Part shown: in pieces, positions 1 through 52,779 of the stretch
Position numbering within the stretch: the first letter of the stretch is position 1
How the letters are laid out: each line of letters opens with the position of its first letter
From: Myxococcales bacterium
GTDB taxonomy: Bacteria; Myxococcota; Myxococcia; Myxococcales; 40CM-4-68-19
Assembly: GCA_035702105.1 (NCBI GenBank)
Contig: DASSQZ010000148.1
Coordinates: 1-52,779, forward strand
Reading direction: 5' to 3'
Length of the DNA: 52,779 nt
Notes under the pieces: model-generated
What the model was told of the DNA's origin: nothing
Database searches by the model: none
What the model saw: only the letters and a program-made list of their open reading frames with translations
Translations under genes and position numbers: made by a program

Positions 1-151
1 GCATCCAGCCAGGACCGCCCTGTCTTGACGTGGTCCCCGCAAGGGTGCCTGATCTTCCTCGCGCTGATTGCGCCATTCGCGACTCGCCTCGCCAACACGT
101 CGCGCTCTGACCATCCCGGCCCCTCGCGAATGAGCTGAAAGGGGGTCCGCC

Positions 152-1237
152 ATGAGCGAGCCACACAACCAGGTCGTCCAGGTCACGCGTTTCGGCAGTC
201 CCGACGGGCTGGAGGTCGTCGACGCTCCCCTGCCGACGGCCGGCCGGGGCGAGGTGCGGGTCCGCACGCTCGCCGCGAGCGTGGAGTACACCGACATCAC
301 CATCCGGCGCCATCTCTACCCCTGGGTCTGGCGCCGGCCGCCCTTCGTGATGGGCTACGACGTCGTCGGGGAGATCGACCAGGTCGGCGGCGGCGTGAGC
401 GGCTTCCAGGTCGGCGACCGGGTCGCTGACATGACCGTCATCGGGTCGGACGCCGCGTATCGAACGCTCCGGGCCGACCACCTGACCCGCGTGCCCGAGG
501 GCGTCGACGCGGCCGAGGCGTCGGCGCTGATCCTGAGCTGGACCACCGCATACCAGCTCCTCCACCGCTCGGCCCGGGTGCAGAAGGGGCAGCGCGTGCT
601 GGTGCATGGAGCCGCCGGCGCCGTCGGCCAGGCGCTGCTCGTGCTCGGCAAGCTGGCCGGACTCGAGCTGTGGGGAACCGCGCGCGGCGCGCATGCGGAC
701 CTGGTTCGCGGGCTGGGCGGAACGCCCATCGACTACCAGCGCGAGGACTTCACGCGCGCGCTGCCCGGCGGGTTCGACGTCGTCTTCGACGGCGTGGGGG
801 AGGACGGCTTCCGCCGCTCGCTCGCGGCGCTCAGGCCCGGCGGCCTGCTCTGCTTCTACGGGTACTCCGCGGCGGTGCAGGCGAACCGCGGCGCCGCCAC
901 GATCGCCGGGTGGATCGCGCGCCTCTACCTGGGAAGCCACCTTCCGGGCGGCAAGCGCGCCCGCGGCTACTCGATCAACGTGATGCGGGCGCAACATCCG
1001 GCATGGTTCCGCGAAGATCTGGCGAAGCTGTTCGGCATGCTGGCAGCCGGCGCCATCCGGCCGCGGGTGGCCGATCGGATCTCGTTCGAGGAGGTGGCGG
1101 AGGCACACCGGCGTCTCGAGGCGGGCGGCCTCGACGGCAAGCTCGTCCTCTGCCCGGAGCTCCCCTCGCGACGCGACCGGGTGTCGCCGCAGCGCGAGCC
1201 GCGCCTCGCTCCCGCGCAGCCCACCTCGGCGAACTGA
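152..1237 (+). CDS. Zn-dependent/quinone oxidoreductase, medium-chain dehydrogenase/reductase (MDR) family
   Basis: 361-aa ORF. The RBS AAAGGGGG precedes the ATG. It has a GroES-like N-terminus (VRVRTLAASVEYTDI) and a Rossmann motif (HGAAGAVGQALLVLGKLAG) typical of NADPH:quinone reductase-like MDR proteins. Confidence 0.85.
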   Translation: MSEPHNQVVQVTRFGSPDGLEVVDAPLPTAGRGEVRVRTLAASVEYTDITIRRHLYPWVWRRPPFVMGYDVVGEIDQVGGGVSGFQVGDRVADMTVIGSDAAYRTLRADHLTRVPEGVDAAEASALILSWTTAYQLLHRSARVQKGQRVLVHGAAGAVGQALLVLGKLAGLELWGTARGAHADLVRGLGGTPIDYQREDFTRALPGGFDVVFDGVGEDGFRRSLAALRPGGLLCFYGYSAAVQANRGAATIAGWIARLYLGSHLPGGKRARGYSINVMRAQHPAWFREDLAKLFGMLAAGAIRPRVADRISFEEVAEAHRRLEAGGLDGKLVLCPELPSRRDRVSPQREPRLAPAQPTSAN

Positions 1238-1311
1238 GCCGCCGGGGAGCGGATCCTCCCGGACCGGCCGGCATCGTAGAGGTCCATACCGATCGACGGG
1301 AGACCTCCGCC

Positions 1312-2271
1312 GTGTTCGAGACTTCTGCCCTGGCTTCGGCCCGGCCTCGCCGCATCCAGGCGCTCGTCGCCTTCCTTGCCATCTACGTGATCTGGGGCTC
1401 CACGTTCCTGGCCATCCGCTTCGCCGTCGAATCGATTCCGCCCTTGCTCACCGCCGCGACCCGGCACCTGGTCGCGGGCTCCATCCTGCTGGCGTGGGCG
1501 CTCTGGAAGGGCGAGCGGCCGACGCGCCAGGGATGGCGGGCAGGGATCATCCTCGGCTTCCTCTTCTTCTTCGTCAGCCACGGCCTCCTGCACTGGGCGG
1601 AGCTGAAGGTGCCTTCCGGCGTGGCCGCCCTGGTGATCGCCGTGGAGCCGGCCATCGTGGCGCTGCTCTTGCCGCTCCTGAAGCTGGGCCCCGCGCCGCG
1701 AGGCGTGACCTGGGCAGGCCTGGCCCTGGGCGCCGCGAGCGTCGCGCTCCTCTTCCGGCCGGAGGTCTCCGCCGGAGTGGGCGTCTCCATCTCCCTGGCG
1801 GCGGTGCTGATCAGCGCCATCTCCTGGTCGCTGGGCATCGTGTACTCGCGCAAGCTGCAGCCGGCGGACGGCTCCACCCTCAATGCCGCCTTGCCGCTTT
1901 TGTGCGGTTCCCTGATGCTGCTGGCAGGCGGGCTCCTGCTCGGCGAGCATCACGGCTTCCATCCCGGACGGGTCCCGGCTCCGTCGATCCTCGGCCTGCT
2001 CTTCCTCGTCTTCTTCGGGTCGCTGACGGCGTTCAGCGCCTACGCGTGGCTGCTCAAGCACTTCGAGCCGACGCTCGTCGCGACGCACACCTACGTGAAT
2101 CCCATCGTCGCGGTGCTGCTCGGCTGGGCGCTCGCCGGAGAGAGGGTGAGCGGCTCGGTCCTCCTCTCGATGGCCCTTGCGGTCCTGGCCATCTGGCTGG
2201 TGAACCATGGCGGCCGGCGCGCCGCGGTTCGCGAGCCGGACACCGACGCGCTTGCCGCAGGCGCCCGCTAG
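1312..2271 (+). CDS. EamA/DMT-superfamily transporter (10 TM, RarD/YedA-like)
   Basis: Translation from the GTG at 1312 (GGGAGA RBS about 10 nt upstream) gives IYVIWGSTFLAIRFAVESIPP... and a second EamA-like half (SLTAFSAYAWLLKHFEPTLVATHTYVNPIVAVLLGWALAGE). The in-frame upstream part of ORF 670..2271 is GC-frame noise that overlaps gene 152..1237. Confidence 0.8.
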   Translation: MFETSALASARPRRIQALVAFLAIYVIWGSTFLAIRFAVESIPPLLTAATRHLVAGSILLAWALWKGERPTRQGWRAGIILGFLFFFVSHGLLHWAELKVPSGVAALVIAVEPAIVALLLPLLKLGPAPRGVTWAGLALGAASVALLFRPEVSAGVGVSISLAAVLISAISWSLGIVYSRKLQPADGSTLNAALPLLCGSLMLLAGGLLLGEHHGFHPGRVPAPSILGLLFLVFFGSLTAFSAYAWLLKHFEPTLVATHTYVNPIVAVLLGWALAGERVSGSVLLSMALAVLAIWLVNHGGRRAAVREPDTDALAAGAR

Positions 2272-2381
2272 ACCCGCTAGGACCACGCCAGTACCTGCAA
2301 TTCTTGTTCTCAGGCTCCTCCAACCATCGCGGCCGTCTACGGCAGATCGAACCTCCCCGGTGAAACGCATGTCAGCCCGCC

Positions 2382-5300
2382 GTGCTACCAATGCGGAGCA
2401 TGACCGACCGCCCCGGCCGCGTGCGCTCGCTCCCCCAACTCGCCTGGCTTGCCGAGAGGTCTCCAGCGCTCGACGTGGCGCTGACGATGGCCGTCGAGCA
2501 GATGCCACTTGCCTCCGAGGTGCGCGCGCGGCTGGCCGCCCTGGGCCGCTCGAGCCCGATGAGCGTGCGCGAGTTCCTCCACCGGCGCGATCTGCACCGC
2601 AAGCTCCAGGGCGTCGGCATCCTCGAACCGGTCCTCGCCGCCTTCCAGACCTGGGTCGAGCGTGCACCGGCGCCGCCTGGCGGCGGAAGGGATCTGCAAC
2701 AGCTCGTTGCCGCCGCCGGCGTTCCCGATCTGCTGGAGTGGACCGCGGGCACCCTCGAGCCCTCCTTGCCGTTCGACCTTGCTCCCCGCACGTTGAGGGC
2801 GCTCACGCAGGAGCGGGGTCTCCGGCCGCAGCGCGCGCAGCTCCTTCGCGAGGCGCTGGCCGGATTCGTCCGACGTGTGGAGAAGGCCCGCGCGGCCCCG
2901 CCCCCTGAACTGCGTCCCACCGGCGACCAGCGGCTCGACTCGTTCCGCGGCGGGCTCCAGGCGCTGCGAGGGCCGCTTCTGTCCGGATGGCCGCGCGGGT
3001 TGGTGCCGGCGCGGATGCAGGTGCGCGAGGAAGGCAATTCGCTTTGGATCGGCCTGGAGACGGGAGGCGACGACGAGCTCGACCATCCCGAGCTGAACAG
3101 CCGCTATTTCTGGCGTTACCGGGCCCCGAGCTCCCTGCGGCAGCTCTGCATCCCCAACCTCTCGGACTGGGAGCGCAAGCTGGAGCTGCGCTGCGAGTGC
3201 CGGCGAGCCGCGTGCATCCACCGCGCGCTCGCCCTGGACGCGCTGCTCGAACACACCGGCACCCCGGCGGGGGCTCGCGCCATCGCGCCCCTGCTTTCAC
3301 CCCGCTGGCAGCGCGCGCTGGATCTGTTGTCGGCGCCCGAACGCGAAGACAAGCGGACGGCGTCCGGCTCGCTCTCGTTCGTGGTCGCGCCACATGGCGC
3401 CCACATCTTCTTCCACATGGAAGGCAAGCGCGGCCCGTCGCGCAGCGGCAAGGAGTTGCACGGGAACCTCGCCTCCTTCATTCCGCGCCTGCGCGGCCAC
3501 GACCGCAAGATCGCCGAGACGTGGGCGCTGGCCGGCCCTGGTCATCGGGACGACCGCAATCCGTTCTACGGAGACGCGCTCCTGCTCCTGGCCGGCCACC
3601 CCGCGGTGCGGCTCGACCCCCGCGGCCCTTGCGTACCGGTCGAGGTGGAGCGCGCGTCGGCGCGGGTGGTGGAGACCGGAGGCGGCGTTGCCATCTCGGT
3701 CATCGCGGCCGGCCAGGAGCTGGAAGCCGACGCGAGCGGCTTTCCCTCCTCTTCCGGCTACGTCCTGGTGCGGCCGGCGCAGGACCGGGTGCGGCTGGTG
3801 GTGGTGCCCAGGGAGCTGCAGCGGCTCCTTTCGGCGATCCACCTCCATGGCGCGACCTTCCCGCGCGAGGCCTTGCCCGGGCTGGTGAGCGTGCTCCCGC
3901 GCATCGAAGCGGCGGCGGAAGTCGAGCTGCCCGACGATCTGCGCGGTGAAGAGGTTCGTGCCGGGAGCCGGCCCGTGCTGCGCATCTCTCCCTCGGGCAC
4001 CGGCCTGTTGCTCCAAGTGCGCGTCGAGCCGCTTCCCGGAGGTCCCCTGTTCGTGCCGGGCCACGGCGCTCCGCTCTCGGCGGCATTCGACGGCGCGCGC
4101 CGAAGGTTCGCGCGGCGCGACTTCGAGCGGGAGCTGGCCGAGGCAACGGCGGTGGTTGCCGAGTTGGGCCTCGATCCCGCCGGCGCGAGCGAGCCGTACG
4201 CCTTCGCGATCGATGCAGGAGAGGCAGGCGTCGAGACCTTGCGCCGCGTCCATCATCTGGCGGCGCGTCAGGCGGGTCCGGGCGTGGAATGGACCGGGCC
4301 GCGCCCGCGCTTCACCACGCCGGCGCGGCTCGATCGGCTGCGGCTGCGGATCGAGAAGAAGCGTGACTGGTTCGGCCTCGAAGGGGAGGTGCAGGTCGAT
4401 GGCCGGCGGGTTGCGCTCGCCGCGCTGCTGGAGGCGGCGCGGAGCCGGCGCCGGTGGGTCCAGCTCGCACCCGGCGACTATGCCGAGCTGTCGGAAGAGC
4501 TGATCGCGCGGCTCTCGCCGCTCTCGCACGTCGCCGGGGACGAGGAGACGCCGACGCTCACCCTGGGCACGGTGCCGCTGGTCGAGGCGCTCGCGCCGGA
4601 AGTCGAGGAGATCGACGCCATCGCGGGTTGGAGGAAGCTGACCGAGCGGCTGGCGCAGGCACGGGAACGGCCCTGTCCGCTGCCCGAAGGCCTTCACGGC
4701 GAGCTGCGCGACTACCAGATCGAGGGCTTTCGCTGGCTGTCGCGGCTGGCCGCATTCGGGGCCGGTGCCTGCCTCGCCGACGACATGGGGCTGGGCAAGA
4801 CGCTGCAGGCGCTGGCCCTCCTGCTCTCGCGCGCTTCGCTCGGGCCGGCGCTGGTGGTCGCGCCGACTTCCGTCCTTCACGCCTGGCGCGTGGAGGCGGC
4901 GCGGTTCGCCCCCGGGCTGCGCCTGCGCTTCTTCCACGAGGGCGATCGCGACCTTTCGGCGCCCGGGCCTGGGGACGTGGTGGTGGTGAGCTGGACCTCG
5001 TTCGCCCGGCAGGGCGAGTTGTTCGCCGGGCGCACCTTCGCCACCGCCGTGCTCGACGAGGCCCACGCGGTCAAGAACTCCGGCACGCAGCGGGCCCGGG
5101 CGGCCCATGCGCTGCAGGCAGAATTCGTGGTGGCGCTCACCGGCACGCCGGTGGAGAACCACGCCGGCGAGCTGTGGAGCCTGTTCCGCGCCACGCTGCC
5201 GTCGCTTCTCGGATCGGAGGAATCGTTCCGGCGGCGCTTCGCCTCGGGCGCGCCGGACGCGATGAAGGCGCTCGCCGCGCTGGTGCAGCCGTTCATCCTG

Positions 5301-6053
5301 CGCAGGACCAAGGCGCAGGTGGCCCACGAGCTGCCGCCGCGCACCGAGACCGATCTGCTGGTTCCCCTCTCCCCCGAGGAGCGCGCGCTCTACGACGACG
5401 TGCGTCTCTCCGCCGCGGCGGACCTCGGCGACCTCACCGGCGAGAAGGCGCGCTTCCAGGTGCTGGCGGCGCTCACCCGCCTGCGCCTCACCGCCTGTCA
5501 TCCGCGCCTCCAGGATCCTGGCTGGCGGGGGCCGGCCTCGAAGCTCGCGCGGCTGCTCGAGCTGGTCCGCGATCTGTCGGCCGCCGGGCACCGCGCGCTG
5601 GTGTTCTCCCAGTTCACGCAGCACCTGGCGCTGGTGGCCGATGCGCTGCGCGGCGACGGGATCGCCTTCTCGTACCTGGACGGGCAGGTGCCCGTGCCGG
5701 AGCGCGCGCGGCGGGTCGAAGCGTTCCAGAGCGGGGCGGGTGGCGATCTCTTCCTCATTTCCTTGAAGGCCGGCGGCACCGGGCTCACGCTGACGGCGGC
5801 CGACTACGTGATCCATCTCGACCCGTGGTGGAATCCGGCGGTGGAAGACCAGGCATCCGATCGCACACACCGAATCGGCCAGACGCGGCCCGTCACCGTG
5901 TACCGCCTCGTCGCCGAGGGGACCATCGAGCAGCAGATCCTCTCCTTGCACCAGGAGAAGCGCGAGCTGGTGGACGAGCTTCTCGCCGGTGCCGACCGCG
6001 CCGGCAAGCTGAGCGCCGAAGAGCTTGCCGGCCTGATCCGCGGGACCGGGTGA
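2382..6053 (+). CDS. SNF2-family ATP-dependent helicase/translocase with an N-terminal SWIM zinc finger
   Basis: 1223 aa. SWIM-like CxC...CxH motif (CECRRAACIHRAL). SNF2 N-domain motifs DYQIEGFRWL, DDMGLGKT, LDEAHAVKN. HELICc block (GGTGLTLTAADYVIHLDPWWNPAVEDQASDRTHRIGQTRPVTVYRL). Confidence 0.85.
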   Translation: MLPMRSMTDRPGRVRSLPQLAWLAERSPALDVALTMAVEQMPLASEVRARLAALGRSSPMSVREFLHRRDLHRKLQGVGILEPVLAAFQTWVERAPAPPGGGRDLQQLVAAAGVPDLLEWTAGTLEPSLPFDLAPRTLRALTQERGLRPQRAQLLREALAGFVRRVEKARAAPPPELRPTGDQRLDSFRGGLQALRGPLLSGWPRGLVPARMQVREEGNSLWIGLETGGDDELDHPELNSRYFWRYRAPSSLRQLCIPNLSDWERKLELRCECRRAACIHRALALDALLEHTGTPAGARAIAPLLSPRWQRALDLLSAPEREDKRTASGSLSFVVAPHGAHIFFHMEGKRGPSRSGKELHGNLASFIPRLRGHDRKIAETWALAGPGHRDDRNPFYGDALLLLAGHPAVRLDPRGPCVPVEVERASARVVETGGGVAISVIAAGQELEADASGFPSSSGYVLVRPAQDRVRLVVVPRELQRLLSAIHLHGATFPREALPGLVSVLPRIEAAAEVELPDDLRGEEVRAGSRPVLRISPSGTGLLLQVRVEPLPGGPLFVPGHGAPLSAAFDGARRRFARRDFERELAEATAVVAELGLDPAGASEPYAFAIDAGEAGVETLRRVHHLAARQAGPGVEWTGPRPRFTTPARLDRLRLRIEKKRDWFGLEGEVQVDGRRVALAALLEAARSRRRWVQLAPGDYAELSEELIARLSPLSHVAGDEETPTLTLGTVPLVEALAPEVEEIDAIAGWRKLTERLAQARERPCPLPEGLHGELRDYQIEGFRWLSRLAAFGAGACLADDMGLGKTLQALALLLSRASLGPALVVAPTSVLHAWRVEAARFAPGLRLRFFHEGDRDLSAPGPGDVVVVSWTSFARQGELFAGRTFATAVLDEAHAVKNSGTQRARAAHALQAEFVVALTGTPVENHAGELWSLFRATLPSLLGSEESFRRRFASGAPDAMKALAALVQPFILRRTKAQVAHELPPRTETDLLVPLSPEERALYDDVRLSAAADLGDLTGEKARFQVLAALTRLRLTACHPRLQDPGWRGPASKLARLLELVRDLSAAGHRALVFSQFTQHLALVADALRGDGIAFSYLDGQVPVPERARRVEAFQSGAGGDLFLISLKAGGTGLTLTAADYVIHLDPWWNPAVEDQASDRTHRIGQTRPVTVYRLVAEGTIEQQILSLHQEKRELVDELLAGADRAGKLSAEELAGLIRGTG

Positions 6054-6279
6054 GAACCCGTCGCTCCCGCCGCCCACGCCCTGCAGGTCGGTCGCGCCGC
6101 CGCCCTTGCGCGCCGATCGGAGGCGCTGCAGGAGGCTGTCGGGGGAGGCCCGGAACCTGGCCCCGAGGGTCGGGTTGCGGGCCGTTCCGTCGATTCCCCC
6201 GATTGGACGGGTCCATTGCCCATTGACGTGGGACCGCTCGATCATTGACAAGGAAGGTGGGCAAGCACCGGGGGGAGCC

Positions 6280-7044
6280 GTGGACTCGTCGAGCGATCCG
6301 AAGGAACCGGCGGCCGGAGAGGGTCCAGTCACGGCGCCCTCTTCGCTGCGCGTGTTCGTGCTGGCCGAAGTGCGCCTGTTCGCGGAGGGCCTCGCGCGCC
6401 TGCTCGCGGACGAGCCTTCCATCCAGGTGGTGGGCGTGTGCGCGCCGGATGAGCATGCTCCCTGGCGCACCGCGGCCGCCGCGCCGCAGGTGATGGTGCT
6501 GGATCGCTGCGCTGCGGGCTCGCCCGCGCTGGTCCGCTGCCTGATCGAGGCCAACCCGGGCTGCAGTCTCCTCGCCGTCGGCGTGGCCGCGGACGAGGCA
6601 GAGGTACTGGCCTGCGTCGAGGCCGGCGTGGGAGGCTTCGTGGAGAAGAGCGCGCCGGCGCGCGGCCTGGTGGAGGGCGTGCGCGAGATCGCGCATGGAA
6701 AGTTTCCCTGCCCGCCCGACGTCGCCGCGGTCCTCTTCCGCCACATCGCCGCTCCGGCGGTGCGCCCGGTGAACGGATTCGCGGTGCTCACCGCGCGCGA
6801 GCGCGAGATCGCCGCGCTGATCGATCGCGGCCTCACCAACCGGGAAATCGGTTCGGCCCTGTCGATCGAGCTTGCGACGGTGAAGAACCACGTCCACAAC
6901 ATCCTGGAGAAGCTGCGCGTGCGGCGACGTGCTGCGGCCGCCGCCAAATTGCGAGCCGCGGACGCGGCTTTGCCGAAGGATCTAGATCCGCTCGCAGTCC
7001 CGGGGGTCAATCGGTCCATTCCCCGCATTCAGGCGATTCGCTAG
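6280..7044 (+). CDS. LuxR/NarL-type transcriptional regulator with a degenerate N-terminal receiver domain
   Basis: The C-terminal LuxR HTH is LTAREREIAALIDRGLTNREIGSALSIELATVKNHVHNILEKLRV. The N-terminal receiver-like fold has AE where the acidic DD pair normally sits, but keeps the LD at the phospho-acceptor position. The start is a GTG at 6280 with a GGGGGAG RBS. The ORF track begins at an upstream ATG at 6106, which is less likely. Confidence 0.7.
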   Translation: MDSSSDPKEPAAGEGPVTAPSSLRVFVLAEVRLFAEGLARLLADEPSIQVVGVCAPDEHAPWRTAAAAPQVMVLDRCAAGSPALVRCLIEANPGCSLLAVGVAADEAEVLACVEAGVGGFVEKSAPARGLVEGVREIAHGKFPCPPDVAAVLFRHIAAPAVRPVNGFAVLTAREREIAALIDRGLTNREIGSALSIELATVKNHVHNILEKLRVRRRAAAAAKLRAADAALPKDLDPLAVPGVNRSIPRIQAIR

Positions 7045-7127
7045 AGAGCCGTCTCCGAACCAGTCGAGGCTTTAGCGGTTCCCGGCCGGCCGGCGCGCGC
7101 CGCCGGATTCGCCGAAGGAGACGGGCC

Positions 7128-10100
7128 ATGCCGACACGCTCGATCTGCAGCCAGCGCCGGAGCCGATGGATGCCGGGCCGGGCCGGGCGGATCTGTGCCG
7201 CACTCGCCGCATCGCTCCTCGCCGCAGGCGCGTACGCCGACCCGCTCCTGGACGGCGCCGCGTACCTCGCCGGAACGCAGGCAGCCGACGGAAGCTGGGC
7301 GAGTCCGCGGGTGCGCAGCGCGACCGCCACGGCCGAGGCGCTGCGGGCGCTGCAGGCCCTGGGAGCCGCTCCCTCCGCGCGCGCGGCCGCCGTCTCGAGC
7401 CTGCAGGCGGTCCCGGTGGAGGACAGCGACGATCGCGCGCGCCGCATCCTCGCGCTGCAGGGAGCCTCGGACGTGGGCGCGCTCATCGTCCAACTCGGCG
7501 CCGACGCGGACGCGGGCGGCGGATGGGGGCTGACGGGCTTCTACGCCGCCGAGCCGCTGGCCACCTCGCTCGCGCTTTCGGCCGTAGCGCCCGGCACGGC
7601 GCTCGGCGACGCCGTGCTCGTGCCGGCGCTCTCCGCCCTCCTCCGCGATCAGCGCTCCGACGGCGGCTGGCCCTGCGTCGAGGGCGGGCCGAGCGATCTC
7701 TACTGTTCCGGATCGGCGCTCGTGGCGCTGGCCGGCTACCGCGCCCGCTTCTACGTCCAACCGCAGATCGCCGCCGGGGCTGCCTTCCTCAAAGGACAGC
7801 TCGGCGCGGGCGGCAGCTTCGGGCCGCCGGACGGCGATCCCATCCTCTCCACCGCCGTGGCGGCGCTGGCGCTGGCGTCGGTTCCCGCCGTCTCTTCCGA
7901 GGTGCCGTCGATTTCCGCGTACCTCGCCGGGACGCAAGACGCCGGCGGAAGCTGGGAGAGCGATCCCTATACCACCGCGGTGGTGCTGCAGGCGCTGGTG
8001 GCGCTGGCGCACCTGCCCTTCTGCGGCGACGCCGTGGCCAATCTGTCCGAGGCCTGCGACGGCCCGGATCTGCGCGGCGCCACCTGCGGGAGCATCGGGC
8101 AGGGGACGGGCGCCCTCTCCTGCACCGCTTCCTGCACCCTGGACAGCAGCGGCTGCTCGGGTCCACCCCGCTGCGGCGACGGCGCCGTCAACCTGCCCGC
8201 CGAGGCGTGCGACGGCGCCGATCTCTCCGGGCTCACCTGCGAGGCCCTGGGCCTGGGGCCCGGCACTCTCGCCTGCACCGCGGAGTGCAAGTTCGACACG
8301 CTGGGCTGCTCCGCGCCGCCCCGCTGCGGCGATGGCGTGATCAACCAGGCGCTGGAGTCCTGCGACGGCGCGGACCTGGGCGGCCACACCTGCAAGGACG
8401 TCGGCTTCCTCAGCGGAACGCTGAGCTGCAACCCCGACTGCACGCTCAACGCCGGCGCCTGCGCCGGAGCGCCCTTCTGCGGCGACGGCGTCATCGACCA
8501 GGCGTCGGAAGAGTGCGACCGCCTGGACCTCGCCGGCAAGACCTGCGAGAGCCTGGGCCTGGGCGCAGGCACCCTGGCCTGCACCTCCACCTGCAAGCTG
8601 CAGACGGCGGGATGCGCGTCCTCGGGCGCCGCCGCCCCGCGCTCCATCACGCTGGATGCCGGCTCGCCCATCTGCACCGGCGGCGCCCAGACCGTGCCCG
8701 CCTCCATCAACTTCCCCGCCGGATCGGTGATCGACAAGGTGGACGTCTTCCTGCTCTTCGACGACACCGGCAGTTTCGCCGGCACCGTGCCCTCGGTGAC
8801 GCAGATCTTCAGCCAGCTCGTGGGGCAGTTGCAGACGGCGCTGCCTCAGGTTTCGTTCGGATTCGGCGTCGGCCGGTTCGAGGACTACGGCGGCCCGGGC
8901 GCGAGCTTCAGCGGCGAGGTGAGCACCGGGCGGCCCTTCATCCTCAACCAGCCCATCATCACGCCGGAGGTCGCCAACTTCCTCCCGCTGATCAACAGCG
9001 CCCTCAATCGCACCGCGCCCGGCTTCGGGGGCGACGGCCCCGAGGGCAACATCGAGGCGCTCAAGCAGATCGCCACCGGGTCCGGATTCGACGGCGACGG
9101 CAACGGCTCCACCCTGGGCAGCGGGGCGGCCGGCGCGGCGCTCACCCAGACCTCTCCCGGCGCCAGCGGCGACATCCCCGCCTTCTCGTCGAACGTCGCA
9201 ACCACCTCGGGATCGCTGGGCGGCGTCGGCTTCCGCCCCGGGGCGCTGCACCTCGTGATCAGCGCCGGCGACATCTGCCCGGTGGCGTCCTTCCTCGCCG
9301 GCCAGCCGGTGCCGCCGTCGTTGACCGGCGCAGGCGGCGCCACGGTGCCCACCAGCGCGCTGCTCTGCTCCACCGTGCCGGGCTCGTCGCGCTTCGGCTT
9401 CGTCAGCAACTCCGTCTCCACCACCGGCAACACGGTCGCGGCTGCGGTTGCCCCGCGCGGCGCCGCCACGGTGCCCGAGACCATCGCCGCCCTCAACGCG
9501 CTGGGCATCTCGGTGATCGGCCTCGCGCCGGGGGGAGTGGCCATCCGCAACCCGGTGGGTCCCAGCTCCTCGCCCAGCGTGTCGCTCTCGGCGCTGGCGC
9601 TCCTCACCGGCTCCACCAACGCCCTCGGCAACCCGCTGGTCTTCAACATCTCCGGCGGCACCGGTCCCATCCGCGACGCCATCGTGAGCGCGGTGACCTC
9701 CGCCGCCACCCGGCCGCGCGACGTCTCGCTCACCTTCACCGGGCTTCCCGCCGGCTTGACCGCGAGCTTCACGCCAGGCTCGGTTCCCGGCGTGGGGCCG
9801 GGAGACACCGCGGCCTTCGCGGTCACCTTCTCGGGCGACGGCCGCGTGATCACCGGCGCCTTCGGAATGAACTTCGTGGACATCTCCAGCAACGCCACGC
9901 TGGCGACCGTGCCGGTGACGGCGGCCTGCCTGCCGGTGCCTCCTCTCCCGCCGGACAACGACGGCGACGGCTACCGCGCCGACGTGGACTGCAACGACAA
10001 CGATCCGGCGGTGAATCCGGGCGCGACCGAGATCCCCGGCAATGGCATCGACGACGACTGCAATCCGGCGACCCCGGACGAGGTGCCGCTGGATTCGGCC

Positions 10101-11156
10101 GCCTGCAGACTCTTGCCGGACAAGCTCACCTATTCGGCGGCCGACACCGTCAGCCTGGCGGCCGACGTGGTCAACACCACCGCCGATCGCTCGCTGGCCG
10201 GGCTCACCGCGTCGGTGGACGTCCGGCTCTCGGGGGGAGGCCCGGCGGTCTTCAGCCAGGCCCTGGCGCTGCCGCCGCTGGCGCCGGGCAACCGCCTCGC
10301 CCGCACCTTCGACTTCAGCGCCAACGGCGTTCCGGCGGGCGAGTACAGCGCGCTGATGCAGGTGGTGGGCGGCATCCACGCCGCCGCGTTCTGCTCGGGG
10401 ACCTTCCGGATCGAGAGCTCCGCCGCCAGCACCATCGGCCTCAAAGGCACCCTCTCGGTGGATCCCGCCGTGGTCCGCAGCGCCGCGCCCAGCCAGGCCG
10501 CGTACGCCGTCACCAACTTCGGCAACGGCACCGTGGATCTTCTCGGGCTCAAGATCGTGCTCACCGATCCCGACACCGGCGAGATCCTCGACCTGCTCAC
10601 CGATTCCACCTCGCTCGCGGCAGGAAGCACCTTCTCGGCGACGCAGCCGCTCGCCACCGCGGGCCTGAAGCAGAAGACCTACGTCGCGGTGCTGCTGGCG
10701 GTCCTCCCCTCGGGAGAGGAGGAGACGCTGGCCTTCGCCAACCTCACGGTGGTCAACGCGCCGCCCGACTGCAGCCGCGCCGCGGCGGCGCCGGCGGTGG
10801 ACCTCTGGCCCCCGGATCACCGCTTCGTGGACGTCTCCATCGCCGGGGTCACCGATCCCGACGGCGATCCGGTGACCATCACCATCCTCGAGATACGCCA
10901 GGACGAGCCGGTGAACGCCGCGGGCGACGGCAACACCTGCCCCGACGCGAGCGGCATCGGCACCCCGATTGCGCAGATCCGGTCCGAACGCAGCGGTCCG
11001 CTGGACGGCCGCGTCTACCACATCCGCTTCAACGCCGACGACGGACGGGGCGGCACCTGCCAGGCGCAGGTCACGCTCTGCGTGCCGCACGACCAGCGTC
11101 CCGGCATGGGCTGCGTCGACCAGGGTGCGGTCTTCGACTCCACGCAGTGCCGTTGA
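7128..11156 (+). CDS. Large secreted multidomain protein with terpenoid-cyclase-like repeats, four Myxococcus-type Cys-rich repeats, a VWA-like domain and a D-rich metal-binding motif
   Basis: RBS AAGGAGA. Signal peptide ...[20 protein letters not shown]/GGW repeats (prenyltransferase/squalene-oxidase-like). Four ~50-aa repeats CGDGxVNxxxExCDGADLxGxTCxxLGxGxGTLxCTxxCxxDTxGC. VWA-like segment [50 protein letters not shown] motif. Confidence 0.8.
   Translation: [1342 protein letters not shown]
8022..8622 (+). repeat. 4 tandem ~150-nt (50-aa) Myxococcus-type cysteine-rich repeats inside CDS 7128..11156
   Basis: The protein blocks repeat with conserved Cys spacing (CGD...CDG.DL.G.TC...G.G.GTL.C...C..D..GC). 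The DNA shows matching tandem similarity. Confidence 0.7.
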
Positions 11157-11194
11157 CGAGGCCGCACCCGCAGGGGTGAGGCCGGGGAGCCCGT

Positions 11195-14100
11195 ATGTTC
11201 CGATCTCTCAAGGTGCCGTTCATCGCCCTGGTCGTGGTCGTGGCGTTTGCCGCGTACCTGGCTGGTCCGGCGCGCTTCCGCAAGGTGGAGGTGAAGGTCC
11301 CGGCGCCCGCGAGCGCGAGATTGTCCGGCATGGGGGTTCCGCCCCACCGGTTCGGAGCGCCCGGCCCGGGCGGGCCCGGTCGCGCGCTCGCACGCAGGGA
11401 TCCGCCCCCGCAGTCCGCCGACGAGCGCTACAGCGCCGTGCTCGACGACGTGCAAGAGAAGGTCCGGCAGGCGAAGTTGCGGCGCGCCGAGGACCGGCCC
11501 CCGGACGCGGAGGTGAAGGCCATCCGCGGGGATGCAGAGAAGCTCCAGGGCCTGGAGGTCGCCGCCGCCGCGTCGTTCCAGGAGATGGGGCAGCGCCTGC
11601 ACGACGCGAACCTGCCCGGCGTCCTGCAGGAGCGGAACCTGGCTGCCGAGAGGGAGTTCGCGGCGCGCGCCGACGAATTCGGCGCGCTGTTGCGCTCGCT
11701 CGCCTCCGCCGACGATCGGGGCCTCGCCGGCGCGCGCGATGCCGCCCTCGACCGGATCGGCGCCTTCTTCGAACGGCACCTGCAGGGAGGGCCGGTTCAG
11801 AAGGTGGATCCCGGCCGGCTGCCCTTCCGGGGCGCCACGCCCCTGGCGCGGGCGCCCATCGCCTCGGCGGACGAGCTTCCCCAAAGCCTGCGGCCGCCGC
11901 CCGCGGCGCGGCGGACCCGCGCCCTGACCACGTCGGCGCCCGATCCCAACCTTTCGTCCACCGAGGACGTGCAGATCACCCAGCCCATCCGCGATCTCGC
12001 GGCCAGCCTGGGCAACAACCCGGCGCAGATCTTCGGCTGGGTGCGCAACAACGTCGTCTGGTTGCCCACCTACGGCTCGGTCCAGGGGAGCGCGGTCACG
12101 CTGGCCAGCCGCCGGGGGAACTCCTTCGACACCTCCAGCCTGCTGATCGCGCTGCTGCGCGCCGCAGGAGTCCCGGCCCGGTACGTCTACGGCACCATCG
12201 AGGTGCCCGCCACGCGCGTCTCCAACTGGACGGGCGGCCTCACGCCGCTGGCCGCGCAGCAGTTGATGGGGCAGGGCGGCATCCCCAGCGTCGGGATGAT
12301 CGACGGCACGGGCAACGTGGTCGCGGTGCGGCTCGAGCACGTCTGGGTGGAGGCGCTGGCCGACTTCGTGCCTTCGCGCGGCGCGGCGGCGGAGAAGGCG
12401 GACACCTGGGTGCCGCTGGACGCGTCGTTCAAGCAGTACCAGCTGGGCGCGCCCATCGACATCAAGGCGGCGGTGCCGGTGGACGTCGAGGGCACCGCCA
12501 GGGCCGCGGCGTCCACGGCGCTGGTCGATCCCGTGGCGCAGTCGCTGACCGGCTTCGACCAGGGCACGCTCGATTTCTTCATCGACAAAATGGGCGAGGA
12601 CATCGAGCTCAAGTACGGCCCCACGCCGGACGTCGCCCTCTTCACCGGCCCGAGGACCATCACGCCAGCCGTGAGCCAGGTGTTGCCCGGGTCGCTCCCC
12701 AACCGCATCGTCGCCCGCGCCGCCGTCTGGTCCGAGCTGCCCGACAGCCTGCGGCACAAGGTGGCGATGACGCTCTACGCCTCGTCGCTGGACCGGGCCC
12801 TGGACTCGCCTTCGGCAAGCTTCAGGATCAGCCTGCCCGCCCTGGCGGGGCGGAGACTGGGCGTCACCTACGTTCCCGCGACCGACGCCGACGCCGCGGC
12901 GCTGGCCAGCTTCCGCAGCGCGCCCGGGACCGACATGCCGGTGTACCTGGTGCAGGTGCGGCCCTCCATCCGCATCGACGACTCCGAGGTGGCGCTGGGC
13001 CCGCCGGTGACCATGGGCACCTTGCAGGAGTGGGACGCGGGCGTGACCGATCCCACCGATCCGGCCGGCGACATCCACCCCTACACGGTGACGGCCGGCG
13101 ACGAGATGGTCTTCGGCATCGACCCGCAGGGCGCCTCGCAGGAGACCATCCACCAGCGCTTCCTGCAGCGTCCTTCGGACACCGCCGCCGAAAACCTCTT
13201 CACCGTCTCGCTCTATTACTGGGCGCAGTGCGACCTGGTGGCGAGTTCGGCGGCGGTGGCGCAGAACGCCGCGGTCCAGCGCCTGCCCTCCATCGGCCTG
13301 TTCTCGGTGCCGCTGCGGGTCGGCTACTTCTTCGGCTTCCCCCGCACCGGCCACTACGGCCCGCGGCAGATGGACGTGGCGCACTCCATCTTCGCCGTGG
13401 TGGAGAAGGGCAACGGCGACACCTCCGGCATCCTCCGCTCCATCGGCATGCTGGCCTCGGTGCTGGAGGGGCGGACCTTCGACGCGCTCTTCGGCAGGGT
13501 GACCGGCACGGGCGTCTCGGCCGTGCAACTGTTGCGCGAGGCCAACGAGCAGCAGATCCCCATCTACCTGGTCACCCGGGACAACTTCGCCACGGTGGCG
13601 CCGCAGCTCCTGGTGGGCTCCGACATCGTGGCGAGCATCTCGGACGCGGTGCGCGTGGGCAAGACCGTGCTGGTGCCGCAGCGGGCGCCGTTGCACGGCA
13701 ACTGGTCGGGGCTTGGCTACATCATCGAGGACCCCGCGACCGGCGCGGCGGCCTACCTGATCAACGGCGGCACCAGCGGCGGCTCCGACGACCCCTGCAA
13801 TCCGGAGAGCCCCAAGGAGCCGGTGAAGGTGCCGGTGATCGAGATCCTCATCATCGCCATCATCATCCTGCTCATCATCCTGCTGCTGCTCTCCAATCCC
13901 GAGCTGATCCCGGCCATCGGCGCAATCCTGGGCGGCCTGGGGAGGCTCGCGCCGGCGGCGGCGTCGCTCTTGCTCGCGCTGGGAATAGGGTCCACGCCGG
14001 CGATGGCGTCCACTCCCAGTCCCACGCCTCTGCCGGGCGAAGGGCTTGCCCCGCCGGGCGACTGCACGCCCGCGCAATACGCCACCCTGGTGGCGGCGGT

Positions 14101-14314
14101 GGAGGGAAGCTGCAAGTCGGGACCCGCCTGCAAGGGCACCGATTGCGCCACCCTGACCGCGGCGCTGTCCCGCCTGCAGGCCTGCGTCGCCGCGCGGCAG
14201 GACATCATGGTGACCTGCTTCCGCGGCGGCGACCAGGCGCACGTGGACGAGCTCGAGAACGCCAGGCGGGCGGTTGAGAACTGCGCCTGCCGTGTGGCAA
14301 GGTTCTGCGGGTGA
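11195..14314 (+). CDS. Transglutaminase-like domain membrane protein (Cys-to-Ser variant) with a post-TM Cys-rich C-terminal domain
   Basis: RBS GGGGAG. N-terminal signal anchor (VPFIALVVVVAFAAYLAG). The transglutaminase-like core aligns as GNSFDTSSLLIALLRAAGVPARYVYG, with Ser at the catalytic Cys position. The His (LEHVWVEAL) and Asp (WVPLDASF) motifs are retained. There is a hydrophobic helix IEILIIAIIILLIILLLLS at the C-terminus, followed by a ~110-aa tail with 9 Cys. Confidence 0.8.
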   Translation: MFRSLKVPFIALVVVVAFAAYLAGPARFRKVEVKVPAPASARLSGMGVPPHRFGAPGPGGPGRALARRDPPPQSADERYSAVLDDVQEKVRQAKLRRAEDRPPDAEVKAIRGDAEKLQGLEVAAAASFQEMGQRLHDANLPGVLQERNLAAEREFAARADEFGALLRSLASADDRGLAGARDAALDRIGAFFERHLQGGPVQKVDPGRLPFRGATPLARAPIASADELPQSLRPPPAARRTRALTTSAPDPNLSSTEDVQITQPIRDLAASLGNNPAQIFGWVRNNVVWLPTYGSVQGSAVTLASRRGNSFDTSSLLIALLRAAGVPARYVYGTIEVPATRVSNWTGGLTPLAAQQLMGQGGIPSVGMIDGTGNVVAVRLEHVWVEALADFVPSRGAAAEKADTWVPLDASFKQYQLGAPIDIKAAVPVDVEGTARAAASTALVDPVAQSLTGFDQGTLDFFIDKMGEDIELKYGPTPDVALFTGPRTITPAVSQVLPGSLPNRIVARAAVWSELPDSLRHKVAMTLYASSLDRALDSPSASFRISLPALAGRRLGVTYVPATDADAAALASFRSAPGTDMPVYLVQVRPSIRIDDSEVALGPPVTMGTLQEWDAGVTDPTDPAGDIHPYTVTAGDEMVFGIDPQGASQETIHQRFLQRPSDTAAENLFTVSLYYWAQCDLVASSAAVAQNAAVQRLPSIGLFSVPLRVGYFFGFPRTGHYGPRQMDVAHSIFAVVEKGNGDTSGILRSIGMLASVLEGRTFDALFGRVTGTGVSAVQLLREANEQQIPIYLVTRDNFATVAPQLLVGSDIVASISDAVRVGKTVLVPQRAPLHGNWSGLGYIIEDPATGAAAYLINGGTSGGSDDPCNPESPKEPVKVPVIEILIIAIIILLIILLLLSNPELIPAIGAILGGLGRLAPAAASLLLALGIGSTPAMASTPSPTPLPGEGLAPPGDCTPAQYATLVAAVEGSCKSGPACKGTDCATLTAALSRLQACVAARQDIMVTCFRGGDQAHVDELENARRAVENCACRVARFCG

Positions 14315-14835
14315 CGGAAGCGCAGCGGCTCAAGGAGCTGGTGCGGCGGGCCTTCGCCAGGGCGCAGCGTCCCGCGGAGGGCGCGCTCCACGAGAGCGAC
14401 GAGGGCGACGAGGGTCCGCTGCTCGAGCGCGACTTCCGCGACAAGCTGGACTGGCGCGCGCTCGACGGCGGCTTTCTCGACCAGGCTCCCGCCGGGTATG
14501 GCTCCGCGCTCAGCTTCTTCTCGCCGGAAGCGCTGCGGTACTACCTGCCCGCGTACCTGATCGCCGACCTGGACGGGCAGCTCGACCAGGTGGACGTCGC
14601 CTTCCGCCTGAGCGCGCCGTTCAGCGACGCCGCCCGCGCCACCGCGGTGAACCCGCGCCGCTACGGCAGCCTGACCCGTTTCGACGCCGGCAGCCGCCGC
14701 TACGCGGGTTTCTCCCGGGAGGAAGTGGAGGCCATCGTCGCCTTCCTCGAGCACAAGGCGGCGGGGGGCGGCGGGGCGCCCATCCGGGAGGCGCTGGCCA
14801 ACTACTGGCGACCTCGACTCTCGGAGGGCGGGTAA
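14311..14835 (+). CDS. Hypothetical 174-aa cytoplasmic protein, translationally coupled to the upstream gene
   Basis: The GTG start overlaps the upstream TGA (GTGA). The protein is acidic with no signal peptide. It carries the motif SALSFFSPEALRYYLPAYLIADL. I recognise no family. Confidence 0.55.
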   Translation: MTEAQRLKELVRRAFARAQRPAEGALHESDEGDEGPLLERDFRDKLDWRALDGGFLDQAPAGYGSALSFFSPEALRYYLPAYLIADLDGQLDQVDVAFRLSAPFSDAARATAVNPRRYGSLTRFDAGSRRYAGFSREEVEAIVAFLEHKAAGGGGAPIREALANYWRPRLSEGG

Positions 14836-15117
14836 CGGGCGCGCTGCGGATTCGTTCCGACCGACACCTTCGCCCCGAGCTCGGACCTGCGCGTCCCGAC
14901 GCGTCGAAACGAAGAAGGTCAGCCTCGAGCGATGCCGCGGAAGAGGGCGACGCTCCCGACCATCTCGACCCACCGGGTTCCCCAAGGGCGCGCAGAAGCG
15001 TCTCGGCGGTGGCGGGCTTCTGCACGAAGCGCTGGATCACGCGCGTGCCGGCGAAGAGCGCGGCGTCGCGTGCCGAGGTGAGGGCTCGCCGCGCGCGCGG
15101 GCGCAGCTTGCATCCCT

Positions 15118-15552
15118 TCAGCGGCGGGCGGCGGCGAGCGAGGCGTAGAGCGCGTCGTAGAGGAAGCTGGCCTTGGAGAGCGCGTCGTGGTCGTTCGCCG
15201 CCACGGTCGGGAACCCGCCCGAGATGGCCCGCAGGCCCGGCGCCGCGGGCTCGGTCTGCGGGGCATCGGGGAAATCGGCGCAATGGACGATCCGCGCCAG
15301 CGCCTGCAGGGCAAGGTCGGTCGGACAGTGCTCGTCGACCAGCGCCTCGAAGGAGCAGCGGCCTTTCGCATCCTGGTGCGGATAGGTGGCCCCTGGCGCG
15401 TCGAAGCCCTTTGCTCCCTGTTCCTCCTGGACGCGGGCCACCTGCTCGGGCGGCACGAAGAGGAACTCGGCTTGCGGATCGATGAATCGGCGCACCAGCC
15501 AGGCGGTGGCGATCCGGTTCACCCGGGCGTGATGGCGCGTCACCCACTTCAT
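15118..15552 (-). CDS. ChrB-like (chromate-resistance domain) protein, stand-alone
   Basis: The N-terminus MKWVTRHHARVNRIATAWLVRRFIDPQAEFLFVP matches the conserved ChrB-domain signature (W.TR....DR.A..WLIRRFIDP.A.F.FV). Confidence 0.6.
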   Translation of the reverse strand: MKWVTRHHARVNRIATAWLVRRFIDPQAEFLFVPPEQVARVQEEQGAKGFDAPGATYPHQDAKGRCSFEALVDEHCPTDLALQALARIVHCADFPDAPQTEPAAPGLRAISGGFPTVAANDHDALSKASFLYDALYASLAAARR

Positions 15553-15791
15553 GGCAGACGCCCGGGTGGTCCCGGGGCCCGCGAGGGGCCGGCGGGCAGG
15601 GGAAGGAAGGGAAGGCCGTTCGCTGCGTGCTCCATGGGACGTTTGGCCGATTCAGCTGAACCGGGCCGGCGTTAGGAGTGATACGGCTGCACCATGGACG
15701 GCGCAAGCGGGGCGCTGCGGCACCGTCGGAGTGACGACACGATGCGTGCGGTGAACCGCTTGCCCTTGAATCCATTGCAGAGGAGACGCAC

Positions 15792-16646
15792 ATGATCGTC
15801 GCGATGTTGCTGGCTGCCGCGGCAGGCGCGCCCGACTGGAAACCGGTGCAGCAGGTGTTCGGATTCGACGGCAGCGCGCTGCCGGGCGGCGTCATCCGCT
15901 TCAACATGCCGCGCTCGGATCTGCACGTCACCGTGGGCGGAGTCGAGGTGAAGCCCGCCCTGGCGCTGGGCGGCTGGGCGGCGTTCGCGCCGATGGGCAA
16001 GGGCAAGGCGATGATCATGGGGGACCTGGTGCTGACCGAGGACGAGGTGCCGGCGGTGACCAACGCGCTGCTCGAGGGCGGCGTGAACGTGACGGCCATC
16101 CACAACCACCTGCTCGGGGAGACGCCGCGGGTCCTCTACCTGCACATGGGCGGCCATGGAGACGCGGCGAAGATGGCCGGCGCCGTGGTGAAGGCGGTCA
16201 AGCTGACGAAGACGCCGATGCCGCCCGCTCCGGCGGCGAAAGGCGACACGGACTTCGGGTTCGACCCGGCGGCGGTGGACAAGGCGATGGGCATCAAGGG
16301 GACTGCCGGCGGCGGCTGCCTCCACTACAACGTCGCGCGCGCGGAGAAGGTGATGGAGGACGGCATGGCGGCGCCGGCGTCGTTCGGCATGGGCACCTCG
16401 ATCAACTTCCAGCCGACCGGCGGCGGGAAGGCCGCGATCGCCGGCGACTTCGCCATGACGGCGAAGGAGGTCGAGCCGGTGCTGAACGTGCTGCGGCAGA
16501 ACGGCATCGTCGCCACCGCGCTCCACAGCCACGCGCTCAACGACGTTCCGCGGCTCTTCTACATGCACTTCTGGGCCAACGACGACGCGGTCAAGCTGGC
16601 GACGGCGCTCCACACCGCGGTGGCGAGGACCAACTCGAAGAAGTAG
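15792..16646 (+). CDS. DUF1259-family secreted protein (two internal repeats)
   Basis: RBS GGAGA. The IHNHLL...PR motif duplicates as LHSHALNDVPRLFYMHFWA, in the tandem-repeat architecture of the DUF1259/LpqO-like family. Confidence 0.6.
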   Translation: MIVAMLLAAAAGAPDWKPVQQVFGFDGSALPGGVIRFNMPRSDLHVTVGGVEVKPALALGGWAAFAPMGKGKAMIMGDLVLTEDEVPAVTNALLEGGVNVTAIHNHLLGETPRVLYLHMGGHGDAAKMAGAVVKAVKLTKTPMPPAPAAKGDTDFGFDPAAVDKAMGIKGTAGGGCLHYNVARAEKVMEDGMAAPASFGMGTSINFQPTGGGKAAIAGDFAMTAKEVEPVLNVLRQNGIVATALHSHALNDVPRLFYMHFWANDDAVKLATALHTAVARTNSKK

Positions 16647-16672
16647 CGCCGGCGTCGCCTGGTTCCGCAGCG

Positions 16673-17257
16673 TCAAGAAGGCGGGCGTTCGCGGCGCATG
16701 AAGAGGCGCGTGAGCAGCAGGTGTGCCGGCAGGTAGAGGAAGAGGATCATTGCGCCGGAGATCAGCGCGAGGTGCAGCGGCGCCGGTCCCACTTGCCGGT
16801 TCCAGAGCGGATCGCGGAACGCGTAGTTCAGGTTGAGCGCAGGTCCGAACGCGCGCGAGGCGACCAGCGCGCAGAGAGTGATCGCCGCCTGCAACGGCAG
16901 GCCGCGCCGGTCATATCCCACCCGGCGCAGGCACCAGAGGAGCACGAGCGGCTGGACCACGTGGAAGAGCGACAGCAGCCGCACGAAGAGCGGGAAGCCG
17001 GGCTGCCACAGGTACTCGGTTCCGCCGAACAGGTGCCTGCCCGAGATCAGGCGCGAGCAGACGTCGACGTCCCAGAGCAGGTCCGCGAAGATCGAGAACA
17101 GGGCCTGGCTCGAGAGCAGCAGCGCGCTTCCGGACCAGATCCCGGCGCAGGTGACGATCACCGCGACGTCGCAGAGGTGGAGGAAGTTGGCGAATCCCCA
17201 GACCGACGCGTACGCCGGGACCCAGACCACGAGCCAGGCTGCGGCTGCCCAGCGCAT
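16673..17257 (-). CDS. Integral membrane protein (about 5-6 TM), unknown function
   Basis: Translation from the internal ATG (MRWAAAAWLVVWVPAYASVWGF...) gives a hydrophobic 194-aa protein. The longer track ORF to 17473 starts at a TTG and adds a non-membrane leader. Confidence 0.5.
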   Translation of the reverse strand: MRWAAAAWLVVWVPAYASVWGFANFLHLCDVAVIVTCAGIWSGSALLLSSQALFSIFADLLWDVDVCSRLISGRHLFGGTEYLWQPGFPLFVRLLSLFHVVQPLVLLWCLRRVGYDRRGLPLQAAITLCALVASRAFGPALNLNYAFRDPLWNRQVGPAPLHLALISGAMILFLYLPAHLLLTRLFMRRERPPS

Positions 17258-17657
17258 GCGCGGGAAGGGTTTGATGTCGTGAATGATTTCATTCACGGCG
17301 TGAAGTGGCAAGCACGCAGGTCCACCGCAGGACGTGGTGGCGGAGGGCCGCTTCCTTGACAAGCTCGCGCCGGAGTTGCTAGACAGCGCCCTCCGATTTG
17401 GAGGCGATATGGATTTCCGACTGCATACATCCGAAAAAGCGATGCCTGCGGTGGGGAACTGCCTCCAGCGCAAGTGTCGCGGGTAGCCTCGCGGATCTGA
17501 ACAGATTCGAGGGATGGCGGTAGGCCAGCGGTGGCGCAGGGCCTCCCGGCGGGCGTCCGGTCCGATACCGGATGGTACCCGGCGGGGGTTGCCCGCGGCG
17601 CTTTCCGCGGATCGGCGCCGCTCGGCGAAAGGCGTCTGCCGTAAACGACGCCTGCCA

Positions 17658-17733
17658 GGGGATGTAGCTCAATGGGTAGAGCATTGGCTCGAAACGCCAA
17701 GGGTCGGAGGTTCGAATCCTCCCATCAACGCCA
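17658..17733 (+). tRNA. tRNA, anticodon GAA (Phe) by fold, with atypical features
   Basis: 76-nt cloverleaf. D-arm GCTC/GAGC, anticodon stem TTGGC/GCCAA with loop TCGAAAC, T-arm GGAGG-TTCGAAT-CCTCC, 3' GCCA. The acceptor 5' strand GGGGATG against 3' CATCAAC leaves two G-A mispairs. Position 33 is C rather than U. Confidence 0.6.
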
Positions 17734-17998
17734 GGAAGGCCGGCCGTGAGCCGTTGCCGGGTCCGGCCGGGCGCTGCAATGGGGCCCGCGACGATGAGCC
17801 GCCTCGACGCCATTCCCGGCGCGGAACGACGCGAGAAGCGGTCGCGCCGCCGCCCGGGGCCCGCGCCGTGGCTGCCGCGAAGCGCGCCGCATCCGCAGCG
17901 TCCGGGAGGGGGACGGAGTCGGAGGCCGCGAGCGGCCGGCTTTTCGTTTTCGCGGCAAGGCAGCTGCAGGTGCCGTGCAACCAGGAAGGAGGTGCGCA

Positions 17999-19077
17999 AT
18001 GCGAGTGGACGTGAAGCTGAACGAGCGGGCGCTGGTCTACCTCGACGGCAAGCCGCAGAAGTACCTGGGTCCGGGCCGCTACCGGACGCTGGTCGCGCCG
18101 TGGCGCAAGGTGGAGGTGAAGCGCCTCGACACCGACGCGCTGGTGGCCGATCTGCGCGCAGAGGAGCTGGCGCTGGTGCCGCCCGGCGATCTGCGGGTGG
18201 TGGCGCTCGCGCCGGACCAGCGCGCGCTGGTCATGCGGCGCGGCAAGCCGGCGCGCTGGCTGGGCGCCGGCGTGCAGCAAGTCTGGACGGTGGAGCAGCT
18301 GCGTGACGGCACTCCGGCGGTGAGCGTCGAGGTGATCGACGTCTCCGGCGTGGAGACGGCGCCGCTGCGCGACGAGGTCAAGGCGCTGGTGCCGGCGTCC
18401 GACTACGTCGAGGCCACCGCGGCGGAGGGCTACACGGCTGTCCGCTACGTGGACGGCGCGCTCGATGCCGTGCTCGGCCCGGGCCGGACCGCGGCGTGGA
18501 CTGCGCGGCGGAAGGTGCAGCTCGCGGTCATCGAGGTGCGTGAGCGGCTGCTGGCGGTGAACGGTCAGGAGGTGATGACGAAGGACCGCGTGTCCCTTCG
18601 CCTGAACCTCGCGGCCGTCTACCGGGTGGCGAGGCGCGGGCGCCGGACGAGGTGCTGTACCTCGCCGTGCAGCTCGCGTCGCGCGAGGTGGTGGCCACGC
18701 GCACGCTGGACGAGCTGCTCGCCGCCCGCGAGGAGCTGGGCCAGTCGCTCCGGCCGGCGGTGGCGGAGCGCGCTGCTGCGCTGGGACTCGAGCTGCTCGA
18801 CCTGGGCCTCAAGGATCTCGTTCTTCCCGGTGAGATGAAGGCGCTGCTCAACCGGGTGATCGAGGCGCAGAAGGAGGCCGAGGCGAACGTGATCCTCCGG
18901 CGCGAGGAGACTGCCGCGACGCGCTCGATGGCGCAGACGGCCAAGGTCCTCGCGGAGAACCCGCTGCTCGTCCGCCTCAAGGAGCTGGAGGCGTACAAGG
19001 ACCTGGCGGGCAAGGTCGGTCAGGTCAACCTGGTGCTCGGCGCCGGGGTCCTGCCGCAGCTGCAGTTGAAGACGTAG
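17999..19077 (+). pseudogene. SPFH/band-7 (stomatin/prohibitin-like) gene interrupted by a 1-nt frameshift
   Basis: A strong RBS AGGAAGGAGG precedes the ATG at 17999. ORF 17975..18838 reads ...LNLAAVYRVA and then runs into nonsense. Frame +1 (ORF 18652..19077) continues the conserved SPFH sequence EARAPDEVLYLAVQLASREVVATRTLDELLAAREELG...GEMKALLNRVIEAQKEAEANVILRR... The frames switch at about 18621-18630. Confidence 0.6.
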
Positions 19078-19080
19078 GAA

Positions 19081-19115
19081 GGTCCGCCCGCCGGCCCCGA
19101 CGCGGCGGGCGGACC
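19081..19115. terminator. GC-rich perfect hairpin between convergent genes (putative bidirectional terminator)
   Basis: GGTCCGCCCGCC-ggccccgacgc-GGCGGGCGGACC is a 12-bp perfect stem 4 nt after the SPFH stop and 12 nt before the stop of the convergent hydrolase gene. It has no U-tract. Confidence 0.45.
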
Positions 19116-19127
19116 GCAGTTCCCCAT

Positions 19128-20465
19128 CTACTTCCTGGCGTTCATCCACTCGAGCATCGGCTGCTTCACCTGCTCGATCGAATGCGTCCCGGCGTACACG
19201 TCGAGGTGGCCGTATCCGGCGAGGAACACCGTGGTGATGTCCTTGCTCGCGATCCGCGTCACCTGGTTCGCGAGCGGGGTCCTGCAGACGCCGTTCGGGC
19301 ACCCGAACTCGCTGCCGAAGACGAGCAGCGGGATGTCGACGGCCCCCGTATCGACGTAGTCGAGGTACGGATGATGGGTACCGTAATTCGCCATCGCAGC
19401 GCCCTCAAGGTCCTGGATCCGCGGCCAGTAGCGGGTGAAATTGGAGAGGATTCCCACCAGGACCTCGCGGTTCATGTAGGTCTCCCCATTTCCGCCGGGG
19501 TATGGCGTGTAATAGTTGGTCACCTTGCCGGCACCCCAGGCGTAGAACGATCCGTACGCCGCGTAATCGGAGACGGTGTCGAGGACGGCCTTCTCCGCCG
19601 GCGCATAGGAGGGAATCGGTTTCGCCGGCGGCAGGTCGGCTACCTTCGGCAAGGGTTGACCGACGTCCCTGGTCGAGAACGGCACGGCGCCCGCGAGCCG
19701 CCCCTGCTCGAAGCTGCTGACCTCGCTCAGGTAGGGTCCGCCAGCCTTGAACGCGGCAACGTTGCCGTCGAACAGCGCCTCGGGCACCTGCCTTGCTGGA
19801 TCCACCGTTGCGTACGCGCCGCCGCCGTCGAGGCTGATCAGGCCCTTGAGATCCTGCTGCCAGTACCTGGCTGCGTAGATGTACATCTGCGTTCCGCCCC
19901 GGCTGCGGCCGGCAAGGAACAGCTTGTCGGTGCGTGCGATGTCCTTGGCCAGGCTCACGCACGCCTTGATGTCCTCGCGGAAGACGCCATACGTCCAATC
20001 GGCGGTGGCCGCGAGCGCACCGGCGAGGCCTGCCTGCGCGAACTGGTCAGCCGCCAGGTTGGCCACGTACCCGGTGCGGAATTCGATCGCGTAGACGTCG
20101 TAGCCCTGCGCGGCGAAGTACCAGTTCTCGGAGACGTTGGGGTTCGAATCCCTGGTGAAGCCTCGATCCCACGTGCCCGGGATGATGAAGAGGACCTTCC
20201 TCGAGTCGGGGCTCGGCCGGCCCGGAACCGCCGCGCTGTTGTTGGCTTCGCGAACGAATCGGTGCAGCGCAATCCGGTCGAACGGGCCGTTGGGAGGTCG
20301 CGCCGTCTCCCAGAAGTAGTGCTTGAGCGCGGGATCGAAGTCCGAGACGCTGACACCCCTGTACGTCCATGCGTCGAGCTTCGTCGCGTGCTCCGCGGAA
20401 CGTGCGCTCCCAACGTTGGTGAGCAGCACCAGGCAACCGATCGCGATCGAGAGTGCCCCCTTCAT
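19128..20465 (-). CDS. Secreted alpha/beta-hydrolase (lipase/esterase-like)
   Basis: The start is taken at the internal ATG with RBS AAGGGG (MKGALSIAIGCLVLLTNVGSARSA signal peptide). Nucleophile elbow FLAGRSRGG (G-x-S-x-G). The N-terminal extension in the track ORF is unsupported. Confidence 0.7.
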   Translation of the reverse strand: MKGALSIAIGCLVLLTNVGSARSAEHATKLDAWTYRGVSVSDFDPALKHYFWETARPPNGPFDRIALHRFVREANNSAAVPGRPSPDSRKVLFIIPGTWDRGFTRDSNPNVSENWYFAAQGYDVYAIEFRTGYVANLAADQFAQAGLAGALAATADWTYGVFREDIKACVSLAKDIARTDKLFLAGRSRGGTQMYIYAARYWQQDLKGLISLDGGGAYATVDPARQVPEALFDGNVAAFKAGGPYLSEVSSFEQGRLAGAVPFSTRDVGQPLPKVADLPPAKPIPSYAPAEKAVLDTVSDYAAYGSFYAWGAGKVTNYYTPYPGGNGETYMNREVLVGILSNFTRYWPRIQDLEGAAMANYGTHHPYLDYVDTGAVDIPLLVFGSEFGCPNGVCRTPLANQVTRIASKDITTVFLAGYGHLDVYAGTHSIEQVKQPMLEWMNARK

Positions 20466-20651
20466 GGCGTTCGCCCCTTTCCGGGTTGGATCCATCTCGG
20501 GGGCCGCGAACCTACGACTCCGGATGCGCACGACAAGCGCTCAATTGCCGCACATGGCCCATGCAATCCATAGGGGCGCTGCTTACGTTGCAGCAGCGCC
20601 GAACGGGCCCATGGTCAAAAGATTCCCAATCGTTTTTACAGGAGCCAGTCA

Positions 20652-23468
20652 ATGCCGGGTCCCAAGCGGATGATCGCCTTCCTGGTCGCCTCGATGCCTC
20701 TTGCGACCGCTGCGCTCGCGCAGACCACCGTGACGCTTCAACAGGGGGCGAGCTACTCCGGCGCCGCCGACGACTGGATCATCTGCTGCAGCGGCGCCGA
20801 CACCAACAAGGGCGCGGACGTCGAGGTCGACATGCGCTCGACCAGCGACTACGGCCTCTTCCGCTTCTCCATCTTCCAGTCCGAGGGCGGGCCGGTGCCC
20901 AACGGCGCCACCATCACCTCGGCCACGCTGTCGCTCTACAAGTCGTTCGGCCCGGACGCAGTCTTCAAGGCCTCGCGGCTGCTCAAGCCCTGGACCGAGA
21001 TGGGCGCCACCTGGAACTCCACCGGCGCCGCGCCCTGGACCACCCCGGGCGCGCAGGGAGCCGGCACGGACGTGCTCGCCAGCGCGGACGGGCAGGGCTC
21101 CGCGCCGGACTCCGCCGCCAACAACTGCGCCGACGGCGTCGGCCACGAGATCTGCTGGCTCAACATCGACGTGACGGCGGGCGTGCAGGCGTTCGCCAAT
21201 GGCTCGGCGCAGAACTTCGGCTGGCTCCTGCAGCAGGTCTCGAGCAGCGGGGAGTTCACCTACAAGGACTTCATCTCCAAGGATGCCACCACCTTCTCGC
21301 AATACCGGCCGAAGCTCACCGTCAATTACGCCGGCGCCGGGTGCGGGGCCGTGCCGGTGGCCTCGTTCACGGCCACGCCGGCCTCGGGCCCAGCGCCGCT
21401 CGCCGTGACCTTCGACGCCTCCGGCTCGTCCGACGGCGGCTCACCCATCACCAGCCTCACCCTGCAGTTCGGCGACGCGACCCAGGTCACCTGGGGGAGC
21501 AAGACGCAAACCCAGGCGCACAGTTACGGCTCGAACGGCACCTTCACGGCCACCCTGACCGCAGCCAATGCCTGCGGCACGTCCGCCCCGGTCAGCCGGC
21601 AGATCACGGTCGGAAACAATCCGCCGGGCGACATCGTGCCTTCGGAGCCCGCCGCCGGCGACCTGGCCTTCGCCGTGCCCACGTTCCACAGCATGGGCCT
21701 CTACTACAGCACGCAGACCACCGAGCCGCAGGTCTGGATGCGCTATCGCAAGTCGACGGACACCGCGTGGCGCACGGGGTATCCGCTCTGGGTCGACCCG
21801 CGCACCACCGACGGCAACAGCCCGGCCACGAACACGCTGCCGTTCACCGCCCCGGGCCCCGTCACGGGAGCGACGCTGCAATACCGGGCCCGCGGAAGCG
21901 CGGTGATGCTCGACCCCGGCACCAGGTACTACTTCGAGTTCGGCACCGGCCCGCAGAGCGCGATCACCTGGCTCCACTACGTCGCCGGCACCACCTGGCA
22001 GTCCACCTTCCCGGAGGATCCCGCGGTCACGACCATTCCGTCGCAGAACGACGTCTACGTGATCCCGGCAACCGGCGGAGGCAACCCGGGCGCGTACAAG
22101 GTCTACGACGGCTGGAACGGTACCTCGAAGAACGTCGTCAACCGGCTCGGGCAGAACCTGACCGCCGACCCCGGCGTCGACGCCGCGCACGCCATCGTCG
22201 TCAAGGCCAGCTTCGTCATCATCCGGCGCGTGCGCGCCACCGGCGCCGCGCTCGCAGGCATCTACGTCGCTCCCAACGTCACCGACGTGGTCATCGAGGA
22301 CTCGCAGGTGGACGACTGGTCGTGGCAGCCGGGCACGACCTCGGGCGAGCCCAACCCGAACTCGTGGGGCACCTGGGGGCAGAACGAGATCGGCGGCATC
22401 CACCTCGCGCAGAACAACTCGCGCATCGTCATCCAGCGCAACGTCATCAAGGCGCCGCACTTCGGCTCCTTCCCCTGGGACACTTCGTCGGCCTGCGACC
22501 CCACCGTGCCCAGCGTTCCGCAGAACCATCCCATCGGGCCCGACGGGATCGCGTTCGAGACCGCGGGCCAGCAGAACGTGGTGCGCTACAACGAGATCAC
22601 CGGCGACGCGGCGAACCGCAACCACTGGTACATGGACGGCGTCGGCGGCGGCGACAACTTCTCCCCCCACGGCTCGCCGGGCGCCGACAGCGACATCTAC
22701 CAGAACATCATCATGAACGTGTTCGACGACGCCATCGAGGCCGAGGGAGGCGGCCGCAACGTGCGCATCTGGGGCAACTACCTCAGCGAGACGAAATCCG
22801 CGGTGGCCACCACCACGGTTCATTTCGGGCCGACCTACATCTGGCGCAACGTGGTGAACCACGTCCGCACCTGCTACCAGCAGGTCGCGGACGGCAATCC
22901 GGCGGGCGACTGGCCCACCAACGCGTTCAAGATGGGCGGCTGGGACTCGGTCCGCGCCGGGGAAGGATACGGGAACGGCATCCGCTACCTCTTCCACAAC
23001 ACGGTCCTCCAGTCGCCGGGGGCGTTCGGCGCCGAGGTGGTGATCGAGCCGACCTCGAACGGGTCGGGCAGCGTCGCCTGGACGATCGCGCACAACAACA
23101 TCCTGGAGACGCGCGACGAGACGAACCTCGGGTGGTCGATCCAGACCGGCGACACCCCGACGGGCAGCAACTTCGACGCCAACATGTGCAATGGGCGCGT
23201 CGATACGGCGATTCCCCAGCCGGCCGCGCCGTACACCTTCACCGCCAGCCAGCTCTTCTACGAGCCCGGCGACGGCGCCCAGAGCGTGCCGGCGCTGGGC
23301 GGAGGCGGGGTGGGCAATTACCGGCTCGGCGCAGGCAGCGTCGGCATCGACGTCGGGCAGGTGCTGCCGAACTTCAGCGACGGCTTCATCGGCGGCGCTC
23401 CGGACGAAGGGGCGCAGGAGAGCGGCTCGGCCGGTCCGATGAAGTTCGGAATCACCGCCGGCCAGTGA
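20652..23468 (+). CDS. Secreted right-handed beta-helix protein (polysaccharide lyase/glycosidase-like) with N-terminal DNRLRE-like and PKD domains
   Basis: RBS AGGAG. Signal peptide. DNRLRE-type N-terminal module (ATLSLYKSFGPDAVFKASRLLKPWTEMGATWNS). PKD domain (PLAVTFDASGSSDGGSPITSLTLQFGDATQVTWGSKTQTQAHSYGSNGTFTATLTAANACG). Parallel beta-helix repeats (DIYQNIIMNVFDDAIEAEGGGRNVRIWGNYL). Confidence 0.8.
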   Translation: MPGPKRMIAFLVASMPLATAALAQTTVTLQQGASYSGAADDWIICCSGADTNKGADVEVDMRSTSDYGLFRFSIFQSEGGPVPNGATITSATLSLYKSFGPDAVFKASRLLKPWTEMGATWNSTGAAPWTTPGAQGAGTDVLASADGQGSAPDSAANNCADGVGHEICWLNIDVTAGVQAFANGSAQNFGWLLQQVSSSGEFTYKDFISKDATTFSQYRPKLTVNYAGAGCGAVPVASFTATPASGPAPLAVTFDASGSSDGGSPITSLTLQFGDATQVTWGSKTQTQAHSYGSNGTFTATLTAANACGTSAPVSRQITVGNNPPGDIVPSEPAAGDLAFAVPTFHSMGLYYSTQTTEPQVWMRYRKSTDTAWRTGYPLWVDPRTTDGNSPATNTLPFTAPGPVTGATLQYRARGSAVMLDPGTRYYFEFGTGPQSAITWLHYVAGTTWQSTFPEDPAVTTIPSQNDVYVIPATGGGNPGAYKVYDGWNGTSKNVVNRLGQNLTADPGVDAAHAIVVKASFVIIRRVRATGAALAGIYVAPNVTDVVIEDSQVDDWSWQPGTTSGEPNPNSWGTWGQNEIGGIHLAQNNSRIVIQRNVIKAPHFGSFPWDTSSACDPTVPSVPQNHPIGPDGIAFETAGQQNVVRYNEITGDAANRNHWYMDGVGGGDNFSPHGSPGADSDIYQNIIMNVFDDAIEAEGGGRNVRIWGNYLSETKSAVATTTVHFGPTYIWRNVVNHVRTCYQQVADGNPAGDWPTNAFKMGGWDSVRAGEGYGNGIRYLFHNTVLQSPGAFGAEVVIEPTSNGSGSVAWTIAHNNILETRDETNLGWSIQTGDTPTGSNFDANMCNGRVDTAIPQPAAPYTFTASQLFYEPGDGAQSVPALGGGGVGNYRLGAGSVGIDVGQVLPNFSDGFIGGAPDEGAQESGSAGPMKFGITAGQ

Positions 23469-23919
23469 GGCTGCCGCGGCCGTCCTCCGCGGCGGGCGGC
23501 GTGCGCTCGAAGCGGAGGATGGCCGCGCGCAGCGGCTCCGGCAGCGGCACCGGCTTGCGGGTGGCGAGGTGCACGTGGACGTAGACCAGCTCGCCGGAGG
23601 TGAGGTGCTCGTCGCCGCGCCAGATGCCGAGGAGGTACTGCATCGACGAGCGGCCGAGCCGCGCGACCCTGCAGCCGATGTCGAGGACGTCGTCGTACGC
23701 CGCCGAGCCGTGGAATCCGGCGGTGGCCTTGACGGCGAAGACGTCGGTGCCGGCCTCCAGCATGGCGCCCGGATAGGGATAGTCGATCGCGCGCCAGTAC
23801 TCGGTGACGGCGACGTCGAAATAGGCGAAGTAGTGCGGATTGAAGACCACGCCCTGGCGATCCACCTCGGCCCAGCGCACGCGCAGGCTGTGGACGAGGG
23901 TGAAATCGCGCCGGTCCAT
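23452..23919 (-). CDS. Acyl-CoA thioesterase, hotdog fold (4HBT/YbgC family)
   Basis: VRWAEVDRQGVVFNPHYFAYFDVAVTEYWRAIDYPY matches the YbgC/4HBT signature. The 3' end overlaps the convergent gene 20652..23468 by 17 nt. Confidence 0.8.
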   Translation of the reverse strand: MDRRDFTLVHSLRVRWAEVDRQGVVFNPHYFAYFDVAVTEYWRAIDYPYPGAMLEAGTDVFAVKATAGFHGSAAYDDVLDIGCRVARLGRSSMQYLLGIWRGDEHLTSGELVYVHVHLATRKPVPLPEPLRAAILRFERTPPAAEDGRGSLTGRR

Positions 23920-23940
23920 GCCGGCGGATGATAGCGCGGG

Positions 23941-25323
23941 TTACCTCGCCGGCGGGATGTTCTGGTTGACCCGGAAGAAGTTGTCCGGGTCGTAGGCCTT
24001 CTTCACCAGCTGCAGCCGCTCGTAGTTCGCCCCGTAGGTGGCGCGGATGCGGTCCGACCCTTCCTCCATCATGAAGTTCACGTAGGCGCCGCCCGTGGAG
24101 TAGGGGTGGAGCGCGTCGTAGTACCCGACGGTCCAGTTGCGCAGCTCGTCCGCCCTGGCCGGGCTGGGGTCGACTCCGACGATGACCTGCGACCAGAGCG
24201 CCTCGCGGTGGCGGTACGCGGTCTCGCCCGCGCCGACGCGCGCCGCGGCGCCGTTGAGCGGGTAGAGGTGCATGGTGGACTGCCCGGTGGGCAGCGTGGC
24301 GCCGAGGCGCGCGTGCTCGCGGATGGCGGCGTCGGGGAGCTTGCCGAAGAAGTCGGCGCGCCAGTACCACTGCAGCCCCGGGGGATAGAGCGGATCGAAG
24401 AAGGACTGCAGGGCGGGGAAGGGCAGCTCGTGCGGCGCGTGCAGGAGCGGCTGCACCGCCGAGACGAGCGGCTTCACGATCCGGTCGAACGCCTCCTGCT
24501 TGCCGTTGAAGCACCAGATGGCGGCGCTGACCTTGCGCCCGTGCAGCGCCTCGGGGAAGGGCGGGACCGGCGGCACGGTGGTGAAGGCGAAGAAGCCGCC
24601 CAGCTCCTCCGGCGCGGTGAGGATCAGCTCCTGGAAGGCGCGGAGCGCGTCCTCGGCCTGCTCCAGCGCCCAGAAGGTGGGACCGCCCACCACCGTGCTC
24701 ACCGGATGGGCGCGGAAGAGGAACGAGGTGACGATGCCGAAGTTGCCGCCGCCCCCGCGCAGGGCCCAGAAGAGATCCGGGTGCTCGTCGCGGCTGGCCG
24801 TCACCATGCGGCCGTCGGCCAGGACCACGTCGGCGGCGAGGAGGTTGTCGATGGTCAGGCCCGCGCTCCGGGTCAGATAGCCGCTGCCGCCGCCCAGCGT
24901 GAGGCCGCCCACGCCGGTGGTGGAGATGAAGCCGCAGGGCACGGCCAGGCCGAAGGGGTGGGTGGCGTGATCGACGTCTCCCCAGGTGGCTCCTCCCTCC
25001 ACGCGCACGGTGCGCGCCTGCGCATCCACGCGGATGCCGCGGAGCATTCCCAGGTCGATCATCAGTCCACCCTCCACCGTGCCCAGCCCGCCGGCGTTGT
25101 GGCCGCCTCCGCGCACCGCCACGGTGATGCCCGAGGCGCGCGCGGCCTTGACGCAGGCGATCACGTCGGCCACGTCGGCGCAGCGGGCGATGGCCAGGGG
25201 CCTCCGCTGGATCATCGCATTGTAGACGGCGCGGGCCTTCTCGTATCCGCCGTCGCCCGGAGCCAGCACCTCACCGCGCAGCGATGCCTTCAGCGCGGCC
25301 ACGAAGTTCGCCTGTTCTGCCAT
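23941..25323 (-). CDS. FAD-linked oxidase (PCMH-type FAD-binding domain plus BBE-like C-terminus)
   Basis: FAD-binding motif VAVRGGGHNAGG. C-terminal BBE motif DPDNFFRVNQNIPP. Confidence 0.85.
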   Translation of the reverse strand: MAEQANFVAALKASLRGEVLAPGDGGYEKARAVYNAMIQRRPLAIARCADVADVIACVKAARASGITVAVRGGGHNAGGLGTVEGGLMIDLGMLRGIRVDAQARTVRVEGGATWGDVDHATHPFGLAVPCGFISTTGVGGLTLGGGSGYLTRSAGLTIDNLLAADVVLADGRMVTASRDEHPDLFWALRGGGGNFGIVTSFLFRAHPVSTVVGGPTFWALEQAEDALRAFQELILTAPEELGGFFAFTTVPPVPPFPEALHGRKVSAAIWCFNGKQEAFDRIVKPLVSAVQPLLHAPHELPFPALQSFFDPLYPPGLQWYWRADFFGKLPDAAIREHARLGATLPTGQSTMHLYPLNGAAARVGAGETAYRHREALWSQVIVGVDPSPARADELRNWTVGYYDALHPYSTGGAYVNFMMEEGSDRIRATYGANYERLQLVKKAYDPDNFFRVNQNIPPAR

Positions 25324-25413
25324 GGATCTTCCTCCCCTTGTGCGCTCGATGGCGCGAATGGCGGACTGACTAACCAGGGCCGCGTTCGCGGAGCGTTCGC
25401 GCCCTGCGAACGG

Positions 25414-28400
25414 TCAGGACAGCCCGGCCAGGAACTGCGCCGCCCGCTCGCGGTCGAACGAGCTGCCTCCGTCCGGAAGCGTGGCCAGCGCCTCGCGAAC
25501 CACCTCGGCGGCGCGCGCCCCGCCCTTGTCCCTGCGCAGCGCCACGCCGAGCGTCACGGCGCAGCGGACCATCAGGGGCCGCGCCCGCATCGCGCCCGCC
25601 CGCTCCAGCGCGCGCTGCGCATGCTCGACCGCCCGCTCCGGCGAGAGCAGGGCGCGCAGGCGCTGGAGCTCGGGAGACCAGAAGACGTCGCCGGAGCTGG
25701 CGGCGCGGTCCTCCGCCTCGTCCAGCACCGCGAGCGCCTCGTCCCTGCGGCCGGCGGCGGCGAGCACCTCGGCGAGGGCGGCGAGATAGATGGGACGGCG
25801 CGCCCATGCGCCCTCCTCGTCGAGCGAGGCCAGCGCGCCCCGCATCTCGCGCGCTGCGGCGGCCGGATCGCCGCCGGTCCGCGCCCACGCGCCGAGCAGC
25901 GTGCCCCAGTGGCGGTAGTAGGCGAACCCGTGCCGCTCGCAGACGGCGCGCGCCTCGCCGGCGGCCTCCGCGCAGGCCCGCCGGTCGCCGCGCATGTAGT
26001 GCAGCACCGCGGCGTACGCCTGCGCCAGGGCCTCGCTGTAGGCGTGCTCCAGCGCGCGCGCCGTCCGCACCGCCTCGCCGGCACAGGCCAGGGCGCGGTC
26101 CTCCCGTCCCGACATCCAGAGCGCGTGCGCCTCCCAGGCGCTGTTGAAGACGCTCACGTCCGAGCCGAAGACGGTCAGGTGGCGGCGCGCCTCCTCGGGA
26201 TGGTAGAGGCGCCGCGCCTCCTCGAAGTGGTGGATGGCCCGGTCGAACTCGCCGGCGTGGGTGAGCGGTCCCGCCAGCGAGTGGTGGCTCTCGGCCTCGT
26301 ACGAGCCGAGCCGCGCGGCAAGCTCCTGCATCTGCCCGGCGGTCTCGACGGTGCCGGAGAGGTCGCCGGAGACGAAGCGCAGGCCCCAGAGGCTGCGCAG
26401 CACCTGGAAGAGCGCAGGCGAGTCTTCCAGGCGCTCGGCGAGCAGGCGCGCGCGCTCCAGCACCTCCTTGAGCTTCGGATCGGTGTAGCCATGGATGGCG
26501 CGGAGCGAGGGCGTCTGTTCGAGCAGCAGCGCCAGCTCGTCGCGGTCGCGGTCGCGGCTCTCGCCCCGCCGCTTCACCAGATCGAGGGCGCGGCCCAGGA
26601 GCGCCACCGCGCGGGAGTGGGCGTAGACCCCGGCAGCCACCCGGGCCGCGCGCCGGTAGTGCTCGGCCGCGCGCTCGGGAAGGCCCGCCAGCTCGCAGTG
26701 GACGGCGAGCGAGGCGCTGATCTCGTCCAGGCTGCTCGCATGCACGAGCTCGAGGGCCTGGGCGACGCGGCGGTGCAACAGGCGCGCGCGGGCCGGGCTC
26801 ACCCCCTGCGTGGCCGCCTCGCGCAAGGCATCGTGGGAGAAGTCGTAGCCGAGCGCCGGGTGCTCGCGGACGATGCGGCGCCGCCAGAGCTCGTCGAGCG
26901 CGGGCACGAGCTCGCTCTCCTCCAGGTCGGCCGCCTCGCGGAGCACGTCGAAGCTGAAGGCGCGGCCGATGGTGGCGGCGCACTCCATCAGATCCCGCGC
27001 CCGGGGCCCGAGCTGCGCGAGGCGGGCGGCGAGCACGGCGCGAACGCGCGGCGAGCGGGAGAGCGGATTCTCCGCTGCCGGCGCATCCGGCGCGGGCGCC
27101 GCGCTCCGGACGTGCAGGTCGGCCCGCAGCGCCTCGAGGGCGAAGAGCGGGTTGCCTTCGCTCAGCTCGTACACCCTCTGCGCGGCCTCCGCGGTCACCG
27201 CCTCGCGCTCCCGCGCTGCAGCGTGGAGCAGGGCCGCCACGTCGTCCGCCCCCAACGGTCCCAGCTCCAGCTCGAGAAGCCCGCCCTCCTGCCGCAGCGC
27301 GAGCAGGAGGCCGCGGGCGGCGTCGTTGTCGGCCAGCTCGCCGCTCCGCGCGGTGGCGACGACGAAGAGCGGCGCCCCCGCGCCGTAGCGGCTGATGAAG
27401 TGCAGGAGCGAGACGGTGGCCGGATCGCACCACTGCAGATCGTCGAGCACCAGCACCACCGGCCGCGTCCCGCCCAGCAGCACCCGCGCGACCGCCTCGA
27501 AGAGCCGCCGCCGCAGCCAGGAATCGGCGCCGCCCGGCGGCTCCGTCTCCACGCCCGGCGGCGCCTCTCCCGACGCAAGCGCCTCGGGCAGGAGGCGCGC
27601 GATCTCGGTGCGCCAGACGGCGTCCACGTCGCCGAGCTGCGCGAAGATGGTGGGGCTTCGCAGCCAGTCCACCACCGGGCCGTAGCTCAGGTGCCCTTCG
27701 GCGGCGTACGCACGGGCGCGGGCCACGCGGGCCCCTTCGTGGCCGGCGAGGCGCGCCACCTCGTCGGCGAGGCGCGACTTGCCGATGCCGGGCTCGCCCA
27801 GGATGCAGGCCATCCTCGGGCCTCCCGCGCCGGCGGCCCGGAAGGCGCGCAGCAGCCGCTCGCGCTCCGCGGCGCGGCCCACCAGCGCCCAGGCCTCGGG
27901 TGAGGCGCGTCCTGCGGGCCGCGGCTCGCCCTGCGCCGGGTCGCCCTCCACAAGACTGCGGTACAGCTCCCGCGTCTCCAGCGCCGGTTCCACCCCCAGC
28001 TCGCGCTCGAGCAGGTGGGCGCAGCGGTGATAGGTGTGCAGCGCCGCGGCCCGGTCGGACGCGGCGGCGTGCAGCCGCATCAGCGTGCGATAGCCGATCT
28101 CGTCGAGCGGATCGATCTCGGTCAGGCGGCGCGCCCAGCGGATTCCTTCGAGCAGATCGCGGCGCTCCTCCAGGAGCGCGGTCAGGCGCCGCAGCGCCGC
28201 CTTGACCTCTTCCTTCAGCCGCTCCCGCTCCGCGCCGAGCCACTCGCTGAAGCACTCGGGAAAGAGATCGCCGGCGTACTGTTGCGCCGCCTCCGCCAGC
28301 GCCGCGGCCTCCTCGGTCTTGCGCCCCGCGCCCCGCGCGGCCCCGGCGCGGGCCAGCGCGCGCCTCAGGTCGTGGAGGTCCGAGCCGATCTGGTCCGGGT

Positions 28401-28689
28401 GGATCGCGAGCTGCGCTCCGCTGGCGTCGATGGCCGCCTCGCCCCGCGGAAGCACGCGGCGGAGCTGGTGCAGCTCGCGGCGCAGGTTGGTGCGGGCCTG
28501 CGCCTCGCCCGACTCCGGCCAGAGCCGGGTCGCGATGCGCTCCCGCGAGACGGGCTGGCCGGCCTCGAGCAGGAGGAGCGCGAGCAGCTCGCTCCCGCGC
28601 GACGACACCGGCTCGCGCAGCGGGTCGCCGCCCGCCGAGATGCGGAACCGGCCCAGCAGGTCGACGCGGAAGGGCTCGTCTTGCGCCAC
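25414..28689 (-). CDS. SARP/AfsR-family transcriptional regulator (BTAD winged-helix, P-loop NTPase, TPR region)
   Basis: The N-terminus FRVDLLGRFRISAGGDPL... is an OmpR-type winged helix/BTAD. Walker A ILGEPGIGKSRLADEV. A long alpha-helical TPR-like C-terminal half. 1091 aa. Confidence 0.8.
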   Translation of the reverse strand: MAQDEPFRVDLLGRFRISAGGDPLREPVSSRGSELLALLLLEAGQPVSRERIATRLWPESGEAQARTNLRRELHQLRRVLPRGEAAIDASGAQLAIHPDQIGSDLHDLRRALARAGAARGAGRKTEEAAALAEAAQQYAGDLFPECFSEWLGAERERLKEEVKAALRRLTALLEERRDLLEGIRWARRLTEIDPLDEIGYRTLMRLHAAASDRAAALHTYHRCAHLLERELGVEPALETRELYRSLVEGDPAQGEPRPAGRASPEAWALVGRAAERERLLRAFRAAGAGGPRMACILGEPGIGKSRLADEVARLAGHEGARVARARAYAAEGHLSYGPVVDWLRSPTIFAQLGDVDAVWRTEIARLLPEALASGEAPPGVETEPPGGADSWLRRRLFEAVARVLLGGTRPVVLVLDDLQWCDPATVSLLHFISRYGAGAPLFVVATARSGELADNDAARGLLLALRQEGGLLELELGPLGADDVAALLHAAAREREAVTAEAAQRVYELSEGNPLFALEALRADLHVRSAAPAPDAPAAENPLSRSPRVRAVLAARLAQLGPRARDLMECAATIGRAFSFDVLREAADLEESELVPALDELWRRRIVREHPALGYDFSHDALREAATQGVSPARARLLHRRVAQALELVHASSLDEISASLAVHCELAGLPERAAEHYRRAARVAAGVYAHSRAVALLGRALDLVKRRGESRDRDRDELALLLEQTPSLRAIHGYTDPKLKEVLERARLLAERLEDSPALFQVLRSLWGLRFVSGDLSGTVETAGQMQELAARLGSYEAESHHSLAGPLTHAGEFDRAIHHFEEARRLYHPEEARRHLTVFGSDVSVFNSAWEAHALWMSGREDRALACAGEAVRTARALEHAYSEALAQAYAAVLHYMRGDRRACAEAAGEARAVCERHGFAYYRHWGTLLGAWARTGGDPAAAAREMRGALASLDEEGAWARRPIYLAALAEVLAAAGRRDEALAVLDEAEDRAASSGDVFWSPELQRLRALLSPERAVEHAQRALERAGAMRARPLMVRCAVTLGVALRRDKGGARAAEVVREALATLPDGGSSFDRERAAQFLAGLS

Positions 28690-28769
28690 GCCGTCCGCCT
28701 CTACTCCGCCCGGGGAGCGGCAGGCAAGTGCAGGGCCGCCGCGGCGGCATCCCGGGGTAGAGTGGGACG

Positions 28770-29654
28770 ATGCCGTGCGCGGCCGCCGCCCTTTCGCTTT
28801 CGCTCCTGCTCGCCGCCGGTCCGTCCGCCGGCGAGCCGCCGCCCTCGTGCCCCGACTGCGCGCTCTGGAACCGGGCGCAGGCGCCCTTCCGCATCTTCGG
28901 CAACACCTGGTACGTCGGCGTCCACGGGCTGGCCGCGGTGCTCATCACCTCGCCGCAAGGGCACGTGCTCATCGACGGCGACCTGCCGGAATCCGCGCCG
29001 AGGATCGCAGCGAACATCGGCGCGCTCGGCTTCGGCATCAAGGACGTGAAGCTCATCCTCAACACCCACGTGCACTTCGATCACGCGGGCGGCATCGCCG
29101 CGCTGCAGCGCCTGAGCGGGGCGCGGGTGGCCGCGAGCGAACTGAGCGCCCCCGTGCTCCGCCGCGGCGGGTCCGGCCCCGACGATCCGCAGTACGGCAT
29201 GCTCCCGCCCATCGAGAAGATCGGCGAGGTGGCCGTCTTCCACGACGGCGAGACGCTCGACGTCGGCCCCATCGCGGTCACCGCGCACCTGACGCCGGGA
29301 CACACGCCGGGCGGGACGAGCTGGACCTGGAAATCCTGCGAGAAGGCGCGCTGCCTCGACGTGGTCTACGCCGACAGCCTGACGCCCGTTTCCGCTCCCG
29401 CGTTCGAGTTCAGCCGCAGCAGGCAGTACCCGAACGCGGTGGCGGACTTCGAGCGGAGCTTCGCGACGCTCGAGTCCCTGCCCTGCGGGATCCTGATCAC
29501 CACGCATCCCGACGCCTCGGACTTCTGGGGCAGGGTCGAGCGGCGTTCCCGCGGCGACGCCAGCGGGCTGATCGATGCGAAGGCCTGCGCCAGGTATGCA
29601 GCCGCGGGCCGCGAGCGGCTTCGCAGGCGGCTCGCGACGGAAGGCGTCAGGTAG
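28770..29654 (+). CDS. Subclass B3 metallo-beta-lactamase-fold hydrolase (secreted)
   Basis: Signal peptide. LIDGDLPE...NTHVHFDHAGG (HxHxDH zinc motif) with later His/Asp ligands (TPGHTPGGTSW, ITTHPD). The layout is typical of L1/GOB/FEZ-like B3 enzymes. Confidence 0.8.
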   Translation: MPCAAAALSLSLLLAAGPSAGEPPPSCPDCALWNRAQAPFRIFGNTWYVGVHGLAAVLITSPQGHVLIDGDLPESAPRIAANIGALGFGIKDVKLILNTHVHFDHAGGIAALQRLSGARVAASELSAPVLRRGGSGPDDPQYGMLPPIEKIGEVAVFHDGETLDVGPIAVTAHLTPGHTPGGTSWTWKSCEKARCLDVVYADSLTPVSAPAFEFSRSRQYPNAVADFERSFATLESLPCGILITTHPDASDFWGRVERRSRGDASGLIDAKACARYAAAGRERLRRRLATEGVR

Positions 29655-29662
29655 CGCGGCCT

Positions 29663-30274
29663 TCAGCCTGCCGCCTCCATCGCCAGGAGCGTGCGCTTGG
29701 CCTCGGGACCGCCCAGGTATTCGCCCAGGGTGCCGTCGCTGCGCACGACGCGGTGGCAGGGCACCACCAAGGGCAGCGGGTTGTGCGAACAGGCGCTCGC
29801 GGCGGCGCGGACCGCCGAGGGACGGCCGGCGGCCCTGGCCACCGCGGTGTAGCTCTCGGTCCTGCCGTAGGGAATCTCGCGCAGGTGGAGGAGCACCGAG
29901 TGCCGGAACCCGCGGGCGAGCTGCAGATCGACGGGCACCGTGAAGGCGCGGCGCTTGCCGGCGAAGTATTCGTCGAGCTGGCGCGCGGCCTTGTCGAGGC
30001 GCCGCGGCGTGTGGAGGATGCGCGGGCTCACCTCGGCGGCGAGGCGGGTCAGCACCGAGTCGTGATCCTCGCGGCCGAAGGCCACCCGGACGAGGCCCTT
30101 TCCCGTCGCGGCCAGGAGCAGCGGCCCGAGCGGGCTGTCGATGGTGCGGTACGACACGTCGAGCAGGCCCTGCCGCTCCGCCCGCGCGGCGAGCCGCAGG
30201 CGCAACGATTCCTCGGGCGCGGCGGCGGGGAATTCCTGCTCGATGCGGTGGACGATCTGCTTGTCGGTGATCAT
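29663..30274 (-). CDS. ogt: Methylated-DNA--protein-cysteine S-methyltransferase
   Basis: Active-site motif IPYGRTESYTAVA...LVVPCHRVV (the PCHR nucleophile). The start is at MITDKQIV. The ATG overlaps the stop of the sigma gene (ATGA). Confidence 0.85.
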   Translation of the reverse strand: MITDKQIVHRIEQEFPAAAPEESLRLRLAARAERQGLLDVSYRTIDSPLGPLLLAATGKGLVRVAFGREDHDSVLTRLAAEVSPRILHTPRRLDKAARQLDEYFAGKRRAFTVPVDLQLARGFRHSVLLHLREIPYGRTESYTAVARAAGRPSAVRAAASACSHNPLPLVVPCHRVVRSDGTLGEYLGGPEAKRTLLAMEAAG

Positions 30275-30741
30275 GGCGTTCCTTTCCCGAGACGCTTGCG
30301 CAGGTTTGCGATGCCGTCCGAGGCACTCCGCCGGGCGGCGGTGGCGTTGGAGCCGATGAGCTTGCCGACCTCGGCGTAGGAGAGCCCGGCGAGGTGCCGG
30401 TAGATCACCGCGCCGCGCTGCTTGGGCGGTAGCGAGTCGAGCGCGGAGCGGAGCTCCGGGTCGTGCGCAACCGGCTCCGGCGCGGGGAGGTCGGGCAGTT
30501 CCTGCGAGCCGGCGGCCCGTCGCGCCGCGCCGCGGAGCTGATCGACGGCCTTGCGGTGCGCGATGGTGACGAGCCAGCCGCGGACGTTGCCTCCATCGGG
30601 AAGCCGCGGATAGGCCTGCAGCGCGGAGAGGAAGGTCTCCGACCAGGCATCGGCGGCGTCCGCCGGCCCCACCAGCGCGCGGCAGACGCGCAGCACCAGC
30701 GGGCCGTGCTCGGCCACGATCTCCTCGAAGGGCCGTTTCAT
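30271..30741 (-). CDS. ECF-subfamily RNA polymerase sigma-70 factor
   Basis: Region 2 (VLRVCRALVGPADAADAWSETFLSALQAYPRL...WLVTIAHRKAVDQLR) and region 4 (LPPKQRGAVIYRHLAGLSYAEVGKLIGSNATAARRSASDGIANLRKRL). No adjacent anti-sigma gene. Confidence 0.8.
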   Translation of the reverse strand: MKRPFEEIVAEHGPLVLRVCRALVGPADAADAWSETFLSALQAYPRLPDGGNVRGWLVTIAHRKAVDQLRGAARRAAGSQELPDLPAPEPVAHDPELRSALDSLPPKQRGAVIYRHLAGLSYAEVGKLIGSNATAARRSASDGIANLRKRLGKGTP

Positions 30742-31433
30742 CTTGCGTCGTGGAAGACGAGGCCCAGGGTGTGGCGCCGGCCCGAGCGCAGCACGCTGAC
30801 GCCGTGGCGCATCGGCGCGGCGGACCAGCCGCGTTGCCTGGCCACCGGCCGCTCGCGGGTGGTGAAGACGAGCCCGTGGCCCTGGTCGATGACGCTGCTG
30901 GTGCCGCGAGACTGCGCCCGCGGCCGCTGCTCCAGGGTGATGAACTCCCCGCCGGTATAGTCCACGCCCGGCCGGTCGAGGCCGATGACCACCTGCAGCG
31001 GAAACACCAGGTCGCCGTAGAGGTCGCGGTGCAAGGCGTTCCAGTCGCCCGGACCGTAGCGGAGAAGGAGCGGCGTGGGGCGCGTCTGCCCCTCTTCATG
31101 GCACTGCTCGATCCACTCCTCGAAGCGGTCCGGCCAGGGCGCGGGCCGTCCCAGCCGCTCCGCCCACGCCCTGGCGATGGGCAAGAGGTGCGGCCAGAAC
31201 GCGGTCCGCAGCTCCGCGACGAGGCTCGGCACGGGATGGTCGAAGTAGCGGTACTGGCCCTGTCCGAAGCGGAAGCGCGCCATGTCGATGGTGGAGCGGA
31301 AACGGCGGTCGTCGTCGTAGAGCCCGGCAATCGCCCTGCAGTCCTTCGGGGAGAGGACGGGGCCGGTGGGCGAGGAGCCAAGCTCGTCGAGGGTCCGCGA
31401 GATCGCGGCCCAGTCCAGCGCCGCCACGTTCAC
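30738..31433 (-). CDS. 2OG-Fe(II) oxygenase superfamily protein (second dioxygenase of the operon)
   Basis: The GTG start overlaps the AlkB stop (GTGA). HxD...H iron-ligand pattern (ALHRDLYGD ... DQGHGLVF). A double-stranded beta-helix-like C-terminal half. The exact family is not identified. Confidence 0.6.
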   Translation of the reverse strand: MNVAALDWAAISRTLDELGSSPTGPVLSPKDCRAIAGLYDDDRRFRSTIDMARFRFGQGQYRYFDHPVPSLVAELRTAFWPHLLPIARAWAERLGRPAPWPDRFEEWIEQCHEEGQTRPTPLLLRYGPGDWNALHRDLYGDLVFPLQVVIGLDRPGVDYTGGEFITLEQRPRAQSRGTSSVIDQGHGLVFTTRERPVARQRGWSAAPMRHGVSVLRSGRRHTLGLVFHDAR

Positions 31434-32185
31434 AGCCCGGTCTCCCGCAGGGTGATGCTCACCCTGCCCGGGGGAAGACCGAGGCCGTCCGGAGCCGTCC
31501 CCTGCAGCACCCGGGGGACGCCGTGGTAGATGCGCCGGCTCGGCCCGCCGAAGACCAGCAGGTCGCCGGAGCGCAACTCCACGTCGACGAAGGGAGCCGT
31601 GCGCCGGCCCACTCCGGCGAAGCGGAACAGGCAGGTGTCGCCCAGGCTGAGCGTGACCACCGGAGCCTCGCTCGGTTCCTCGCCGTCGAGATGCAGGCCG
31701 AGTCGCGCCTCGGGGCCGTAGAGGTTCACGATGGCGGCGTCGGGCGCGTAGGAGTCCCCGACCCGCGGCCCGAAGGCATCGGCGACGGCGGCGCGCCCCA
31801 GCTCGACGAGCTCGGCCGGCAACGGCTTGACCGGCGCGCCGTCGGTGTCGTCGGCGGTCCTCGAATAGGCATAGGGCTCCCAGTGCCATCCCAGGCACAC
31901 CGACTGGACGCTCATCAGATGTCCGCTCGGGACGCGCGGATGCCGGAGCCCTGCGGGCGGCAACGCCCACCGCCGGAAGGCGGCCGCGAGGGCTCGCTGC
32001 GCATCGGGGCCCAGCCACCCGGAGATCTTCACGGCGCCCGGGAGGAGGTCCTCGCGGGCGCGGGCAGGGGAGGGGACGCCGAGAGCGAGCTGCCTCTGCC
32101 CCTGCGGCGGACCGGGCGCGGTGGGGACTCCGCCCAGCCGGCTGCGGCCCATCCTGCCCCGCGACGATGGCGCGTTTGCGGTCAT
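31430..32185 (-). CDS. alkB: Alpha-ketoglutarate-dependent DNA/RNA alkylation-repair dioxygenase
   Basis: The AlkB signature is present throughout: ISGWLGPDAQRAL, PSGHLMSVQSVCLGWHW, YAPDAAIVNLYGPEARLGLHLDGEE, PVVTLSLGDTCLFRF, SGDLLVFGGPSRRIYHGVPRV, GRVSITLRE. Confidence 0.8.
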   Translation of the reverse strand: MTANAPSSRGRMGRSRLGGVPTAPGPPQGQRQLALGVPSPARAREDLLPGAVKISGWLGPDAQRALAAAFRRWALPPAGLRHPRVPSGHLMSVQSVCLGWHWEPYAYSRTADDTDGAPVKPLPAELVELGRAAVADAFGPRVGDSYAPDAAIVNLYGPEARLGLHLDGEEPSEAPVVTLSLGDTCLFRFAGVGRRTAPFVDVELRSGDLLVFGGPSRRIYHGVPRVLQGTAPDGLGLPPGRVSITLRETGL

Positions 32186-32228
32186 GCGTGGACAACGCGG
32201 ACGCTACCCGATCTGTGAGGTCCGTTCC

Positions 32229-32639
32229 CTACCGGGCGGTCCGAGCGGCCCGCCCCGGCAGGCCCGCGCCGGCCCCGACCAGGGCGCCCATCGCGGCGTA
32301 GCCGAGAAAGTGCGGGCTGGGAAGCACCGCGACGAAGGCCACGATCCCGAAGGTCACATAGGTTCCGGCGACCACCCACAGCGGCGCGGGCGAGGGAGCA
32401 TTGCCGCGCAGCAGCGATGCCGCCGCGCCCAGGACCAGCGCCGCGAACCCGAACATCGCCACCACGCTGAAGTAGAGGACCAGCGAGATGGCCAGCAACA
32501 AGGTGCGGCGGACGCCGAGCTCCAGCATGTCCTCGCGGAGGTGCGGCACATTGACGGCGCCGTGAACGATCGCCGCCGCCACGATGGCGATGCCTCCGGC
32601 GAGAAGGAGAATGAAGCGAATCGGATCACGCAAGGTCAT
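32229..32639 (-). CDS. Small integral membrane protein (136 aa, 4 predicted TM)
   Basis: MTLRDPIRFILLLAGGIAIVAAAIVHG... is hydrophobic. The ATG overlaps the stop of the upstream acyl-CoA synthetase (ATGA). Confidence 0.5.
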   Translation of the reverse strand: MTLRDPIRFILLLAGGIAIVAAAIVHGAVNVPHLREDMLELGVRRTLLLAISLVLYFSVVAMFGFAALVLGAAASLLRGNAPSPAPLWVVAGTYVTFGIVAFVAVLPSPHFLGYAAMGALVGAGAGLPGRAARTAR

Positions 32640-34417
32640 CTGGCTCCTCTGCTCCCGGATGGTGGAACTTCCGATGGCGGCGCGCCACTGATGCTCTGCG
32701 CCACCTCCCGCGCCCTGCGCCGGTCGAGCTTCGCGTTCCCGCCGCGCGGCAGCTTCTCCACCGTGAATGCGCGCCGCGGCCTGCGGTAGGGAGCGACGCG
32801 GGAGGCGGCCCATTCGACGAACTCCTGGGCGTCGAATCCTACCCGCGCCACCACCAGCGCGACCGGGATCTCGCCGAGCCGCTCCTCCGGCACGCCCACC
32901 ACCGCCAGCTCCTGCACCAGGGGATGCCCGCGAAGCTCCTGCTCCACTTCCGCCGGAAAGACCGAGAACCCGCCCACCTTGATCCGGTCGGCGGTGCGCC
33001 CCACGAAGGCGAAGGTGCCCGCGGGCCCCAGCCGCGCGATGTCGCCGGTCGCAAACCATCCGCCGTCGGGCACGCCCCCGCTGCCCTGGTACCCGGCGAA
33101 CACGCCCTTGCCCTTGAGCTGCAGCTCGCCGGTTCCGCCGATGCGGCGCGGCCTGCCCTCCGCGTCGACCACGCGCGCGGAGAAGCCGGGCAGCACCAGG
33201 CCGATGGCCGGCAGCTCCCGTCCGCGCGGAGCGGGCGGATAGAAGCGGACGGCGGCCGGTCCGGCCAGCTCGACCATCCCGTACACGTCGGCGAAGGCCG
33301 CGGTTCCCAGGCGCCATCCCGCCGGCCGCACCAGCGCGCCATAGCCCTGGAAACGCCGCGCGCGATCGGGCGGCATCGCGTCGGCGGCGCTCACCCACAG
33401 CTCGATGCTGGAGAGATCGCGCTGCGCGGCGCCCGCGGTCTCCAGGTCGGCGTACATCGTCGGCACGCCCACGAACACGTTGGGCTGGTCCTCCTCGATC
33501 CGCTCCAGCACCTTCGCGGCGTCGAACCGCTCCAGGTGGATGACCTTCACTCCTGCGCAGAGCGCGCCGATCAGGGTGCCGAGGCCCATCACGTGCGAGA
33601 GCGGCAGCGCCACGATGACCACGTCGCGACCCGGGCGCAGCCAGCGCCGATGACCCACCGGGAGCGCGTGGACGCGGCCCAGGGCGCCGAGCAGCCCGCG
33701 GCTGGTGAGCCGGGCCACCTTCGGCATTCCCGTGGTCCCGGAGGTGCAGAGAAGGATTCCGGGCGCATCGGCGTCCAGGGGAGCCGGCTGCGCGGACTCG
33801 TGGGGATGCGCGGAGAGCCAGGCGGCGAGATCGAAGCCGTCGCGGAGAGGCGCTCCGCCGGCGCCGGTCCAGAGGACGCGCAGCGGCCGCCCTGCAGGAG
33901 GCGCTGGAGCGGCTGCGAGGAGCGGCGCGGCGGCGTCGGCATCGGCGACCAGCGCCTCCGCGCCGGCGGCCGAGATCGCGGCGGCCTGCTCGTCCGGCCG
34001 CAGCCGAGCGTTGAGCGGAAGCGGCACGCGGCCCGCGCGGGAAATGGCCAGCACGTGCAGGAGCACGTCGATTCGGTTCGCGCAGAGGATCGCCACGGTG
34101 TGAGGGTCGCCGGGCAACGCCGCCTGGCAGGCCGCCGCCAGCCGCCCCACGTCCTCGTCGAGCGCGGCATACGTCCGCAGGCGCCGGGGAAGGCCGGGCG
34201 TGGCCGTCTCGGCGGCGATGGCGGGGCGATCGCCGTACGCCTCCGCAAGCACCCGCGTCAGCTCTCCGAGCGGCAGCCCGCCACCGAAGACGAGGCGCGC
34301 CCGCGCAGCCGCCGTGCGCGCCGCCGCTGCGACCTCTGCGAGGCCACGCATCCCGGCCCTCCTGCACGCGTGAGTGACATCTTTTGCATCCGGCGGCAAC
34401 CCCAGAGGGCCAGGCAT
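32636..34417 (-). CDS. AMP-dependent synthetase/ligase (acyl-CoA synthetase family)
   Basis: AMP-binding motif ILCTSGTTGMPKVARLTSRGL plus downstream adenylate-forming core motifs. The start is uncertain; an alternative ATG lies at 34351. Confidence 0.8.
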   Translation of the reverse strand: MPGPLGLPPDAKDVTHACRRAGMRGLAEVAAAARTAAARARLVFGGGLPLGELTRVLAEAYGDRPAIAAETATPGLPRRLRTYAALDEDVGRLAAACQAALPGDPHTVAILCANRIDVLLHVLAISRAGRVPLPLNARLRPDEQAAAISAAGAEALVADADAAAPLLAAAPAPPAGRPLRVLWTGAGGAPLRDGFDLAAWLSAHPHESAQPAPLDADAPGILLCTSGTTGMPKVARLTSRGLLGALGRVHALPVGHRRWLRPGRDVVIVALPLSHVMGLGTLIGALCAGVKVIHLERFDAAKVLERIEEDQPNVFVGVPTMYADLETAGAAQRDLSSIELWVSAADAMPPDRARRFQGYGALVRPAGWRLGTAAFADVYGMVELAGPAAVRFYPPAPRGRELPAIGLVLPGFSARVVDAEGRPRRIGGTGELQLKGKGVFAGYQGSGGVPDGGWFATGDIARLGPAGTFAFVGRTADRIKVGGFSVFPAEVEQELRGHPLVQELAVVGVPEERLGEIPVALVVARVGFDAQEFVEWAASRVAPYRRPRRAFTVEKLPRGGNAKLDRRRAREVAQSISGAPPSEVPPSGSRGAR

Positions 34418-34452
34418 GCCGGACCGCCGCTCCGTCCTCAGCTTTCAGGCGG

Positions 34453-34804
34453 ATGTCGCGCGAGAACCCATCGCAGGTCTCGGTGAAGACCGCGGGCACG
34501 GTCACCCTCACGGTGCTGGGCATCGCTTTCGTCGCCTGGTTCTTCTGGAAGACCACCGGCGCCCTGCTCGTCACCATCCTGGCCCTGCTGGTCTCGGTGG
34601 CGCTCAATCGCGTCGTCGCCTGGCTCGAGCGGCACCACGTCCGCCGCGGGTACGGCATCGCCATCGCCATGACGGCGGTCGCCGGGCTGCTCGTCGCGCT
34701 CGGGTTCCTCTTCGTCCGCCGTGCTCTTCCTCGCCGGCTGGGGCGGAATCCCCGGCGCCATCCTGGCGGTGCCGCTGACCGCCGCGCTGCCCGGCGGCAG
34801 GTGA
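34453..34804 (+). pseudogene. Remnant of an AI-2E (PerM/UPF0118) family transporter gene with an internal deletion
   Basis: An N-terminal ~90 aa with the AI-2E pattern (LLVSVALNRVVAWLERHHVRRGYGIAIAMTAVAGLLVALGFLFV) joins out of frame to the characteristic C-terminus (VLFLAGWGGIPGAILAVPLTAALPGGR*) ending at 34804. The ~230-aa TM core in between is missing. Confidence 0.45.
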
Positions 34805-34864
34805 CGTGCCGCGCGCCGCCGACACTCGGCGGCCTGACCTTCCGTCTGGTAGTTTGTCGCCACG

Positions 34865-36349
34865 ATGACCACGCAACCCGCGGCGGCAGCGGCCCGATCG
34901 AAGACCCTCGGCTTCGTCACCCTCTTCCTCATCGAGATGTGGGAGCGGTTCGGCTACTACGGCATGACCGCGGTGGTCGTGCTCTTCATGGTGGAGAAGC
35001 TCTCCTACGGCGACGACCGCGCCAACCTGACCTTCGGCGCCTTCACCGCGCTCGCCTACGCGGTGCCGGCCGCGGGCGGGTACATCGGCGACAAGCTCCT
35101 CGGCAGCAAGCGCACCATGGTGCTGGGCGCGGTCCTGCTCGCGTGCGGATACGCGCTGCTCGCGGTGCCCGATCGGCCGGGCCTGCTCTTCCCCGCGCTG
35201 GCGCTGGTGGCGGTGGGCGGCGGCATCTTCAAGGCCAATCCCGCCAACCTGATCTCGAAGCTCTACGAAGGCGACTCCGCCAAGATCGACAGCGCCTTCA
35301 CCATGTATTACATGGCCGTCAACGTCGGCGCGACCGCCTCGCAGATCGCCACGCCGCTCATCGCCATCGCCTTCGGCTGGCACGTCGCCTTCGCGGTGTG
35401 CGCGGCCGGCCTGGTCCTCGGGCTGCTCAATTACCTCTTCATGCGCCGCTACCTCGCGCACGTGGGCTCGAAGCCCGACTTCGAGCCGCTCCGGCTTGGC
35501 CGCCTGGCCCTGATCCTCGCGGGCATCGCCGTGGGCACCGTCTGCGTCGCCTTCATCATCCAGAATCGCGACGTCGCCCGCGCAGTGGTGGCGCTGGCGT
35601 TCGTCGCCATGGTCTTCATCTTCTGGTGGATGATGAAGAGGGGCACCGAGCGCGAGCGCAAGGGCCTCTGGGCGGTGATCATCCTCACCACCGAGGCGAT
35701 GCTCTTCTTCATCTTCTACCAGCAGATGTCCACCTCGCTGACGCTCTTCTCGCTGCGCAACGTGGACCTCGACCTCTTCGGCTACCACGTGCCCGCCGGC
35801 CAGGTGCAGGCGCTCAACCCGATCTGGATCTTCATCCTCAGCCCGCCCCTGGCCTGGCTCTACAACAAGCTGGGGAAGGAGGAGGGCGGCGATTTCCACA
35901 TCTCCACCAAGTTCGCCATGGGCTTCCTCATCCTCGCCCTCGGATTCTTCCTCTACGGAATCAGCGGCACCTATGCCCGGGGAGGCAAGGTGTCGTTCTT
36001 CTGGATGGTGGCGGGGTACGGCTTCCAGTCGCTGGGCGAGCTGCTCATCAGCGGCCTCGGGCTCGCCGTGGTGGCGCGCTACGTCGCGCCTTCGCTGCGC
36101 GGCTTCCTCATGGGCGTCTACTTCCTCTCCACCGGGCTGTCGCAGTACCTGGGCAGCTTCGTCGCCACCTACGCGAGCGTGCCCGAGGGCGTGACCAGCC
36201 CGGTGCAGAGCCTGCCGCTCTACACCAACCTCTTCATCAAGCTCGGCTTCGTGGCGGTGATCGGCACGGTGGTCGCGGCGGCGCTCATTCCGCTGATGAA
36301 GCGCCTGCCGGAGGCCGGCGCGCCCGAGGCGAAGGCGAGCGCCGCCTGA
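34865..36349 (+). CDS. POT/PTR2-family proton-dependent di/tripeptide transporter
   Basis: PTR2 signature motifs LIEMWERFGYYGM and GGYIGDKLLGSKRTMVLGAVLLACGYALLA. 494 aa with about 14 TM. Confidence 0.85.
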   Translation: MTTQPAAAAARSKTLGFVTLFLIEMWERFGYYGMTAVVVLFMVEKLSYGDDRANLTFGAFTALAYAVPAAGGYIGDKLLGSKRTMVLGAVLLACGYALLAVPDRPGLLFPALALVAVGGGIFKANPANLISKLYEGDSAKIDSAFTMYYMAVNVGATASQIATPLIAIAFGWHVAFAVCAAGLVLGLLNYLFMRRYLAHVGSKPDFEPLRLGRLALILAGIAVGTVCVAFIIQNRDVARAVVALAFVAMVFIFWWMMKRGTERERKGLWAVIILTTEAMLFFIFYQQMSTSLTLFSLRNVDLDLFGYHVPAGQVQALNPIWIFILSPPLAWLYNKLGKEEGGDFHISTKFAMGFLILALGFFLYGISGTYARGGKVSFFWMVAGYGFQSLGELLISGLGLAVVARYVAPSLRGFLMGVYFLSTGLSQYLGSFVATYASVPEGVTSPVQSLPLYTNLFIKLGFVAVIGTVVAAALIPLMKRLPEAGAPEAKASAA

Positions 36350-36362
36350 CCCGGCCGCGGGC

Positions 36363-36929
36363 TCATGGGCCCCGGAAGGCTCCCCACAGAGACGCCGCGG
36401 CGAACGCGAAGAAGAGCGCCGCGGCGCCGATGCGGATCCAGCGCATCTGTACCCGCTCGGCGAGCTTCTCGCCCAGGAACACCGCCAGCCCGTCGGAGGC
36501 GACCATGCCCAGCGTGGTCCCCATGGTCACGAGCACGACCGACTGGTAGCGCGCCGCGAGCGCGATGGTGGCGAGCTGCGTCTTGTCGGCCATCTCGGCG
36601 AGGAAGAAGAGGACGGTGGTGGTGAGGAACGGCCCGTACCGGTCCGCGCCGCCGCGCTCCTCGAGCGTATCGGGGCGCAGCGTCCAGAGGCCGAAGCCCG
36701 CGAAGGTGGCGGCCAGCGCCAGCGCCATGATGCGGCGGGGCACGTGCTCGGAGACGAGGCTGCCCAGGCTCGCGGCGAGCACGTGGTTGAGCACCGTGGC
36801 GGCGAGGATTCCCGCCATCACCACCCAGGGCCGGCGGTACCGGGTCGCGAGCGAGAAGGCGAGGAGCTGGGTCTTGTCGCCCATCTCGCTCACGGCGACG
36901 AGCACGAACGACGTCAGGATGGGTTCCAA
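36363..36929 (-). CDS. UPF0016/GDT1(TMEM165)-family cation transporter
   Basis: Two copies of the E-x-G-D-K-T motif (VSEMGDKTQLLA and LAEMADKTQLAT) sit in a duplicated 3+3 TM topology. Confidence 0.8.
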   Translation of the reverse strand: MEPILTSFVLVAVSEMGDKTQLLAFSLATRYRRPWVVMAGILAATVLNHVLAASLGSLVSEHVPRRIMALALAATFAGFGLWTLRPDTLEERGGADRYGPFLTTTVLFFLAEMADKTQLATIALAARYQSVVLVTMGTTLGMVASDGLAVFLGEKLAERVQMRWIRIGAAALFFAFAAASLWGAFRGP

Positions 36930-36983
36930 CCGTTCGCGCTCCGGGGCAGAGGCTGCCGGCGCACTCTACCCTGTCTCGACCGG

Positions 36984-37619
36984 CTACATCGGCGGGACCA
37001 CTCCGTTCTTGCCCACCGTCATCCGGTCGGCGCGCAGCGTGCCGTCGGCCTGCTTCGATGCGATCACGAAGACGTGCGCGCCGGGCTTCAGATCCGACTT
37101 GTCGCCCGGCTCGAGCTTCACGACTTTCGCGTTCGGCGGCACCATCACCGTCTTCTCGCCGTCCTTGTACTTGAGCGTGAGCTTGCCCCCCGACTTCTTC
37201 GAGACCGTCGCGTTGGTCATGGTGCTCTGCGACTTCCCGCCCGACTCCATGCCCGAAACCGTGGCGTTGGTCATGGTGCTGCCCGGCCGCAGGTCCCAGG
37301 GACGGTGGCCCTCGCCGGTCCCGCGCATCGAATCGGGAAAGACATGCACTTCGATGGCCCGAAGGGTACCGTCCTTCCCCGGCACGGCGGTCGTTCCGAT
37401 GAAGGTCCCGTCCTTGACGTCGGACATCGAGCCCTTCTCGGCGGTGGCGACCTTGGCGTCCTCGGGCAGGTTCAGCTTCACCATCTTGCCGTGCGACTTG
37501 ACCGTGAGCGTGTTGCCGTCGGCCTTGGTGATCTCACCCCGGACGTGCTCCGGTTGCGCCGGCTGCGCGGTGGCTGCGAAGGCGAGCAGGGTCGATGCGA
37601 CGAATGCCATCCGGATCAT
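36984..37619 (-). CDS. Secreted protein of unknown function with an internal 18-aa tandem duplication
   Basis: Signal peptide MIRMAFVASTLLAFAATAQP. A Lys/Gly-rich soluble protein. The STMTNATVS motif repeats 18 aa apart (DNA 37204-37226 and 37258-37280). Confidence 0.55.
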   Translation of the reverse strand: MIRMAFVASTLLAFAATAQPAQPEHVRGEITKADGNTLTVKSHGKMVKLNLPEDAKVATAEKGSMSDVKDGTFIGTTAVPGKDGTLRAIEVHVFPDSMRGTGEGHRPWDLRPGSTMTNATVSGMESGGKSQSTMTNATVSKKSGGKLTLKYKDGEKTVMVPPNAKVVKLEPGDKSDLKPGAHVFVIASKQADGTLRADRMTVGKNGVVPPM

Positions 37620-37733
37620 GCGAAAGACCTCCTTGATTGCAGCCGCAGGCTAACCATCCGGCCGGCGCGGAGCATCGCACAATGGGCGCGGCTGCAAGTC
37701 GAAAGCTGGCCCGCGCGTTGATAGGCTGACGCG

Positions 37734-38381
37734 ATGAGATCGCCGCGCGCCGAGCAGCCCCTCGCCGTCCGGATCACCCACTGGGCGAACGTCCTGCTGC
37801 TCGCCGTGATGGCGGCAAGCGGCCTGCAGATCCTGGCAGCCTTCCCCGAGATGGGAGCGAAGGGCGCTCCCGCCGGCTGGTACCCGCTGCAGGGCTGGAC
37901 ACCTCCCGAATGGATGCGCGCCGGCGACTGGCTGGCGGGCGCGCGCCACGTCCACTTCGGCCTCGCCTGGCTCTTCGTCCTCAACGCCCTCGTCTACCTG
38001 GCGTGGATGGCCCTGACCGGCGAATGGCGAAGGCGCGCGTTCCAGCCGCGGCGCGACGGGCGCAACGCGGTGCAGACCCTGGCCTGGTATTTCCGCGTGC
38101 GCAAGTCGGCGCCGGAGCAGGGGCTGTACAACGGCCTGCAGCGCCTGGCCTACACCTTCACCATCGTGCTCGGCGCGGCCGAGGTCCTCTCCGGGCTGGC
38201 GCTGTACAAGCCCGTCCAGCTTTCGCCCATCGCCGCGCTCTTCGGCGGCTACGAGGGCGCGCGCGCGTTCCACCTGCTCGGGCTCGCCGCGCTGCTCGCG
38301 TTCACGGTGGCGCACGTGGTGCTCGTCCTGCTTCATCCCCGGGCGCTCGCATCGATCTTCACGGGAGGGCGCCGCGCATGA
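37734..38381 (+). CDS. Cytochrome b561-family membrane protein (MsrQ/YedZ-like haem-binding subunit)
   Basis: 4-TM protein with conserved His residues in TM1, TM2 and TM4 (ITHWANVLLLAV, HVHFGLAWLFV, FHLLGLAALLAFTVAHVV). The stop overlaps the next gene's start (ATGA). Confidence 0.65.
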   Translation: MRSPRAEQPLAVRITHWANVLLLAVMAASGLQILAAFPEMGAKGAPAGWYPLQGWTPPEWMRAGDWLAGARHVHFGLAWLFVLNALVYLAWMALTGEWRRRAFQPRRDGRNAVQTLAWYFRVRKSAPEQGLYNGLQRLAYTFTIVLGAAEVLSGLALYKPVQLSPIAALFGGYEGARAFHLLGLAALLAFTVAHVVLVLLHPRALASIFTGGRRA

Positions 38382-39088
38382 CCCTGTCGAGACGGACCGT
38401 CCTCGGCTTCGCGCTCGTCCCTCTCGCCTGCGACTCGTCGAAGCCGCACCAGGGGTTCCTCGGCTTGACCGAGCGGCTCAACGACCGCGTCCAGCGCGGG
38501 CTCTTCCGCCCGGGGAAGCTCGCCCCGGAAGAGCCGGCCAGCGCGGTGACGGCCGAGGGTGAATTTCCCCTCTACAAGGTGGGCGACGACTATCCCGAAC
38601 CGCCCTCCGCGTGGAGCCTGCGCGTCCACGGGCTGGTCAAGAAGCCTCTGGTCGTCTCGCTCGCCGACCTGCGCCGCATGCCGGTGACGCAGTTCCGGGT
38701 GCGGCACCACTGCGTGGAGGGCTGGTCCGCGGTGGCCTCCTTCCACGGCGTGCGCGTCTCCGAGATCGCCCGCCTCTGCGGCGCCGACCCGCGCGCCCGC
38801 TTCGTGGAGTTCCGCAGCTTCGAGCGCGGCCAGCCCAGCGAGGATGCCGACCCGGTGCCCTACTACTCGTCCTGGGACCGCGAGAGCGCGGAGCACCCCC
38901 AGACCATCCTCGCCTGGGGCCGCAACGGCTCCTTGATGTCGCAGGAGGAGGGGGCGCCGCTGCGCCTCTATTCGGCGGTGAAGCTCGGCTACAAGATGGT
39001 GAAGTGGGTGGACGAGGTGGTCTTCCAGCCCGTCCGCACCGGCGGGTACTGGGAGGACCTGGGCTACGAATGGTTCGCGGGGGTGTGA
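38378..39088 (+). CDS. Molybdopterin-dependent oxidoreductase, sulfite-oxidase fold (MsrP/YedY-like)
   Basis: Tat-like N-terminus (MTLSRRTVLGFAL). The Moco-binding core includes HHCVEGWSAVASFHGVRVSEI and the C-terminal MVKWVDEVVF. Confidence 0.8.
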   Translation: MTLSRRTVLGFALVPLACDSSKPHQGFLGLTERLNDRVQRGLFRPGKLAPEEPASAVTAEGEFPLYKVGDDYPEPPSAWSLRVHGLVKKPLVVSLADLRRMPVTQFRVRHHCVEGWSAVASFHGVRVSEIARLCGADPRARFVEFRSFERGQPSEDADPVPYYSSWDRESAEHPQTILAWGRNGSLMSQEEGAPLRLYSAVKLGYKMVKWVDEVVFQPVRTGGYWEDLGYEWFAGV

Positions 39089-39160
39089 GGGCGTTGCGTC
39101 GCGGGCTGCGGCGTTGACGCCGGCCCCTCCGGCGACGCTAGACTCCGCCTCGGGTGACCG

Positions 39161-39691
39161 ATGGCGACGCTCAGGCGAACGAAGGGCGGGGTGGTGCCCC
39201 TCGCCGTGCTCGATGCGCTCGGGGACGGCGTGACCCTCGCGGACGAGCGAGGTCGCATCGTCTTCTCCAACGAGGCCGCCGACCGCATCCTCGGCATTCC
39301 CGCCACCGATTCGCGGCCGGAGGACTGGTCCGCCTACTACGGCGTCTTCATGCCCGACGGCAGCGGTCCCTTCCCCAGCGACCAGTACCCCCTGGTGCGC
39401 GCGCTTCGCGGCGAGGAGACCAGCGGCGTCGAGATGCTGATCCGGAACCCCTCGAATCCGGCGGGCGTGCGGATCACCGCGACGGGCTGCCCGATGCGGG
39501 ACGAGAACGGCCGCATCGCCGGCGCATCGGTGGTCTTCCGGCGCGTCGGCGGCGGGACCGCGTCGCTCGCGGCGCTCAGGGCGGAGCTCCAGTCGTTGCG
39601 CGACGAGCTCCAGCGCAGGGAAGGCGGGTCGGCCCTGGTGGACCGGCTCGACGCGGCCTTGCGGCTCTGCGAAGCGGAGAGCGGGCGCTGA
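39161..39691 (+). CDS. Stand-alone PAS-domain protein
   Basis: PAS fold motifs: LDALGDGVTLADERGRIVFSNEAADRILG ... RITATGCPMRDENGRIAGASVVFR. C-terminal coiled coil. No output domain. Confidence 0.65.
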   Translation: MATLRRTKGGVVPLAVLDALGDGVTLADERGRIVFSNEAADRILGIPATDSRPEDWSAYYGVFMPDGSGPFPSDQYPLVRALRGEETSGVEMLIRNPSNPAGVRITATGCPMRDENGRIAGASVVFRRVGGGTASLAALRAELQSLRDELQRREGGSALVDRLDAALRLCEAESGR

Positions 39692-39796
39692 CCCTTCTGC
39701 CTTCCGCGCGGCTGCCTGCCCCCGCCGTCGCTTGACAGCAGCCGTGGCGGGGTTTCTCTTCCCGGCGCTCGTCGCTCATTCCAACGGGAGGAAGTC

Positions 39797-40291
39797 ATGG
39801 CCAAGGCAAAGAGGTACATCCCCGAGGGTCTCTCGACGGTCACGGCGTCGGTGGTGGTGGATGGCGCCGCCAGGGCGATCGACTGGTACAAGAAGGTGTT
39901 CGGCGCGTCCGAGCGCGGCCGGCCCCACCTCGGGCCGGACGGCAAGGTGATGCACGGCGAGCTGCAGATCGGCTCGTCGGTGATCTTCATCAACGATGCG
40001 ATGGCGGGAGCCCCGAGCGTGGTCAGGGACGGCCGCAGCCTGGGAGGCTCGCCCGTGGCGCTGACCCTCTACGTCGAGGACTGCGACCCGATCTTCAAGA
40101 AGGCGACCGAGAACGGCTCCAAGGTGATGATGCCGATCGCCGACCAGTTCTGGGGCGATCGCTGGGGCAGCTTCACCGATCCGTTCGGGCTCAACTGGAG
40201 CGTGGCCACCCGCAAGGAGGACCTCACTCCGCAGGAGATGGAGACCCGCGCGCAGGCCTTCTTCAAGCAGATGGCGCAGCAGAGGAAGTAG
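39797..40291 (+). CDS. VOC/glyoxalase-family protein (PhnB-like)
   Basis: RBS GGGAGGAAG. YIPEGLSTVTASVVVDGAARAIDWYKKVFGA...HGELQIGSSVIFIND...FWGDRWGSFTDPFGLNWSV is the PhnB-like VOC pattern. Confidence 0.75.
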   Translation: MAKAKRYIPEGLSTVTASVVVDGAARAIDWYKKVFGASERGRPHLGPDGKVMHGELQIGSSVIFINDAMAGAPSVVRDGRSLGGSPVALTLYVEDCDPIFKKATENGSKVMMPIADQFWGDRWGSFTDPFGLNWSVATRKEDLTPQEMETRAQAFFKQMAQQRK

Positions 40292-40389
40292 ACAGCCGGC
40301 GCTGCGGGCTATACTTCCTTCGGCCCGGGTCGCAGGGGTGGAGCGCCCCGGGCAACCGGCCGTACGAGCGGCCGCTCGAGGCAGCTCGC

Positions 40390-42753
40390 ATGGCCCGATC
40401 CCTCACAGCGCGGGTCGCAACGTTCTCCTTCGGAGTCGAGCTCGCCTTCGCCTGCGCGATTCCGGTCGCGTACCTGCGGCTCTTCGACATCGAGGACGGC
40501 GGCGATCGGGCCATCGTCCTCGGCATGGTCGCGGCGCTCTACCTGGCGAGGACGGGCGCGCTGGCGGCGTACCTCGCACGGCTGCTCCGACCCATCGAGC
40601 GCTGGATGGGCGCCTCGCCGGAGGAGCGGCGTGACGCCGGGCTCACCGCGCGGGCGGCGGGGGCGGCCTACGATGTGCCGCTGGTGTTCTCGGTGGTCTG
40701 GGCCGTGACCTGGCTCCTGTTCTACCTGCCGGTCACGGCGTTGCTGCGCAGCCAGTTCGCCGAGCGCATCCCGCTCACCGGGCGCGCGCCGGCGGCCACC
40801 ATCCTCTTCGGGGTCGCCTGCTTCAGCGCTGCGCTGCCGCTGGCGTATTCGCTGCTGACACGGCTGCTCGGCCCCATCGCGGGGCGGCTGTCGCTGGCGG
40901 CGCGCGAGCTGGGAGTCGCGCTTCCCGGCCGTCGCGTCTCGCTGCGCATCCGGCTCGTCATCTTATCGCTCTCGCTGATCGCGGCGCCGACGGTCTGGTT
41001 GAGCCTGACCTCGTACATGTCGCAGGTCTGGACCCGCCAGCGCGACCTCGCCGCCCGAGCCGGGCAGCTTGCCGAGACGCTCGCGCAGAGCGCGCCAGGC
41101 TCGCAGGACGGGCCGTCCCGCGAGCTCGCCGCCCGCGCCCTCTCCACGCCGGTGGACGTGGTGGCGGTGGCCGGCGCCGACGGCAGCGTCCCTTCCGGCA
41201 GCGAAGCCGACCGCGAGCTCGCCGCCGCTCCCGGACTGCGCTTCCGTCTCGTCCGCGCGCTCTCGCGACGATCCGGCGAGGAGGTGTTCGATCCCAGCGC
41301 CGAGCGGGCAGCGAGCTATCGCGCGATCCCGGGAACCGGCACCCTGGCGCTGGCCATCTCGCGCGCCCCGCGCCGCGACCACCGCGGAGAGCTCGTCGAT
41401 CTCCTCTTCTTCGCCCTGGTGGCCGGTTCGTGGGCGCCGGTCTGCGCCGTCTTCCTCGCCGGATCGATCGCCGCGCCGCTGCAGCGCGTCCGCTCGGTCG
41501 TGTCGCAGATCGTCGGCCGCGACGAGGTGGATCGGGTGGACCGCATCCCCGTCTTCTACCGCGACGAGATCGGCGATCTCGCCCAGGGCGCCAACGAGAT
41601 GATCGATCGGCTGCGGGTCTCCTCGGAGAGCATCCGCCGCTACGCCGCGGATCGCGAGCAGCTCCTCGCCGCCGCCGCCCGCCACGCCGCCGAGCTCGAC
41701 GCGGTACTCGACAACATGGTGGAGGGCGTGTTCGCCTGCGACCGCAGCGGCGGCATGACGCTCACCAACGCAGCCGGGCGGCGGCTACTCGATCTCGTGC
41801 CCGCGGCCGGCGCGAAAGGACAGCCGGGGAAGGCCGCCCGCGCGCAGCCGCCGGACGGCCGCGTCTTCCGGCCCGCGGAGCTCCCGCTCGTGCGCGCGCT
41901 GTCCGGGGAGGTGATCGTCGAAGAGGACGAGGTGCTGGAGAATCCGGCGACGCACCGGCCCGTCTTCCTGCGCTCCAGCGCCGCCCCCATCCGCGACTCC
42001 AGGGGCGCCATCGCCGGCGCGGTGGTGGTGGCGCGCGACGTGACCGAGGTGGTGGATCTCGAGCGCCTCAAGGACCAGTTCATCCGGGTGGCGGCCCATG
42101 AGCTGAAGACGCCCGCCGCCATCCTCAAGGGATACGCGCTCACGCTCATGCGCACCGACGAGCGCCTCTCGCCGCCCTCGCGCAGGATGCTGGAGGCGAT
42201 CGATCGCGGAGCCGACCGCCTCAACCGCATCGTCGAGGACCTGGTCGACGTCTCGCAGGCGTTCCTCGACGTCCTGCAGCTCTCCCCCTCCCCGGTGGGC
42301 CTGCGCGAGCTGGTCCGCGAGACGGTGGCGGAGGTGCCGGTGACGGATCTCCACCGCATCGTGGTCCGCGACCGCGAGGGGCCGCTGACGGTGTCCGCGG
42401 ACCCGGCCCGCACCCGCCAGGCCCTCCGCATCCTCCTCGACAACGCCATCAAGTACTCGCCCGCCGGCGGCACCATCGAGGTGGCCGTGGACGCGGACAG
42501 CGAACGGGTGCGGGTGTCGGTCCGGGATTGCGGTGTCGGGATTCCGACGCAAGGACAGGACCACATCTTCCGTTTGTTCTACCGCGCCCACACCGATACT
42601 CCGCACGACTATGGAGGAATGGGGATCGGACTCTACATGGCCAGGGAGATCATCAAGCGGCAGGGCGGCAGGATCTGGTTCGAGAGCCGCGAGGGAGAAG
42701 GCAGCACGTTCTTCTTCACCCTTCCGCTCGCGCGGCAGGTCGCCGCTTCGTGA
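40390..42753 (+). CDS. Sensor histidine kinase (TM sensor region, HAMP, PAS, HisKA, HATPase_c)
   Basis: HAMP-like segment around IPVFYRDEIGDLAQGANEMIDRL. PAS segment (DNMVEGVFACDRSGGMTLTNAAGRRLL). H-box AAHELKTPAA. G-boxes GGMGIGLYMAREIIKRQGGRIWFESREGEGSTFFFTLP. Confidence 0.85.
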   Translation: MARSLTARVATFSFGVELAFACAIPVAYLRLFDIEDGGDRAIVLGMVAALYLARTGALAAYLARLLRPIERWMGASPEERRDAGLTARAAGAAYDVPLVFSVVWAVTWLLFYLPVTALLRSQFAERIPLTGRAPAATILFGVACFSAALPLAYSLLTRLLGPIAGRLSLAARELGVALPGRRVSLRIRLVILSLSLIAAPTVWLSLTSYMSQVWTRQRDLAARAGQLAETLAQSAPGSQDGPSRELAARALSTPVDVVAVAGADGSVPSGSEADRELAAAPGLRFRLVRALSRRSGEEVFDPSAERAASYRAIPGTGTLALAISRAPRRDHRGELVDLLFFALVAGSWAPVCAVFLAGSIAAPLQRVRSVVSQIVGRDEVDRVDRIPVFYRDEIGDLAQGANEMIDRLRVSSESIRRYAADREQLLAAAARHAAELDAVLDNMVEGVFACDRSGGMTLTNAAGRRLLDLVPAAGAKGQPGKAARAQPPDGRVFRPAELPLVRALSGEVIVEEDEVLENPATHRPVFLRSSAAPIRDSRGAIAGAVVVARDVTEVVDLERLKDQFIRVAAHELKTPAAILKGYALTLMRTDERLSPPSRRMLEAIDRGADRLNRIVEDLVDVSQAFLDVLQLSPSPVGLRELVRETVAEVPVTDLHRIVVRDREGPLTVSADPARTRQALRILLDNAIKYSPAGGTIEVAVDADSERVRVSVRDCGVGIPTQGQDHIFRLFYRAHTDTPHDYGGMGIGLYMAREIIKRQGGRIWFESREGEGSTFFFTLPLARQVAAS

Positions 42754-43148
42754 GGACGGGCACGGCCAGGGTCCTGGTGGTGGAGGACGATCCCGATCTC
42801 GCCGCGCTCGAGGCGGAGGTGCTGAAGCTGCGCGGCCACGAGGTGGACGTGGCGAGCAACGGGCGCGAGGCGCTCGAGGCGGTGGATCGCGCGCGCCCCG
42901 ACCTCATCCTCCTCGACATGAAGATGCCGGTGATGAACGGGCGGGAGTTCGCCGACGAGTACCGCCGCCGCGAGCCGTCCACGGCGCCCATCGTGGTGGT
43001 GACCGCGGCAGACGACGCCCAGCGAAGGGCAGCGGAGGTGGGCGCGAGCGGCTGGATCGCCAAGCCCTTCGATCCGGATGCGCTGGTCGATCAGGTGGCG
43101 AGGCTCCTGATGGACCCGTCCGACCCGGACGTCAACCCGCGCGGGTGA
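42750..43148 (+). CDS. Single-domain response regulator (CheY-like receiver)
   Basis: The GTG overlaps the kinase stop (GTGA). Receiver motifs VLVVEDDPDL, the phospho-acceptor LILLDMKMPVMNG, and IVVVTA...GASGWIAKPFD. Confidence 0.8.
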   Translation: MRTGTARVLVVEDDPDLAALEAEVLKLRGHEVDVASNGREALEAVDRARPDLILLDMKMPVMNGREFADEYRRREPSTAPIVVVTAADDAQRRAAEVGASGWIAKPFDPDALVDQVARLLMDPSDPDVNPRG

Positions 43149-43977
43149 CCGCGGCGCCGGCAGGCTCGGCCCTGGACCGGACCTCGCGCCAGTACTCCCC
43201 GGCGAAGAGCTGGAAGTCGAAGTCCACCGCCCGGTAGAGATGGAGGATGCGGGCGTAGCGCGAGCGGCACTCGCGGCGCATCCGCTCGAGCGACGGGTGG
43301 AGATCGCCGCAGGCGTCGAAGCGCGCCGCGCCGCGCTCCAGCCCTGGCAGATACTCCCCGATCCAGTGGCGCATCAGCTTCCGCCAGCCGGGTGCCGCTC
43401 GCCAGCCGTCGCCCGTCACCTGCTCGCGGCGCAGGCCCGCGCGGGCGAGGGCGTCTTCGGGGAAGTAGCAGATGCCGTGCGCCGCATCCTCCGCGAGGTC
43501 GCGCAGGTTGTTGAAGAACTGATCGAGCGCGCCGAACCCGCGGATGGCCTCGCGCTGGCGCGGAAGCAGGAACGGGAAGAGCTGGAAGAGCGAACCCGAG
43601 AGGCGCTCGAGCATGGTGCGGTGGTCCGCCAGGGTCGCGACGCGCAGGTCGCGCCGCTGGTAGGCGCGCAGCGCGGCGAGGTAGCGGGCCCAGGCCGCCC
43701 GTACCGCCGCGGCGCCTTCGTCGTCCTGCGCGCCGAGGATCTCGAGGGCAGGCAGGCCGTGACCCGCGGACCGGAGGGAACGCGGGCGCAGCTCCTTCTC
43801 CTCCGACAGCCGGTCGGCGAGCCGGATGGCGCGGATGCGCTCCACCCATCGCCGCCCGACCGGCCCGGGGAGGTCCGCCACCCAGGCGGCGTTGTCGAAA
43901 TCCTTGAGGGCATCGTCGCCGAGAGATGCGTGCGTGGAGGATGCGAAGTTCGAGGCTGCCCAGGCTGCTCCCGTCAT
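43132..43977 (-). CDS. Squalene/phytoene-synthase family protein (trans-isoprenyl diphosphate synthase head-to-head fold)
   Basis: AHGICYFPEDALARAGLRREQV matches the SQS/PSY signature (RxYLP.E.L...GL..E). An upstream Asp-rich segment LRDLAEDAAHG is also present. The 3' end overlaps the convergent receiver gene by 17 nt. Confidence 0.55.
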   Translation of the reverse strand: MTGAAWAASNFASSTHASLGDDALKDFDNAAWVADLPGPVGRRWVERIRAIRLADRLSEEKELRPRSLRSAGHGLPALEILGAQDDEGAAAVRAAWARYLAALRAYQRRDLRVATLADHRTMLERLSGSLFQLFPFLLPRQREAIRGFGALDQFFNNLRDLAEDAAHGICYFPEDALARAGLRREQVTGDGWRAAPGWRKLMRHWIGEYLPGLERGAARFDACGDLHPSLERMRRECRSRYARILHLYRAVDFDFQLFAGEYWREVRSRAEPAGAAVTRAG

Positions 43978-44134
43978 GAATGGGACAACCGGCGTGAGCC
44001 TGGCCGCATTGCAGGCTGACAGGGACGTTCCTGCGCCTACATCGGCCGCCCGGGCGTGTTCCCTTGTGCTCGGCGGGCGGACGTCGTCCCACCCCGGTTC
44101 GGCGCCGCCTCGCCGCGGTGAGCACCATGTCCTC

Positions 44135-44605
44135 GTGCCGGCTCCGCGCCCGACCGGGTTGAAGGCGATCGTCGCCTACAAGTTCGCCAAGGCGCCGGCC
44201 ATGCTTGCGCTCGCGGTTGCGCTGACCTTCGTTCCCGTCCGCTCGGTCGGCCTGGCGCGCCGCCTCTCGGTGGAGCTTTCCGAGATGGGCTCGCTCGGCT
44301 GGCGGCTCGCCCACTGGCTCGAGCCCCACCTGACCCTGGGCGCGGAGCACAAGGCTGCCGCGCTCGCCTGGCTCGACGGCGCCTCGACGCTGGTGGAGGG
44401 CCTGCTCCTGCTCTCCGGCAGCGCGTGGGGGGAATGGATCGTCGTCTGCGGGCTCGGGCTGCTCCTGCCGGTCGAGCTCGTCGCTCTCCTGCGCCATCCG
44501 CGGGCCGTCAGGGCGCTGGTCCTGCTCGTCAACGCCGCGGTGGTGGCGTACCTGGTCCGCCTCCGGCTGCACGACGCCGCCCGGCGCGCGCACCGCGCCG
44601 CCTGA
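44135..44605 (+). CDS. DUF2127-like small membrane protein
   Basis: GLKAIVAYKFAKAPAMLALAVALTFV... followed by 3 more TM segments. The start is uncertain (GTG at 44135 or ATG at 44201). Confidence 0.45.
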   Translation: MPAPRPTGLKAIVAYKFAKAPAMLALAVALTFVPVRSVGLARRLSVELSEMGSLGWRLAHWLEPHLTLGAEHKAAALAWLDGASTLVEGLLLLSGSAWGEWIVVCGLGLLLPVELVALLRHPRAVRALVLLVNAAVVAYLVRLRLHDAARRAHRAA

Positions 44606-44706
44606 GCGCTGTTTGCCGCGGCCAGGTCGCGTCGAATTCGTTTGCACGCCAAGGAAAATCAGGCGAAGGTCCTACTCCGCCCGCCGGAAGGCGAGATGAG
44701 GAGTGG

Positions 44707-45084
44707 ATGTCCGAACTGCCTGACGACGTGACCCGCTTCATCGCGGAGCACGTCGACAACCTCGAGCAACTCGAGATCCTGCTGCTGCTGCGGGCGCAGC
44801 TTTCGCGCGAGCTCGACGCGCGCGAGGTCACCGCCGAGCTGCGCCTCGGGCCTTCCTCGGCCTCCGAGCGCCTCGCCGACATGGAGGCGCGGGGGTTCCT
44901 CGCGGCGCAGGGCGATCCGCCGCGGTACCGGTATTCTCCGGACACGGCGGAGAAGGCGCGGCTGATCGACGAGCTCGCCCGCTGCTACGCGGAGCGGCGT
45001 GTCTCGGTCATCACACGGATCTTCTCGCCCCGGAGCGACGCCGTGCGCAGCTTTGCCGATGCCTTCAAATTGAGGCGGTCATGA
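44707..45084 (+). CDS. Small putative winged-helix regulator (125 aa)
   Basis: RBS GAGGAG. A helical N-terminus (FIAEHVDNLEQLEILLLLRAQLSRELDAREVTAELRL..SASERLADMEARGFL) resembles MarR/PadR-type wHTH proteins. First of four tightly spaced same-strand genes (the three downstream genes start 4 nt or less from the preceding stop). Confidence 0.5.
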   Translation: MSELPDDVTRFIAEHVDNLEQLEILLLLRAQLSRELDAREVTAELRLGPSSASERLADMEARGFLAAQGDPPRYRYSPDTAEKARLIDELARCYAERRVSVITRIFSPRSDAVRSFADAFKLRRS

Positions 45085-45344
45085 TCGCGGCGTCCGCCGT
45101 CTATGTCCTCTCCGTGCTGGTGGGCGTGACCTGCACGGTCCTGCTGGTCAGGGCGCACGCCCGCTCTCCCTCGCGCCTGCTGCTTTCCGCGGCGCTCTGC
45201 TTCGCCGGCCTGGCCCTGAACGACCTGGGCCTGATCGTCGACGTCTTCGTCCTGCCCGACGTCAGCATCGTCGCCGTCCGCTCGCTGCCCGCGGTCATCG
45301 GCCTCGCGGTGCTGGTTCGCGCGCTGGTGAAGGAGGGCGGATGA
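45081..45344 (+). CDS. Small membrane protein (87 aa, 2-3 TM)
   Basis: ATGA overlap with the upstream gene. Hydrophobic sequence: VYVLSVLVGVTCTVLLV...LLLSAALCFAGLALNDLGLIVDVFVL. Confidence 0.5.
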   Translation: MIAASAVYVLSVLVGVTCTVLLVRAHARSPSRLLLSAALCFAGLALNDLGLIVDVFVLPDVSIVAVRSLPAVIGLAVLVRALVKEGG

Positions 45345-45622
45345 GCTCGCTTGCGCTGGCGAACTTCTCCTACGGCGTCATCGCCGCGCTCTGCTGGGTG
45401 GTGGGCCTCTACTTCCTCGGCTTCTGGAGGAAGACGCGGGATCGCTTCTTCGGCTACTTCGCCGCCGCCTTCTGGCTGCTCGGCCTGGGCCGGCTGGCCA
45501 TGGCCGCGCTCGGCGAGACCAGCGAGGCGCGCCGCTTCATCTACCTGCTGCGGCTGGTGGCCTACGCCGTCTTCCTCGTCGCCATCGTCGACAAGAACCG
45601 CACCGACGCCAGGGGCGGCTGA
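45341..45622 (+). CDS. Small membrane protein (93 aa, 3 TM)
   Basis: ATGA overlap. YGVIAALCWVVGLYFLGFW...FGYFAAAFWLLGLGRLAMAAL...LVAYAVFLVAIV. Confidence 0.5.
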   Translation: MSSLALANFSYGVIAALCWVVGLYFLGFWRKTRDRFFGYFAAAFWLLGLGRLAMAALGETSEARRFIYLLRLVAYAVFLVAIVDKNRTDARGG

Positions 45623-45623
45623 A

Positions 45624-46778
45624 GTGCCGCTGCACCTCTCGCTCCTGGCGCTGCCCGCAGGGGTCGACTCGATCAAGGGCATCCTCTGGAGCGCGGGGCC
45701 GCGCGGGCTCCTGCTCTGGCAGTGGCTTGCCCTGGTTCCGATGGCGGCCGCCGCGGTGCTGCTCGGCCGGCTCCTCGCGCGCATCACCTCGTCGATGGGA
45801 AGGAAGCTCACCGCGAAGACGGGCACGCAGTGGGACGACCGGGTGCTCGACGACCTGGGCAAGCCCATCGGCCTTGCCTGGGCCGTGGGCCTGCTCTGGG
45901 CCTCCCTGCCGCTGCTCGACGCCACCGGAGCGGCGGAGAGCTTCCTTCGCGTGCTGCTGCGCGCGGTGCTCTTTGCGGTCTTCTTCTGGTCGCTGCTGCG
46001 CATGGTCGAGGTGGGCCGGCAATTTCTGGCGACGCGGCCGTGGGCGCAGGCCAATCCCGCCTCGCGCTCGCTCCTGCAACTGGGAACGCGCGCCGCCAAG
46101 GTGGTCACCTTCGTCATCGCGGTGATCGCGATCGTCTCCGAGCTCGGCTACCCGGTGGGCAGCCTGCTGGCAGGCCTGGGCATCGGCGGCCTCGCCGTGG
46201 CGCTCGCCGCGCAGAAGACGCTCGAGAACGTGCTCGGCGCGTTTTCCATCGGATTCGATCAGCCCTTTCGCGAAGGCGACTTCGTCCACGTCGAGGACTT
46301 CGTCGCCACCGTGGAGACGATCGGGCTGCGCTCCACGCGCTTCCGCACGCTGGATCGCACGCTGGTCACCATTCCCAACGGCCGGCTGGCGGACATGCGC
46401 ATCGAGAACTTCGCTCCGCGCGACCGCCTGCGGCTTGCCTGCACCGTGGGAGTCGAGTACGGCGCCTCCGCCGGACAGATGCGGCTGCTGATCGCCGGGC
46501 TCGAGCGCGTGCTGCGCCAGCACCCGAAGATCTGGCCGGACGCGGTGACGGTGCGCTTCAAGGAGTATGCGGCTTCCTCGCTCGACATCGAGGTGATGGC
46601 CTGGTTCCAGACCTCGGACTGGTCGGAGTTCCAGCTCATCCGGCAGGAAGTGCTGCTGCAGTTCATGGGAGTGGTGGAGGGCTGCGGCTGCTCGTTCGCA
46701 TTCCCCACCACCACGGTTCACCTGGCGCGCCCGCCGCAGGCCGATGCCGGTCCGCGGGGCGCTGATCGCGAGGCGTGA
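45624..46778 (+). CDS. Mechanosensitive ion channel, MscS family
   Basis: The GTG start is 1 nt after the previous stop. MscS core: GIGGLAVALAAQKTLENVLGAFSIGFDQPFREGDFVHVEDFVATVETIGLRSTRFRTLDRTLVTIPNGRLADMRIENF. Confidence 0.8.
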   Translation: MPLHLSLLALPAGVDSIKGILWSAGPRGLLLWQWLALVPMAAAAVLLGRLLARITSSMGRKLTAKTGTQWDDRVLDDLGKPIGLAWAVGLLWASLPLLDATGAAESFLRVLLRAVLFAVFFWSLLRMVEVGRQFLATRPWAQANPASRSLLQLGTRAAKVVTFVIAVIAIVSELGYPVGSLLAGLGIGGLAVALAAQKTLENVLGAFSIGFDQPFREGDFVHVEDFVATVETIGLRSTRFRTLDRTLVTIPNGRLADMRIENFAPRDRLRLACTVGVEYGASAGQMRLLIAGLERVLRQHPKIWPDAVTVRFKEYAASSLDIEVMAWFQTSDWSEFQLIRQEVLLQFMGVVEGCGCSFAFPTTTVHLARPPQADAGPRGADREA

Positions 46779-46802
46779 TAGATCCCGCGCGGAGGAGGGG
46801 AG

Positions 46803-48281
46803 ATGAGATCGACCGCGTGGATTTTGCTCTCGGCGGCCCTGTTCATGCTTCCGCAGGCGCGCGCGGAGGAGGGGCGAGGACCGCTCCAGCCCGCGAAGCT
46901 GCCGCGCGTCGCCACCGTCGACGAGCGCTACCCGTCGTACGACGTGGAGATGGCGGAGGTGATCGGGTCCCAGGCGCTGCCGCCTGCGGATCTTTCGCGG
47001 CCGGCCCTGCGAAAGCTCGCCGCAGCGCTGGGCCCCGCCTACGTGCGCGTGAGCGGGACCGCGGCCAATACGGTGTACTTCCACGACTCGGATGCGCCTC
47101 CTCCCGCGGCTCCTCCGAAGGGCTTCCAGGGCATCCTCACCCGCGCCGAATGGAAGGGCGTGGTCGACTTCGCCCGCGCGGTGAACGCGAAGATCGTCAC
47201 CTCCTTCGCGATCAGCGCGGGTGTCCGCGACCCGGCGGGCGTGTGGACGCCGGACCAGGCCCGCAAGCTGGTTGCGTATACGAAATCGATCGGCGGACAG
47301 ATCGCCGCGGCGGAGCTCTTCGACGAGCCCACCTTCCCGGCGGCGGGCGGCGCTCCGCCAGGCTATGACGCCGCGGAATTCGCGCGCGATCTGGCCGCGT
47401 TCCGGCGCTTTGCCCGGCGGGCGGCGCCCTCGATGCGGATCGCCGGTCCGGGATCGGCCGGCGAGGGCGTGCCGGTGGTGGCGCCGTCCACTCCCATGCT
47501 TCACACCGAGGCGCTGCTCGGCGAAGAGCCGCGGCCGGTCTTCGACGTCTTCTCGTATCATTCCTATGGCGCGGCTTCGTTGAGGTGCGCGGGAATGGGC
47601 CAGCTCATGCTCACCTCGCCGGACCAGGCCATGTCCGAGGAGTGGCTCTCCCGCAGCGACAAGATCCACGATTTCTACCAGCGCCTTCGCGACCGCTTCG
47701 CGCCCGGCAAGCCCATCTGGGTGACGGAGACGGCGGACGCAGCCTGCGGCGGCAATCCCTGGGCGTCGAGCTTCCTCGACAGCTTCCGCTACCTCGATCA
47801 GCTCGGCCGGCTGGCAAGGCGCGGGGTGAAGGTCCAGATGCACCGCGCGCTCGCCTCGGGCGAGTCCGCCCTGATCGACCCGAAGACGCTCACGCCGCGG
47901 CCCGATTACTGGGCGGCGCTGCTCTGGCGGCGCCTGATGGGAACCACCGTGCTCGACCCCGGGCCTTCCCGCGAAGGGCTGCACCTCTACGCGCACTGCC
48001 TGCGCGGCCATTCCGGCGGCGTGGCCCTGCTCGCCATCAACAACACCCGCAACCAGCCGGAATCGATCGAGCTCCCCGTCGAGGCGGTGCGCTACACGCT
48101 CTCCGCGAAGAGGCTGCGAGAGTCGCGCGTCGACCTGAACGCGAACACCTTGCGGCTGCAGGCCGACGGCGAGCTCCCCGAGCTGCGGCCGGTTCCGACC
48201 CTGAAGGGAGTGGTCGTGCTGGTGCCTTCGAGCATCACCTTCATCGCCATCGCCGGCGCCGGGAACCGCGCCTGCAGGTAG
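46803..48281 (+). CDS. Secreted glycoside hydrolase, GH79-like (heparanase/beta-glucuronidase fold)
   Basis: RBS GGAGGAGGGGAG. Signal peptide. (beta/alpha)8-like core with WVTETADAACGGNPWASSFLDSFRYLDQLG (catalytic Glu context) and a C-terminal beta-sandwich. Confidence 0.6.
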   Translation: MRSTAWILLSAALFMLPQARAEEGRGPLQPAKLPRVATVDERYPSYDVEMAEVIGSQALPPADLSRPALRKLAAALGPAYVRVSGTAANTVYFHDSDAPPPAAPPKGFQGILTRAEWKGVVDFARAVNAKIVTSFAISAGVRDPAGVWTPDQARKLVAYTKSIGGQIAAAELFDEPTFPAAGGAPPGYDAAEFARDLAAFRRFARRAAPSMRIAGPGSAGEGVPVVAPSTPMLHTEALLGEEPRPVFDVFSYHSYGAASLRCAGMGQLMLTSPDQAMSEEWLSRSDKIHDFYQRLRDRFAPGKPIWVTETADAACGGNPWASSFLDSFRYLDQLGRLARRGVKVQMHRALASGESALIDPKTLTPRPDYWAALLWRRLMGTTVLDPGPSREGLHLYAHCLRGHSGGVALLAINNTRNQPESIELPVEAVRYTLSAKRLRESRVDLNANTLRLQADGELPELRPVPTLKGVVVLVPSSITFIAIAGAGNRACR

Positions 48282-48316
48282 CGGCGGGCGCCGGCGCTCC
48301 GGCGGGGCGGAGGGCG

Positions 48317-49864
48317 CTACGACTTGAGGCGGGCGCGCAGCTCCCTCTTCAGCAGCTTGCCGCTCGGGTTCTTGGGCAGGCTCTCGACGAAGACGATGCG
48401 CTTGGGGACCTTGAAGGTGGCCATGCGCGGCTTGCAGTATTCGATCAGCGTCTTCTCGTCGAGGGTGCTGCCCTGCTTCACCACGATGACGGCGGTGACC
48501 GCCTCCACCCAGTAGGGATCGGGCAGGCCGATGACCGCCACCTCGGCCACCGCGGGGTGCTGGTAGATCTTCTCCTCCACCTCGCGGCTGGCCACGTTCT
48601 CGCCGCCGGACTTGATCATGTCCTTCTTGCGGTCGACCACCGTGATGTAGCCCTCCTCGTCGACGGTGGCGAGGTCGCCGCTGTGGAACCAGCCGCCCTC
48701 GAAGGCGGCGGCGGTGCGCGGCTCGTCGTTGAAGTAGCCGGTGAGGAGCTGGGGCGAGCGGTGCACGATCTCTCCCACCTCGCCGGGGCCGACGTCCTTC
48801 ATGGCGTTGTCCACCACGCGCGTCTCCACGTTCAGCACCGCGCGGCCCGCCGAGCCCGCCTTGCGCACCTGGTCCTCGGGCTTGAGCACGGTGGCGAGCG
48901 GCGCGATCTCGGTCTGGCCGTAGAAGTTCCACAGCCGCACCTTGGGCAGGCGCCGGCCGATCTCCTCGAGCACCGCCACCGGCATGATCGAGGCGCCATA
49001 GTAGCCCTTGGAAAGCTTCGAGAGATCCGCCTTGTCGAACTGCGGCGAGCGCAGGAGCGCGATCCAGACCGACGGCGGAGCGAAGAAGGAGGTGGCGCCG
49101 TGCTTCTCCAGCAGGGCGAGGATGTTGTCCGGGGTGGGCTTGCCGGTGATGATGCTGGTCGCGCCGACGTAGATCGAGGGGCCGAGGAACACGTCGAGCT
49201 GCGCGCAGTGGTAGAGCGGCAGCGCGTGGAGCACGCGGTCGGAGGTGGCGATCTCGCCCTCGACGATGCAGCTCACGTACTCCCAGAGCAGCGCCTCGTG
49301 CGTGAGCATGGCGCCCTTGGGCAGCGACTCGGTGCCGCTGGTGTAGATGATCTGCGCCAGCGAGCTGCCCTGCACGTCGCCGTCGACCGGCCGCGCCGGC
49401 GCGGAGATCAGCGCCTCGAAGGTGAGCCTTTCCTCCGGCGCCTTCGAGCTCTCCTCGCCCGGCAGCCAGATCAGCCGCTCTACCTTGGTGTCGCGCGCCG
49501 CCGCCTGCTTGCCCGGCTCCACCAGGTCCGGGCCCAGCGCCAGGAACTTCGCTCCGGCGTGGCGGAGGATGAAGGCGGCCTCCTCGGCGTTGAGCATGAA
49601 GTTGATGGGCACCAGCACCGCGCCGAGGCGCGCCAGCGCGAAGCGGAGCGCCGCGAACGCGTGCGAGTTGCGGGAGAGGACGGCGACCCGGTCGCCCGGG
49701 CGGACGCCGATGCCGGCGAGCCCGGACGCTGCCCGGTTGCAGATGTCGTCCAGCTCCGCGAAGGTCCAGCTCACCTCTCCGCAGACGATGGCCGTCTTGC
49801 GCGGGTGGCGCGCGGCGCTGCGGTGCAGGATGTCGCCCAGGGTCTGCCGCCAGAGGTTCTGCAT
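48317..49864 (-). CDS. AMP-dependent synthetase/ligase (fatty-acyl-CoA synthetase, FadD-like)
   Basis: AMP-binding motif IIYTSGTESLPKGAMLTHE. Downstream motifs GYGQTE-like (FYGQTEIAP), GWFHSGDLA, and ...PKNPSGKLLKREL. Confidence 0.85.
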   Translation of the reverse strand: MQNLWRQTLGDILHRSAARHPRKTAIVCGEVSWTFAELDDICNRAASGLAGIGVRPGDRVAVLSRNSHAFAALRFALARLGAVLVPINFMLNAEEAAFILRHAGAKFLALGPDLVEPGKQAAARDTKVERLIWLPGEESSKAPEERLTFEALISAPARPVDGDVQGSSLAQIIYTSGTESLPKGAMLTHEALLWEYVSCIVEGEIATSDRVLHALPLYHCAQLDVFLGPSIYVGATSIITGKPTPDNILALLEKHGATSFFAPPSVWIALLRSPQFDKADLSKLSKGYYGASIMPVAVLEEIGRRLPKVRLWNFYGQTEIAPLATVLKPEDQVRKAGSAGRAVLNVETRVVDNAMKDVGPGEVGEIVHRSPQLLTGYFNDEPRTAAAFEGGWFHSGDLATVDEEGYITVVDRKKDMIKSGGENVASREVEEKIYQHPAVAEVAVIGLPDPYWVEAVTAVIVVKQGSTLDEKTLIEYCKPRMATFKVPKRIVFVESLPKNPSGKLLKRELRARLKS

Positions 49865-50151
49865 GCCGGTCCTCCCGAGCCTCCTGTCGCCGTTCCCCGA
49901 GGGCCGGCGGCGCAGGCGCTACGTTCGGGACCTTACCACGCGAAAAGCGCCGGCCGGGTGGGCGCGCCGGCGCCGCTGGCTGCGGCCACGGCAACGTAGT
50001 CGCTCTCTTCGCGGTTGGCGACGACGTCACCGTCAACCCGCATGGAATCACGGTGAAGGACGACATCAACCGGATCGTGACCTGCGGCGCATGCAGGCGC
50101 CCCGGGGCCGGCCGGTCCGTGCTTTCATTCACGATGCGTGGCGGAGAAAAC

Positions 50152-50970
50152 ATGACCGAAGAGCTGAAACGCAAGACGGTGGGTCGCCTCAGCCTCCTTC
50201 GCGGCGGCAGCGGGCCGGCGCTGGTGCTGCTGCACGGGATTCCCGGCTCCGCCTATTCCTGGGAGGGCGTGGGAGAGCGGCTCACCGACCGCTTCGACGT
50301 GATCATTCCCGATCTCGCGGGATTCGGAATGAGCAAGGAACCTCCCGGGGACTACTACATGGAGGCGCAGGCCGCGGCCCTGCGCGCGCTGCTCGAGGAG
50401 CTGGGGATCGCCTCACTCTACCTCGGGGGGCACGACTTCGGCGGCCCGGTTGCGATCACCTTCTTGCGCATGTTCCCGGAGATCGAGGTGCGCGGGCTCC
50501 TGCTCAGCGCGACCAATCTCTTCACCGATACCTTCGTGCCGGTGCCCTTGCGCGCCGCGCGGATTCCGCTCCTGGGCCAGCTCGTCTTCCACCTCATGGC
50601 CGGCAACAAGCCTGCCTTCTGGATGATGTACAAGCAGGCGGCGCGCAACAAGGAGGTGGCCACCTGGGACCGGTTCGCGCGCCATCTCACGCCCGGGGGC
50701 ATGCGGTTGACGCGGAAGATCTTCCACCGCAGCCTCGCGGATCTGAAGGCGAACTACTCCGCCGTGCAGGGCTTTCTCGGCGGGCTCGAGCTGCCCACCA
50801 CCGTGGTCTGGGGCGACAGCGATCCGTTCTTCGCGGTCGAGGTGGGCGAGCGGACCCGGGACGCCATCCCCGGCGCCCGCCTCGAGGTCTATCCGCGCAC
50901 CGGACACTTCGTCCCCGAAGAGCAGCCCGAGCTCCTTGCCGCCGATCTCCGCAATGCCTTTGCGAGCTAG
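50152..50970 (+). CDS. Alpha/beta-hydrolase (epoxide hydrolase/haloalkane dehalogenase-like)
   Basis: RBS GGAGAA before the internal ATG. HGIPGSAYSW (HGxP oxyanion motif). Nucleophile elbow LGGHDFGG. C-terminal His in TGHFVPEEQP. Confidence 0.8.
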   Translation: MTEELKRKTVGRLSLLRGGSGPALVLLHGIPGSAYSWEGVGERLTDRFDVIIPDLAGFGMSKEPPGDYYMEAQAAALRALLEELGIASLYLGGHDFGGPVAITFLRMFPEIEVRGLLLSATNLFTDTFVPVPLRAARIPLLGQLVFHLMAGNKPAFWMMYKQAARNKEVATWDRFARHLTPGGMRLTRKIFHRSLADLKANYSAVQGFLGGLELPTTVVWGDSDPFFAVEVGERTRDAIPGARLEVYPRTGHFVPEEQPELLAADLRNAFAS

Positions 50971-51336
50971 GCGAATGGCGGCGATGCGGATGGCCTGGCT
51001 GCTCGCGCTCGGCTGCGCCCGGGGACAGAGGCCGGCGGCGACGGAGCAGCCGCCCCTTCTCGCGGGCGGGCGCGATCTCAGCATCGGCGCCGACGAGCTC
51101 GCGCGCAGCCTTTCCGACCAGACCAGCTCACCTCTCTGCGCCCTGAACGCTCATGCGGACGTGAAGCTGCAGGACGAGGTTCGCCGGCGGCAGCACTGCG
51201 CTGCCCGCGCTCAACCGCGACGACGAGCTGGTCCAGGCCAGGGCGTTCCTGCGCGGCTCCGGCGTCCAGGTCCGCTGCGCCGCAGCCGGCGAGAATCCGC
51301 TTCCCCGGAGAAGACGCGGCCAGGTAGCGGCGCCCA

Positions 51337-52668
51337 TCAGCGGACCTCGACGCGGGCTCCCTCCTTGACGCGATCGCCGGGGTGGACGGCGACCAGCGTC
51401 CCCGGCTCGAGCCCCTCGAGCACCTCCACCTCGGACTCGCCGCGGTGGCCGATGCGCACCGGCACCAGGCGGGACTTGCCGGAGTCGATGCGGAACGCGG
51501 CCCAGCCGTCGCCGTGGCGGAAGGCGGCTCCCTGGGGAATCTTGGCCACTCCTTCGCCCTGCCAGAGCACCAGGCGCGCCTCGATGCGGAAGGCGTCGCC
51601 CAGCGCCGACCAGGCCTCGTGCGGGTCGGTGAAGACGGCGATGACGTTGACCCGCTGCTCCTCGACGCCGAGGGCGGAGAGCTTGGTGAACGCGGAGGGC
51701 TCGATGCGCCGGACGCGGGCCGCCAGCGCGCGGTCGCCGCCCCAGCCCTGGACGGTGACGGGCGTGCCTGGCTGCACCTGGACGGCGTCGGTGGTCAGCA
51801 GATCGACCACCATCTCCAGCGCCTGCGGATCGCCCACCTCGAGCAGCGGCGCGCCGGCCTGGAGCACTCCCGCGCTCTTCTGCAGCACGCGCAGGACCCT
51901 GCCCGACGCCGGCGCGAGCACGTCGATGTGCCGGTCGCGCGAGGCGCCGCGGCCCTCGCCCGCGAGCGTGGCGCGCGCGATGCGGACCTGCTCCGATGCG
52001 ACCTTGACCGCGAACACCGCGGAGGAGAGCTCTTCGGCCCGGATGCGGGCATCGAACTCCGCCCGCTCCAGGTTCTGCTGCGTGAGCGATCCTCCCCGGG
52101 CCAGCGCCCTGGAGCGCGCAAGCTCGCCGGCTGCCAGCTCCTTGGCCACCCTGGCGCGCTCTTCCTGCGCCTGGGCCTGGCCCAGCCCGGAGAGCGCCGC
52201 GCTCAAGGTCGCCTGCGCCTCGGAGCGGGTGCGCTCGTCGAGCAGCGGCGCGAGCACCGGCGCGATCTCGGCCAGCACGTCGCCTTCCTTGACCGCGTCG
52301 CCCGGCTCGAGGATCTGGCGCGAGACGGTGCCCGCAACCGGCGCCGAGACGACGTAGCGGTCCTTGACCCGGGTCACGCCGGTCTCCTCGATGGCGACGA
52401 CCAGGCTCCCGCGGCTCACCTGCACCGCGTCCACGGGAACCGGCCGCGGGCGCACCGCCAGGGCGGTCAGCGCCAGGACGGCCACGACTGCCGCGGCAGC
52501 GAGCACGTGGCGGACGCGGTGCATGAAGCGCCGTCGGCGCTCCCGCTGGCGGGAGGCCGGGCCGCCGGTGGCTTCGCGAAACGCCGGGCGCGCCGGCTCC
52601 GGCGTCCCCGCCTGCGCCGCGGGGGCCGGCTCGATTCCAGAATTGCCCGTTTCCAACGAGTCCGTCAT
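51337..52668 (-). CDS. HlyD-family periplasmic adaptor (membrane fusion protein) of an ABC/RND efflux system
   Basis: N-terminal TM anchor (VLAAAAVVAVLALTALAV). Biotinyl/lipoyl-like hairpin (VSAPVAGTVSRQILEPGDAVKEGDVLAEI). Long coiled coil. Beta-barrel C-terminus. Confidence 0.8.
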   Translation of the reverse strand: MTDSLETGNSGIEPAPAAQAGTPEPARPAFREATGGPASRQRERRRRFMHRVRHVLAAAAVVAVLALTALAVRPRPVPVDAVQVSRGSLVVAIEETGVTRVKDRYVVSAPVAGTVSRQILEPGDAVKEGDVLAEIAPVLAPLLDERTRSEAQATLSAALSGLGQAQAQEERARVAKELAAGELARSRALARGGSLTQQNLERAEFDARIRAEELSSAVFAVKVASEQVRIARATLAGEGRGASRDRHIDVLAPASGRVLRVLQKSAGVLQAGAPLLEVGDPQALEMVVDLLTTDAVQVQPGTPVTVQGWGGDRALAARVRRIEPSAFTKLSALGVEEQRVNVIAVFTDPHEAWSALGDAFRIEARLVLWQGEGVAKIPQGAAFRHGDGWAAFRIDSGKSRLVPVRIGHRGESEVEVLEGLEPGTLVAVHPGDRVKEGARVEVR

Positions 52669-52671
52669 GTC

Positions 52672-52779
52672 TCACTCCCGCGTCTTGAGCACGCCGATGA
52701 GGTCGAGCCGATCGAGGCTGCGGCGCACCCAGAGCGCGCTCGCCGCCGCGGCCACCACGCCCACGGCGGTGGCGAGCAG
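52672..52779 (-). CDS. 3' end of an FtsX-domain ABC permease gene (MacB-like), partial at the window edge
   Basis: The reverse translation ends ...LLATAVGVVAAAASALWVRRSLDRLDLIGVLKTRE*, a typical FtsX/MacB C-terminus. It sits immediately upstream of the HlyD gene. Confidence 0.55.
   Translation of the reverse strand: MLATAVGVVAAAASALWVRRSLDRLDLIGVLKTRE

Follow-up and report, generated by a model that had tools for sequence, protein, structure and literature searches.

An alkB operon with an embedded ECF sigma factor in a myxobacterial genome: a probable ECF122-type alkylation-damage module with an extended Ogt as its candidate sensing partner

The adaptive response of Escherichia coli (ada-alkB, alkA, aidB) is the textbook case of a bacterial sensor of alkylation damage and, to our knowledge, essentially the only one that is mechanistically understood. 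Once methylated, Ada switches on transcription by contacting sigma70 and the alpha subunit; its C-terminal domain is the part that contacts sigma70. A second relevant arrangement is found in the SigR-RsrA and SigH-RshA pairs (ZAS family), in which an autoregulated ECF sigma factor is co-translated with a soluble partner whose gene lies immediately 3'. A third is known from classification. For the group ECF122, a 2022 review records a 6-O-methylguanine DNA methyltransferase as the conserved neighbour and gives the mechanism as unknown (PMC8999054). In that review, following the classification of Casas-Pastor et al. 2021, the ECF122 sigma factors are given as two-domain proteins without a recognisable anti-sigma factor (PMC8999054); the reference protein of the group is WP_057211282.1 from Cellulomonas. 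A promoter motif, a leaderless geometry, a sigma-specific Ogt extension and an alkB/PF09859 content were not found for ECF122 in the searchable literature, and our literature search returned no paper with an experimental link of an ECF sigma factor to Ogt or AlkB.

The operon considered here is located at 29663-32185 on the minus strand of the window, the whole stretch of 52,779 nucleotides of DNA from a soil myxobacterium that was analysed. Its features are the following.

32191 to 32220, minus strand: ECF-type promoter-like motif, with the -35 element CCTCAC (32220-32215), a 17-nt spacer and the -10 element CGTTGTC (32197-32191)
31430 to 32185, minus strand: alkB-family Fe(II)/2OG dioxygenase, 251 aa, first gene of the operon (Pfam PF13532)
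30738 to 31433, minus strand: PF09859 (Oxygenase-NA) Fe(II)/2OG dioxygenase, 231 aa, with a GTG start (Pfam E 1.5e-79)
30271 to 30741, minus strand: ECF (group 4) sigma factor, 156 aa, consisting of sigma2 and sigma4 only, with its ATG in the oxygenase stop (ATGA)
29663 to 30274, minus strand: sigma-coupled O6-alkylguanine-DNA alkyltransferase (Ogt) paralogue, 203 aa, with its ATG in the sigma stop (ATGA)
30158 to 30274, minus strand: N-terminal extension of this Ogt, residues 1-39, absent from canonical Ogt

The genes are arranged in the order alkB, PF09859 oxygenase, ECF sigma factor and ogt, and are chained by 4-nt overlaps that can be read directly in the sequence: GTGA between alkB and the oxygenase, ATGA between the oxygenase and the sigma factor and ATGA between the sigma factor and ogt. 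The same three overlaps were obtained when genes were called independently on a metagenome contig of identical sequence. The preliminary description of this DNA, which had reported the four chained minus-strand genes and a sigma factor embedded inside a repair operon, was therefore correct in gene identities, order and junctions. It had also stated that no Ada-type regulatory domain is present, and this agrees with our Pfam and NCBIfam scans, in which no Ada Zn-binding (Ada_Zn_binding) or AraC-type (HTH_AraC) domain was detected in any of the four operon proteins. The same scans revealed no recognisable anti-sigma domain in the operon or in the flanking genes.

The first gene encodes a member of the AlkB family, as the match to Pfam PF13532 (2OG-FeII_Oxy_2) covers residues 51-247 with an E-value of 4.5e-41 and the HxD...H iron triad and the 2OG-binding RxSxTxR motif of AlkB proteins are visible in the translation as LHLDGEE, YHGVP and RVSITLR. 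The scores against the NCBIfam AlkB equivalog models NF011930 and TIGR00568 lie below their cutoffs (97.9 versus 267 bits and 84.3 versus 231 bits, respectively), and the protein is classed here as a family member, not an assigned orthologue, with a substrate range that is predicted only. Its start was placed at the ATG at 32185 as opposed to the ATG at 32152 chosen by the gene caller. The N-terminus MT.N.PSSRGR that results from this choice is conserved, and at four loci (L009, L078, L100 and L093) the only available start is the ATG located 5 nt past the -10 element. The sigma factor has the characters of a group 4 ECF protein, namely a small size, only two domains (Pfam Sigma70_r2, E 3.3e-14, and Sigma70_r4_2) and a match to the superfamily model TIGR02937 sigma70-ECF at 65.2 bits (cutoff 42.9). 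Relatives with 55-85% identity to it come from MAGs of Myxococcales and Acidimicrobiia and from about 55 species of Nocardia, and 46 clusters (50% identity) were recovered at E<=1e-30 among 1.8 billion representatives. The Ogt contains Pfam PF02870 (Methyltransf_1N) and PF01035 (DNA_binding_1) and scores 95.9 bits against TIGR00589 (cutoff 46.4). When compared with the Ada model, residues 27-201 of the query align with Ada 174-349, which is the C-terminal half only (100.5 bits against a cutoff of 345).

These assignments define how the locus resembles the Ada response and where it departs from it. Judged by the genes, the module would, like the Ada response, unite an O6-alkylguanine alkyltransferase and AlkB in one inducible regulon and place the regulator and the repair genes in one positively autoregulated operon, and its sensor, too, is probably a protein that takes up the alkyl group in a suicide reaction. 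The module differs in that it possesses neither the N-Ada Zn/Cys methylphosphotriester domain nor an AraC-type DNA-binding domain. Promoter choice would be made by a dedicated ECF sigma factor instead of an activator of the sigma70 holoenzyme, and the sensing cysteine would be that of the O6-alkylguanine active site instead of Cys38.

The preliminary description had proposed that an ECF-type -35/-10 pair be sought upstream of alkB or of the acyl-CoA synthetase, and CCTCAC-N17-CGTTGTC is found upstream of alkB. Only 5 nt (CACGC) separate the -10 element from the alkB ATG, a geometry from which the alkB mRNA is probably leaderless. A single occurrence of the pattern YCTCAC-N17-CGTNNNC-N5-RTG was found in the window, against 0.00 expected. 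Relaxed matches at 10125, 11152, 23575, 34507 and 16326 are located within coding regions or antisense to them and do not exceed chance expectation, and they were not counted as part of the regulon. No sigma70-type promoter and no intrinsic terminator was found within 29400-34700.

The motif was observed to be highly conserved. Of the genome loci, which come from Myxococcota, Acidimicrobiia and Nocardia, 74 have their upstream sequence intact, and in every one of these the motif precedes the first gene of the module, as is expected under autoregulation. Across the 79 genome loci, all 109 strict matches lie on the gene strand with a 17-nt spacer, and they directly precede the sigma gene, alkB or a second ogt. 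The motif lies 3-6 nt ahead of the start codons. In metagenome loci it was also observed before a stand-alone alkB-PF09859 pair (L100), before PF09859 alone (L103, L114 and L135) and before a divergent alkB that accompanies sigma-ogt-PF09859 (L146). In Nocardia the -35 element ATCTCAC has its inverted counterpart GTGAGAT at the start codon, and this inverted repeat might suggest that the motif serves an unrelated transcription factor as its operator, with the sigma factor serving other targets and its placement being incidental. We consider this very improbable, as the repeat is not conserved outside Nocardia, and the fixed spacer, the downstream element starting with CGT, the uniform strand and the short distance to the start codons are the geometry of a promoter and not of an operator. 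Furthermore, the motif accompanies the sigma gene across two phyla. We infer that the sigma factor of the module itself recognises CCTCAC-N17-CGTTGTC, and we judge an autoregulated sigma regulon for alkylation repair to be highly probable. The autoregulated sigma-based control that had been suggested for this operon is thus strengthened by a conserved ECF-style motif directly upstream, with the amendment that Ogt is added as a likely regulatory partner.

The position of the motif also sets the upstream boundary of the operon. An acyl-CoA synthetase (32636-34417) and a small membrane protein (32229-32639) form an ATGA-coupled pair upstream of alkB, and this overlap is present in the sequence as it had been described. 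The alkB ATG follows the stop of the membrane-protein gene at a distance of 43 nt and not sixty. Since this gap carries the conserved promoter-like motif of the operon, the upstream pair is a separate unit. The proposed extension of the operon to 34417 was rejected: the motif lies downstream of both genes, none of the related loci has the synthetase, and only one of them has the membrane protein, which gives no family match and is not conserved alongside the module. The transcription unit begins at alkB.

The gene context agrees with the published description of ECF122. The sigma factor has two domains, ogt lies beside it as the methyltransferase neighbour, and no anti-sigma domain is present in the neighbourhood. 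On this context together with the group description, the sigma factor of the window probably belongs to ECF122. As the group had already been catalogued, the arrangement is less novel than was assumed at first.

Conservation of the arrangement, which the preliminary description had named as a point to survey, is most pronounced at the junction between the sigma gene and ogt. In 78 of the 79 genome loci the ogt gene lies immediately 3' of the sigma gene, whereas the positions of alkB and PF09859 vary; this sample is phylogenetically skewed (about 55 Nocardia), and the counts are not independent events. The 4-nt overlap of sigma stop and ogt start was seen in 75/78 genome loci and 27/37 metagenome loci, and in 36 of the 37 metagenome loci the two genes either overlap or are separated by at most 7 nt. 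The claim that no anti-sigma gene is adjacent holds at the level of recognisable domains, but it overlooks that ogt takes the anti-sigma position, is coupled to the sigma gene and carries an extension specific to this setting.

This extension contains the helical motif L..RLAA.AE..GLLDV just ahead of the first beta strand, and the alignment with Ogt of Mycobacterium tuberculosis (4BHB/4BHC) begins only at query residue 40. The motif was found in all sigma-adjacent Ogts (114/114) and in none of the 49 Ogts that are not preceded by a sigma gene. The PCHR active site is kept in 75/75 sigma-linked Ogts. An AF2 model of Ogt alone places helices at residues 4-13 and 21-34, where only the secondary structure is usable given the low pLDDT of 50. 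When four of the N-terminal extensions were scanned with Pfam for known anti-sigma domains, only noise was returned at E<=10. In addition, Nocardia carries a second ogt of canonical length under the same motif, which suggests from gene content that sensing and bulk repair are divided between two Ogt proteins. Apparent natural sigma-Ogt fusions of 348-419 aa (P0432, P0438, P0479 and P0480) were dismissed as frameshift artefacts, being mosaics of in-frame and out-of-frame stretches from error-prone assemblies.

Ogt is likely to be the regulatory partner of the sigma factor because it stands in the anti-sigma position, is coupled nearly everywhere and has a sigma-specific extension. That it acts as an alkylation-sensing anti-sigma factor is a more tentative proposal, to which we give somewhat less than even weight. 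The extension has no match to known anti-sigma domains, and 4-nt overlaps are common in high-GC operons and occur here at all three junctions, so the coupling is not specific to a sigma/anti-sigma pair and is weak evidence by itself. Ogt does not belong to the known anti-sigma domain classes (zf-HC2/ASD, NepR, etc.); this weakens a claim of an anti-sigma factor of known type, not a claim of anti-sigma-like function.

These same points would fit an arrangement in which the sigma factor controls the operon and Ogt is a mere member of the regulon, with sigma activity set by transcription alone, by an unlinked anti-sigma factor or by another signal, and with the extension serving DNA binding, oligomerisation or contact with PF09859. 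The low confidence of the Ogt model is in keeping with it, and so is the pairing of PF09859 with canonical Ogt at loci that have no sigma gene, as Ogt then has partners other than sigma factors. We regard this arrangement as rather unlikely. It leaves unexplained why the order of the sigma gene and ogt and the junction between them alone stay constant when the other genes shift, why the extension is confined to sigma-adjacent Ogts and why Nocardia retains a canonical ogt as a second copy within this regulon. Furthermore, a positively autoregulated sigma factor without an inhibitor would be hard to switch off.

Adjacency, coupling, the extension and the intact cysteine are equally compatible with a positive role similar to that of Ada, where alkylated Ogt would bind the sigma factor or its holoenzyme and stimulate transcription. 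This appears improbable to us, considerably more so than simple regulon membership. ECF sigma factors are normally activator-free, a sigma gene followed by an overlapping partner is the classical sigma/anti-sigma layout, and Ogt has no sequence-specific DNA-binding domain beyond the MGMT helix-turn-helix.

The second oxygenase matches Pfam PF09859 at full length and with a high score (266 bits, cutoff 26.2, profile positions 1-172 of 172), and the function of this family is a predicted one. The original prediction of PF09859 as a nucleic-acid-modifying 2OG oxygenase was reportedly made by Iyer and colleagues in 2009. Residues H135, D137, H210 and R220 are invariant across 32 homologues, leaving the HxD...H...R set intact. 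No sequence relatives were found in the PDB, and the folds closest to the AF2 model (pLDDT 83) are P. putida prolyl-4-hydroxylase and PHD2 at a TM of about 0.55, AlkB being weaker at about 0.4. The suggestion that the extra dioxygenase implies a second repair or modification substrate is plausible in general terms, but the nearest solved folds are protein prolyl hydroxylases and not AlkB. Action on a second nucleic-acid lesion is plausible, with DNA, RNA and protein all candidate substrates. PF09859 is also directly paired with canonical Ogt at sigma-less loci, and no Ada-type regulator was found beside such pairs at the two loci examined. Because of the prolyl-hydroxylase-like fold and the pairing with Ogt even without a sigma gene, PF09859 might conceivably have alkylated Ogt and not nucleic acid as its substrate, for instance in an oxidative S-dealkylation. 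We hold this to be a long shot; if it were so, the sensor would be reset, or the 'suicide' enzyme regenerated.

Taken jointly, the evidence moderately favours an alkylation-damage module of the ECF122 type that is autoregulated by its sigma factor and has the extended Ogt for a sensing partner. In the mechanism that we propose, the promoter-like motif would drive a leaderless four-gene mRNA encoding AlkB, PF09859, the ECF sigma factor and Ogt, and the encoded sigma factor would read this promoter and generate positive feedback. In relatives, other repair genes are also preceded by this motif, either a second ogt of the canonical kind or alkB and PF09859 genes that stand apart. Ogt, made 1:1 with the sigma factor, would keep it inactive, and this stoichiometry would account for the conserved translational coupling. 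Irreversible transfer of an alkyl group from damaged DNA to the active-site cysteine would destabilise Ogt and free the sigma factor; once the lesions are gone, fresh Ogt would sequester it again. Alkylated MGMT/Ogt proteins are conformationally destabilised and degraded. We infer the leaderless mRNA, the binding of Ogt to the sigma factor and its alkylation-driven release from the sequences. The methyl sensor Ada would thus be replaced by a consumable Ogt/sigma pair.

The proposed parallel with SigR-RsrA and SigH-RshA lies in the co-translated soluble partner encoded immediately 3' of an autoregulated ECF sigma factor and, if the proposal holds, in the release of the sigma factor by covalent modification of partner cysteines. 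The partner differs, being an enzyme of the MGMT fold without a zf-HC2 anti-sigma domain, and the modification would be an irreversible S-alkylation received from DNA instead of a reversible oxidation. The sigma-coupled Ogt could, as a tentative reading a shade weaker still than its sensing role, represent a new class of anti-sigma factor in which a suicide repair enzyme is the consumable sensor.

The outcome of this analysis is a defined promoter motif, a regulon (alkB, PF09859, the sigma gene and one or two ogt genes) and a candidate sensor in the extended Ogt. Nocardia provides cultivable carriers of the module, such as Nocardia brasiliensis, and no better lead than this module is available to what the PF09859 family does. 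If the Ogt paralogue is an anti-sigma factor, a new principle of ECF signalling would follow, with an irreversibly consumed enzyme as the sensor. Each O6-alkylguanine repaired would alkylate one cysteine and free one sigma factor, so that the lesion load would directly titrate how strongly the repair regulon is transcribed, and the module would offer a compact, orthogonal switch that responds to DNA damage. Many soil Actinobacteria and Myxococcota carry this sigma-Ogt module, catalogued but never studied, instead of Ada, and by its gene content it probably replaces the classical Ada sensor in them.

The alkylation-repair genes of the window, which derives from the metagenome-assembled genome (MAG) of a soil Myxococcales bacterium and has a GC content of 72%, are arranged as follows:

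31430-32185, minus strand: AlkB-family dioxygenase, 251 aa (PF13532, E 4.5e-41)
30738-31433, minus strand, GTG start: PF09859 'Oxygenase-NA' dioxygenase, 231 aa (E 1.5e-79)
30271-30741, minus strand: two-domain ECF sigma factor, 156 aa (r2 and r4_2; TIGR02937 above cutoff)
29663-30274, minus strand: Ogt-type alkyltransferase, 203 aa (PF02870 and PF01035)

The junctions between these genes read, in order, GTGA, ATGA and ATGA, and a separate gene prediction, made on an identical contig from a metagenome, recovered all three 4-nt overlaps. Together with the domain hits, this bears out the four-gene minus-strand operon of the preliminary description. The absence of an Ada-type domain was likewise confirmed, as domain searches of the four proteins returned neither an Ada Zn-finger nor an AraC domain. 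No sigma70-type promoter or intrinsic terminator was detectable in the operon region. A metallo-beta-lactamase-fold gene (28770-29654, plus strand) converges on ogt, its end lying 8 nt away from the ogt stop, which leaves no room for a terminator after ogt. The operon is also flanked by a 1091-aa AfsR/SARP-like regulator (25414-28689, minus strand; Trans_reg_C, BTAD and AAA_16). Elsewhere in the window, a 1342-aa ORF (7128-11156, plus strand) carries several tandem cysteine-rich modules near its N-terminal third, with the pattern CGDG..N..E.CDG.DL.G.TC...G.G.G.L.C...C; a 1039-aa ORF comes next, at 11195-14314.

Loci with relatives of the sigma factor were gathered from one genome per species (79 loci), and their upstream sequences were aligned relative to where the first gene of the module begins, the module being these four genes and their counterparts in relatives. 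A conserved motif was observed, consisting of (C/T)CTCAC, 17 nt, CGT(T/C)NNC, about 5 nt and the start codon. The strict pattern gave 109 matches in the 79 loci and 0 on the opposite strand, nearly all of them directly before sigma, alkB or a second ogt. It precedes the first module gene wherever a genome locus has its upstream sequence intact (72/74 by script, the other two loci also being positive). In the window the motif reads CCTCAC-agatcgggtagcgtccg-CGTTGTC-cacgc-ATG at 32220-32183, where it fills the 43-nt gap between alkB and the gene for a small membrane protein; the 52.8 kb contain the full pattern just once, against 0.00 expected. In several relatives, translation of AlkB can begin only at the ATG located 5 nt past the -10 element, and conservation of the AlkB N-terminus begins at this ATG. 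These observations, along with the motif position, place the operon start at ATG 32185 rather than at the gene caller's 32152, and the mRNA is therefore probably leaderless.

Extension of the unit to 34417, which had been proposed to take in an acyl-CoA synthetase, did not hold, as the synthetase adjoins the module in no other locus of the genome set and the small membrane protein in only one other. The latter is a 136-aa hydrophobic protein (32229-32639, minus strand) that is ATGA-coupled to the upstream synthetase and for which Pfam and NCBIfam gave no match. It recurs directly upstream of alkB in the related locus L001 only, with 71% identity.

A second survey, anchored on PF09859 in metagenomes, comprised 80 loci. 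A clade of soil contigs (L084-L092) shares the gene order of the window (motif, alkB, PF09859, sigma, ogt), and the actinobacterial loci have the order sigma-ogt-PF09859, with alkB sometimes after or before. Correct-strand motifs were also observed before alkB-PF09859 with no sigma gene within 5 kb (L100), before PF09859 alone (L103, L114 and L135), before a divergently transcribed alkB beside sigma-ogt-PF09859 (L146) and, in about 35 Nocardia species, before a second, canonical-length ogt. L146 presents a divergent version of the regulon, with two back-to-back motif copies at 3524-3696 serving alkB on one strand and sigma-ogt-PF09859 on the other. The second Nocardia ogt lies about 1 kb downstream of the module (L017-L079, for example L019 9112-9683) with its own TCTCAC-N17-CGTCTAC copy, a short leader and a putative Shine-Dalgarno sequence; extended and canonical Ogt paralogues are therefore found in one regulon. 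An operator for another regulator is an unlikely alternative reading of the motif. In two phyla the motif accompanies the sigma gene, and it is found at several genes for alkylation repair. This distribution looks like that expected of an autoregulated ECF regulon, and we infer that the module sigma factor recognizes the motif.

Both alkB and PF09859 shift position or are missing within the module loci. The ogt gene directly follows sigma in 78 of the 79 genome loci, the exception being a truncated contig, and the sigma stop and ogt start share a 4-nt overlap in 75/78 (frameshifted long-read MAGs are among the other three). In the metagenome set, which is more diverse, 27/37 loci have this overlap, and nine of the remaining ten have another overlap or a 7-nt gap. 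The PCHR active site is kept in 75/75 sigma-linked Ogts and the MGMT DNA-binding helix-turn-helix is retained, so these proteins should be active alkyltransferases. They also carry about 39 additional N-terminal residues relative to M. tuberculosis Ogt, whose alignment to them begins only at residue 40. This extension holds a conserved helix motif, L..RLAA.AE..GLLDV, found in 114/114 Ogt genes directly behind sigma and 0/49 not so placed, a complete split although the counts are phylogenetically non-independent. Two helices are predicted in it by a low-confidence AF2 model, and a domain search gave no match to known anti-sigma domains.

The comparative data support the extended Ogt as a specific partner of the sigma factor, and the module as an Ada-independent, sigma-driven and positively autoregulated alkylation-repair regulon. 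As a specific partner, the extended Ogt could be the anti-sigma of the module sigma factor: transfer of an alkyl group from DNA to its active-site cysteine would inactivate it and set sigma free, until newly synthesised Ogt silenced the system once more. MGMT/Ogt proteins become unstable and are broken down once alkylated, so that such a release would be feasible. Less probably, Ogt is no more than a regulon member or, less probably still, an Ada-like positive co-factor.

The PF09859 oxygenase has an intact HxD...H...R set and no PDB relative by sequence search. Its AF2 model is good (pLDDT 83); among solved folds it most resembles prolyl hydroxylases, both bacterial and HIF (TM ~0.55), AlkB being weaker (~0.4), with identity of only 8-16% throughout. 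The caution that membership of a prolyl hydroxylase family would weaken a repair role applies only weakly. PF09859 is tightly linked to the sigma-Ogt regulon. At least seven loci with no sigma gene nearby (L115, L121, L122, L126, L132, L149 and L158) also have it immediately behind a canonical short Ogt, as a two-gene pair whose surrounding neighbourhoods are unrelated. In view of these pairs and the prolyl-hydroxylase-like fold, PF09859 might act on Ogt or together with it; candidate substrates are a nucleic-acid lesion, in line with the Pfam name, or a protein, for instance alkylated Ogt. A 353-aa metagenome protein (P0288) is annotated with both PF13532 and PF09859, and could represent either a true AlkB-PF09859 fusion or a read-through/frameshift artefact at the overlapping junction.

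A conserved 6-O-methylguanine DNA methyltransferase neighbour has been catalogued for the ECF sigma group ECF122, with the mechanism given as 'unknown' (PMC8999054). Our literature search found ECF122 named nowhere else, and no paper tying an ECF sigma to Ogt or AlkB. The operon is therefore best filed under a catalogued, uncharacterised kind, as a putative ECF122. The feature is real and the preliminary interpretation was largely sound, but its extension to the synthetase is wrong, and the ECF122 entry leaves the arrangement with less novelty than had been presumed. Within the literature searched, four elements appear to be new: a promoter motif with its regulon, the leaderless geometry, sigma-ogt coupling at nearly all loci, and an Ogt extension specific to the sigma-linked copies.

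The sigma family is of moderate size; a search of 1.8 billion representatives gave 46 clusters (50% identity) with E<=1e-30. Identities between Myxococcota and Actinobacteria (window 29663-32185 against L006-L079) are unusually high, at 55-68% for sigma, 60-69% for Ogt and 63-74% for PF09859, which suggests that the module moved between the two phyla. One copy (L010) lies in a MAG assigned to Burkholderiales, where misbinning or an additional transfer may account for it. The interest of the operon would rise if its Ogt paralogue proved to be an alkylation-consumed anti-sigma factor.
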